Source of the DNA: Marsupella aquatica | Lineage: Eukaryota > Plantae > Marchantiophyta | Length of the DNA: 64,000 nt | Direction: 5' to 3' | Assembly: GCA_973895155.1 (NCBI GenBank) | Contig: OZ316891.1 | Span: 29,928,331-29,992,330 of the forward strand | Shown: positions 1-64,000 of the stretch, in pieces | How the letters are laid out: every line of letters starts with the position of its first letter | How positions within the stretch are numbered: position 1 is the stretch's first letter | Notes under the pieces: model-generated | What the model was told of the DNA's origin: nothing | The model's database searches: none | What the model saw: only the letters and a program-made list of their open reading frames with translations | Position numbers and translations under genes: made by a program

Positions 1-1363
1 ATTCTTTTGTACTCTGTTTAGCCCTTTATGTAAAAGTTTGCCTTGGTTTTCTCAATAAAGTCAAGATGCATATTACAGCAAGTCAATGCAAGGGTGATGG
101 AACCTCCGACAATTTAAACCAGGATTAGGCCTTGCCATGGAGGGGAGATGTGTGGACTGCTGGGATGTCAGCGACCTCAAGCTGCTTTTTGGGTGCATTT
201 GTGAATGATATGGAAACCTAGCATATACCAGATAGTATACCAGTAGCAGCATCCATGGCAGGTGTTCACCATGGTAGCTGGATACGAGTATGGTACATGT
301 AACCATAGTGAGCTTTATACCCCTCATCTGAAGTATGAGCTCGTTGGTCCATTTCTTTTGGTTCTGCCCATGATCTTACGAGAGAGACAGAGAGAGATTC
401 CTTCAAGGAATTAGGGGTTATTCTACTAGTAGTTTGCGGAAAATATTTAAATCAAGTGTTGCCTGGTTCTACAAAGGGGTCTACTCACAAGGTGTTACTA
501 CAACTATTTGCCAAGGAACACTAATAATAAGACATAAATCCACTAAACACTGGAAGTCTTGGTGACAACCACCCCTTTAATTGTGAATAAATAAAGTACT
601 CTGTTCTGTGCCCCAGTTTTTGCCACTATTTTATCTCTTAAAGCACCTAGATTCAGAATTCGGATGTGGTAGATAATTTATGATTCAACTTTGATATCAG
701 ACCCACAAATGTGAAGCCAGTAAAGCATGGTAATGATCCATGATTCAACTCGAATGCAAGGACAATTTTCAAGGCACAGAAACAGTGTCTGCCCAGGGAA
801 GAAAAGAGGAAGTTAATTTAAAAAGAAGAGAGCTGTCACTGCTTGATTGTAGAAATACTGCTGATCCAATCAACATACACCGATTTTCTGATCCGCAAGA
901 AAATCAAGAAATTCGCAGGAAATCCTTCCCTGCTTGTAGTACTTTCAACGTTAGAGGATATGTCCAAGCAGAGACTTAACTTATATATGCTAGCGCGACC
1001 TCCAAAGTCACCTCAATAGCGTGAGAAATACCTGCACTCAAAATCGATGCTGTCAAGAACGGTCCTCCTTGAAGGATATGGAAGAACGTGAATGATTTTT
1101 GGAAGCACCCCAATCTCACACTGATCAATGAAAGCACGGGTAGAACTAAGGCAAGGTCATTCTCGATATGATCGGACGAGTTTTGGAGACGACGAGAGCA
1201 CAGACAAGTATACCCCTCAAAGTCACACCGGCTGATAGCAGCACAAGTACAAAGATATTTCCATGTGGGGTAAGGTAGGCGATAACTCACAAATGGGGAA
1301 TGATGCACATACGATGCCCATCGTAGCTGTTATTGGGAAAATATTGGAGGACGAGGAGAGCGG

Positions 1364-4081
1364 TTATGACAGAAGAGACTCTATATACTGTGGCCGAGAC
1401 TCTATGTCCCGTGGCCCATATCGTTGATCGGAGCGTTGGAAACCTCCTAATGTATCTCTTTGAGATGATAGGATGCTCTGATGTTCCTCAGTTGGAGGAC
1501 TTCTGCGTCTATTGCGAGGATTTCTCGAAGAAGCTCCACTCATATTGGTCTTGGCTTTTGCCTCCGCAAGGATCTCGTAGAAGCGAGGCAGGGACAAATC
1601 TACCTTTTGTTTCCCCAGGTAAATTTCCTTTATGATGGACCACCCTTGCTGCCCTACCGCCACTGGGTTTACCAGTATGGGATCAGTCTTCTCATACTCA
1701 TTACTCAAAGTACTCTCTCCTACAGTAATCTTATACTCAATGTAGTGAAGGCCAAGCTTTCTTGCAGGGTCTCCATAATATGTCTTGGCTGCCCAGTCAG
1801 TACCTAAAGGAACGATTTGGATGAAGACCGTGCCTGGCCGCATGAATAGGAAGTGTGTCAATGCTGCTCCATGTACACCGATCAAGACATCACACCTGTC
1901 CAAAAGCCAAAAGATTTTCTTCATCTCAGTGGTGGGATCGGGCTGCAGAATTGTCACGGAGAAGCCCACCTTCACAGCCAAGTCAATAACCTGGTCCAAA
2001 TTTATAATAGCTCGACTACCCTCACGGTTGATGATCACAAGTTGCGGTACAGCCCTTGCTGGTGTGCTTGTTGCCTGAACGCCGCTGCCAAACGTTGGGA
2101 ACTCCTCTTCCCAATCACTGTTCTCCTCAAGAGGCAATGCATTGCTGAGGAGAGCTCTGAAGTCTTGTATAGACTCGTGGTTAGGCATGAGAGATTGATC
2201 AATACCCAGCTCTTCGTGAACATAGAGGCCAACTGTGACATCTGAAAAGCAATGAGACTTAGTTTGGTGAGAAATGTCTATGACCTTATAATTGGTCAGT
2301 TTCTTGATGATCTCGCCATACCGAACCCTCCACCAGTCATGAAAATCAACTATCACAAAAATGACTTCTCCTTTTAGATGTTGCGTTGTGATGTACAGTG
2401 GAATAAGCCCATCGTTGAACTCATGGTACACATTGCCTGTGTAACCTCCGGTTGAGAAGACAACAGCAGGAACTTCATGCCAAACTTTACAAAGCCGGCT
2501 CACATTGCCTTCTACTTTCTTGTGACTTCTAAGAGTTATCTGTCCAACCTTGTCCATGCACAGCGCCTCCCACTTTCGAGTATAAGGACTGATTAGCTCC
2601 TCTGCTACTCTAGTCTTCTTCTCCACAGCATTGAGTACAAATGAAGAATTTCCAACCAGTTGCACACTTCCATGCATGTGACATACATCAGAGCGTATGT
2701 TATAGCGTTCACAATAGAATGTCTCGTCCTTGGCTACTCCAGGCAACCTTCTCACCCAGCTTCTTGACCAGCCAGACGAGCCTGCATTCCACATAAATTC
2801 GTTAAGAGTTTCCACGGAAGATGGATGACAACGCAGACTCACAAGAGGGCATGCTCCATTATGACAAATGTCCGAACTAGACATCCCCACGTAACCAGGA
2901 ATAGGGCGGCGCAGAATCTGGCATCCAAAGCAGACAATCATAAGTTCTCAGGATAACGAGAAAATCTACAGATCTTGAACTTATCGTGTGATGAAATGAG
3001 GCTAAATAATCGAAAAGGAAATAAACATACAAAGGAGGGAAGTCAATAACAGTGGCTACTAACACTCCGGAGGAGTTTGGCAAATTTCTCAATGTAACGA
3101 AGAAGGACGAATGCGCCACACGTTCTCATTATCTTTCGTCTTTGAAATGGCTCGCTCCCCTCAACCCTAAATTCTCACAAGGTCTGCACATTCTGGTAAC
3201 AAACATTGCAGGCAGTACTTGGGGGTTAAATACTCACTTTCTGCATTGGGGAGCACCGGGGAGTACGGGTGCTTATATCTTTTCTCTACTTCGGCTCGCT
3301 GCAGAACCTTCCTCCACGTACTAAATGCGCTCTCTTGGTCATCCGAATCTGGAGTGGCAAATTCGAAAATATCGTCAGATCCATCCTCACGGAAAAGCGA
3401 AAGACATGAGGAACGGCGTTGCTACGACAATGCGAACACCAAAATCTCTTTTCTTTCGCTTATGATCACAAGCTGTCTAAAGCCAGAGCATGCATTATAA
3501 ACCTCTACCTTGTGAATTCCAGACTTGAAAAGAGTGCATAGAATCGACACACGTGCAGGTTACTAATCTGCGCTTGATCCTGATGTCGTGTATGACGACG
3601 TTGACCAACATGGCTACGGCTGAACCGTGAACCCTCGATAATTCTTTCTCAAAAGACATGCTTACAATGAAGTTATTGGTAAGAGCAACATCTCTCCGAG
3701 TTTCCATGAGTCGAAATCCTACTCGGTGTGAATGATGTGATGGAAGTTCATTCGCGATTCAGAGAAAGGGTTGAAGCAGCTGGTCATCTAAAGTTTGATG
3801 ACTTAAAATTCCAAGAAAACGATGTGCAAAAGTTCGACTCTAGAGACATATGGGCCGCGTAGAGAGTAGACATGAATTGAGAGGACGTCCATACCAGCTT
3901 CGTTGAATCCCTGGGCGGTGTGGATACTGATGACTGTGGTCACAACCACCACGGCCACGAACACCACCAGAATCACGAGGGGATGATGATTGTTTCTTTT
4001 CACTCCCCGGAGTCTCGCCACTCGAATTGCCATCTCTCTTAATCTTGAGGCGGGCCTAGGGGATATAAGGTCTGGATCCAA
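1364..4081 (-). CDS. Glycosyltransferase family 61 (DUF563; xylan glycosyltransferase/MUCI21-like), type II membrane protein; predicted exons 4081-3895, 3348-3238, 2781-1364
   Basis: Main exon has GT61 motifs (RSDVC, PYTRKWE, STGGYTGNVYHEFNDGLIPL, GVHGAALTHFLFMRPG, QIVPLG). Exon 1 encodes an N-terminal TM helix (LVILVVFVAVVVVTTVISI). GT/AG junctions join in phase 1. The middle exon is the least certain part. Confidence 0.88.
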
Positions 4082-4909
4082 GGTCTACGTAGTGAACAAA
4101 GCTTCCATAAAATTGTTTACAAGATGGTAATGTTCCAGTCTCCTCTCGCGCCAAACAACGACTTTGTCAACACTTCCCCAGCCCCCCCAAGCTCCCAACC
4201 ATATGTGATTTTTCCCACCCAGTACCTCGAAAAGCTCCAGTCGCCATCAGCTGTGTTGCCTACCACCAAGCCCAGCCTACATCGTCCACTACTGTACAAC
4301 AACGCCAAGCGGCCCGCTTTCTCATCACCTTCTCGGCCCATTCTCGCTCATTCTCGCCGCCGCCGCCGCTGCTGCTGATGACTATGATGAATGCTTTTCT
4401 ACTTCCTTACCTTCTCTCACCAGATGTGGGCACCGTCCCATGACCTTGCTAATTCTTGTTAGCCGAGGAATCAAACTTCCCTGCCCCTCCTCGTCCTGGG
4501 GCCCGCTCAGCTCATGGACCGTGAGACCATCAGTAGCATCGTGGGGATCACGCAATTCCTGAGCCTCGTCAATTTCAACCAGCCTACGAGCTGCCCGGCT
4601 CGCTCTGTCCCTCCTCCCTACCTTCCTGGGCACCAAGAACAAATTCGGAGTGGACCGTAACAGAAAGTGTCAATTCTCAAGAGGTCAGACGTTTCTGGAC
4701 AAACAGAACAGCAGAGCAGGTATACGGATCGAGAGGGAAGAAGCGAAGGAGAAACCGAGTGTGATTGCGTGGGAGGCACATTGCTCAGCAGAAGGACATA
4801 CTAAGTCGGCGACGAAGAAAACAGAGAAGAAATGTTGAGCGAACAGATTGCGCCGAAAGTCAGCATCTAGAGCAGACCATCAGCACTAGGCAGAGGCAGA
4901 ATCTACAGT

Positions 4910-5135
4910 AGATCGGAACCAGCACGAGCGAATGATGATCACATTGACGACTGAGCAAAATTCCCGTCAGGTGCACAGTCTAGATTGGAACCACGACAAG
5001 CGATCACATTGCAATACTCCATCAGGAGCAGAATTTAGATCGGAACCACAACGAGAGATGATCACATTGCCAAACTCCGTCGAATGAGGAATCCAGATCA
5101 GAACCAAGCCGAGAGATAATCACATCGACGACAAG
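4910..5135. repeat. About 4 imperfect 55-70-bp tandem repeats (AGATCGGAACCA...GATCACATTG) upstream of GT61
   Basis: Motif recurs near 4910, 4982, 5037 and 5096. Confidence 0.6.
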
Positions 5136-5996
5136 CAAAACTCCGTACTCGCTCACAGAGTGTATTGGTAGTTCCTACCTAGCACAGTAGAGGAGTCTCC
5201 TCACACTTCTCTCCTCTTATGGCACACACATTGCTCATTGCGCAACATCCGGTTGGTGGGTTTGACAAGGAATGCTGAGTGGAGCTGACACTCGTCCCAG
5301 GTCAGCTTCGTCCACTCCAAGAAATTGTTTGATTAATTAAAACTCTACAGTACCATTCCTCTTCGCCGCATTTGAATACTCCTATCCGAACACTTTGCGC
5401 CAAGCTGGGCAAAGACATCGAGAGTTTACGAGCCAAGGTGGCGCAAAAGTCTCGCCTTTACACCTTCAATTGAATCAATTCGGTTCGGAGGTAGGTGGCT
5501 CCGTCCAAAGATCCAACGATTCACATGTTCCCTTCACATTTATGGGGAAATCTTGGCCGTCTATCAGGGGTCCCATTTGACTGCCAATTATTGGTACGTA
5601 CCCTCCGTCGAACCGGATATTAATGCCGTGCTTTTATGGTAATCATGGTTAGTTTAACCCGCAGTCCTGGACGTAAAGAATTCCCGGGATGGTAATCGGG
5701 ACTATTATGTTGAGTAGTCAATGCCGTAGATGTCACTGATCGACGGTTGGGAGTAAACAGCGCGTGTACGAGTTTCAACGAATTTCAGTTGGCGACTTGG
5801 CGTAGAGTCACTGATGCACAGACCATCCTGGCCGTCATTGATAATTGATCGACGGCTTGAATGAATATGGCGGCAGGGCATGCCTGTGTAGACAAGTTTC
5901 GCTCGTGTAAGGAGGTTGACTTCCTCTGGTTGATTTTTTGGAGTATTTTTTGTTATATTGCTTGGAAGGCTGGATGGACCTCCAATTATGATGAAA

Positions 5997-7705
5997 CTAG
6001 CTCAATATCTCTGCTTTACACAAAAGAGCCGTGTCGGCCAAGATGTAGTTGAGAAAAAAAGATGTTGTGTCAGCCAAGAGGTCGTGGAGAGAAAAGATGT
6101 CCTGTCGGCCAAACGATCGTTGAGAGAAAAGATGTCGTGTCGACCAAATCAGAGGACGTTGAGAAAAAAAAATGTCGTGTTGGCCAAGAAGTCGTTGAGA
6201 AAAAAGATGTCGTGTCGGCCAAGATGTCGTTAAGAAAGAATTGTTGTGTCGGTCAAGATGTCGTTGAGAAAAAAGATGTCATGTCGGCAAAGCACGGGTC
6301 ATTGCAAAATTCCGTTAAGAAAAAAGAAATCATTTTGCCAAAGATGTCATTATGTGAAATATGTTGTTAAGAAAAAGGTGTCATTTTGCAAAAGATATCG
6401 TGAAGTAAAAGATGTTATAAGAAAAAAAGTGTCATTTCACCCAAGCTGTCCTTATGTGAAAGATGTTATGAAATAAAAAGTCAAGGAGAGAAAGAGCAAG
6501 TCTTTTCCTTTGTTTTGCTTTTTTCCCAAAATGCCCCTGCATTTGAATGGCGACCACTCTATAAATTGGCATAACGTTATATTATAGGTTTCAGGTTTAG
6601 GGTTTTAGGGTTAGCAAAGATGACCATTATGTCAGTATCCTTTCAATCCCCGTGCGGTGCATAAAAGATGTTGTTTGGTTAAAAATATTGTTGAGAAATA
6701 GATCGTGGTGGAAAAGATATCGTTGAATAACAAAAAATTTGTTAAAATATACTATTGCACAAAAACTTTTGTTGAGTGAAAGATATCATTGTGCAAAATA
6801 GTGGCTACGGCAGCCACAAAAGTTCTCTTTTTCTTTTTTCTCCTTGCACAAAAAAAATTCTTGAATAAAAGATGTCATTGCACAAAAGACTGGCTATGAT
6901 AACCTCAAAAGTATAACAAAATGAGAGGTGTTTTTTTTCCCATTTTTAATCGTATGTTCCTTTTAAACCTTAATCTCTCACTTTTCCCCTTTTTCCTATT
7001 TTTGGTCTTCTCTTTTTCTTATTCACCATCACTGCACTCGTTTGCCGCCCGCCCCCACCTCCCCACCCATGCAAGACTGGAGCCCTTTGAGAGGCTGCCC
7101 TACATTGTGAGTGTGCCCCTTGCCCGACACCTTGCCATCAACATCCATGCCATGTGCTTCACTATGTCTTTGGGTCTTATTACTTTTGTTTTTGGCATTG
7201 AAAATGACACTACAAATGACCGAAAAAATCACCACAAATATCAGCAGAATTGTTTTTTATTGATCTAGTGACTAAAATATTATTAGCAATTAAACTACTA
7301 AAATTTATGCTGCACACAATATTGAATATGTACAATATTTACTTGCATATAAAGTATGTACAATACTTACTTGAATGGATCAACAATATTGAATATGTAC
7401 AATATTTACTTGCATATAAAGTATGTACAATACTTACTTGAATGGATCATGGAGGGAGTATCCTCCTTGATCCTCGTGCATTAATTGATCCTTGTGCATG
7501 TGTTAAATTCTTTCAATTTTTTTTTGGTGTCTAGTGTGATTATTCTTGCTTGTCTTGGGCACTAGTGCAACTTTTTGCGAGTCACACTAAACTTAATTCA
7601 CAGTGGCTTTATTGCTTACCTTTGATTTTTTTTTAATTTTTGTGTCTTGCAAACTTGAATGACGATCACTCAAAAAGTGGCGCAACTGTGTATTATAGTT
7701 TAGGA
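5997..7705 (-). mobile_element. Non-autonomous Helitron-like element (copy 1)
   Basis: Minus strand starts A|TCCTAAACTATAATAC at 7705 and ends ...GTGTAAAGCAGAGATATTGAGCTAG|T at 5997. Internal GATGTCGTTGAGAAAAAA-type minisatellite. Both ends resemble copies 2 and 3. Confidence 0.6.
7316..7449. repeat. Tandem duplication of ~67 bp
   Basis: ACAATATTGAATATGTACAATATTTACTTGCATATAAAGTATGTACAATACTTACTTGAATGGATCA occurs twice. Confidence 0.85.
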
Positions 7706-8486
7706 TTAATCTTATAGTTTTGGCAACCAGGAGGGACCTTTGCCAAATGTATTTTTGAGTCAGATCATTTTACACTTTTGTTTGAAAGTTGGCTTGTAAA
7801 TACTCTTCAACCGGTTGTAGGAGGCTTTCTGTCAATTTAGCCGGTAGTCCATCTGTTACAGCCGGTTTCCTTAGGTAAGTTGTGATAGTCAATTCGCCTC
7901 AAGCGCCGAGCAGTACTAGGCTCTCCTATAAGCAGAATCCTTGACATTGTTGTGGGTGATTTGAGGTGAGTCTTCCCCAACCGTCATAGATGACTATTAA
8001 TTTGTGATTTTTGGGTTTGCCATTGTTTTTGTGATGCCTGATTGTTGAGAGCTTGCTCAGTAGGGAGAAAGCTTGGAAAAATTGCCACTCCTCAATCCAG
8101 GTTGCAGGCTTTCCATTTTTCACCCATTCTGTTGTTCAGTCTTGCAGAGTTCTACCTACTCCATCTTTCTATTCTACTCATTTCACAAAACTAAAGCCCA
8201 TATGGACCTCCACTTTGTCTATGATTGTGCTTGGTTTATAGTTAGATGTGCAATTATTACTTACACTAGCAGGAGTTAGTTAGTGGATGGAACTTAAGCT
8301 TATTGTTATGGAGTCAATTAGAAGATAGTAAGAGTTTAGTGTGTGAAAACTCAATATGACCGACACATTTAGAGTTCAATAAAACTTTCTTGTGTGTTCC
8401 TATGGACGTAGTCTCTAGTGAGATGAACTACATATCTCATGTGCCAATTACTTGTGCATTTGGTGGAAATTGTACTTATGCAAGCT

Positions 8487-8830
8487 TGTTGAGCATAGAC
8501 GACATTCGCAACGGCAAGCCCATGAACCATCCAACGCACAATAGTCGACACAGAGAGATACGTGGTTCACCTCCACATGAGGCTACGTCCACGGGAACAC
8601 ACAAGAGCTTTACTGCACTCTAGGCCGACCGGCCATACCAAGCATCCACAGCACAAGCTCTCCCTATCTCTCAACTAGCTCCGTAACAATGAGCCTAAGT
8701 TCCACCAGGGTCTAGCATCAGCCCTGGCTATATGCACAACAGCACTACCGCTAACATTAGCTAAGTCCTAACCCGAGTTAGACTAACTGTGGTTAGCTCA
8801 TGAGTCACAAGACTAGAGCAATATCTAACA
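8487..8830 (-). repeat. 3' LTR of the copia element
   Basis: TGTTGAGC...TCTAACA, matches 15502-15845. Confidence 0.95.
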
Positions 8831-8842
8831 AACTCCCCCTTG
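8831..8842 (-). other. Polypurine tract
   Basis: Minus strand AAGGGGGAGTT directly before the 3' LTR. Confidence 0.85.
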
Positions 8843-10148
8843 ACTCTTGTCTTGGGGACTGGACTAAATGCTATCATATGGAATCCTCAGCGGGAAGTTC
8901 TAGACAATCACCAAACCAGGTCTCCCCCTAAAAACCACAAGGGTTAACTAAGGGTTAACTAGAACTAAGTCGTAGCCTAACAGGAATGAGTAATCCATAT
9001 ACAAATAGTCACACATTGCTAAATAACTCTACTTGCACCACAACTGCAAAACCTGCAAAGTAGCACGGTGTCTTGAGAAACTCTCCAAAGGAATCACTTT
9101 GGTAAAGGCATCAGCGGGATTGAGCTTTCCATCAATCTTGACTAGCTCAAAAGTTTTATCAGACACTGCTTGCCTGATAAAATGGTACCTGATATCAATG
9201 TGTTTCACCCTACTATCCATCACCTGGTTAGCAGCCAAGTGAAGAGCACTCTGACTATCACAGTTTAGAGTCATTTTTCCATGCTCTAAACCCATCTCCG
9301 CGGTCAACTTATCCAACCAAATTGCTTCCTTTGCTGCTTCTACTGCTGTAACATACTCTACTTCTGTAGTAGACTGAGATATACACTTCTGTAAGGTAGA
9401 TTTCCAACTAATACATCCTCCTCCAAGAGTGTATACAAACCCAATTGTAGACCTCCTTGTATCCAGACAGCCTCCATAGTCAAAATCTACATAGCCAACT
9501 AACGTTCTATCTGATCTGTTATCAAATAGTAATCCATAGTCTTGTGTTCCCCTCACATACCTGAGAATCCATTTCACAGCTTCCCAATGTACCTTCCCTG
9601 GATTTGACATGAATCTGCTGATCTTGCCCATCGCTAGGGCCAAGTCAGGCTTAGTACAAGTCATCAAATACATCAGACTGCCTACTGCCTTCTCATAAGG
9701 AATCTTAGCCATCAGACCTTTCTCCACATCATCCGTAGGAGAGAAAGCCGATGATAACTTGAAATGTGAAGCTAAAGGAATACTCACTGGCTTACAGTTC
9801 TCCATGTTGAATTGTGCAAGTACTTTCCTCGCATACTGACCTTGACTCAAGCACAACTGTCCAGTCTCAGAGTTCCTAAAAATCTCCATCCCTAAGATCC
9901 TCTTGGCCTTACCAAGATCCTTCATCCTGAATTCAACACTCAATTTTGCCTTGAGACTGTCAACCTCAGATTGATCTTTAGCCACAATCAGCATGTCATC
10001 CACATAGATCACTAGAATGATGAAACCAAATACATTATTCTTGACTGATTTCGTATACACATAAGGATCATACACAATTCTTGTAAAACCTTGAGCAAGC
10101 ATGAAATCATCAAACTGCTTGTTCCACTGTCTAGGAGACTGCTTCAAT

Positions 10149-10444
10149 TTTGGGGGTTTCACTTCCACAAAAATGGCATATCACGTGCAACGAAGGATAG
10201 GGTCATTTTATTGGTTCTAAGGGAAGACTTAAGAATTTTTGTAGAAGAACAATAGGGTCTTTTAAATTCAATTTTGAGACTTATAAGAACATTAGGGTCT
10301 TTTTAATCCAATTTTTAGAATATTCCAAGAATATTCCAACTTTATAGTGGTTAAAAAATAAATTTTTTTCTTACATTTTAGGGGGTCCGAGGCCTAAAAA
10401 CGTCGCAGGCGATGGGGAGGTCCCCATATAGTGAGACCCCCGAG
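10149..10444. mobile_element. 296-bp MITE inserted in copia RT
   Basis: 8-bp TSD GCTTCAAT (10141-10148, 10445-10452); TIRs TTTGGGGGTTTCAC / GTGAGACCCCCGAG; removal restores LYGLKQSPRQW; homologous to 34054-34350. Confidence 0.92.
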
Positions 10445-13127
10445 GCTTCAATCCATACAATGACTTGAGCAATCTGCAAACTAAGTTCTCTTGGCCCTTC
10501 TTCATAAAGCCTAGTGGCTGTCTCATGAAGATCATCTCTTCCAAGTTGGCATAGACAAAAACAATAACAATATCCATCTGATCCATCACTAGACCAAAAA
10601 ACACAACAAGCTGACACAAGATCCGAATTGTGAAATACTTAGCCACCGGTGAAAAGACCTCATTGTAATCCACTCCTTTCTCCTGAGTGAATCCCTTGGC
10701 AACAAGCCTTGCCTTGTAGATCTTGTCTCCACCCTCTGAAGGACTATCCTTCAACTTGTAAATTCACTTGCTGTCCACCACTTGCTGACCTCTTGGAAGC
10801 TCCACCAGCTCCCATGTCTTGTTGTCACTCGAAGATTGCAACTCCCTCTGCATTGCTGCATTCCACTCATGCTTCTGCTCTGAAGCACAAGCCTCACTAT
10901 ACGAAGAAGGCTCTCCTTCTTCCAAGATCAAAGCCATATCATCTTCATCAGGTGCAATGTCAATATCATCTAGCTTAGATGAGTCTACCCATTGACCATA
11001 CCTGGTAGGAGCTCTAGTAGAACGATTGGAAGTTTTTCTAGTAGATGATTCAGGCTGATCTGTTGCTGCTGCTGGTTGAATTTGAGGTACCCTAGCAACA
11101 ATCTGCTCCTCTTGTTCTATCACAGGAACCAGCTCCAAGCCTGGAGCTTCTCCATCTCTCCTGTCATGAACTGCATCATGATTAATCTCCCCCTCAACCC
11201 GGTCCGGGATGGGAGATTTCCCCTTGTCAGTATGGGAGTCCTATGAGCTCTCCCCCTCCTTTGATGATCTGGATTCATTAAAAGACACATCTCTACTGAC
11301 AATTAATTTACAGGTTACTGGATCCCATAACCTATAACCCTTCACACCTTTTTGATAGCCAAGGAAAATACACTTCTTCGACTTGGACTCCAGTTTGGAT
11401 CGAAGTTGGGAAGGTGTAAGCACATAAGCATCACATCCAAAAATCCTCAGATGTGAGTAATCTGCTGGACGCTCGTACCTTATTTCAAATGGCGTCTTGA
11501 ATCCAATAGAATTGGATGGAGAAAAATTTACCAAATAAGCTGTAGTGTTGACAGCTTCAGCCCAAAACTCATGTGGTAAGCATGATTGACTCAACATACT
11601 CCTCGAGCGGTCCAATAGTGTTTGGTTGAGTCTCTCAGAAACACCATTCTACTGAGGAGTATAACTTGTTGTGAGATGGCGGGTAATCCCCTGCTCCTTA
11701 CAATACGTTCCAAATTCCCCGGAACTGTATTCACTACCATTATTCGATCGAAGATATCTCACCTTATTACCAGTCTGATTCTCAACTTGGGCTTTCCACT
11801 CCTTAAAAGTGGCAAAAACATCAGACTTATTGTGTAGAAAGTATATCCACACATACCTTGAGTAGTCGTCTATAAACGTGACATAGTATAACCGTCCAGA
11901 ACGTGAGGGAGTAGGGGCTGGACCCCACACATCACTATGTACATACTCAAGTACTTCCTTGCTGGTGTGAGTTCCAACTCCAAAGGGTTTCCTGTGCTAC
12001 TTCCCTAGCACACAGTGCTCACAAAATTCCAACTTACAAGATTGCAAATTAGAAAGTAATCCTTTCTTTTGAAGAATAACCAAACTTTTTTCACTCATGT
12101 GGCCCAAACGGAAGTGCCACAGCCCGTCTCCTCATGAGATAAGGTTACATTGGCTTCATCACAGACTACACTGCCCTCCAAAACGTATAGATTGCAATGT
12201 CTCTTTCCCTTCAATACAACTTTAGTACTAGTTGAAACCTGAAGGACACCATTAGCAGAACTCCACTGATGGCCATTTGCTTCTAAAACTCCAAGTGAAA
12301 TGAAATTTTTCATCATGCTGGGAATATATCTCACATTCCTCAACGTTCTTACAACACCATCAAACATCTAAAATCTAACAGATCCAAGTCCTACCACTTG
12401 ACATGAGATTCCATTTCCCATCAACATTGAACCATTGGAATCCGTGTAAGAACTGAAAAAATCTCTCCTAGAGCAAATGTGAAAAGTACATGCACTATCT
12501 AGAATCCAGTCATCACTACCTGGATTTGACACTATGTTGAGAGCATAACCTTGACATCACAATATGTCATCATCATCAAGTAAATCTACCTCATGCGAGC
12601 TCGATGCCGCGTTAGCAGAGGCAGTAGGGACCTTTACTCGATAATCCCTTTTCATGTGGCCAGGCTTGCCACAATTCCAACATGCAAGAGGCTTCCTCTC
12701 TTGCGATTTCCCTCTGGATTTAGATCTTCCCCGTGATGTAGATCTAAACTTGTTCTGCCCATTTGTGCGCTGTGCTGCTCTTCCCCTGTTCACATTGAGC
12801 GCAGTGCCAGAAGAAGATGCTGTCTGTGATTGACCCAACTTCTTTTGAGCATCATCAGACAGTAAAGAACTCACCACCTCATTATACGAAATGGACTTCA
12901 GATCTCTGTACAAAAGCACCTATTTCAAGCCCTGATATGACGGCGGTAATGAGCTTAGCAGAAGCAAGGCCTTATCCTCATCTTCAACTCCTTTTCCCAG
13001 GTTTGACAGATCCACTACTAGACTGTCAAACTCATCCAGGTGATCTTGCATCTTGCTCCCTTCCTTGAGCCTGAGGCTCATCAAGAGAGACTTCTTGTAT
13101 AGCCGGTCTGACGCATCTTCCCGGTAG

Positions 13128-13372
13128 CTTGGGGGGGTCACTTCCATGGAAGTGGCATATCATGTGCGACAAAGTATAGGGCCATTTAAATGGTTTTGGC
13201 GGAAGACTTATTAAGTCTTCTATGGAAATATAGGGTTGTTTGATTGCAAAATGCATACGTGTCATCACATGATTGGTACCGTACAACTTTCTAGAAAGTG
13301 ACTTAGGGGGGTCATAAATGACCCAAACCGTCGCACGTGATGTATGACCCTTCATATAGTGACCCCCCCGAG
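13128..13372. mobile_element. 245-bp MITE of a related subfamily inserted in copia gag
   Basis: 8-bp TSD CCCGGTAG (13120-13127, 13373-13380); TIRs CTTGGGGGGGTCAC / GTGACCCCCCCGAG; removal restores KYYREDASDRLY. Confidence 0.92.
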
Positions 13373-15487
13373 CCCGGTAGTACTTCTCTCTTAGAGCCTT
13401 GAACAGTGACGCACAATCCGCATAATCATCCAGCTGCTTGATGATGTGCGGCTTGAGATATAGCATCACTGCATTGACAGCAATCACCTGCTCCTGTCTC
13501 CACTGTCTCACATAAATCTTCTCCTCTCCATCATACTGCTCTCGCGAAGAGAGCAGATGAGCTAAGCCCATGGCCCGTAGAACACCCTTCACTTGCTTCT
13601 CCCACAACAAGTAATCAGTACGACCATCGTACTTCTCCACCTCAAACTTCACTCCTCCAAATCTAGCCATCTCCCTCTTCTTCCCCACTACCAACAGCTC
13701 TGGTAGTAACATAGCTTCCTCCACTGCACGCCGCACCGGTGATTGTACCGGTGTCACAAGTTCCTCTTCAAACGTACTAATCCTCCTCAGACTCTTCGTC
13801 TGACCGTCACGATCCTGAAGCTCCACCGACGCCAATTCTTCCAGTATCCTCCGAGTCACTCATATGAAACAATCACGAAAAAACTTTTTTTTTTGAAACT
13901 TCTCACAAAACTCAAAACTCAACACCGCCGTGTAGCCCACGAAGCTAGGAGTCCAATACTGAAATCCGAAATCAAAATTGAAATTCGACGGAATCGTTAT
14001 TCAAATTTTGGCCAGGGTGGGTAAAACCTTGGGAAACTCCCCCGTTTTGACCACCTCGGAGAATAACCAAAATACCCAGTACAACCCGTCGTCGGAATCG
14101 CAATGTGATCGATGTGCCGCGTTGCTAACTCCAGTGGCAACGTCCTCACCCAAAAAGAACCAAAAAAGTTGTCGTTCGGCGGACGGAATCTTTGTCGGAC
14201 GGCCAAAAAACAGCTCTCTATTTTTTGGGAATATTCCCGCACAGTCCGACAGGTCTCACAGGGGGCTGTTCCCCCTGTCGGAGTGGTTAAAACGGAGGGC
14301 GGCAGGTCCCGACACACAGGACAACCAAGGAGAGGGAAAAAAGCAATAAAAATGTGCCCTAAAGGGGGTGCTAAGGCCCCTTAACTGAAATACGGAGTAA
14401 AAAATGCGCATCCGCGTCGCGCGACGCGAAGCGGGCCAGGGGGTGTACAGGGCGTCTATGCGGGCGAGTACAAAGAAAAACAAAGGTTTCGGGTTGGAGG
14501 CGCGAGTGCGCCTCGCGTCGGGGAGGGGCGCCGGCGAGTGGGCTGGTACGCGAAGGAGGACGGGGTGGGCAGGGCCGGCGTGGGCAGCGGGAAGGCTAGG
14601 CAGCCGGCGAGCGGCTGAAAATGCGCCAGCCGGCGCTGCGTGGGGTGTCGCGGCCGCGGCTGCGGCCTTGTATACACGGTGGGAGGGGGGGTAACAATGG
14701 GGGTACCAAAAGGGGCCGGCGTGTATACACACTTGTATACACACAAAAAAAATGACCCTTAAACCCCCCCCAAAAAGGCAAAAATTAACCCTAAAGCAAG
14801 ATTTGCCGATTACACACCTTAATCGCTGTCGTTTCAAACAAAGAAAGTGCCGACTACCGACGGGAAAAGTTTCTGAATTTCACCGGCACAGTCTGCAGTT
14901 TCAGCAGAGAAAAAACTTGCCGTCACGTTGCACTCACTCCGCGTCAAGTGCCAAACCCGGGCTCAAAATGACCGCTTCGCCGCGATCAAACCGTTGAGCC
15001 ATGGCACTTTGCATTTCTTCCACCGAGTCGGATGTCACGAAGAGAAACCTGGTTCAGATGAGAACAAGCTCCATAGCTTGTGAAAAAACCTGAACGCCTC
15101 CTTCACTCGTCACGTCGCAGTCGGTAACAACTCGGCAGCAATCCAGCTACCGAAACGACCAGCTCGCTTCAACCTTCAACTTGAGCTATAATGTGCGATC
15201 CCTCCCGCACCGCACAGCTCACACTGTTGAAAAACACAAACTCTGGTCTCTCCCCCGAAAAGCCGTCGAACACGAATAAAACCTGAACGACGCAAACTTT
15301 GATTCCTCCGCACCACGGATACCGATCAGCGAGTTCTAACCACCGTTAGAAAGCCCTCTCACTAACCTAACCTCAAAGCCACACACATTCAAGTTTCATG
15401 CGACGAAACTCCGAATATACCATCGACAATGAACGCTGGAAAACCCGTCATGAAAAAAAAAAAAAAAACTCGTCACCTCCCAGGCAT

Positions 15488-15500
15488 GCTCTGATTCCAC
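15488..15500 (-). other. Primer binding site (tRNA-iMet type, one mismatch)
   Basis: Minus strand TGGAATCAGAGC next to the 5' LTR, versus canonical TGGTATCAGAGC. Confidence 0.85.
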
Positions 15501-15501
15501 T

Positions 15502-15845
15502 TGTTGAGCATAGACGACATTCGCAACGGCAAGCCCATGAACCATCCAACGCACAATAGTCGACACAGAGAGATACGTGGTTCATCTCCACATGAGGCTA
15601 CGTCCACGGGAACACACAAGAGCTTTACTGCACTCTAGGCCGACCGGCCATACCAAGCATCCACAACACAAGCTCTCCCTATCTCTCAACTAGCTCCGTA
15701 ACAATGAGCCTAAGTTCCACCAGGGTCTAGCATCAGCCCTGGCTATATGCACAACAGCACTACCGCTAACATTAGCTAAGTCCTAACCCGAGTTAGACTA
15801 ATTGTGGTTAGCTCATGAGTCACAAGACTAGAGCAATATCTAACA
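15502..15845 (-). repeat. 5' LTR of the copia element
   Basis: About 99% identical to 8487-8830. Confidence 0.95.
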
Positions 15846-18241
15846 AAGCTTTCTTATGAGTAATTTATGGTTGTTTCACTCAAAACCAAACGGACTGGCA
15901 AAGCTTGGATGGACTTGCTCAAAACATTTAGGTTAACTTAGATAACACTGTTTACATTGTGATATTTCAAATTTTCTTTAAAATGCCGCTATTTTAATTA
16001 TCAAGCCAAAGATTATTTAAGGTAGTTGGCTAGCCATAAGTGTGATGGAATCTCAGTTGAGACCTTTAAACTTAGATGGGATTCCCAATATGCTCTTGGT
16101 ATAAACTCAAGGTTTCTTATTTAACACAACCATCCACACTTATCTAACATCCTATGCAAACTTCTAAATCATATCTCAGCAATAGGTTTGAAATGGAGAT
16201 CCCATCCAAGCTTACATCTCTTTTAGATAATCAACATTTGTTGATAGGGTTTTGTTGTGAAATTGGAATGTCTAATGACAATTGACAAGTGAAGCAAAGC
16301 ATGTACAGCGCAAGGAAACCCGAGAGTCTATACTAGAATTTGCCATAAAAGTATACCATTCACAACCTACTCCATAGATTAAGCCCAAAGCCGTAATGGC
16401 TCTGTTTTTAAATATATTTAGACTATGCTTGTGAACAGCAACAGTCATGGGGAGTGTGGGCTCAGGGAAACTTTCCTGTACATGTGTGACAACAAACAAG
16501 TGAACGACAAACAAAGTGTTGTTGTTCACTTGTTTGTTGTCACAAACTGAATATCTGTGTGTAAATTTGATATAACCTAAATATAAGGATAAAAATAATA
16601 TATTCTAACAAAGGGTTGACAAGATTGAACCATAAATATAGACCTGAAGAGAGAGTCTAGAAAAGGGCAATTAAAAACACTAAGAGAGGGGCAAAAACAA
16701 GTTTGAAGGTCAATATTACAAAAGATGCACCTTATCTAAGGTAAATCTTACTTAGAAAGGGCGATGAGAAGCTATAGTTGGGGTCTAGGCTTCTAGAGTG
16801 AAGCCTTTAGACCATGACTCTAGGGCCCCACCATGTGAATGGAAAAATGATGGATGATGTATGCCAAATCATGATCATGCATGTTTTGTCATAGTTTCTA
16901 CTTACATTCAAAGGGGAGCATCCAGGCTTCAAGAAAATGAAGCCCGGATGGACCACCAATGTTCGGCACAATGAAGCACAATGGACCACATTTTGGTGGG
17001 CCATGGGAGTTTTGGGCTTATAATTTGATGATTATGAGTCTTAAATAAGTTTTAGTTTACACTGGTAAGGCACCTAGAGAAGGAGGAGACACAAAAAAAC
17101 CCAAGCCCTAATGTTTCATATTAATGCAATGAAAATTATTCTAATAGAATTTACCCCTCAGTATCCCATAATGCATCATTAAACCAAAATGACTAAAAAA
17201 TCATGGTCACTTTGATAGAAGTGTAGCTTACCTACTCCTCTAACACATACTCAAAACTAAAAAATATTTGAATTTATGAACATCAAATTATTGCAATCAA
17301 ATTTGAATTTTAGGAAATGTGGTCCATGGGGGTCTCAAAGACCAACCTTGTGATCCATGGGAGCATCATTTTCAGGCTTCAAAGAATGGGCATTCAGGCT
17401 TCATTTTTATTTTTAATTCAAGCTTGTAGAAATAAAAACACATGTAAAAAATATCAATAAGTTAAAGTAACCTGAATGGGATACCGAACTAAGGTAACAC
17501 CATAATCAGACAAACAATTCAATTGAAACCACAACAGCAATAAATGAATAACCCAGAAAAAGTCACCCATAATGTGGGCATGGGCTTTTTCACAGCAAAA
17601 GCAAAACAACCAAAAAGCGCAAAATAGAGTTCTAGACTACTGATAAAGCTTGTGCTTTTGCACTGGATTGCCCAGTCAAGCTTCCTGCTTTTGACTACCT
17701 TAGGGTCCGCGCTGACCTGGCTTGATGGACGACAACATTGCCTCCCAGATAAGAATGAAGCAACTTCTGCAATCGGCAGCCAAAGCTGCGCCTGCCTTCA
17801 GAATGATCATCGATGTCACAGTAGGTCCCGTCCATACAAGTGGGCGCAGATCACCAGTACCTGCTGTCCAAAAATTGAACGAGAAAGTTTCAGAGCTATC
17901 GAATGCCTGAGCGTTGCCGGCTGAATGGAACTGGAAGTGACAGATTAATATTTCTTTCGCACCTTCGCACCTTCGCACCTTCGGAGATGGCTTGGCTGGG
18001 CATCCTACCTGCAGTGAATTCTCTCTGTAGGGGACTCCCGTGATGTGCACCGGTATCACTGCCAAGAGCTGGTTCTCGGCTTTCTATGTTTTCAATTCCA
18101 CAGCTCAGCTGCTGCCGGTTAGAGAATCCAACCTCTTTTTGAGTATGCACGGATCGCTGATAGAATTATTCTGAGCTGAGGCTTTCACAGCTGAGAAAGA
18201 GAGGTAGAGAGAGGGAGACAGGGAGAGCTACAGACGGCGAA

Positions 18242-21200
18242 ATGGCCGTGGTAATGGAGAGAGGGGAGAGCAGCAACCCGCACATGCGAATGGCAGCAGC
18301 AGTAGCAGCTCCAATACTTACGCAGAAGAGAACAGTGAAGGAGATGGAGAAATCCACCGGAGTGAGACACTTGCAGGCAATCGGTCCCGCGACGGTGCTG
18401 GCGATCGGCACAGCTACGCCTCCCACGGCGTTCGAGCAAGCAACATACCCGGATTTCTACTTTAGAATCACCAATTGCGAGGACAAGACTGCGCTCAAGT
18501 CTAAGTTCCGGAGAATGTGTGAGTTGTTGACGATGACTTCGTCTCTTTGTGCCCGGTCTTTGTCGTTAGGTTAAGTAGTTCAATTTTGGGGTTCCAGCTT
18601 GCCCTGCCCACTGCATCTTCTTTTCTCGATGTTTTGTGCCGAAATGGGATTCTCCGCCGCAAGTTTTGATGAATGAATTAGAGACGGCCCGATGACGATT
18701 CGATGTACTCTCTGTTTTTCCTCGGAACCTGAAGTTCTATTGTGCTGTGGCACGAAAGTGGGTGACTTGTTGGAGCGGAGGTAGCCATTTGTTATAGACA
18801 CTGAAGTTAACCAAGTGGTCTAATCCAAATTGATCACTGCTTCCGAGCGTTTCTTCCTTCGGGGCCGCCGAGTCACATTTGGTGAATTGTAAGAGTGCGG
18901 TAAACCATTCATTTCCAACACACAGTAATCAACGAGGCCCTTTCTACCTGGCGGTCACCTCTGAGTCTTCTCTCGATGTGTAGGTCTCCTTGTACTCGTG
19001 TTCGTCACGGCACCTCTCCAACATTTGACCTTGGATCTCCCCCCGAGGACCGCTCTTGAATTCTTTTAGCTCTCTGGAAGTCTGACTCAATCAGAGGATT
19101 AACGATACTGGATCTTATTTTGAATTCCACCGGGGAAGAAGTGAAAATTTTAGTTGAGTGACAGTTTGACGAGGCTATAATAACTCGACGAGGCTTTTAA
19201 TTTCACGGGGGAAGAAGTGAAAATTTTAGTCGAGTGACAGTTTGAAGAGGATGTAATAACTCGATGGGGTGGGGAAGTGAATTTCCCGAGCAGTGTCAAG
19301 TGCCTACCAATCAGCATACCATCGTCACTGGCTGTGATACCAATCAGCATACGATCGTCCGTCTCTAGGGGTTTGACGCACTGATGTCCATCTGAATTTA
19401 TGTCACTATCAATTTTCTTGAGACCGGTCCACAGTCTTCTGCGAATGGTCGTGTTAGGTCACGCACTCAGGTGCTCCTCGAAGTTCTGTGAAAACAATCA
19501 AATAGTCTCCTTCTCTAGGGGTTTAACGCACTGATCTCCATCTGAATTTATCTCACTATCAATTTTCTTGAGACCGGTCCACAGTCGTCATCTTCTGCGA
19601 ATGGTCGTGTTAGGTCACGCACTCAGGTGCTCCTCGAAGTTCTGTGAAAACAATCAAATTGGGGAAAATTGGAATCTGGGACAAGCTCGAGTCACCAAAC
19701 AGGTTGGGCATCTTGTTGCTGACAATGCTATTTCTGATTTAGATCTTCTCGGAAAGGCTACAGTAGGGCTTACATTGAGGCCTGGACATGGGGGTCAGAA
19801 ATTCTAGCTGTAGATAACAAAATCAGATCAAAAACACCCACCTGCAAGAATTTATTGGTCGATGCGACGATGTATTCCAGTATAGTTTTTGCTTGTCCCG
19901 GCCAAACGTCAATCCCTTTCGTTGAAGAGTAGTAGACAATTCCGAAGCTGTAGTCTCACACCTGTTCCGATAACGGTCTGTTCTGCAAGTCCTGTTTAAA
20001 AAATTCTCACCGCAGATCAAATTTTCATTACACAGATTACATTATTTGTCTGTCAGTCTAATTCGTTTACAATTTGAGAAGCAACTGCCATTCCTATTTC
20101 CGGTGCACTTTGGGTTTGTTGAGTCTCTCTTGCTTTTCGCATTATCGCCATCCTTTCAATATGCTTCTTCAGCCGGCTTGCGTATGTGTCAAGATGCATT
20201 CTTATGCTTCTTTATTGACTCAATTTTTCGGTGTACCGCAACATGCAGGTGAGAGATCAGGGATCAACCAGCGGTATTTCTTCTTGACAGAGAAAGTCCT
20301 GAAGGCTAATCCTACCATTGGAACATATATGGACGGATCGCTGGACGAAAGGCAGGATATCGCTATCCGTGAGGTGCCACGGCTGGCGGAGCAGGCGGCT
20401 ATAAAGGCGCTGAAGGAATGGGGGCAGCCACGATCGCAGATCACTCATCTCGTCTTCGCCACTACGAGTGGGATTAATATGCCAGGAGCGGACGTCACGT
20501 TGACGAGGTTGTTGAGCTAGCCATGATGTCTCTCCTCTGCCCCAGTCCATAGCTAGTGTGTTTGTTTCAGAGACTCCACTCGCTGAATCTTGCTGCTAGA
20601 AAAATGGGTCCCGCGCAGTCCTTCTCTGCTGTTGGTATGCTCACAAGTCCAACTATCAAAATTTTTGGTGAATTTCACCTGATCCAAGCGTATCCTTTTC
20701 TGTCATCATCTCCGCCTGTTTCTTTTGCCAGTTCAGTGTACCCTCCTGACTCCTAAGTATTCATTCCACCGGGACTTCCAGAAGTGAGTACCGTCGAAGG
20801 TATCCCAAATGACTTATGGACATCGAATATATTCCTCCAATTTCGTCCTTTTCGTTTTAATTACTGCATTGTAAGCGGCCTACAATCCGATTCGTGTCCC
20901 ACATTTTTTAAACCGGAGTCGACCCAATAACCTCACGAACAGGCAGCCAAACCGGCCTTGTGCTCATCCAAGTTTAGGTAGCTTGAGTCTTCACTTGCTT
21001 TAGGTGTCAGTATTTCCATTTTGCATTCTGGTTTTGGAAACTTGGGAGTTAAGCTGTTGTTGTCTAGAGTTGTAACGGGGCATTGTAATAACAGTATGTC
21101 GACTACATTGTATTTGATAATCACGGTTAAACTCTGTTGAGATGTGGAAGATTTTTTTCCTCACTATGCTGTGACCTTCGATTGGCCAGGATGCTGGGTC

Positions 21201-22310
21201 TTCGCCCGATGGTGAACCGTGTGATGCTGTACCAACAAGGATCTCTAGGAGGAGCTACAGCGCTGCGAGTTGCTAAAAACCTGGCAGAGAACAATAAGGG
21301 AGCCCGAGTTCTGACGGTCGTAAGTGAAATCACTTGCTCAACATTCCGAGCTCCTGACGAGGAGCATATGGACAATCTCGTGGGCGCAGCGATCTACAGC
21401 GACGGGGCCTCCGCACTCATCATAGGTTCGGATCCGATTGCTCAAGTGGAGCAGCCTCTTTTCGAGATTCGTTGGAGTGGGCAGACAGTTCTCCCAGAGA
21501 GCGATGGGGCGATCGAGGGTCGGCTGACGCAGGCAGGGCTGATCTATCATCTCATGAGGGATGTTCCTGGGCTTGTGTCCAGGAACGCCCTTGCAATTCT
21601 GTCTGAGGCTATCGAGTTGGCCAACTTTCCAGAATGGAATGACCTCTTTTGGTGCGTGCATCCAGGAGGAAAGGCACTTCTTGACGAGCTGGAGAGGACG
21701 TTGCATCTGAATCCAAGGCAAGTATGATGCTAGAATTTATATTTACAGTCTCATCTTTCCTCGTCCTCACAAAATGAGTATGGTTCGAGTCGAGGAAGAG
21801 CAGAAAGCGCTCCGACCTTATTGAGCGAAGGACTTGATTATGCTTTTCCCTTTCACTAGCTAGGTGGACCAACCTTACTGTTCGTATTGTACCAATGGGC
21901 ATAACTGAAGCTGACGAATAGGGCGATTATCAGGCTGTTCTACCAACACACAGTCTGGGCATCATTTTACTGTTTGAAATGTTGGGGAAGCTTAATTTGT
22001 TCTTTACTTAGACAGTGTCTGTGGTAGCCGAGTACTGCTAAATAATGCCCGAGACTGGCTCTCTGTATTCTGACGTCCTGACCCGTCCGTCATGAACCTC
22101 AGGAAGTTGCAAGCGACGAGAGAAGTGCTACGAGACTACGGCAATATGTCTGGCGCCAGTGTGCTCTTCATTCTGGACCGGCTGAAGCAACGGAGTTTCA
22201 ACATGGAGGAGGAGACCACTGGGGAGGGGTGTGAGTGGGGGCTTGTTTTCGGAATCGGACCTGGCTTGACGGTGGAGGTATCACTGCTGAGAAGCTGCAG
22301 CACAAGCTGA
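18242..22310 (+). CDS. Type III polyketide synthase (chalcone/stilbene synthase family) with catalytic Cys>Ser; exons 18242-18518, 20249-20507, 21190-21717, 22103-22310
   Basis: [23 protein letters not shown], conserved intron in the Cys codon of [37 protein letters not shown]. Junctions are in phase. Confidence 0.93.
19125..19660. repeat. Two tandem duplications in PKS intron 1 (~72 bp x2-3 at ~19125-19285; ~150 bp x2 at ~19362-19660)
   Basis: GGGGAAGAAGTGAAAATTTTAGT...AACTCGA repeated; TCTCTAGGGGTTT...GAAAACAATCAAAT repeated. Confidence 0.8.
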
Positions 22311-24035
22311 TGGTCAGTATGTATGTGTGAAGCAAGTGAACCTTCAATCTAGAGGTTCAACAACAGAGTGACCAAATTTGCTTAATACCCCACTTGAAAC
22401 TATGTCAAGGGCTTGGGCATTCAATCCTTGAGGCCGAACAGCAGCGCCACTCAATTTTCTACAGACCCCGCATGAGGATGGATGTCTCTTGCAAGGCACT
22501 TGATTTGTCACTATGGGTTTGTCACTCAACACTGAGTTCCAATGTTCAGCAGCTGAAATCCAGTCGGGACAATGGTTCTACTGGAGTGGCTAACTTACCT
22601 TGTAGAAGGAATGTCGGCACATCCTTGCTGTTGATTTCGCCCTGTAAAGAATTTTGACCTTGAATATTAGCGAGACTTCGACCCGTTTCGTTAGGAAATG
22701 AAATGAGCCACGCGTTCCCTTCCCACAACAACCGGAAGGTCACAGTAATGTACCTTACGCCTAACAAGCTTTGTCCAAGCAAGATCCTCGGTTAGGCTCC
22801 TTGGGTTTCAATTGTAGATAGGCTGCCTAATCTGGCTTCGTGTAATTCTTGGATTGTACAATTCTGGGATTATTGACAATATGAAGAAAAGTTTTATGAT
22901 TTGAGCTTGCGGGAGCCAAACTTGGTCTTTGTCGAGTGGCATTTCCTGACCTTCGGGATACAAGTCTGGAGAGTTCTTTACATTCAGTTTTTGCTCTGTG
23001 ACCTGTTTCTCTGCAAGACTTACCATAGTGTTCACCCTGTTTCAGTCGATGCATTTTTGGTCTCAGTGCTAACTGCTGAGTGCTGAGGCACATCAGGGAG
23101 CTTGAGCGAATCTTGCCCGATCCAGCTTGAGATCCTTCGAGCAGAATTGGAGGCAACCACTGCTCGAGTAATAAAAAGTTGAAGTTAAAATTGGTGTAGG
23201 TGGAGAAAATAAATGTACATGGAGATTCTATGAAAGCACATTCGTAGAGGTGAAACTGAGGTCTTTCTTCCTACGTTCTTCCGAAGCTCGGTTTGTTGAT
23301 ATAGACCTTCTCCATTTTGCTTCCTCTTCTTTTTGGGTCATACTTTACTTGAGCACTGGACGAGTCTTTCTTTACATGGTATGGACACTATGTATGATTG
23401 TACATTTGACCTTGGAAAATTTACAGTCTTCACGTTTGTTCATATCCAGTGCAATGACGTCATCACTTTGAAAGATAAAAGGAGCTCATTAAGAGTACGA
23501 GGTTCGAAAACACAGAAACCATATGCATGAGAATAATATCCGCTCATCAAGACCCCCAATCAAACAGTAAAGCAAACTTGGGTCCTTTTTGACAATTTTG
23601 TCATCAACCGAATTGTGGAATATGCCCCCCTCTGGTTAGTCTAGAACGCAGTGATACAAGATGCAAATTTGGAGAGTGGAATCCCCAGCAAATCGTACAT
23701 GCTCAAAGCCCAAAGTTCACTCAACTAAACAGGTTCTGCGCATAGCAACTGTAGCTGCTGGGCTGTCGACTGTTTTACGTGTAAAGCTTATGTATGTCCA
23801 CGCCGGGCAGAGGGCAATGCCCCTTCTAAACAAATGCCATTAACTTTAATTAACCTTCACACTAACTTTTGTTCTGGACTCCTGGGTGGAGGCAGAGAGA
23901 ATGCCCGCTTCGGGCGTGAGGCAGAGAGAAATGCCCAGGTGGGATTTGGCCTTTTGCAGGCACAGAAGGTTCGGGGAATTTGAAGGTCGCACGACGACAA
24001 CGTGGAGAGGAAGAAATTAATGCAGGAGTAGCGAA

Positions 24036-24200
24036 ATGGACGAGCCGGTGGGAAGAAAGGTTTTAACGAGGAAGAACGGGAGTAGTAGACGACTTCGAAG
24101 GGACGGAAGGGAGGAGGAGTGGGGGAGGAGTTCGGCTTCGACTTCCAGTTCGAGGTTTATTCGGGAGCAGAGGATGATGATGATCCAGCAAGAATCATGA
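24036..24200 (+). other. Candidate 54-aa upstream ORF before the Pumilio gene
   Basis: ATG at 24036 to TGA at 24200 (MDEPVGRK...IQQES), ending 173 nt before the main ATG. Whether it is transcribed is unknown. Confidence 0.35.
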
Positions 24201-24373
24201 GAAGGAGGGCTGCCAAAGCGAAGCAACCACCACCAACACCAACGAGGAGTCGGCAGTGCAACGATGCGTGAATTTGCGTTTTCTGTCTATGCTGGTTCGA
24301 GGACGAAGAGTTTCGGTGGTGGAGGAGGTGAAGGATAAACAGAGAAGGAGATTGAGAAGAAAGAGCAGGACGA

Positions 24374-27300
24374 ATGGTCACGGAGAGTCCCGTGAGAATG
24401 CTATCGAGAGGGGGAATAAGGGGAGGAATTGGAGGGCCGCTGAGCGACGGCCTCGTTAGGTCAAGCGCGGGTGGAGGACAGGGAATGGCGTCGTCAACGA
24501 GTGGGGATGGAGGAGGTCAAGAACTAAACCGCTTGTTCAAAGCTCGATCGAAGTTCGAGAATGTGCTCAACGAGAGGGGTGGAGTGCCTCAGCGCAGTGG
24601 GAGCGCGCCTCCCAGCGTGGAAGGCTCGCTTCGGGCCATGAGCGGCCTGTTTGTTCATAATAGTAGCAACGCTACGAGTTTGAATCAGGCCGACAACAGC
24701 GTTCAACAGGGCGTGGGAGGAGGTGGGGAGAACCTTGAATTTAAATCCGAGCAGGAGCTCCGGTCTGATCCATCCTACCTAGAGTATTATTACAAGCATG
24801 TTAACCTCAACCCCAGGCTTCCGCCCCCTCTCATATCGAGGGCGAACTGGGGCCTGGCTCAACGGCTCCAATCCGGGGTGCTGCCGCTAGGAAGAATCGG
24901 AGACAAACCCAAACTCATGCGATCTGTGGATGATAGTAGTAGCAGGTCGTTGTTCTCCACGCAACCTGTTCTGCCGACGCACAGGGAAGAACTCGACGAG
25001 AATTCTTCTCACGAGCACCTCGCTAGGCAGAGCTCGGTGGATTGGCTCGAGAGTGGAGGCGGTGATGGTTATCTCGCCGGCATCGGTGGAATGGGGGCCC
25101 GACCCAAGAGTCTGGTGGATCTAATACAGGTGAGTCTTTCTTTTTCTCCCATCCATCATGTCTGGACGGGAAGTCCCTGTCTGTTTCTCAGCAGGTAATG
25201 CCCTGGCCCTGCTTGCTTGGTTTCACGGTCACTGTTGGGGTTCTGTCTGTCGGCTGACATTGGAGCTGCTGTCGGTTTGATTAAGTTGCATTGATGAATA
25301 TTCAGGCCTTGTGCTCACAAAATGTCAGGTTACCTGAAGTACATCTTGAAGCCCATCTTGAAGTACCTGAAGGAGGCATGGTGGCTTGGTTTGATATTAT
25401 TAACCTAGAGATGGGGTGCTTCCGTGTGTAGGAAGGTAGGGAGGCTTGTAACAACGCATTCCAGAAGAAGCTCAATCTGAGAAATGGGAATGTTAAGTTT
25501 CTACCTTTCATCAATTGAAAGGGGCAGTGTGGATTAATGTCGTCGAACGATTAGAATCCTTATAAGCTATATAAAGTCGATTATCATTGGATGTTGTCCC
25601 GATGGAAGAAGAAGACTAGTGTAGGATTGTGCCATCTTGAATGTTGGCACAATAGGATAATGATGATTCTTTGATCAATAGCTGAGAAAGAAAAGGACTA
25701 TTTTCTTTAAAACTCGACTTCAGTCAGGCAAAGAACACGCCGTTTGATTAGCTGTTGATCGTCGCGTATGATGTGGTTGTTTCCATGATATGAACTCCCT
25801 GTATCTATCCACTTTCGTTATCCTGGACGTCTAGTTGTCCACTATGCACTTGACTGAAATGGGTTCGCGCCCTTTGAAGACTCTAGTTTTTGTAGAAATA
25901 CTTACCAAGTTTCCATAGCTTGTCATTTTGTTTCCGAGTGAGCCCTGGTTTATGTTCGAGCAAAATGCCGTAGATTCTATCGTCATCACCTCCAGTTTTC
26001 AAGTCAGGTCTGGACATATCGTTGAGTGAACGTACTCTACGATTCAATGCATCCTTTGTTCTTGGTGAATGTTGTCTTGCTGACTGCAGTGAATGGGGTA
26101 TCTTTAGTTTCGGATGAAAACGTTCATATCTGCAATGGATCCTGTGATGCAACGGCATTGTCATTGATCGTGCATGTGTCCCATTAGTCTTCTTTGTGTC
26201 TTTGCTTGCAAGACCGGAATTTACTGAACAATTGTAAGAGGAAATTCGTCGAAGCCCTGTTTGTCAATCCTGAAGTGGAGAATACTTCTCAATCTTGTGA
26301 CGGCTTCAGTGTGTTAGGCTCCTCGTTTGTTCATGGGAATTGATTGTGTCTTGTTGTACAGGAGGACTTTCCTAGGACGCCGTCGCCTGTATACAACTAC
26401 TCTCGATCCTCAAGCCGCGCCGCCAACGAGGCTGATGGAGGAGATGGGGTTTCTGTGCAGCAGTTGGAAGGGCAGTTGAGTCACAACCGGGATCCCTCTA
26501 GTGCAGCTGCAGAATTCCAGCAGGCAGCTGCAATGGGCTCTCGATCAACCACCCCAATAACTGGAGCAAAGCAACTGCTTGGACCTCTCCCAATAGATTC
26601 TTTGATTGGAAGCAGGTCGGCCAGCCCTATGCAGAGAAACCTCGACCTGGGTTCTAGACAGGCGTCCCTTAGCGCGGTAGCCGCAGCTAATGCTGCGGAA
26701 CTAGCTGCGGCCTTGCAAGGTTTCAGTCTTTCTGATGTACAATCAGCGGCGGACGAGAGAGAGCAATTCAATGCGCACCAGTTGCAGCAGCAAAAATGGA
26801 AGGAACAGCAACAGCAAGTTCGGCTCCAGCAGCAGCAACGACAATATCAGCAACAGCAGCAGAGTCGACAACGCCAAATAACCGACGCTCAGAACCAGGC
26901 CCGGGCTCAGGCGTATAGCCAAGCAATGCAGCACCAGCAGCAGGAACAGCAACAATTGCATGAACAGCAATACCCTGGGGTTGACCCATCAGAATTTAGG
27001 GGTCAAGTAGCAAAGTTTGGTGTTCCTTCACCGCAGGGATCTGCAGGGAGCTCGCAACCTGTATTGCAAGGGGGAGCAGCTGCGCCCATGTACGCTGCTG
27101 CCGTGCAGGCAATGTCATACATGACTGGTAGTCCTTATTTCCAAGGAATGCCCTACGCGCCTCAATATGGTTTAGGCGGATACCCTATGAATCCAGCTAT
27201 TTTTGCCCCTATGATGGCTGGGTATCCTGCTCCTGGGACTATACCGGTTGGATTCGATCAGGCTGCGTCCGCCGCCGCTGTTGCAGCTATGGGCGTCCGA

Positions 27301-30300
27301 GGAATCATTCCGGGGTCACCGGCCCAAGCTGCAGTTGACGTCCAGAATGTATACAAATTTTCTGGCCTCCGACCCCCAATCCCAGATCCAAATATGTTTA
27401 ACATGCACCAGTACTTGCGTGCAGCCGAGGAAGTAAGGGCAACCGCGGTTCTCAATGATGCTAGTCGCTACATGAATCAAAGTCAGCTGGATACGTTAGA
27501 GCTCCAAAAGGGCCAGTTGAATGCCATGCTAGCCTATCCTCAAGATCAGAAATCTCCATATACAAGAAGTGGGGCTATTGGTCTTCCAATTCCTAGCAGC
27601 AGTGGATCAGTGAGTCCAGCATACTATGGCAGTCCCCCTAGTGTTGGCCCCGTCATGCCTTACCCAAACTCGCCAATGGCGAGTCCTGTGCTCCCGGGCT
27701 CCCCAGTTGGCCCTGCGAGTTTGTCAGTCCGTCGAGATGATCGGAGTCGGCGTCTGCCTCTTGGAGCTAGTAGAACCAGCTCGTCTGGAGCTGCAAATTA
27801 CGCAAATTGGCAAAACCAGGCCAGGAGTGAAGAAGGTGATGAAATCCGTGGATCTACTGTACTTGAGGAGTTCAAGAACAGCAAGACCCGTCGTTTTGAG
27901 CTCTCCGATATCGCCGGACATGTCGTCGAGTTCAGGTATTTGTCTTCTTACTAGTAGATTTGTTGGCCCTCACTAGTGTTTCTTAGTGTCACCATCTCAT
28001 GTGCCTCGGTTTGAACGTAGGAACAATGTGTTGACCGCAAGCCACAAGATCAACAGGTCAAATGTGCATTGTCTGCCGCCATAGTGTACGCACCATATGT
28101 AATATTTAGCTGAAATCTGCTCATTGTTTCTTACAGTGCTGATCAGCATGGGAGTCGATTCATCCAGCAGAAATTAGAGACTGCAAATCCAGAAGAGAAA
28201 TCAATGGTCTTTCAGGAGGTGTTGCCACGAGCGTTAACCCTTATGACAGATGTTTTTGGCAACTACGTCATCCAGAAGGTAGTATCTAATTCTTTTCGTG
28301 AACGTGATGACTCCCGCGCCAAATTCCGTATTTAGAAACCTTATCTCCATACCGACACACTAGTCCTATTATTAGGAGATTATTGTAGTAATGGGTTGTG
28401 ACAACTTTGTCAAACACTCTGCTCACGAGTGAGCTGTAGGGTTTATGAATTTACTTTACGGGACAGCTTTTCTTTTAATTATCCATTTGGTAACCTGAAT
28501 ACGCTGGCCTGATAACTGATTTTCTTGTCGAATCAATTCGTACTCGATCTCGCATAATTATGTATTTTACATCTTTAATTTCCTCACAAGTTTTGTCCAG
28601 CACGTTAGCAGCTATATCTATGTGGAAAATGAAACCCCATGCACCTCACATGTTGATGGTGCAACTCCCGCTTGTAAATTTGCTCTATGTCAACTCATTT
28701 GCCCTTACGGTTGTGTTGCTTCACTTTAAAACAGTTCTTTGAGCACGGGACTCCGCAGCAGAGGAGGGATCTTGCAAGCCAATTGGTGGGGCATGTCCTT
28801 GCTTTAAGTCTGCAGATGTATGGATGCAGAGTGATACAGAAGGTGCCTGTTCCTATCTATGCTGTGTAAATTGTGGAGAAAGTAGTTGTAATGATCGCCA
28901 TGTCGAGATTGTTTGTCGGGATTGTATGTGCCAATTTTCTTGTATTAGCTGTGCTTTAATTTTAAGTCAGTAATTGGAGGGCCATATCTTCTTTCGCAAC
29001 AAACTAGTTGGATACAGAGTGAAGGCAGGTATCTACCTGCCAAGGCTGCTAGTTGTTGTGTTTGCGGTTCTGATTCTCGTTTGTGTAATAGCAAGGCGGA
29101 TGCCAAAGTTTGACAACCTTTCTTGGTCCTTTATCGCATGTCCCTACCTGACTTTGCGGTTTGCCTCCTTGTGGTTTTATAGGCACTGGAGGTGGTGGAT
29201 GTAGACCAGCAGACGCAGCTCGTTTCTGAGCTTGATGGTCATGTAATGCGATGTGTCCGAGATCAGAATGGCAACCACGTGATTCAGAAGTGTATCGAGT
29301 GTGTTCCACCAGATAGGATTCACTTCATACTGTCTGCCTTCCATGGGCAAGTTTTGGTGCTGTCTACGCATCCTTATGGGTGCCGTGTCATCCAGGTGCG
29401 GTGTGAAGGCTTTCTCCCAAAAGGACCGTAGTTTTGCTGATTGACTAAGTGGTTGGCTCGACGCTCATTGTTTAGAAACTTCCGAATGATAGGTTTACCT
29501 GAGGATTGTGCGACTCTTTGGATGTGGTACCCTTTGATCGCGTGAAATCTATACTCGTGTCTGTTCTTGGATGCAGAGAGTGTTAGAGAATGGTACTGAC
29601 TCTCAGAAGCAACGAGGCATAATGGAGGAAATATTGAGGTCAACATGTAGTCTTGCCCAAGATCAGTACGGGAACTATGTGGTCCAGGTACAGACATTCG
29701 CGACTAGTCCATTTGAATTGTTTCATTGATGTGAGAAACAATAGACGGTAAGAAGAGAACACTTTTGAAAGTTTTCCCGGATTGGACAGTCCTCTGCTAT
29801 TTTCTTTCCCTGTAGTGTTTAGGGTGTAATATACGAAGCTCTCTTCTGGCAACTAACTAATTTATCATGGATGCTGCAGCATGTACTCGAACACGGGAGG
29901 GGACTTGAAAGAAGTGACATCATAACAAAACTTGCAGGCCAGATTGTACAGATGAGTCAACACAAGTTTGCCTCAAATGTTATCGAGAAGTGTCTGGAGT
30001 TTGGAGGTCCAGCTGAGCGCCAAATTTTGATCACCGAGATGCTTGGTCACACAGACGAGAATGAGCCCCTGCAGGTACTATAAATCCCGCATATGAGGTC
30101 TATATGGTGAAGAGTTTCCTACCCTTAGTCTACCTTGGATTGTTGGGTATGCATGCATAGCATTGAATGGTTCACTTTGATATAAAGGTGGACATGCAAT
30201 GGAGTTGTTTGATTTTAACCATGAGGGTGCCAGTATTGCTCATCACTAGGTTTGGCGGTTTGCAGGCCATGATGAAAGATCAATTCGCAAATTATGTGGT

Positions 30301-30665
30301 ACAAAAAGTCCTCGAGACTTGTGATGATCAGCAGCGAGAAATGCTACTGTCTCGGATTCGAGTGCATTTACATGCCCTTAAAAAGTACACTTATGGCAAG
30401 CATATCGTTGCACGTGTTGAGAAACTAGTGGCTGCCGGAGGTTAGCATTCGCTTGCTGTCAAGCAATTCTCCGTACCTTCTCTTTTTTGCCTAGAAAAAG
30501 TTTAGTTATTGACAGTTGAAAGAAACTGCGGCAGCATTAATTCGCCACTATAAGAATGTCAACCTACCTTAATGCTGAAGATGATCGTGGATGACAGAAA
30601 GACGGAGTGCAACTGCAGCATACAACAATAATTTGGCTCTCATGGCAGCAGCTGCATCCTCTTGA
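24374..30665 (+). CDS. PUM: Pumilio/PUF RNA-binding protein (APUM1-6 group); exons 24374-25129, 26362-27935, 28137-28278, 28735-28842, 29183-29395, 29577-29687, 29880-30074, 30266-30440, 30598-30665
   Basis: N-terminal motifs [41 protein letters not shown]. Eight Puf repeats ([72 protein letters not shown]). All junctions GT-AG and in phase. Confidence 0.96.
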
Positions 30666-32173
30666 CCTCGAAGTTGGCATGTTTTGGACCTGGGAGCTTT
30701 GAATTCATTCCTTCTGCAGTCGAGGGCCGTTCTTCCAAGCGTGTTTCAGTTTCCACTACACTGGGAAGCTGCCTCGGAACACATTGAGCTTCAAGCCCAG
30801 TACCCTGAGGTATCACCGAGCATAGGTTTGTGGACGGCGGGCCTCATGAAGTAAGTAATGGTATGAGAAGCCTGGTTTTCCTTTTCATTAGTATACCATC
30901 CTACCCAACGTTTATAAGAGATGGAGGGAGCCTGTAATGGTTGGGTGGCTGACGGGTGGGGAGAGGGTGACTGAGATCGTTCCGGGCGGTATCTTCAATA
31001 GTTCTTTGTGGTTATTGTAAGTGTTGGCTCCTTCTGAGGGTGCTAGCGTTGTGAAGGTTTTAAATGGTCCAGCTTCTGACCTTGGAATTCATCGTCGTGC
31101 GAAGATGGTGGAAATTTCTCCATATTGAAAAAGGGATGACATTGTTTCTTTGTGGTTTTCTGTTATCGTTGCAGGATGGCATTGACAGACCTCGTGGAAA
31201 TGAGGGACATGCATTAACCCTCATGGTTATGATAGTTTCTGAGAGGTATGTGAGGCAAGTGAAGTTTCTGTGCATATTTTCTCACTTCTCGTGTTGGGCA
31301 CGGCTAATGTCAAGTATTGGTTTCCTTGAGATAAGTGATGATGACAATCGAAAGTGGAGATGGACTATCGAGGACCATGATGATGTGGTCGGTGTTCAAG
31401 GAGAGCATGAGCTGGGTTTCATGGACTTTTTTCCATTTTAGGTTGTATTCCGATCTTTCAGTGATGCATCCGAGAGAAGAGTGTCACGAGGCTTCTGCGT
31501 GTCTAGTGGAGTTGACGATGTGCTGCAGCGTTACATTCACAGGCAGACATCGGAAGTCATAGTGCACTGGCGAGATGGCGTTCATGCGTGACATTCTGGA
31601 GGTAATGCCGAGGATGTCCGGGCTGTCTTTCTCACAGTAGGAAGAGATGTGTTGGTCATTGTATTACATCAACCTGTGAGAGGGGAAGGCGACGACGGAT
31701 TGGTTGGGAGGATGCTTTGCTCTCAACCCGAGAGATGTAGAAGGTGATTATAGAAGAAAATTGTTAGCGTTGCTGGGTGGTGGAATAGGTGTGATGGTTG
31801 ATGCACACTTTGGCTCATCTAGGAGCGGATACCATGGCGTGGCTCCTAACCTCGAGCACAGGACGTTATTTGTGATGGAGATGCTGACCCGTACCAGAGT
31901 AGAATGTCAGAATTCATGGAACAATGAGGGTGTCCTGGTGGTGCGGGAGGGACTGGAGAATCTTACAGCTAAGGGTATTTGTGTGCCATCGACGATGAAA
32001 AGACTTCAGTGGATTCCTTTTTGATGCAGATGGGTATTTTGTCACAAAGACATGACACAAGTTAGGCTAAAAAGAAAGCAAGCACCAACATTGGTGCTAC
32101 AATACTGTCAGTAGTGAGAGAGGATGATAAACAAGATTGTCCTCCATTGCCTCATGGAGCGATGAAGACTGAG

Positions 32174-32246
32174 TGCCCGAAGGATGAAGTGGCTAGAGTT
32201 CTAGTTTACAAAGGAATCTTGAGCAGGTTCGAAACCCATGAGGGCA
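32174..32246 (+). other. Degenerate tRNA-like / SINE-head sequence
   Basis: TGCCC...GGGCA ends pair; A-box-like GAAGTGGCTAGAG; B-box GGTTCGAAACCC. The arms do not fold as a clean tRNA. Confidence 0.3.
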
Positions 32247-32920
32247 TGAGCATAGACCCTTCGTGTGGAGTTGTCGATGTCTGACGACATTCGATGTCTG
32301 ACGACATTCTCCTGTTGGGGTGCAAGGACAGTAATTTTAGTGAACAGAGACAATGGTTGATTAGGGTAATTTATAGTGATGGAGATAACAAAATCTGTAT
32401 ATTGCAAGGAGAAGCAACTGTCTCCAGGAGGCAGATGTATTTTGGAAACTTAGATGCATTTTGGAAACGGGATGGAGCTATTTGTCAATGGATTTGTGTG
32501 TAAAAACTATGGCTTTGTAACTATGTATCTTGGTAAATATTTGTCTTGGTAAGCATATTCTTTTCAGCTTTCATATTTTAGACCTTTCATATAACATTTC
32601 CGTGTTTGTTCCACTTCATTCTTCTAAGCTACCGCTAGGCGATATCACGTTGTCGTAGCAATAGCGACCAAAGACAATAGGGATATCCAAGAGAAAATAT
32701 GAAACCAAAGGCCACAAAACCAAGAATTGTGACTAGTAGGGCTGCTAAAGAAGCCCAGTGACTGCACAGTTTAGATTATTCACAAATCAACTAGTAAAGA
32801 GCATCACTGTCCATTGCCATCTAAACCCAATTTAGTCTTGACATGACAGACGCAATCGTCACTGCTTATCATATCTCTGCAATTTCGTCTTTATATTTGG
32901 TCTTGGAGAGATGATAGCTC

Positions 32921-33044
32921 TGCAAACTGAGCCTTTAGGTTTTTGGAGGTCAATCCCACGTTTCTCCTTGACGTCTGATGTGCAAACTGAGTCTTTAGGA
33001 TTTTGGAGGTGAGTCCCACGTTTCTCCTTGACGTCTGATGTGCA
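32921..33044. repeat. 60-bp tandem duplication
   Basis: TGCAAACTGAG...CCCACGTTTCTCCTTGACGTCTGATG occurs twice. Confidence 0.85.
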
Positions 33045-33510
33045 GAGATTCCATGCGGACCTATCCTCAAAATATTAATAAGAAATATTATTGTTGGACA
33101 AATGAATGCCTTCAAACCAACAGCCGAAGTGTGGACGGGAGTGTGGAGCTTTTGGTCTTGATGCTCAGGGACTCCTTAAGTTGTTTTTTACAGTCTGCCG
33201 TGAAGGAGTAAGTCAAGATTTGGGTTCTTATCAAGGCCTCTACGATTTCTAGATGTCCATGGGTAGGTAGTCTAGCCTCCTGAGTGAGTATTTCATTTCA
33301 TTCTTTGTTGCCCTCCCATATGGCAACAGATTTTAGGAGGGACAGTCACGCTGGTGCAGGTCCAGTGCAAAGTATCAACGAAACCCGAAAACAAACTCTC
33401 TAAATTTAATTTGCTGACAAAACCACTTATACACAAAAACGAAAATAGTTCCTATGTACACTACTCTAGATTTCAAATAAATTAAAACTCCTTCAAGACC
33501 TTTCCAAACA

Positions 33511-36483
33511 TCAAACACTATAATATATGAGTCCTGCCTAAAATCCTGAATCGTCTGCTTACAAAAATGACAAAAGGCGGGAACACATCCTGACTGATGA
33601 ATACATGACTGTGAAGATTTTTCATCACCCTTGGATGAGCCAAAATAGTCTCACACCTCCTGCCCTGCACTTCTTGCTCTCCACCTCCCTCCACTTGCAC
33701 ACGGTACCATGTTTATGCACTGTACCCTCAGCTCTCCCAACGTACCCATTACCCAAAGTACTTTTCCCTCGGGCACAGTACATGTACCCAAAGTACTGAG
33801 GGTCCACATTAATCAAAGTACTTTTGCCTTGCCCACGGAACCCAATTTTGGGTCCTTGGTAATTTTTTTCATCCCCTTGGAATGGTCTCATTCCTTTGCA
33901 ACAACTTATTTTTGAAAGGTTGTTAATTACCTTTTTGCAAGAGTGACCAATGTCCAGGGTGTGAAGGAAAAGATGCTCAAAATATTAATTATCTGATTAC
34001 TTTAATTTCTTGACCTTTAGATTTCCCTAGATTTAGGGATGACTGTTAAATTCCTCGGGGGTTTCACTTCCACAAAAATGACACATCACGTGCGACGAAA
34101 TATATGGTCATTTTATTGGTTCAAAAAGAATACTTAAGAATTTTCTGAGAAGAACAATTATATGGTTTTTTAAATCAAATTTTGAGACTTATAAGAACAT
34201 TTGGGTCCTTATAACCAAATTTTGGAATATTCCAAGAATATTCCAACTTTATAGGGGTTGAAAAATAATTTTTTTCTTACATTTTAGGGGGTCTGAGGCC
34301 TAAAAACGTCACAGGTGACGAGGAAGCATCCATATAGTGAGACCCCCGAGTTAAATTCTGGCTAATTAATGGGGCCTGTGATTAGGTGGAACATTGGCTA
34401 ATGAGACAGGAATATATTAGTGAATTTTTGCCGAAAGTGGCAAAAGCTTATTGGGGAGGTGAAATTTGGTAAAATTTTGCCACTAAAACAAACACTGCTT
34501 TGCACTCTCTTGCCCTCTGTCTCCCTTCACCTACACAGAGTACCACACATTGTACCCTCACCTCGCTAACCTAGGTGAGGACAGAACAAATTTACCTTCA
34601 GCGGGTGCCTGAGTCTTGTGCCTGGCTTCTGGCAAGTCACTTTTCTCTCCTAGAAGTGTCATCCTTTGATGGATACTCTGTGTCTGCAAATGTCTTGGGT
34701 CTTTTGTGACGGTGTGTCCTAACCGACATACACCTAGGGTCTATCAAGCTTGATTGTGGGTGCATAAAAATGCTGATATGTCACGTGGGTTGGATATTAT
34801 ACTCTAGATGATTAAGGGGTTTTGACATTTGGGGCAATATGAGGACTCAAAGGGAGATATTGGAGGTTGAGATAGAACTCTATGCCCAAAAGAGATTATT
34901 TTAAATGTGTTTTGATCCCTAAATCCTCACCCCACTCATATATTTTCATGAAAACCTGTTGTCTACTTTACTGTTTTCCATATCGACAACATGGACACAA
35001 ATGCACCACTTGAGTCACAACAACTTCCATGCAACATGTCACACCATTCTAGGTAGTGTTCGAGTGTATCGTACTATCTAGATCCGTATGTTTGGTATGT
35101 GTGCTATATGAGCCAATAAGGTTCCGTTAGGTTTGTGTGCTCAGAGGGTAGTTCTCTCTTGTGAGGCATTGAAAGGTTATCTTTCAATGTTAAGCCTTGG
35201 AGAGGGGAGCTTGTGTGATGGCTATGGTGGCTGCGAGCTCTCTCTATGTAACGTGGATTCCTTGAGTGCAAGGTGCGTTGGCTCGACATACGTGTGTGAT
35301 CGGATCGGACGGGATTGAGTGCGTATTGTTGGCGTCGATCGTCATTTGGATTCTATTGAGATTGTGGGTTGGACATGTGTGGACATGAGTTCCACTTGTA
35401 TTCCATTCTCTTGTGTTTGTGATGCACGGCAATGTGACTATGTTTGAATGTATGTGACAAACGATGTATGTTGTGTAGCAATGTGTATGCACACGACAAA
35501 CACCACTTCTACTCAACAAACATTTTCAAGAACTATTTTCTTGGCAATTGTATTGTTTGACAATACTGTCTAATAAATTTATTGTTAAATTGCAATCTTC
35601 CTTGACTCTTTTCACAACCACAACATTTTTCCTTGAGTCCACAACATTTTAATTTTGAAACATTTTCACCTTGACAATGTTTTTTCTCAACAACACTTTC
35701 TCTCAATTACTTACTTCATGCATTACTTACTTGATGCTTTTTCTCACTTTGACATATTTTCTCACTTTGACGTCATTCTTTTTCTCTTCTCCACATCTTT
35801 TGCTCTCATCAACATCTTTTTCTCACCTCTACATCATTTTCTCTCCTCAACATCTTTTGCTCTCATCAACACCTTTTTCTCATCTTAAAATCTTTCCTCA
35901 AACACCTTCACATATTTTTTTCACCTTCAGTCGACATTTTTTCTCATCCCAACATCTATTTCTAGCTCTCAACATCTTTTATCTCCTTGATATATTTTTC
36001 TCACCTCAACATCGTTTCTCACCTCGACATCTTCAGTGCAACACATGGGCATTGGGATCTGTTTCTCATTTTGAGATCTTTGTCCCACCATGACATCTTT
36101 TCTTTCCTTCCCTCTCCTTGATATTTTTTCTCCCTCTAAATCTTCTCCTCACCTCTATATCATTTTCTCACCTCAACAAGTTTTCTCTCCTTGACATCTT
36201 TTTTCTCTCGTTGACACTTTTTCCTGCTTTGTTTCCTCACCTCAACATCATTTTCTCACTCATCTATTTTTCCACCATGACATATTTTTTCATCTTAACA
36301 TCTTTTCTCCCTTGGACATCTTTTATCTCCTTGACAAGTTTTCCTCTCCTTGACATCTTTTTATCTACTCAACATCTTTTGCTCACCTTCCCATATTTTG
36401 TCTCTTCTCAACATCTTTTTTCTTTTCTCAACATCTTTTTCTCACCTCGATAACTTTCATGCAATGCACGGGCATTGGGCTAG
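33511..36483 (+). mobile_element. Non-autonomous Helitron-like element (copy 2) with a nested MITE
   Basis: 5' A|TCAAACACTATAATAT...GGCGGGAA is homologous to the 46619 end; 3' TGCAATGCACGGGCATTGGGCTAG|T; TTCTCACCTCAACATCTTTT-type minisatellite at ~35650-36450. Confidence 0.7.
34054..34350. mobile_element. 297-bp MITE (same family as 10149-10444)
   Basis: 8-bp TSD TTAAATTC (34046-34053, 34351-34358); TIRs CTCGGGGGTTTCAC / GTGAGACCCCCGAG. Confidence 0.93.
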
Positions 36484-39256
36484 TGTCTACTAATTAAAGA
36501 AAGACTGGGCTTTTCCAGAAAAAAAGTAAGTTGTGTCTGTCTGTAGTAGGGCATACCCTCATTCATGCAGGAATATTAGCATTCGTGTCATCTATCAATC
36601 CTCAAAGCCCTCAACTATCAGTGAATCACTTTAGTTGATAAACTTCCAGAACCACACATAAATCTGCACTTCAGGTACCGTCTATTGAATACCATGCAAG
36701 ATCGAAAACACTAAACCCTAAACTAAGGTGAGTAAATTATTTACAATGTAATCCAAGTCGACTAACTTTTGCCCTCAAACAAAAAGCTTTGATGCACAAT
36801 TGTAGTGGCAAGAACTATCACAAATCGATCAGCTATTTCTCACGAGGACTAAAACTTGACTATCGTATCTGCTAGTACCTGGTCTTTATTTTTGACATAT
36901 GCCTGACTTTAAGATATACTATTTGCATTAGAACAACTCAGGATGTCAAGGGACGATGGAAACATAAATAGTAGAAACAATGCCCATGCTAATGGATCTC
37001 ATTCAAGGAGCTTTCATACACATTTTGTAATCAGAGATCACCATTTGTCGCAATAGGAGTGAGGGCTCCGAGGCATATGAGCGGGCATATGAGTTCAAAG
37101 GGTCTCAACACTGCCTCCTTGCCATTCGCCCCCTCTCCCCCCTCCCAAAACCACCCGTAGCCTCCGTGATCAAGTACGTGAGATTGTTTTCTAGATTCGC
37201 TCCTTAATGATCAATGCCGACCTCTGACTCGTGCAGATCAAGTTCAACATGCTTTGTACTACAGTAGACTTTCTGAGTACATTTGATGTTCTCAATGGTA
37301 CACACACTCGTCCAGGCCTATAACATCTGAGATATCCTAAATTGGACCCTAATTAAATATATTTTGCAGAAACATATTCTTAGAGCACCCCCGCCTAAGG
37401 TATATAGTCATGCATATTTAATTTAGACTATGTGCATGGTTAACATGATCGACTGCATAAAACACGTACGTGTATCAGCTCAAGTGAAGTCGAGGTTGCT
37501 GTGTCTACATGGAGGAAAGTTGGGCGATTCAGTGCATGTAGTCCCGCCAGCATGTCGCGTCCTGCGTACTTGCCAGGCGTGGGCACCTCTGATTTGGATT
37601 TCTCTTCGTTGGAGATTTCTTGAGCTGGACAATAATTGTGCTTACAGGCTATCTCCTCGATCTTGAACTGGTGAGGGGCCAACTTGGCCGCGCTTGGTCC
37701 AGCGTGTAGTTGCATGCACTGACATTGCCATGGCCTTCATGGATTTTGCTCCAGCTAGAGTTTCAATGGTAGGCTTATGACCTGGGGTCATAATCGGCCT
37801 ACTCTACGGCCTACAAGCTGTGAGCCAGAGTTTCCTGGATAAACTGTGCAAACTGAGGCTGAGAGGAGTTTGTCGATCTCCGCACTAGCTTAGGTGTAAA
37901 AAGAACCGCGCCTATTTACGTCATTAATTGTCAGTGCAACCGGGTTTCTTGACAAGCGACTGTAGTTGCCACCGTTTCAACAATTTAGTGACGTGCTTGG
38001 TGGACCATTCAAGAAATTACGAATGACAGTTCTCTTAATTAGGTTAGGTTTCCAGTGGGCTTGATTCAATAACTTGCCGACATCATGGCACATAACAAAG
38101 GTCATAGCTAGCTAGACGAAGCCAACATTCGAAAACATTCTTCTGTCTCTCACTGACTATGTCTGCCCTCGACTTCGGTACGTTCTGCAGACATGGTCGG
38201 CTATTTAGAATTAATTTTAGGGTCTGTCGATCATGTACTCTAGCTGACTTGTGAGTGAAAGGTTTTCTAAAGTGAAGCCAATTCTATATGACACTGAGAT
38301 GTCTATCTAGAAACTGGCTAAGTTATGTGCTAATCCAATAGATAGATAATAACTTTTAAATATGATGTATAAGATAGACAAAATTTGAAAGTAACGTATT
38401 AGTATTGGGTACCGGGATCGAGGAGTCTGTTCATACAAAGATTATGCGTTTTACAAAGAGTTCGTGGGGCCTCCCCGGGCAGGGGGCCTCACTGAGTGTA
38501 GCTTAACAGGATTTCAAGACAATTTAGGTCTAGTATGGCTGAGGGCTTGTCATCCTAGTTGTCCATGGAGAAATTGACATGTCTCAATAGATACATTCAA
38601 AATCTAGCTAGAATTGATACAATGCTATGCTTTCGTTCATACTAGCAAATAAGAGTCAATCATTTGTGTTTAATGGCCGGTCCTATATCCCTCAATTATT
38701 TACTCGATCTATCTAGCAAGTTGTTGTCATTTTGTTAAGCGTTAATGAGATCACACATTCAATTCGTTGTTTTCATAGATTGGCTCCTGCATCATCCATT
38801 CCAATTAAACATTCACACTTGTGGAGCACAATCGCACTAGCAGATATCAATTTTAGAGATAATTTCTCTCTGTCAGTAGATCGAGAAAAGTACTTGGTGA
38901 AGAATTCAAAAGTAACAGCAATCAAACTCAATTTTCTGTCGATATTATAAAAACCACTTGAATTGCTCGAATAAAGTTAAATAGGAAGAAAAATGCCACA
39001 AAGGTCAACGTTTCGAAATGAACTTACTAACAAAAGAGCAATATACGCACAGACGGCTTCAAGCGATAAATATATGCACTCAGGTACTGCACTAGTGGAG
39101 CTAAATACCCTACATACAGGGGTGGGCGATGTGGGATCCCTAATGACCTATACTGATCGACTCTTTTAGGTGATAAGGCTACATCGAGGGGCCGGCTAAA
39201 TACCAACATGCAAGATGGCCTGCTAGGAGCATGTTTGCAATAAGCACCATATCCTG

Positions 39257-40369
39257 TCAGAGCTGAACAGTAGTCATAAATGGTTGGAAAAGGCTTAGCC
39301 CATCAGAGAAATCTCCGGAGTCTGGCACTTTCTCCCATAGAATCTCTTTTTTCTCAGTGCAAAAACCTTTGCTTTGAACGATGCTTGATCGGTAGGAAAC
39401 TGCGTTATTAGTCCATTGCACTACTGCTACAAGCTCATTACTCGCATGAACGGTAAGCGTTGCCTGCACATCCAAAAGGTGACCCTCTCCAAGGCCAACC
39501 CAGGACATGAAATGTTGCTGTCTCCATGAATTGGTGCATATGTCATAAACATGGACGCCACGGACATTCATGGAATAGAGATTCCCTTGAAAAGTGAACA
39601 CATTTCCATTTTCTACGTCAGCAGGTAGGTTTACAGCTTTCCAAGCATCGGTAGCTGGATGATAGATTTGCCAAGAGGTGGAGGGTGTTTCTCCATGTCC
39701 ACCACACAATAGAAGCTCCTCTCCGATTGTCAGAACTTGACTGAAAACTTGCCCATGATTCATGGCCTTTCTTGGGGACCACGTGTTGTTCTTGGGATCG
39801 TACATCTCTGATGAAGATGTTGGCGTTCCTTTGTCGGAGATGCCCCCAAACACATAAATCTTGCCACTTATCACACCACATCCAAAGAATCGTCTACCTT
39901 CTAGCATACTTGCAAGCTTTCTCCACTCCCTCTGCCCGGCCCGCAGATCCAGCATATAAAGACTTTTGGCGACAGCCACCTTGAAAGCCGACAGTTCACA
40001 ACGTCCTCCCAAGGCATAAATTTTCCCATCCAATGCAACTACTTGCCACGACCATGGGAGTGCAGTTTCGAAATCTGGGATCGGAGGAAGGTTACGGAAA
40101 GTCTTCTCTCTGGTGGAATACAGACAGATGCAGTACTCCCCTTGATCCTGGCGGTGAGGAATAACTACTAGTGTCTCCGTTGTCTGTGACTTAACTCTTG
40201 TATCGTGTACCAGTCCACTTCGAATTGCCTTTCGCCAACTAGTGCTTACTCCAGATAAAACTGAAAGCATTTCCCACGGCAACTTTGTAGCAATGTCGCT
40301 CAAGCTCACGTCATTTGGAAGACCAGGAAGTAGTTTGTCAAGCGATGGAAAGACATCCTTAGATTCCAT
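39257..40369 (-). CDS. F-box/kelch-repeat protein, intronless
   Basis: LLPGLPNDVSL...LSGVSTSWR F-box; kelch repeats GKIYALGG, GKIYVFGG...EMYDPKNNTW. TATA-like TATATAAG at ~40718-40724 on the minus strand. Confidence 0.92.
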   Translation of the reverse strand: MESKDVFPSLDKLLPGLPNDVSLSDIATKLPWEMLSVLSGVSTSWRKAIRSGLVHDTRVKSQTTETLVVIPHRQDQGEYCICLYSTREKTFRNLPPIPDFETALPWSWQVVALDGKIYALGGRCELSAFKVAVAKSLYMLDLRAGQREWRKLASMLEGRRFFGCGVISGKIYVFGGISDKGTPTSSSEMYDPKNNTWSPRKAMNHGQVFSQVLTIGEELLLCGGHGETPSTSWQIYHPATDAWKAVNLPADVENGNVFTFQGNLYSMNVRGVHVYDICTNSWRQQHFMSWVGLGEGHLLDVQATLTVHASNELVAVVQWTNNAVSYRSSIVQSKGFCTEKKEILWEKVPDSGDFSDGLSLFQPFMTTVQL

Positions 40370-40613
40370 AGCTACCGAATGCACAAGGAATGAAACCTGC
40401 AAGTTGATTCCCGAAGACAATTCTAGGACCGTGACTCTATTGTAGATTCTTTGCCAAAAGAACTCCGAGAAAATTCAAGTTTTTGATAGGAACAATGTCT
40501 GCAGGACGAATAACTTTCAATGGTAGACAAACAATGAGAAGAATGAGTGAAACAACAACCTTCTCGATCAGTATACTTAGGTAACTGAAGGCGATTGTGA
40601 GTGACCTAAGCAC

Positions 40614-40635
40614 AGAGAGAGAGTGAGTGACCTAA

Positions 40636-40692
<57 letters not shown>
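40614..40692. repeat. (GA)n/(CT)n microsatellite upstream of the F-box gene
   Basis: Long GA dinucleotide run. Confidence 0.95.
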
Positions 40693-40698
<6 letters not shown>

Positions 40699-41742
40699 AA
40701 TGATGGGGCCCAGCTCCTTATATAGGTAAGTGGCTGAATTGTTTAGGGCCCGACAGCTTACTGATCGGTGACAAAAACTAAGTGTCACTGATTGCTGACT
40801 ATGTGCCTAACATATTCCGGCAAAAGTCCTAGTCTTTCATTTTGATGTTCAGTATTGCGCGCCAGGTAGGGAGCCAACGGAGTAACCCTCACATCCGCGC
40901 ATGATGCCTTACCACCTACACCATGATGTCCGACCTTGTTAGTCTCATGTGCTATATATGTTAGTAGTCAGACGTGCATTGCAGCCCTTGTGTGCTTCAC
41001 ATCCAAACAGCAAGCCTTACTTATCGCCCAATCATTGAAGGAAGTCTTGCCCTGACTGGGCTTTCCCGATCTGGATAAAGAAATTTCAGTCCTACATAAA
41101 ACTCCCCCTAGGTTATTAAAATACACTTCATATTTTAGTATTTAAAATACACTTCATTTGTTATAAAAAAATACTCGGAAAAATACTTTGCAAAGAGATT
41201 CCATAATGCATGGACATTTTATTTAATGTGCCATTCAGTAGGGAGTATAGCCTCTACTGTGCCAGACATCCTACTGGGCCACAGGTCCTTAATGTTGCTC
41301 CATAGATGTAGGATGGGAGCATCCTTTTCTGAAAACTGATAGCCCAATATATACAAGTATCGCCAGGGGGTGATCCTGAACCCTAAACCCCCGTTCAAAC
41401 CCTAAGCCCCATAACATAGTGACACATGGCCAAATCAAACAGTGACACTTGTATTTGGAATCTACATACCACATCAACTGAAGTACACATAGAACAAATA
41501 TAAAAATGCCTGCATTAGTTCAATCTAATAGCAGCTCAAAATATATGGGTATAAACCATATATACCCATATATATATATAGAGACTTTGGGTTTTATAAA
41601 TATTAATTTGTTCAAAATTGTCTTTGTTTTTTGTACATTTGGTGGCTTGTTTGGTGGCTAAAGTAGTACAATCAATGACTCTTCTAACTTGTTAGCACAA
41701 CTAGGTGCGTAACTACATTCAGTTAGCCATGACTGACACCTT

Positions 41743-42030
41743 TAGGCTGAGGTCTGGGTATGTTATCAAGAGTACTTATAGATGGAAACTGTTCCCAATA
41801 ACTCAGACCCCCACTGTATGGAAATAAAGTACATGGATCAAGTGATCAATTGACTGTCAAATCCCAAACATCTCTCTATGTACCCCCTTAAGTAGGCTAA
41901 GGTCAGGGTATATTATCAAGAGTACTTATACTTAGGTGGAAACTGTTCCCAATAACTCAGAGCCCCACTGTATGGAAATAAAGTACATGGATGCACATGA
42001 TCAAATGTCAAATCCAAGCATCTCTCTATA
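41743..42030. repeat. Imperfect ~150-bp tandem duplication in TE-like intergenic DNA
   Basis: TAGGCT...GGAAACTGTTCCCAATAACTCAGA...GGAAATAAAGTACATGGAT at ~41743 and ~41893. Confidence 0.8.
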
Positions 42031-45000
42031 TATGTACATTGGAGAGATCAGCCAAGAGGAGCCCCGAGAGGAGCTAACACTCCAGGCCTCATTCACACCA
42101 AATTCCACTTCTTCTCCCAGTACACACAGGAGTAAATATATAACAATTGATGTTGCCACAAGATATATGGCGCATTGTTTTCCATGCCACCTGACGTCAA
42201 TTAGTTTGTCCTCTATCTGCTTTTGTACAAATAAACTTGACAGCAGGATGCAAAACTATCCACAAAGGTTCAAATCATGTGATCGAGAGGGCCAAAAAAG
42301 TCTATTGTCTAGTACAACATTTGCATCATGCCTTTGAGCCCCGTCTTGAGTTGCAATTGTATCATGTTGGTCAAAACTACCAACTGGGAACTGATAGGTC
42401 TGGGTTGGGGTCTGGGGTTAAAATTGGAGCTTCTAACTTCCGGATCCCTGGGCCCTTAGTGTTACTAATACAGGGAGGACGTGCGAACAATGCAAGGGTA
42501 TTTTTAATGTAATGCAAACTAATTTTTATAACAGTTTTTAAAGTAGGCAACATCCCTCTATATACATTCACCACAATATTAGTAATAAGGCAAGAATCAA
42601 ATACATGTCACATAAATCTTATGCAAGGGTACCCAAAATGCCAAGTACACGCGTCACTATATGGTTGACACACATGTCATCACTTCATTTGCACACGTGT
42701 CCATATAGTAAATCAGATATTTAATTATTATCATCTTAAGGCAAGTTTGGTTTCGTTGGTCCCCTTATGGTGGAACAAATGGATTAAGGTAGACATGTTT
42801 ACCCGCATGTTTAGGAGTTAAGTGGGGAGTTGAGTAAATTTTGGGCCAGGATCTTTGGGCCCAACTTGGTTGGGAAACTGGGATTGATGGGGATCCATGG
42901 ATTAATCCCACATGTACGGACAAGATTACTTTTGAATTCCCTTGAATCAAACAGCCATGTATGAGGCCAGATGTGTTTGTGTATTGAGGGAGGGGTCTCG
43001 AGCGCTCAAACAATGTTTGTTATAGTTGGTTCAGACTTTGAAGTATTATTCCTGGATTATACATATATAGTACTAATGAAAACTAGAAGTTCAGAGGCAC
43101 TTTTGCGAACACTAAGACAAAACTGCAGGTCTATGTGTAAACTATAGGAAGAACTATAATTTTCTCTCGTCCTAATTTTGTTTATCTATATAAAATATGT
43201 ACCTTGAACATCGAGCATAACATACAAGTCCCCTATGAAAGATAAAGTTTTAACTATTTCAGTATGATATTTGTAATTCTAAAAATTCAAGGGTGTTTTC
43301 AATTCCTTGAAAAACTCTATTATAATTTATAAAAGGATAAAATTTAATAGGAAAAGTTAATATTTTTACATTAACAAGGGGATTTTTTTTGTGAACAAAA
43401 ATATTAAGAAGGGGTACACGGGGGGTATCTGTTCTCAGGGGGGTTCACTTGATATAGTAAGAGTGAGGGCCCAGGGTTCCGGATAATATAGAATAAAGTG
43501 ATATTAGTAACCCTATAGAGGGTAAGAATTGTGAGGGACCTGGGTTACTTTATACTGTCTAACAGTTTCAAATGCAGAGTGATTTTAGTAATTAATAATT
43601 GTGTTCAACTTCATTCTATTGTTCCTGGGTTGCCAAAATCTTGTGATGTAACCAGCTGGTATTACTTTAGACTGCATAAGCAAGGGCAGTTTGGATACAC
43701 TCTGGTACCCTCAAGAATGTAATTATCCATGAGTAAATTCTTATGTGCTAAACTTTGTTTAGATGCTTGTGAAACAATTATTAGTGCTTGTATGCTGAGT
43801 GATCAGGTTTCATATAAAATTGAAAGATCACAAAGGACAATAAAGTGGGGTGAAAACTTCAAGTTTTAACAGATGTGAGTTCATCTCATTGTCACTTTCT
43901 AATTAGTCAATTTGGCCCCAAAGCAGAGTGAACCACAAACAAGTTGTCGGAGAATGAATTGACAAATGTACTAATGTAAAAAACCAGTCCTCAAAGACAT
44001 AGAGATTCTTTTCCATGATGCACCATTCTATTGACCTCAATTCCAGATAACTCTATATTTGTTTTTCAAGAATAATTGGAAAATGCCCGGGAAAATGCCG
44101 TTGGTCATGTCTGAAACACGATTTCCATCCATCCACAGAACATGATAACCGTCTATTTAACACAGTCATCTAGACCCTGTTGTGTAATTGTTCACCCAGC
44201 TTTGTGACGTACGGACCCCCTTGGTCACGGGTCTGGTTTAAAATAACCATTGGACCTTTGCACATAGTTTGAAAGCTGAGGACCCAGGCCAGGGCCTCCC
44301 AATTCCCTTTCAATTCCAAGGTCCAAAGTGATGGCCATCACAACTATTGAGACCAAACATCAGCATTGGTGTGACTTACATCTTTGATATTTGGGTCTTG
44401 GGGATCCTTCTTCCACCATGGGGGAGGTACAACCAAACTTGCCATCCTTGAATCTTTTAATAAATTTATGCACAAGTCTAGTGTTCAAAATGGTTTTAGG
44501 ATATCTTATAGAATTTAAATCTCCAATTTGATATTTTCAAAAGTGGAAAACCCAACTATTTTCGGCCAATTTATTTTATTAGAGGCAACCTTCTAGGGCA
44601 CATGCAGCTTGGGGGTCAGTCTTGGTAAGGCTTGGGGGTCTCGGTAAGGCTTGGGGGTCTTACTAGCTACAAGCCTTGACCCTGCACCCTGACCCCACAT
44701 CGATCACCTGTGATGGTAATAAGTCTAGTAGACCCTTAAATTTTAGGCAGGTTATTTTTCTCCAATTTTTTCATCCTCATCAGCTTAGTTGGATAAAACG
44801 TAACAGAATCTTATCAAAATTGCATTTTATTTTAAAAGACGCTCATGCTCTTATACATAATTTTCAAGTATTCTCTTATAAAATAAAAATTGACACTATG
44901 TTTTGTAGCACGCGATGTGCCCTTTGAGTGAAAGTAAGACTCTTGAGGGTCAAGGTCTCACAAGTACACACAACGGTGCGCAAAGGTACAACCTAAATAT

Positions 45001-45157
45001 AAACCACCAACGCAATTCTTTCATTCACGACGCCTAATGCTGCAGCCACATGACAACAGATGTGGAATGGGGTCCGTAGCGGGGTCCGTAGCCAGTAAAG
45101 TCAATTAAAAACTAGGGTCCAGTTTGCAGCTAGTCTTGCCTGCACTATTATATTTTA

Positions 45158-46619
45158 CTAGCCCCATGCTTGTGCGTTGCACAAAAGATGTAGAGATGAG
45201 GGAAAGATGTTATGATGAAAAAAATATGTCCATGAGAAAAAAGCAAGTTGAGGAGAGAAAAAGAAGTTGAGATGAAAAAAATATGTTGAGGTGAGGAAAG
45301 GGTGTTGAGATGAAAAATATGTCGATGAGAGAAGAAGAAGCCAAGGTGAAGAAAAGTTGTTGGGGAGAGAAATGATGGCGAAGTGAAAAAAAAGATGTAA
45401 AAATGAGGAAAATATGTTGAGGAAAGAAATGTTGAGCATGAGTGAAAGATTTCGCAGTGAGATAAAGTTGTCAAGGTGAGAGAAGATGTGGAGGAGAGAA
45501 AAAAATGTCAAGGGGAGAAAATATGTCAAGTGAGGAAAAAATGTCATGGTGAGATAAAGATGTGAATGTGAGAAAAAATGGCGAAATGACAAAAAGATGT
45601 TGAAAAACAATACATATGTAAAGATTACAAAAATATCTGCAAAAAAAACTTATTTGATAGAGGGCAAAATTTGCTCTCTCCTAGTTTTCATTTTGTAAAG
45701 TGTATTATTGTGTTTGATATGATGAGTCTTTTTATTTCTTCATTTTATTATTACCAAGGTTGTATTTTGTTTGCTCTTTGTCAAACAGTAAGTTTATTCT
45801 GATTTTATTGTTCTTTGTACAAAGGAAAAATTGAAAGATGGATAGAATAGACCTGACAATTTCACATTAATTTTTTTTAATGAAAATATATTTTTAATTA
45901 TTCTACATTCATTATTGGCTTGTTTTAAAAGGTAGCTCTGGGTAGGAAGTAGTCTAGATCAAACAAAAAAGCTTGTCATGAAAGGAATAGAGTCATGCAC
46001 GGAGGGGAGGACATGAGGGTACAATTCTACATGAATTGTTTTAATATGAAAATTATTTTCGAATTATTCTACATTCATGTTTGATGTGCATTCAAAAGGT
46101 AAATATGGGTAGTAAGTCATTTACAATAGAGCCAAAAAAGCTTGCAGTGAAGGAGTGTCATGTATGACAGACATGCACGGAGAGCTAGGAGGTACTGTAC
46201 CTTCACCAGGAGTGTAAGAAAAGTATATTTAGTTATACCTGGCAGTCAAGTGCGTGTGAGGGCAAGGAGATACGAGATACTATACCCTCACCAAGAGTGT
46301 AAGAAAAGTACCTTATGTTCATCTATTGTACCTGGCAGTCAAGTGAGTGGGAGGGCAAGGAAGGGAGCCTACCACAGTATCTGCTGATCAGTTGATGATT
46401 ATCCCCACATTAATGGCCGATGAGAGGCGTAGAAGTGTAGCAGAAAGCCAGGCCACGGAACAACAGATAGTATTGCAGGGCGTGGGAGGGTGAGCGCTGA
46501 TCGAGTGGATACCAAAAATACCCCTAAATATCTAATGGTCAAATTTGATTCCCGCCCATATTGGATTTTGTAACGGGACGAAGGATGAAAATGGCGGGAT
46601 TGCATATTATAGTTGGAGA
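45158..46619 (-). mobile_element. Non-autonomous Helitron-like element (copy 3)
   Basis: Minus strand A|TCTCCAACTATAATATGC at 46619 to TTGTGCAACGCACAAGCATGGGGCTAG|T at 45158 (hairpin plus CTAG, AT insertion site). Same minisatellite type as copies 1 and 2. Confidence 0.75.
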
Positions 46620-47399
46620 TTTGTTTGGAATTAATGAGCACAATATCAATGAAAAATTAAATACTAGATATTATAATTATCCATAGAAGTAGGAAGAGAA
46701 ACTCTTGGGGGTTTTACGGAGCCTATCAAGGCTCCCTAAAGACAAAATAGCACCAGTGAGGTGACAATCATGCTTATACAAGCCAGTAACGGCAGACAGC
46801 CAACCAACCAGACTGGCGCCTGAGCCCATTAACACACTAGTTCAATTCGGGCCATCGATCTGGAACACCGGCTCACAAACACCTGGTGCCCCCTCACTGA
46901 AAAATTCTCCTCGACTTGGAGCTCGATATCTCGATAGGCTTTTGGCGTTGCAAACTTTGTAGTTCGTTTTGGTCGATGCTGTCGGTGTTTTGTAAATGGA
47001 GGCACCTAGTGTAGGGCTTGAATCAAGGCAGCGGTTTGCGGAGACTCGTTCTTTGTTTGAGTTGGATTGACTGAGCAGATTTCAAGGACGAGATCGAAAA
47101 ATATATCGTTTTGGGTGTTGCGGCTGCTAAGGACACAACAAGGACTTGGGGAAGAGACACCGGAGGCGAATGTTAGACCTTCCGAATTAGGGTTCATGGA
47201 GGATTTTCATCAGGTCGTTGATATCAATATTCCACAGGAAAGAAGGATGGAAGATAGTGGGATGAAGTTACACTAGAGAAAGCCTGTGAGATGCACTAGT
47301 TACATCCAGACTGACAGCATTGATAGCGAATCCCTGGGGAATAGTAAGTCCGACCAACGGGACTTAATATCAACTTTTCACAACAGACACACGTACCGA

Positions 47400-49577
47400 A
47401 TGCAAGCAGCTACCATGTCTGAGAACATGACAGAATCAGGCGTCAAATCTGCGCTTCCTCCTGCGTCTCTCAATACTGAGTCACTTCTTGGCCTAGAAAC
47501 TGTTCAGAAACCAAGTCTTGAAATTGTTGAAGTATCCGAAACATGGCGTGATGACAGCCCGGATGACAGACAGTGTGCTAACGTGGGAACAGATATTAAC
47601 TCTACGGAGGGTATGAGATCACAGGATCGGGATCGAAAAAAGGAAAATCGGCGTAGAGCTTCTACCGGTAAGTCACTGTGGAGCAAGATTGTAAAAGGAT
47701 TCCAGACCGCCTCCATTTCCAAGCCGTCAATTATCGTTGGCACGGCTAGAGAAGAGCTTGAGCAGACCAAAAAGAAACGCTCTCGCTGGGTACAAGTTTT
47801 GCGTAACTTATTCCGACCTCGAAGCAAGAAGCCAAATCACCACAAGAGCTCTGAAATGTCCACATTAAGCGTCAACTATCATGTCCTTGGAAGCGAAGAG
47901 GCACTTCCCTTCCTGGAATATACTCATTTTCAGAAAGGAGATGCGGTTGGTAGCAGCCATTCTGGAAGTGCAAACTCTGACCAGTTAGCATACAATCCGC
48001 TGACTTCGAGCAACTTGCCTCCTCCTTGGATCTTACGGAAATGGAAGTTGAGAGATTCGCAAAAGCTTCTGAGAATTGACCCTGCCGAGGAACTTCTCTT
48101 CCACTGTGAGTACGCATAATCATTTGTCATTACCCGTCCTCATTTCACTTATTTGCATACATATGCTATAAGCTAAATGCATTTGCGGAACGTGGAATAT
48201 ATAGAATGTTTTTCTGTCACAATGCAAGTACCTTAGATAGGGGTCCACGACTAGATTCAGTTTTACATGGATGAAAAATGGCGGGTGCCATAATCTGTGT
48301 CGTTGAGTGCTACAGTGACAGATGACACAAGTCAGCAGTATACCTGCTCAATCAAACTCGAGAACAAGGCCAAAAGATACGTGGCGTTCAAGGTGAGGCT
48401 ACTGTCTTCACTTCCACGCAGGTGAAATTGCTAAATTAATCGATCTAAAGGCACGAGCCAGCCATTGCATCCAATTAAAGCGCGCAGACAAAACTAAACG
48501 ACAAATGACATTTTTTGTGTGCAGTTCAAGTGTACCTCTCCGGAAAATTATCTCATGAGGCCAAAGCATGGAGTCCTTGCGCCTAGCACAACAATAGAAG
48601 TGAAAGGTCAAAGTTCAATCTCTGCTCTCTGAAGTGATTAAACTCTGCTCGAGCTTTCCACTGCTTGGTCGACCCTTAACTTGTATATAGCCTTCTCTAT
48701 CCTTTTTCAGTGTAGCCAACGATCCATTTTGACCGTACCTGGAATTAGAGTTTCAAGCGAGGGTTGGAGGGATGATGATATTGTATTGTTGTTGCAAGAT
48801 TTGTGGAGAAGATCGATGCAATTTTCCTTCTATTCGTAAGAAAAATGCACTGCACTAAACCTGGTGACGGAATTATTTTAACAGTACGATGTGCCATTTC
48901 TTGCGGCTTCTTATCACCCCACCGAAGATTATTTAGATGTATAAGAACTCAATAGTTTAGGTTTGAGGATTAGTGAAGGTTTGAAGATTAGTGAAGGTTT
49001 GAAGATAGCTCAAATTTCAGTAATCCATTTGAAATCAGGTCTAAAGATTGGGGACCCTTTTTCTGCATCAGCAAGCAAGAACGATATGTTTGTTGTCGTT
49101 ACCCTTCCAATTCCAGCCAGTTTGATGAAAGAAAAGCTTTCGACGGTCAGCTCTTCCATCGTAAGTTTAACTGCTAATTTCAAACTAGTCCTAGCTGTAA
49201 CAGTATATGTATGTTTGTACATTTATTTGATTTTCCACTTTTTGATTATGTTTAGTCTAGCTTTCCGCGCGCATCCATGTGCGTTACTGCAATGGTGGCT
49301 CTCATAGTTTGATCAACTAGAATCAAATTGCATTCATTAATCTTTCTCGATCATGCTCTTCACTGCAATGAAATTTCGCATCTTTTAATCATTTATAGAA
49401 TTAAAGTGAGTCCGCACGGACACTTTCTGCCATTCTGCCAAAATCTAATCTGTTCGTATTTACACGCAGTTTGAGAGATTCCCAGATCAATGCTGCTGTG
49501 AAGCCGTATTTCATGCTGTTTTTCGTTCTCCGAGCAGTGCCAGCAATGTAAGTAGATCTACCAAACTGTGTGATTGA
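47400..49577 (+). CDS. VAP/MSP-domain protein with long N-terminal extension and no evident C-terminal TM; exons ~47400-48105, 48316-48392, 48525-48606, (possible small exon ~48884), 49039-49160, 49470-49577
   Basis: Spliced translation LLRIDPAEELLFH-LTDD...CSIKLENKAKRYVAFK-FKCTSPENYLMRPKHGVLAP matches the MSP signature. The start codon is uncertain. Confidence 0.75.
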
Positions 49578-50813
49578 TCCTTGAATGCGTAGATGTTCGA
49601 TATATATATATCTTTTATTTGAGTCAATTGATGATGGATAAAATTCATTGTGTTAACTCATGTAATACTTGAACTTATGACAGGCATTTAATATCGATCG
49701 ACAGGTCGGAATCGATGCATTCCTGGGTAATCAGAAACTCCGTTTGGCCTCAATTCCAGAACATTCCATGAGACTTTGAAGACTTGTAAATGATAGCTAA
49801 GGCGTTGGTCTGATACAAAGCAAGACGTTGATCTCGCTACATGAAATTAACTGTGGAGGTTACTCTTGACAATTACAACTCAAACACGCATCTTGGAGTA
49901 TTTCTTTTGATTCATGTAAGGATAGTCGATCTGTTTTAATTGTTCAACCACCAAGATCAAAACAACTTTGAGTATAGGTTAAATTGTGGCTGGCTGAAAG
50001 TTCGAATACGTGGACATAGATCGAGGTCAAAACTCTGTCTTTATATAGAGAGAAGGTGTGCGTCCCGATATCTACCTGGAAATGTGGGATAGCTTTTGTC
50101 TGCTAAGCTAGCGCGCAGTGTGTAAATTAATGATACATGTTAATCAAGAGGTGTTCAAGAAGTGCTAGTGATTATTCTTCACAATCAACTGTCCACATCT
50201 AACTGTACAAACTTTTTGATAAACGGAGGGCTTCTCCGCAGCCCAAAAGTGTCACCTGTCCAAAACACAAAAGGAAACCCTAGCCTGCCTCGAGGATTGA
50301 CAGGTCACTAGCTAGTAGTACTTTTAGGTGCAGGATTCGTTGGTAGCCAAATGACTGGGGTCGTTACTAGGAATTGTGATAACTCCAGTCATTAAGAGGA
50401 CTTTTAAGGGCGCGCCGCCAGTTGTAAGAATTGTAGTCAGCCTGCAGTTACTCCTCAGGGTTTGTTCCTAGTCAAATGACTGGGGTGATTACTAGGACCT
50501 TCCTGCTCGAACTGTATAAATGGCGTGAGCTTGACCTTAAAGCTCCATTCCACTGAGGACTTCTTACGTACTCACCATCTATTCATCCATCTTGCTAGTA
50601 GTTGTGAATAATTGTTTTGACTGGAAGCCGCATTTGGGACTGGACATTAGATGCATTAGTTTTCACTTCTTTCAAGGCCATCGAGGGTTTGCCCTTATTG
50701 CTTCGTGAAGGAGAAAAGGTTTTCAGCTACAGAAGAGCTGTACCATTTTCCTGTTGTCGATACCTTCAGCTTGTTTGTCAGAAGTTGTGGCCAGGACCCT
50801 AGTAGCAGCAAGT

Positions 50814-51692
50814 ATGGCAAGCAGATGGAGCTCCTGCTGGTCAAATCTTCTGCAATTCATCGCAGATGAATGTTCTTACTCATGTGGTGTTGCGGAGAAT
50901 GCCAAACCATCAGCTCTGCGCTTAAATCAGCTGCATCAACTTCTCTTGTCTCAAGAAGCACATGACCTTCAGACTCCTCCTGAGACCGGAACACAGATGC
51001 AGCTACAACAAAGTCCAACCTGGTCTACTACAAGGCAGCCTGAAATCGACTCAGTGTCAGGCAGAGATCAGGGAGCATGCCTTGAGGGGAAACTACTTGC
51101 TGGTGAGCAACATCATCGTCGTGTAACAGATGTTTCATCTGAGAGAACACAGTCGGGAACACCTTGCAAGTCAGCAGAAGAAGGGCAGAGCCGTATGGTC
51201 ACCATACAGAAACCCACTGAAGCGGGCTATAATTGTGAAAATTGGGCAGAAAGGGAGACGAAACTTATATTAGAACTCCTGTCCATGAAGAGAAATCTAC
51301 TGGATAGCCAGCACGAAGCGAGTAAAGTTTCCCCAGAAATTGCTTCCTTGAGACTAGAAATGGCCATGTACTTAAGCAGGGAAACTTTAAATGCTCCAGG
51401 CAGCCGTTTTGAGGGTGATGTTTGGCAGCTAAAGCAGGTTCTGGAAGATGAACCGAACACGAAGAAGGACGTAGCTAACAAGAACGAGTGCAAGATTTGC
51501 TATGACTCGTGTCGAGATACCCTTATTCTTCCGTGTTTCCACTACCAGTACTGCAATGTTTGCCTACAAAAGGAGCGCCAAAAGAGGAAGGTGAGGAACC
51601 GGGCCAGGGCTGGGTCGAGGAAGAGAAAATTTCGTTGCCCATATTGTAGAAGCTCAGTTAAAGCGCTGCCTTGCTGGAGTATACCAAATTGA
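50814..51692 (+). CDS. C-terminal RING-HC (C3HC4) protein, putative E3 ligase
   Basis: CKICYD...LILPCFHYQYCNVC...CPYCR; intronless ORF; TATA-like TATAAAT at ~50515. Confidence 0.85.
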   Translation: MASRWSSCWSNLLQFIADECSYSCGVAENAKPSALRLNQLHQLLLSQEAHDLQTPPETGTQMQLQQSPTWSTTRQPEIDSVSGRDQGACLEGKLLAGEQHHRRVTDVSSERTQSGTPCKSAEEGQSRMVTIQKPTEAGYNCENWAERETKLILELLSMKRNLLDSQHEASKVSPEIASLRLEMAMYLSRETLNAPGSRFEGDVWQLKQVLEDEPNTKKDVANKNECKICYDSCRDTLILPCFHYQYCNVCLQKERQKRKVRNRARAGSRKRKFRCPYCRSSVKALPCWSIPN

Positions 51693-52789
51693 AATTAAGT
51701 AAGCTTTGGTATCCGGTCTGCAAGGCTCGACAGAACAACAGAAATACGGGAACATTATGGATTGGCATCCAAGTCAAATCTATGTGCAGGGTTCGATCCC
51801 AACTCGGGTGGTACCTTTTTATGTTCTTGTAAATAGAGGAATAATAAATTAGAATTATGTGAGGCTTAGTTGTGATAGATCTTGGGTGGGTAGGGAGTTG
51901 TAAAACCCCTGTAAAGCTAGGAGTTCCCTAGTAGGTGTTAGTGAATCCAATATGTTGCAACCCTTGTTTTCATCTATTTTATGAAAGTTTTCATACTTTT
52001 CTTCATACTATTCACTTTTTGTTTGAATTTTACCATGATTTTATGAAAACTTCCATAACATTAAAGTGTTCACGTAGCTCTCATAATTACCATCAATTTC
52101 ACACCCTGGTTTTCCATAAATGTTACAAAACCAGGCTCATTGACGTCACAAACACTAAAACATCTGAAATCACAAATGCTGATGTCATCTCAATTAAAGT
52201 TTAATATAAAATTTCAATATCAATGCTCATTCTCCCTAAAACATTTTCAAGAGATGTCACCCCAACACAGGTGATGTGTTCATCTAGCACCATACACACA
52301 CTAAGTTTATCACTCTTGACATATTTCAAGAATGTGAATGAGTTGAGGGTTTCATTTAGAGCAATTTAATTCTACAAATTGCCCCAATTTTGCTAGATGG
52401 ATATGGCAAGAAGTTGATAAGCAACCTTGAGGAACTGGTTTTCCCCCATTCATTCAATATCTCAACATTATAGAATATAGGGCCATGGCCAAATGTACCA
52501 AAAGCCTTTGTTAAGTATAGAGGCTGTGAATGACCACCTATTGGTTCAATATGTAGAGTTATTTGATCACTTTGAAGATTAAGGCCATCCCATTCGCACA
52601 TCCAGCAAAAAACATTAATGCTATCAAATATGGGTCACAATTGGCACAATATGTAGTGAGAACTTTTATTTGATAGAACAGTTATACCCAAAAAAGGGCC
52701 ATTTATGGGCGTCCCACCCTAGTTGCCAGTTATTTTTAATGCTTTGAAAAATGGCCCAACTCCTTGGCCGTAAAATAGCCATACACAGG

Positions 52790-53420
52790 GACATTGGCTA
52801 GAAATGTTTTTGACTTTCAAACATGAGGTCACCACATTGGCTAGACATTAACACTTTAAAAAATGGGGCCATCCCATTGGTCGGATGTAGTGAAGACTTG
52901 TTAGCAAGGACAAATATGGGGCCACACCATTGGTTGGATATAGCAAAAGATTGAGCATAGTCAGATATGGGTCACCACTGGCCAAAATTTAACATTTTCA
53001 AAAATGGGGTCACCTTATTGGTCAGGTGTACAGTGAAATACTGATATCTTGGCACTCCAGTACGTGACATGTTTTTAAACTTTCAAAATCAGGCTGGAAT
53101 TTAATTTTCACTCTTTCCAAATGGCCGGGGACAACTTGAACACTCTTGAAAACCAGGCTGGCCTCCTCATTGGCCGGACATTTGAATACTCATAAATGGG
53201 CCAACCCATTGGCTGAACACTATGAAATGTGGAGCCACCTTATTGGCCGGACATTTCATACTCTGAAAAGTGGAGCCACCTCATTGGCCGGACGTTTCAT
53301 ACTCTGAAAAGTGGTTCACCTCATTGGTGGGACATTTCACTCTCACAAATGCAGCCACCTCATTGGTCGAACATTTCACACTCTAAAAAATTGGCTGGAC
53401 TTTCAACACTATCAAAAATG
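52790..53420. repeat. Array of ~40-bp degenerate repeats (CATTGGCCGGACATTTCA...GGAGCCACCT), TE-subterminal-like
   Basis: More than 10 CATTGG(C/T)(C/T)GGAC-type cores, most regular at 53164-53400. Confidence 0.7.
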
Positions 53421-55713
53421 GTTAGCACGGGCCCATTAAAAAACATCAATACTTGCACCCAGCTGGCATGGCATTTGACCTGGCATTTTCCCAATGGAGC
53501 CCCATTGATGAATACATTAAGAATGAAATTGTCTCGGGGAAATTGTTTCAAGACTTACAATAAAACTATCTTGCTCATTTAATAAACAAATTAAGCAATT
53601 TTTCCCTGGGCCCTCAGCTTACAAAATAACGAAACACACGTCCAAACGTTCGATGGGTATTAAATATCAATTCCGCAAATAATATTATAACACCATTCTA
53701 ACCAACAAGGTCCTTATATATCGTCGTAACAGATTAGAAGAGGTGAAGGGTTTTATTAAAGGTGTCCCAAAGTTAATCAATTGAAGGGCCATTTTAATAT
53801 GCAATGACACGCGTCACGTGCTCATTGGACCACGTGTCAACTGACCAGTGGTTTAGGGTTTACGGGTTCTGGGGGAAGGGTGGTCAAAGTGTCGTGTTCC
53901 CCCCTTTCCCCCCTACTTTGTAGGAGCCGTCCGATGTAGGATGCCCTAGATCGGACGGCCAGGCGAATGTTGGGGTCCAAGATCAGGGCAAGACGCTCGG
54001 GCAGACGGTGCGAGAGGGTGGGGAGAGGAGGGGCGGGAGGAGGGGTCTCCGGAGAGGTTTGAGCCGGGGCCACACTTTTGGGCTTTTGGACTTTTGGACT
54101 TTTTTGCCAGTTTCTCCCTCCCGCAGTTTCTTTGCTTGCCTGTTCGCCCCGCCGTTTGCTCATTTCTTTGTCATCTCGCCCCGCATCTCGCGTGATCTTG
54201 AGTTGGGGTTTGGGCGAAAGCGGGAGGCGAAAGTGTTTCACATTCGGTCCCGCGTTCGGTTGAACTCTCGGGATTTCTTTGGGGCTTTGTGAACATGTTT
54301 GTGCCCCGGTCTGTGCACTCAATCTCTTTCGGGACTCTCTTGCATTCGAGCTTGCATTCCTGTCCCGATCCCGGTCCCGATTCCCATGTCCATTTCGTGA
54401 TCGAGTAATTTTGTAAGCTGATTGCGAGCCAATTGCGAGTTGGGCGGGGAGCTGAGGCTGCATTTTGACCCCCGTTTCGACCTTGGCCATTGCAGCGGGC
54501 ATTGCAGACGGGGTTGCGGGCTGCATTTCGACCTTGGCCAAGTTGAACCCCGGTTTTTCTCACCAATCTTGAGACCAATCGAAGCTTGGGGGACGGGCAG
54601 TGGGATCAACTGGCGGGGAAGGTAATTCCTGAGGTTATTTTTATATACGGTACCAATCCTGCTTCCTACTGTTTGGAATGAGCGCCCGAATGAGCGAAAC
54701 CATGGGCGAGAGATTCTGCCAGTGATTTGAGCTGAGGCACAAGTGCATTTTGTTGTTGATGCCTCCGGGGCTGCCTCTCACCCGGCCTCTTGTCTTGAAC
54801 ATTTCGGACTGTGCTTTTCTGTTGCTGGCTTTTCAGGCGGAGACTAATGTCGCTTTTTGTTTTGTAGGTTGGTGGTGGCTATAGTGAACACCGGCCCCGG
54901 CACCGACAGGAATCCCACAGAAAATTAGGGCTACGGTTACACGGTCTCGGGCACGGTCCACGGCAAGAAGGGACATTAAGTTTGCGTCTATGGCAATTTG
55001 TGTTGGTTTGTGTTTGTGCCCGTGTTTGTGACACTTTCTATTGCTTTCCTCGCGCTCTGCTTGTTCCTGCGTGCTACAAAACCTATGTCTAAAGCATTTT
55101 CCTTCATGCATGTGTTTAAATTGGTCATCGTAGCCTGGGATTTGGTTGTACTGGTTTAGTCACTTCGTTTTGTGGTTGCCTATTTGTTCTAAAGCATCTG
55201 AATTTGCAGGGCCTTTCCCGGGGGTTTAAAGAAGAAGGGGTTGGCGCCTTCTACCTTCATCACAGTATTCATTAAAACTGGAAATTTAAAAGTCCAAATT
55301 GTGATCCTCAAATTTACATTCTTGTCTCTAAAAAGTCCATTAATTTTGCTCCAAATAAACAATTTTTCAAGACTAAATATACACTCTTTTTGGTTTAAAA
55401 TTACACTTTTGCACTCCAAATTTGATTTTAATCAATTAATCATAATACAGAAATTATTAATATTAATTGTATTTGAAATTAAATAGATAAGTGACAAACA
55501 TGTATCATTTGGTCAAAAACTCATGATTAAATTCAAAGTGAGATTAATCATCTCATTTATCATAACATATATTCAAGGTTGGCTAGCCATAATGTCGATC
55601 CTACTCCAATGGTCAAGCTAGTGTAAAGTCCAAAGTAGTTCTATGACCTGTGAAATAGAAAAATGATTGCATGACTCCAATCTTGTGTCCTACAATGTAC
55701 AGAAACATAATGA

Positions 55714-58700
55714 TTAATCATCTAAAATTTCAAATTCTATGCCTCCATGAATATGTCTACATGACTGATTTGAACAAGTGAGTCGCTCTCCATTTGGGTC
55801 ATATAGTCTGTCACGAGTACAAGTGTCTTTGGGATAACGGTTTTTAAACTTAGAGGTGAGATCCCTAGTCTTTAGAACTTCCCAGACAAATCGGCGAGGA
55901 TTTTCTCTGAAGGGACCTGCATAAGACTCGCCCAAACAGTTGTTGACCACATCTTTCATATCATCTTCAGTCAGGTTCTCAAATGTAGGGTAGGATTGTA
56001 CCATATCCCTCACTTCCCAACATATCTCATCTCCAGTGACATCCAAGATGGTATACTCAATCTTGGAACGCCAAATCTTACTTCCCCACTTATGGGAAAG
56101 TAAATCATAGATTGCAGCATTACTTTCATGGTCATCATTTATATTAACAAATGACCAAAGTGGATTGTTGACAAATATATATTGTCGGATGTCATAAGCC
56201 TTCCACAATTTTCTAAGGAATGGCCAAAGTATCTCTGGTAGAAAAGTGTCACTCTCGGCAATGTGTGAGAAGGGAGTTGGGAACAAACCACTATACTGTG
56301 GATTTGCAAAAGCCTTCACTGGAGAGTCATCAATAAGTAGAGTGTTTGTATCATCATACTTGTCTCCAAAACGACTCCACACCACACGCAAATCCTTCAA
56401 CATAATATTTGCTTTCCCATCTGCTACGTCCGGTCTTTTTATGCCAGTATCAAAAGCATCTTCTTGTGTGAAAACAAATTTAAATTGCCTCCGCTCCTCT
56501 TCTTTGAAAATCAAATTCATCATTTCATTAGTTCTTGGCCTCCCCGCACAAGTCCACAATGCGACATCAAAACCTTTGAAAGCCACCTCCAAAAATTGGT
56601 GCAACCCTGGCCTTTCCACGTACATGAAATTGAATCCACCCCGTCTCCCCCAATGCACACCCCGCACAGTTGTTGTAGATCTTAACGGTCCCGAGCTTTT
56701 TGTTTTGACGCAATCCCAACAAATTTTGTTCAGGTCCAAAATCAAGAGTTTTCTTCTTATATCAGAGTGCAATTTAGGAGTGAAATCTGCAAAGATCCAA
56801 ATGAATCAAAATTATATCTAAAAGATATAAAAGAAGAACTTAGGGTCGAACCTGGATCGACCCGACCTAATGGGGAAAACAAACATATCATTTTTGAATG
56901 TCAAAGCATTTTGATATATCAATGTAGAAGTACCTTGCTCAAATGCTTTGTCTTGGACCAGGGTACCGCTTGCTGAAGGTAGACCAATAATATCCTTCGA
57001 TGGAAGAGATGCTATGACAAAACTTTGGTCTGTCCATATATGATTTCCAAACATAATATTTTAGATTATTGTGAAAAATAGAATAACGAAACCATAATAT
57101 TAACCTCCACTACTAAATGACCCATATTCATCTATCATTTTATCACCTAGATCACTTTGGATATCAGAATTGACGCCAACAGGAAGCTGCTCCACCAACG
57201 TTGGCGGCGCAAACACTGGACTCAATCTCAATTTGTCTATTATGTAATCAGGTTTGACCATTAACTTAGGCACATCCTCCAACGTTTCTTTCAATCCAAC
57301 TTTAGGTCCATTTCTCCAAATGAAATGAGTTGCATGACGGACTGTCTTCATATATCCTGTTCTACCTATCTCAGATCCAGACTTTTGAGACAAGCGTAAT
57401 ATTATGGGGCTTCCGCTTGACATCCTTGTGAAGACCAATTTATTCCCTGACGAACAAAATTGAGGAGACTTGGAACAAGTTGAAGCACCTGCCTCTTAAG
57501 CTTCAACATTTGTTGTCTCTCCAAGTGGAAGGTTGTCTTCAATCGCTTCTGCAATACCAACTTGTAGGTCCGTGGTGGGTGTAGTGGCCCCAATATTCTG
57601 CCAACCTGCATCCAATGTGCACGATACCTGCGGTCTCTCGGGATGCAATTTTGATACTTCAGGGTTGAGAGGATTTGAGGGAGGGTCGCTCTCAGGGCGA
57701 CCCGACATCACTATGTCGAGTTGAGGTAGCCCTTCAACACCGTAGGTAGTAATGCCAACCATTTCTGTTGCTCGAGCATCCCAATTTCCGCCAAAATCCT
57801 CCTCTACCATAGGACTTGAACCTCCATCATCATGCTGCAACTCACCATCCTCAAGGTCAACTCGCTGAGGGCCCGGTTGGGGGTTGTCCATAGGCCCGCA
57901 AAGAACACTTAGATGAGCTCTCCTAGGACCATGTACTCCCATCCGCTCTTTCATAAGGGAGGGAATCCTGTTGCACAAAACCCTTGCATATGCTTGGGTG
58001 AAATGGTGTTCTTGCAAAGTGTCTGAATAGACAAAACAATCTTGGTATGCCAACAAGGCCACCTTCAAAACCTGCCCTCCTGAAAAAAAATCGAGGACAG
58101 TCTCCCCCTCACCGGAAAAACATTCAATAATATTTTTGAGCATGTGTCGGGGCTTGGCATGCGGATTGACAAATCCTCCTTGACTTCCGACCATCTCAAA
58201 CATTGGAGCTTGCCGCGCAATAAATCTGCCATATCAAATGCGGGAGACTGCTCCTCTGTCTCATTCTCTTTTCCCTTGCTTTTCTCTTGCTTGTCAGCCT
58301 TCACTTCAATATTGAAATCACAGTCAACATAGGGGTGAAAACTAAATTTTGAATTGAACTCTGGCTTAAACAATTGATTCCAATCAAAATTGTCTTCACC
58401 TGTAATTCCAGCAAAAATGACCTGCTCAATCGCTCCTGTAAAAATTAAGCCCTGCGGATTTGGGCGATCTTCCTGATCATAACTCCCGTATTCAACATGG
58501 ATGGCCAAATGCTTTTCATGTCCTAATTTCCTTAGGGCACTTAAGATGTTGGCTGGAAGTGGCCCTGGATGAGTAGTCATGACAACTACAATGGTTGTAT
58601 TCCTTGGCAACTCCACAATATATTGGAGCAATACAAAAATTTCCGAATCTATCCATTCATGTTGTCGTGCCCTAATAAAATCAACAATTGCAAGTGGACA

Positions 58701-61700
58701 CATTGGCGTCGCCTCTTCCAATAACTCTGGCGTGGTTGTCTTCATTAGATTCTCACTGAAGAACGTCAAGAAAGGCTCTGTTTGTGTGCGCCCAACTCCA
58801 CCAAATTGTTTGCAGTACAACCCGTCTAATCTCACCATTAGACTTTGAGGGAAAGCCTCCTTCACAATGTTCTTCCTTAATAAACTGCTAAGGTAGACCT
58901 CCCCAGCTGCTCTTCGCAATTTTGTCAGCTCAAGTTGAGATCCCAAGGCCGGCATGATGTTGACCACCGAAGCCCACGATGTCCCCCCGGGAAACTTCTC
59001 CTTGTGCTTCTCAACAAAGTACTCAACAATGACTTGCTTCAATTTAGTCATTACCTTGATGGTATGAGCCATATCTGGCATTGACACCAGATCCATCTTG
59101 TTGGAGGCATCTTTCTTGAGAAGTGCTTTCTTCTCATAAACCGCGGTCAATATATCAATGATATCCGTAGAACTGATCTCCCCTTCAAAACATCTAAAAA
59201 GAGTTGGTGTGACCAGCTTTAGTGGCCGCGGCCCACCATACTCTCCTGCCCCGCCAGGGAGCTTCCCTGCCAACCAATCCCAACAAACAGTTTGCCATAA
59301 ATGGAAAAGCTTATCCTCAGCAAAGAGCAACCAAAAAATGGCTTTCAAGCTCGACTTTCCCATTGTTATCTTTGCGAGGGCAAACCAATCCTGCATTTAC
59401 ATTCATCCACCAAAAAACATGTTAGATGTTTAAACTTAGAAACTTCAACTTCTCTGCCTCGCCCCTAGAGCGAGGCGAAGAAAATGACAAAGCCATATGA
59501 AAATGGTTGGGGCAATCATTGTATTCATCATTCAATTTCATTTGGGTCGCTCTAAGAGCGAGGCAAAATTAAACTACAGTTCCAACTAATGAAAATGTTT
59601 ACCTGGTATTTCTGGTTGTCTGTACTTTGGTTTGTTCCAATTCCTGGACGCGGTGGTTTCCCACATTCATCAAATTGCCTTCTCGCATGAACAACTGTCT
59701 CTAGAAAACAAGACTTAAACTGCATGGTCTGATTTACTGCATTTGAAAGGCTCGAGTGCTCGACCAAAATTGCCCTTGGAGTGAGGTCTGATAAGATCCT
59801 CGCTTTCCGATATTGGAGTTTGCTAGCAAGATCAGTTAGCTTGGCATCCTTGTCTGCCCACCCTTGAATCCATTGTGCAGCCTTTGCGGAATGTTGCCCA
59901 CTGATTGCAAGAAATTGTATCTCTTGCTTCTTAACACCAAACAAAAATTGCTTTCGATCGCGTGCGGTATTGTCAAAATGTAACAACTGCTTAGTGCGCT
60001 CTAGAAATGGAATCAAATCTGCAACATGTGGTTCCTGGCCAGGGTTTTTCATCATTGATTTTGCTATCTCTAAGGCATGAACCTGGTTGAACATCCGATA
60101 CACAAAAACTGTAGTAGGCGGAAGAATACTTTTAACCGGGATTTCAAAAACCTCCCTGATTCCAAAAGTGTAGTATTGCTCGATGTTCCGCAAAGCTTTC
60201 TGCCCCTCCAATACATCTCGTTCCTCTGGTGCATCTATTGGGCATGTATCATCCTCCGGATCCAAGACCAACCTTGCTTTTGACGCTGACACGGGCTTTG
60301 ATTTTCCAATCTTGGCCTTCTTCTTGGGCTTCTTGTCGGAGTCCTTATCTTTCTTCTTCAACGCCGCCTTTTTTCCTCTAGTACTTCCTTCACTCCTTGG
60401 CTCTCTTTGTTTTCTCTTCTTCTGTGTTTCAGCCGACGTCATTTCTTTGGCCTTCATCTTCATCTTCCCCTTACCTCGATGCTTTTCTTCCTTCTTCTTT
60501 TGAGTTGAAATCCACTTCATGCAAGCATCTTTGTCAAACTCATCAGAGAAAATAAAACTCTTATCAATTGCTTGCTCATATGAAAAGCGTGTTGTTTCAA
60601 TCATCCTCTGGACAACCCATGTGTTAGGAAGATCTATAAGGTCCGGATGATCATGCATGTACCGCTTCACAGAGAGGAATCCAAAGACAACATCAACCCC
60701 ACTCAATTTGAATCTTCCATGCCTCTCAAGAACATCCTCTGCAGTGAACCCATCTGGAAGAAATCCCATTGAACAAATACTAGCCTCCGAGCGTGCTATC
60801 CACTCCACGTTGATAATTGACGAGTACATCTTGATTGGCAAGTAAAGTCTCATCCACTGAGATCTTTCTCTGGATTCAATAATGATTGTAACATTGCGGT
60901 TATCACTGCAATTTACAAGGACCACAGGGCCCAACGCAACTATCTTCTTGTCGTTCATTGTCTCAGCAGTGGTTGCCTTGATACAAATCATCGACAAGTC
61001 ATTCTCCATGATCCCTACTTCAAGTGCCCACGAAAATCCTGCCTTATCTTGTCCAGGGAAGATAAAGTCCTTGACATCCTCGGCCATAATATTTAACTCT
61101 GGGGATCCAAGTTGTTCTCCTGGAAAAACAAATTGAAACAACAAACATTAAAGCAAGAGATCTTCTGTGTTGCCTCGCCCCTAGAGCGAGCTGGAGACAA
61201 GGTCTGCATCAACAAACATGTGGGTTGGGTCGCTCCTGGAGTGACCCTAGGAAAACTTAAATCAAGGTCCAACCAACAACAAATTTGGATCGCTCCTGGA
61301 GCGACCCTAGGAAAACTTAAATCAAGATCCAACCGACAACAAAGTTGGGTCGCTCGACCCTAGGAAAACTTAAATCAAGGTCCAACCAACAACAAATTTG
61401 GGTCGCTCCTGGAGCAACCCTAGGAAAACTTAAATCAAGGTCCAACCGACAACAAAGTTGGGTCGCTCCTGGAGCGACCCTTGGAAAACTTAAATCAAGG
61501 TCCAACCAACAACAAATTTGGGTCGCTCCAGGAGCGACCCTAGGAAAACTTAAATCAAGGTCCAACCAACAACAAAGTTGGGTCGCTCCTGGAGCGACCC
61601 TAGGAAAACTTAAATCAACGTCCAACCAACAACAAAGTTGGGTCGCTCCTGGAGCGACCCTAGGAAAACTTAAATCAACGTCCAACCAACAACAAAGTTG

Positions 61701-62066
61701 GGTCGCTCCTGGAGCGACCCTAGGAAAACTTAAATCAACGTCCAACCAACAACAAAGTTGGGTCGCTCCTGGAGCGACCCTAGGAAAACTTAAATCAACG
61801 TCCAACCAATAACAACGACAAATCTTAGGCAAGATAGGGTCGCTCTTAGAGCGACCCTTCAAAGACTAACTTGCATCAATTGTTGAATCATACTTACGTG
61901 GAACTGTGATATGAAATCCCCTTGAGGCGGCCAAAGCGGATTCCACCGACATCTTTAGTAAAGTGTCTTGAGAATCATACTCAAAGATTTTACTAGAATC
62001 AAAGTTCAGGGACTGCCCAGAACTAGAAGTGCTAGTAGAATCATCAGAACTAGAGGAAGTGGCCAT
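55714..62066 (-). pseudogene. Multidomain gene: ParB/Srx-like + degenerate beta-class N4/N6 DNA methyltransferase + FCP1/NIF HAD phosphatase-like + CCCH-like finger; exons 62066-61898, 61119-59603, 59390-57105, 57029-56934, 56786-55714; frameshift ~58222, stop 57496-57498
   Basis: All four introns are GT-AG and phase-compatible. With 1 nt restored the exons total 5142 nt (1714 codons). Motifs: FLAISGQHSAKAA (ParB-like), NPHAKPRHMLKNIIECFSGEGETVLDFFSGG (MTase motifs X/I), KLLILDLNK, RPGLHQFL and NTLLIDDSP (FCP1/NIF). Confidence 0.72.
61221..61812. repeat. 60-bp tandem array (10 units), each with the palindrome GGGTCGCTCC-W-GGAGCGACCC, inside intron 1 of the ParB-MTase gene
   Basis: Palindromes at 61227, 61287, 61347 (7-bp deletion), 61400, 61460, 61520, 61580, 61640, 61700, 61760, plus a variant at 61837. 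Confidence 0.95.
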
Positions 62067-62353
62067 TGAAAAATGCCTCACAAACGTTTAGATGACACGT
62101 GGCAGCCTAGTATACAAGAACGCCTAGAGCTAGACCACACCACGGAGCGAGGCTACAGAGCAAGGAAAAAAATATACTATGAGCAAGGCAAAATCAACAG
62201 AGCGAGGCAAGAAAATCTACTATGAGCAAGGCAAGAGGGAGGAGGGAAACCAGGGCAGCTGGGCAAGAAGACAATGAAGGAGGAGATGGATGCAAGAAGA
62301 CAATGAGGCAAATGAGGTAATGTCTTTGCCTTTTGCCTTCCTATACCCTCACT

Positions 62354-62421
62354 GCCACGGCCGATCCTACGCCACGGCCGTTCCTACGCCACGACCGATC
62401 GTACGCCATGGCCAATCGTAC
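62354..62421. repeat. 17-bp tandem repeat x4 (GCCACGGCCGATCCTAC)
   Basis: Four consecutive imperfect units. Confidence 0.8.
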
Positions 62422-63145
62422 GCGACCTTACGCAACCCAGCCACTTGCTCCCTTCCATGCGCCTGTGAACTCGCAACCCTCATAATGACCTAGCTGTACG
62501 GGTATCCATAGATTTTGAAAAATGATGCACGGTCGTACGGGTGTCCACAGAATGCCGATCAGAGTAATCAGACTTTCGGCCTCTTGATGTTGTGAACCCC
62601 TTCAGGACAAACTTGGCTAAAGCTTGCTCACAAATGGTATAAAGCTCTACAGTTCCAATCATTTCTCTCTTTTGTATGGCGCGTGCGTTTCTGGTCATTG
62701 CTCACTCTCGGTCTCGCCCTTCGGCCCTTGTCTATCTTGCTTCTGTTCGGTGACTGATTCGACTGACTTGGACATTTATGGTTACAAGAGTTCGTGCAAG
62801 GAAAGTCCTGTTTCAAGTATATTGCATTAGTTTTGGTGTCCTTGGTTGGCGACAGGTCTTCTATAGTCCTTAAGAGAGGTATTACTTCATCTACCATTCT
62901 CTTAATTTCTTCTCTATGATATCCACCAAATATTTGGCCCTAGCTTTATCTTAATATATGGACCTAACTAAGCCCTAGATAATGTAGGGTTCCTAACGAC
63001 ACACTCGTCTACCCACACGTCTACACACTTCAATGGTCTAATTCAGCTTAATCATTCCCCTGATTTATTCATTTCCATATTTTCTCTTTTCCTTCACAAT
63101 TCTTGCTTCTCCAGGATTGTGCTCGTCTTTTCTTGCTCTCCCCTT

Positions 63146-63580
63146 GCCTCGCTCCAAGAGCGTCATGCCCTTGCCTCGCTCCACGAGCGTCATACACTTA
63201 CCTTTCATCAGGAGCATCCTGCCCTTTCTTTTCTCCAAGGGCATCCGCTCTCCATTGCCTCGCCATCAGAGCGTCCCTCAACCGCCTCGCCCCTAGAGCG
63301 ACCCTCCATCGCCTAGCCCCTAGAGCGACCCTCATTCACCTTGCCCCTAGAGCGTCTCTCCATCGCCTCGCCCCTAGAGCGACCCTCATTCACCTCGCCC
63401 CTAGAGCGACCCTCCATCGCCTCGCCTCTAGAGCGACCCTCCATCGCCTCGCCCCTAGAGCGACCCTCCATCGCCTCGCCCCTAGAGCGACCCTCCATCG
63501 CTTCGCCCCTAGAGCGTCCCTCAATCGCCTCGCCCCTAGAGCGTCGCAACCTTGCCTCGCTCCAAGAGCGTCCCTGACCT
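63146..63580. repeat. 27-bp tandem array (~16 units, consensus GCCTCGCCCCTAGAGCGACCCTCCATC)
   Basis: 12 regular units from 63257 plus about 4 degenerate units from 63146. The core is the same TCGC...GAGCGA palindrome as in the 60-bp array. Confidence 0.92.
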
Positions 63581-64000
63581 TAGAATCCTGTTGTGTAAAG
63601 CCAATACACATAAACTCCCAAATATTTTTTTCCTTTAAATAGAATTCAAATGTTTAGATCTAATATTGTAATATCTAGAGTAGTGCTTATCAGTGTGCAC
63701 ATCAGCTGAACAATTTTTAAATGTTTTTGGATGCAGAGATCCTTTCGCTACCATGAGTAAATTTATGCGAGGGGATGAAGTTTCATAATTGATAATTGAT
63801 GGTTTTGAAGTGGCAATTGGGACCATCCAAAAGGTTGATCCCAAAGACACTATACACAATATTTGTCTTGGGAAAAATCGAATTGGGGTCCTTATCGAGA
63901 GGTGTCTTGAAACATCTTGTCCACTACCATTTCCATCCAAAACATCATCAAGCCTAGGTGATGCAGTTGACTCATGTGTGATCTGGGATTCTTCCTTGGC

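Follow-up and report, generated by a model that had tools for sequence, protein, structure and literature searches.

Proteins that combine a ParB-like domain with a DNA methyltransferase have been described in algal transposons. The Ectocarpus element Sola1-1_Ec32 encodes a 1,104-aa accessory protein with ParB-like and N4C/N6A DNA methyltransferase parts, for which self-binding is proposed (PMC12477816). In the red alga Bostrychia, the Plavaka gene PAG3 is described as a ParB-like gene adjoining inverted-repeat arrays (bioRxiv 10.1101/2025.02.11.637652), and fungal DUF3723 is reported as conserved cargo of the giant mobile elements called Starships (bioRxiv 10.1101/2021.12.13.472469). The 64,000-nt window of the Marsupella aquatica genome analysed here carries a minus-strand gene with both ParB-like and methyltransferase-like parts (Table 1). 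As in Sola1-1_Ec32, the two domains lie in one protein of a large repeated element. Unlike the Ectocarpus protein, this one belongs to a land plant, has a PH-like N-terminus, lacks the catalytic motif and is followed by an FCP1-like/CCCH exon. With the Plavaka cassette it shares a ParB-like gene next to tandem inverted-repeat arrays, and a PF01555-type methylase; its candidate terminus, CATCA, would fit PlavakaB. By contrast, the description of PAG2 and PAG3 puts ParB plus 2OG-oxygenase and methylase plus SET into separate genes, whereas the window gene fuses ParB and methylase. Given ParB plus methylase accessory proteins in Ectocarpus and ParB beside palindrome arrays in Plavaka, the gene is likely a land-plant variant of algal transposon accessory proteins. 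The set-up itself is therefore already reported in Ectocarpus, contrary to the original prediction that the architecture was undescribed. A literature search for a land-plant or FCP1-bearing ParB-methylase architecture returned only algal and general papers, and subscription papers or supplements may hold one.

Table 1. Features of the element in the window (positions in the 64,000-nt stretch)
Feature	Position	Strand	Basis or remark
Candidate left terminus, CATCA at 55258, CACAG at 55261	55258..55310	+	depth change
Exon 5, FCP1/NIF HAD domain, tail and stop	55714..56786	-	Pfam, motifs
Proposed intron 4, 147 nt	56787..56933	-	GT-AG, 67% AT, 42% T
Proposed exon 4, 96 nt, phase 1-1, skippable	56934..57029	-	exon-like composition, 56% AT
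Proposed intron 3, 75 nt	57030..57104	-	GT-AG, 77% AT, weak acceptor
Conserved small domain, end of exon 3	57105..57495	-	43% identity to P0095 residues 773-901, E 4e-34
Premature TAA	57496..57498	-	private to the window copy
Permuted beta-class amino-methyltransferase fold	57960..58748	-	coordinates mapped from homologue P0095
All-helical domain 3' of the ParB fold	58805..59390	-	P0095 model, pLDDT ~75-96
Intron 2, 212 nt	59391..59602	-	GT-AG, homologue bridging
ParB/sulfiredoxin-fold domain, motif SGQHS at 59902	59726..60178	-	AlphaFold, mean pLDDT 87
Lys-rich linker, low confidence	60290..60499	-	26 K in 70 aa; pLDDT <50 in part
N-terminal domain, PH/PTB-like fold (weak match)	60638..61087	-	AlphaFold, structure comparison
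Intron 1, 778 nt	61120..61897	-	GT-AG
Array of 10 x 60 bp in intron 1	61224-61815	.	TRF; most units with GGGTCGCTC-N3-GAGCGACCC
Proposed exon 1, ATG and Ser-rich start	61898..62066	-	sequence, frame
Tandem arrays of a 27-bp unit, 5' of the gene	63141..63575	.	TRF; palindrome imperfect in units; 12 motif matches
Open frame, 3' end, continuing past the window; same high-depth element	63635..64000	-	ORF list

The open reading frame list and a frame check of the window recovered seven minus-strand pieces that join through GT-AG introns into 1,712 codons, close to the single frame of about 1,710 aa proposed originally and with the Ser-rich start expected there. The resulting model has five exons and four introns, with one internal stop and one frame break inside it. 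Intron 2 is bridged by the Calypogeia protein P0011 and by Riccia proteins, and the homologous locus L001 has an intron at the same position. Homologue comparison supports intron 2, the repair of the frame break and the reading across the stop, and we take the exon structure to be established as far as the end of exon 3, with exon 1 proposed from sequence and frame. Introns 3 and 4 are proposed from their GT-AG ends, phase and base composition, and the reading frame is preserved with or without exon 4.

Comparison with contigs assembled from four DNA runs clarified the two lesions. The frame break near 58214, predicted as a 1-nt shift, results from two inserted nucleotides in the window copy; the extra 2 nt are missing from high-depth contigs in all four runs. 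The stop that had been read through is the premature TAA (57498-57496 on the coding strand); it is missing from covering contigs in three of the four runs, the fourth giving no cover, and the P0095 frame is open across its position. Both lesions are thus private damage of the window copy, and copies intact at both sites exist elsewhere, a point missed in the original prediction. Median contig depth of the element relative to neighbouring single-copy contigs was 19x (X1), 11x (X2) and 29x (X4), a rough proxy for copy number; with 0 differences on host DNA, run X1 may come from the sample of the window itself. Together with contigs about 99% identical to the window, these depths indicate a multi-copy and young element. 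Among the differences listed, 17 of 28 read C>T or G>A in the window copy, and the coding differences comprise 19 non-synonymous and 7 synonymous changes, which suggests that the window copy decayed after insertion in a methylation-type manner.

Plavaka/EnSpm elements of the CMCT clade have CA..TG termini (CATCA..TGATG in PlavakaB) and a 2-3 bp target duplication, and their DDE transposase carries C(2)C and H(3-4)H motifs. Left of the candidate terminus depth fell from ~314 to ~63-163, with an estimate in run X1 of ~700-830 over 55229-55310. CATCA, a PlavakaB terminus (PMC12730594), stands at this depth change, although a 5-mer within an interval of ~50 nt can be chance. No transposase, second end or target-site duplication was seen in the 8.7 kb of element inside the window, and the element continues past 64000, where a contig of depth 286 extends a further 906 nt. 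The open frame at this end, possibly a second element gene, had no match in Pfam, NCBIfam or PHROG. Of the predicted transposon cargo, carriage by a multi-copy element with a sharp left edge is supported, and that this element is a transposon is likely. Alternatively, the repeat could be a recently amplified host gene family, a segmental duplication or an endogenous virus fragment, consistent with the unseen transposase, the canonical introns and an upstream open frame that fits no family. We hold this to be very unlikely, given the sharp depth drop at ~55260 adjoining unrelated repeats and single-copy genes, the methylation-type decay of the window copy, the many divergent homologues (eight named from one Riccia genome), and the lack of any relative among the 31 pattern hits from viral contigs. 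A metagenome scan yielded two loci from 82 pattern matches, which at 1.2-1.6 kb are too small to reveal a gene neighbourhood.

Starting from the N-terminus, the first domain (model residues 12-161) was modelled with a pLDDT of ~90 and returned many PH/PTB/FERM-C rows at Z 4-4.8. This domain was absent from the original prediction; it is covered together with the ParB domain in 17 of 91 homologues. The predicted Lys-rich tract follows and likely serves nuclear localisation or non-specific DNA binding. The proposed ParB/Srx-like domain, silent in Pfam, NCBIfam and PHROGs, was recovered at the level of fold by AlphaFold, Foldseek and VIA. Its model (residues 315-465) matched PadC (Z 8.0, rmsd 3.1 over 98), KorB (7.8) and ParB-N (7.6) in VIA, where a serine kinase was also matched at Z 6.9; the ParB/Srx fold accounts for all seven rows with Z of at least 5 (range 5.9-8.0). 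Foldseek ranked Noc (best E 1.7e-3), ParB and Srx on top. The predicted structure thus places the domain in the ParB/sulfiredoxin fold superfamily. ParB CTPase clamps carry an arginine-rich Box II motif, GxRR, have an HTH DNA-binding domain behind the nucleotide-binding one, and bind CTP and a specific palindrome. The Box II motif was not found in the ParB domain; SGQHS stands in its place and is conserved over the 65 covering rows (G in 62, Q in 59, H in all 65 and S in 59). The domain resembles the bacterial ParB/Noc/KorB/PadC CTPases and sulfiredoxin in predicted fold and in having a short palindrome nearby, and differs from the bacterial proteins in SGQHS, in having no ParA, in a helical domain without an HTH match, and in its eukaryotic, spliced gene. 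The nearest named feature neighbour in the ESM Atlas was DUF3723, with a score of 0.96 and the Pfam family assigned to 31% of members, which is likewise reported as mobile-element cargo; there is no Pfam sequence match, and we treat it as a lead. A PDB sequence search with a 92-row profile returned Nop58-type Lys-rich tails only and was rejected. Longer proteins with the ParB region were not found among 333 candidates of a word-index search, a weak blank. The all-helical domain downstream is conserved in P0011, P0067, P0073 and L001; its P0095 model gave no clear fold match and no HTH row among the best 50, and its position makes it a candidate DNA-binding domain.

The methyltransferase fold was examined in a model of P0095, a 50%-identical homologue, built from 11 sequences and with pLDDT of 30-77 in the domain. 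This model (residues 209-470) matched MboII (Z 10.4, rmsd 3.9 over 163), CcrM (10.3) and RsrI (9.6) in VIA, and RsrI in Foldseek (E 2.3e-4). The catalytic half precedes the SAM-binding half in it, in agreement with the predicted permuted beta-class MTase domain. Sequence similarity is slight: Pfam N6_N4_Mtase gave a 36-aa match (E 5.9e-5, score 23.5, below the cutoff of 26.7), and profile-profile comparison with phage methylases (n=4) aligned only a 31-column SAM segment. At the SAM-motif position, DFFSGG aligns to DFFAGSG of RsrI and to phage DFTxG, with a shorter glycine loop. In Riccia P0063 and P0073, too, a single protein contains the ParB and the methylase part. The (D/N/S)PP(Y/F) motif IV was found in none of eight homologues and none of the four window frames scanned, nor was the (T)SPPY N4C motif of Marchantia DN4MT1 and bdelloid N4CMT found in the window or the homologues scanned. 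The site assigned to motif IV from structure-aligned ranges reads DFIR in the window (58682), DFSR in the majority contigs and P0095, and DFAR, DLIA or DFGK (the last in L001) in other members; P0063 is without this segment. Because DFSR-type residues replace (D/N/S)PP(Y/F), the domain is unlikely to be a standard enzyme. The retention of DFSR between the majority copies and P0095 could point to rebuilt rather than lost chemistry.

These observations bear on whether the methylase works by an unconventional chemistry, placing 4mC or 6mA in the palindromes of the element, as proposed for the algal proteins (PMC12477816). A complete beta-class fold, conserved HP/NP-x-x-KP and DFFSGG motifs and an Asp at the motif IV position in the window, P0095, P0067, P0073 and L001 would fit such activity. 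However, PP(Y/F) occurs in no member checked, the positions following the Asp are variable (FSR, FAR, LIA, FGK), P0063 lacks the segment, and in bdelloid N4CMT mutation of SPPY abolishes activity (PMC8885841); we therefore regard an active enzyme as decidedly unlikely. The domain shares the permuted fold and the HPxxKP...VLDFF segment with M.RsrI, M.MboII, CcrM, M.PvuII, N4CMT and DN4MT1; it differs from them in having no DPPY, SPPY or TSPPY and in belonging to a multi-domain, repeat-borne protein instead of being a host enzyme that stands alone or is fused to a chromodomain. A prokaryote-derived, DNA-binding or DNA-modifying module had been predicted. Prokaryote-type ParB/Srx and permuted beta-class methylase folds in one spliced protein of a multi-copy element agree with this; the modifying role is not supported. 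Exon 3 ends in a 131-aa domain with low pLDDT and no clear fold match, and the ESM Atlas gave no usable match for this exon.

The predicted FCP1/NIF HAD domain and C-x14-C-x4-C-x3-H tail (55821-55747, minus strand) were both found in exon 5, where Pfam NIF (PF03031) matched at E 1.7e-16 (60.8 bits against a cutoff of 21.8), accompanied by UBLCP1 (E 1.6e-7) and HAD_IIID1 (E 7.2e-10, below cutoff). Motif I reads DLNK at 56736, followed by LLIDDS at 56340 and then a helical region. In FCP1/SCP phosphatases the motif I consensus is DxDx(T/V). It was not found in the window copy, which has DLNKIC; judged by six of the seven differences in the covering X1 contig, this is probably not a private change. 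As judged from DLNK, the HAD domain is probably a weak or dead phosphatase. It resembles FCP1, SCP and UBLCP1 in passing the NIF cutoff and in LLIDDS, and departs from them in motif I, in having no BRCT or UBL domain and in the atypical CCCH finger that follows.

The FCP1-like/CCCH exon belongs to the same element as the ParB-methylase gene, and their fusion is proposed. We reasoned that if they are two genes, the ParB-methylase protein would end after 1,324 codons at TAA 57102-57100, where the unspliced frame through intron 3 stops, and the FCP1-like/CCCH exons would form a separate captured gene starting at the in-frame ATG 57054 or elsewhere. Consistent with this, P0095, P0096 and P0097, which form one cluster and come from three contigs, all finish with EYGSFTT two codons before that stop, the intron 3 acceptor is weak, NIF is present in none of 34 homologues scanned, and no longer homologue was found, the FCP1 exon having no match among 1,591 candidates (proteins of 624-2000 aa; word-index search, a weak blank). 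However, gene callers halt at the first intron on genomic contigs, so that truncated homologues are expected and the blank is weak evidence. In addition, just 46 nt separate the TAA from ATG 57054, the interval is intron-like (77% AT, 44% T), the donor and both acceptors are all phase 1, and the FCP1 frame has its first Met 3' of motif I. Two genes are thus a serious possibility that we lean against, and one compatible with the mechanism outlined below.

The palindrome TCGCTC-N3-GAGCGA has 26 matches in the 8,740 nt of element, compared with 4 two-mismatch matches in the other 55,260 nt. Outside the arrays 5 matches remain, against a mean of 0.18 and a maximum of 2 in 200 shuffles. The 60-bp and 27-bp arrays have one palindrome in common; intron 2 holds two copies (59459, 59547) and intron 4 a degenerate one (56846). 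This element-wide palindrome had not been part of the original prediction. The L001 intron contains a 12-bp palindrome, which may be chance and was left out of the argument.

We consider the locus to be one degenerate member of a spliced plant gene present in many copies, which likely serves as the accessory gene of a large DNA transposon. Its product, predicted to unite a ParB fold with a methylase fold without the catalytic motif, would bind the palindromes of its own element and keep it expressed or mobile, an explanation to which we give about even credence. A dimer would recognise TCGCTC-N3-GAGCGA via the helical domain, and the ParB fold would bind nucleotide, with the arrays as the place from which the protein is loaded or spreads. 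The methylase fold may bind DNA or SAM without catalysis and so shield or read CG-containing sites, and the FCP1-like domain and CCCH finger, if spliced on, could connect this assembly with RNA polymerase II or with the transcript. The element would in this way counteract its silencing or regulate itself.

CACTA TnpA is a transposition co-factor that suggests another role, in which the protein would bind the palindromes to bring element ends together or load transposase, with no part in silencing. The grouping of the palindromes in arrays, their restriction to the element, a candidate end fitting CMCT-clade termini and a ParB fold suited to DNA bridging would agree with it. However, one array sits inside intron 1 and the others 5' of the gene, at a distance of 6-8 kb from the putative left terminus, no motif match falls within 2.4 kb of that end, and synapsis needs neither a methylase-like nor a phosphatase-like domain, making this role rather improbable. 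The fullest version of the self-binding explanation, which we also find unlikely, is one ~1,700-aa protein with a ParB-type clamp on its own palindromes and a rebuilt methylase and captured FCP1-like domain controlling RNA polymerase II and chromatin; it would be a parS/ParB-derived anti-silencing system, intact in most of ~20 copies of young land-plant giant transposons.

The locus offers a candidate protein with intact copies, a candidate binding site of 15-21 bp and a liverwort/lycophyte family, making the idea testable in a transformable plant. If true, a eukaryotic transposon would have put a bacterial ParB/parS-like pair to new use and, should the proposed splicing be correct, joined it to a CTD-phosphatase domain of the host.

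The ParB-methylase gene was predicted to join seven minus-strand open reading frames (ORFs) through four canonical, phase-matched introns, and this held: the ORF pieces were present, all introns were GT-AG with matching phases, and the joined frame ran to 1,712 codons, interrupted by a single internal stop and a single frame break. Both interruptions were found as predicted, except that the frame break consisted of 2 extra nucleotides (58214) instead of a 1-nucleotide shift. The extra nucleotides were missing from the contigs of all four DNA runs (two studies), and the stop (57498) was not in the contigs of three runs, the fourth having no cover there. P0095, a 901-residue homologue of 50% identity, kept its reading frame uninterrupted at both sites. 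The window copy is damaged and the gene family is intact. In homologue alignments, intron 2 was spanned by a Calypogeia protein (P0011) and Riccia proteins, and its position was identical in L001, a 46%-identical metagenome locus. Exon 2 was used in a full HMMER scan, which returned 94 representatives with E no higher than 0.001; the family alignment contained 91 of them, three short ones being omitted. Ten of the 30 proteins looked up carried species names (8 Riccia sorocarpa, 1 Calypogeia fissa and 1 Diphasiastrum complanatum), indicating that the family spans liverworts and a lycophyte.

Features of the gene, its element and the rest of the window
Feature	Position	Strand	Details
Proposed exon 1	62066-61898	minus	
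Exon 2	61119-59603	minus	
Exon 3	59390-57105	minus	
Proposed exon 4	57029-56934	minus	
Exon 5	56786-55714	minus	
60-bp array	intron 1		10 units; core TCGCTC-N3-GAGCGA
27-bp-unit array	upstream of gene		core TCGCTC-N3-GAGCGA
17-bp array	62354-62423		4 copies, upstream of ATG; polymorphic among element copies
Multi-copy repeat	53500-55257		directly left of element; different, more diverged; GC-rich frames, no Pfam match
41-bp array	52813-53389		degenerate; CCACCTCATTGGCCG units
19-bp array	45183-45648		degenerate; very high depth, sharp edge at 45157
19-bp array	35742-36457		degenerate; opposite orientation to the other, 9.3 kb apart
High-depth repeat	42100-43900		depth about 650-770 in run X1; without long ORF
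Kelch-type gene	39257-40474		contigs multi-copy and diverged in 4 of 4 runs
Copia-type LTR element	8485-15799		direct repeats of 300 nt, 99% identical, spaced 7,015 nt; pol-like frames broken

The proposed ParB/Srx-like domain was recovered in the exon-2 structure model (mean pLDDT 87), in which residues 315-465 matched ParB-fold proteins (PadC, Z 8.0; KorB, 7.8; ParB-N, 7.6; serine kinase, 6.9; sulfiredoxin, 5.9). Foldseek placed Noc, ParB and Srx on top (best E 1.7e-3), and the core motif reads SGQHS, whose His was unchanged in all 65 rows. Residues 12-161 weakly resembled PH/PTB folds (Z up to 4.8). In ESM Atlas the ParB part lay near fungal DUF3723, described as conserved Starship cargo (10.1101/2021.12.13.472469), and near unnamed clusters from cnidarians and basidiomycetes.

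Because the window copy is broken, the methylase was folded from P0095 and 10 other rows (mean pLDDT 49, including a long linker). P0095 residues 209-470 matched beta-class enzymes (MboII, Z 10.4; CcrM, 10.3; RsrI, 9.6; PvuII, 8.6; bdelloid N4CMT, 8.0), with a Foldseek E of 2.3e-4. The fold of a permuted beta-class methyltransferase thus stood, but its suggested DNA-modifying role was not supported, as a motif scan found (D/N/S)PP(Y/F/W/L) in 0 of 8 homologues and in none of the window frames. The residues after the strand-end Asp read FIR in the window, FSR in the majority contigs and P0095, and FAR, LIA or FGK elsewhere; SPPY is reported as required in N4CMT (PMC8885841) and TSPPY as the mark of DN4MT1 (10.1101/2021.02.12.428880). 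A methylase fold without the catalytic motif is therefore more likely to bind or shield DNA than to modify it. Activity through non-canonical chemistry is quite improbable.

The last exon contains the expected NIF domain (Pfam; nearest PDB match UBLCP1), whose HAD motif I reads DLNK, and a C-x14-C-x4-C-x3-H tail (motif scan). Fusion of this FCP1-like part to the ParB-methylase protein into a single frame is probable, given an intron phase common to both sides, a 75-nucleotide gap rich in AT and T, an FCP1-like frame without Met ahead of motif I, and a single X1 contig spanning both parts within the same element. By contrast, the P0095 cluster terminates two codons ahead of the window's unspliced stop, NIF was found in 0 of 34 homologues scanned, and a search for longer matching proteins gave no match (a weak blank). 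These points favor a separate FCP1-like gene, a reading independent of the other alternatives that keeps an appreciable but lesser chance.

Median depth of long clean contigs on the element was 301 in X1 (possibly the window's own sample), 654 in X2 and 1,446 in X4, against 15.5, 58 and 50 on adjoining host DNA; the resulting ratios of 19, 11 and 29 describe contig depth, which is not copy number. The gene is real, spliced and multi-copy. Contig depth falls left of ~55260 (excess depth estimated over 55229-55310), and the element continues beyond the window end at 64000. The sequence at the depth edge, CATCACAG, offers a hint of a PlavakaB/CACTA-type terminus (PlavakaB, CATCA..TGATG, PMC12730594; plant CACTA, CMCWR, PMC3227409). 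Carriage by a large transposon, as originally predicted, is likely; a repeat of non-transposon nature is improbable. Among 28 differences listed, at or right of 55819, 17 were C>T/G>A changes in the window copy, 15 of these in CG or CHG context, and its listed coding changes were 19 non-synonymous versus 7 synonymous. Together they fit what is expected when a methylated insertion decays neutrally.

In X2 and X3, which carry a second organism label, listed host-region contigs (46700-51500) were ~4-9% different from the window and the longest element contigs (55281-64000) ~1%, much of that private to the window copy, in a comparison biased by short contigs. Selection, introgression or recent transfer could explain the lower divergence of the element. 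One X3 contig (depth 71) connects position 62735 with 55597 across 28 other letters. It roughly brackets the whole gene and could represent a duplication, a circle or a derivative.

With up to 2 mismatches allowed, the palindrome TCGCTC-N3-GAGCGA occurred 26 times in the 8,740 nucleotides right of 55260 and 4 times, each with 2 mismatches, in the remaining 55,260 nucleotides. It is the common core of two otherwise unlike arrays, and single copies lie in intron 1, intron 2 and exon 3 (5 outside arrays versus a mean of 0.18 and maximum of 2 in 200 base shuffles), with a more degenerate one in intron 4. A different 12-bp palindrome in the homologous intron of L001 (784-795) may be chance. A symmetric site repeated along an element that encodes a ParB-fold protein suggests self-binding by a dimer. 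The protein would thereby bind the element's own palindromes, its methylase fold would bind or shield DNA, and the HAD/CCCH part, if attached, could couple the complex to transcription. We give even chances to the product being an anti-silencing or self-regulatory accessory protein of the element; a role as transposition co-factor is unlikely.

The window is plant nuclear DNA, as indicated by a Pfam-confirmed RING gene and by ORFs that, read by eye, we take to be chalcone synthase-like, Pumilio-like, kelch and copia-type. The copia-type element is apparently interrupted by another repeat, the paired 19-bp arrays may mark the ends of a further element or represent a MITE family, and the contigs of the kelch-type gene suggest that it belongs to an expanded family.

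Bostrychia Plavaka elements are reported (10.1101/2025.02.11.637652) to hold a methylase-SET gene and, adjoining tandem inverted repeats, a ParB-oxygenase gene. Iyer et al. (PMC4738411) name phage ParB-terminase loci as donors of adenine methylases to eukaryotes and also list a ParB-HTH fusion from chlorophytes. Within openly available main texts, we found no description of the present architecture from a land plant, nor any that includes an FCP1 domain. The gene represents a land-plant variant of the ParB-methylase accessory proteins reported in algal transposons, from which it is set apart by its PH-like N-terminus, rebuilt catalytic motif and probable FCP1-like/CCCH tail, and by the defined candidate binding site of its element.
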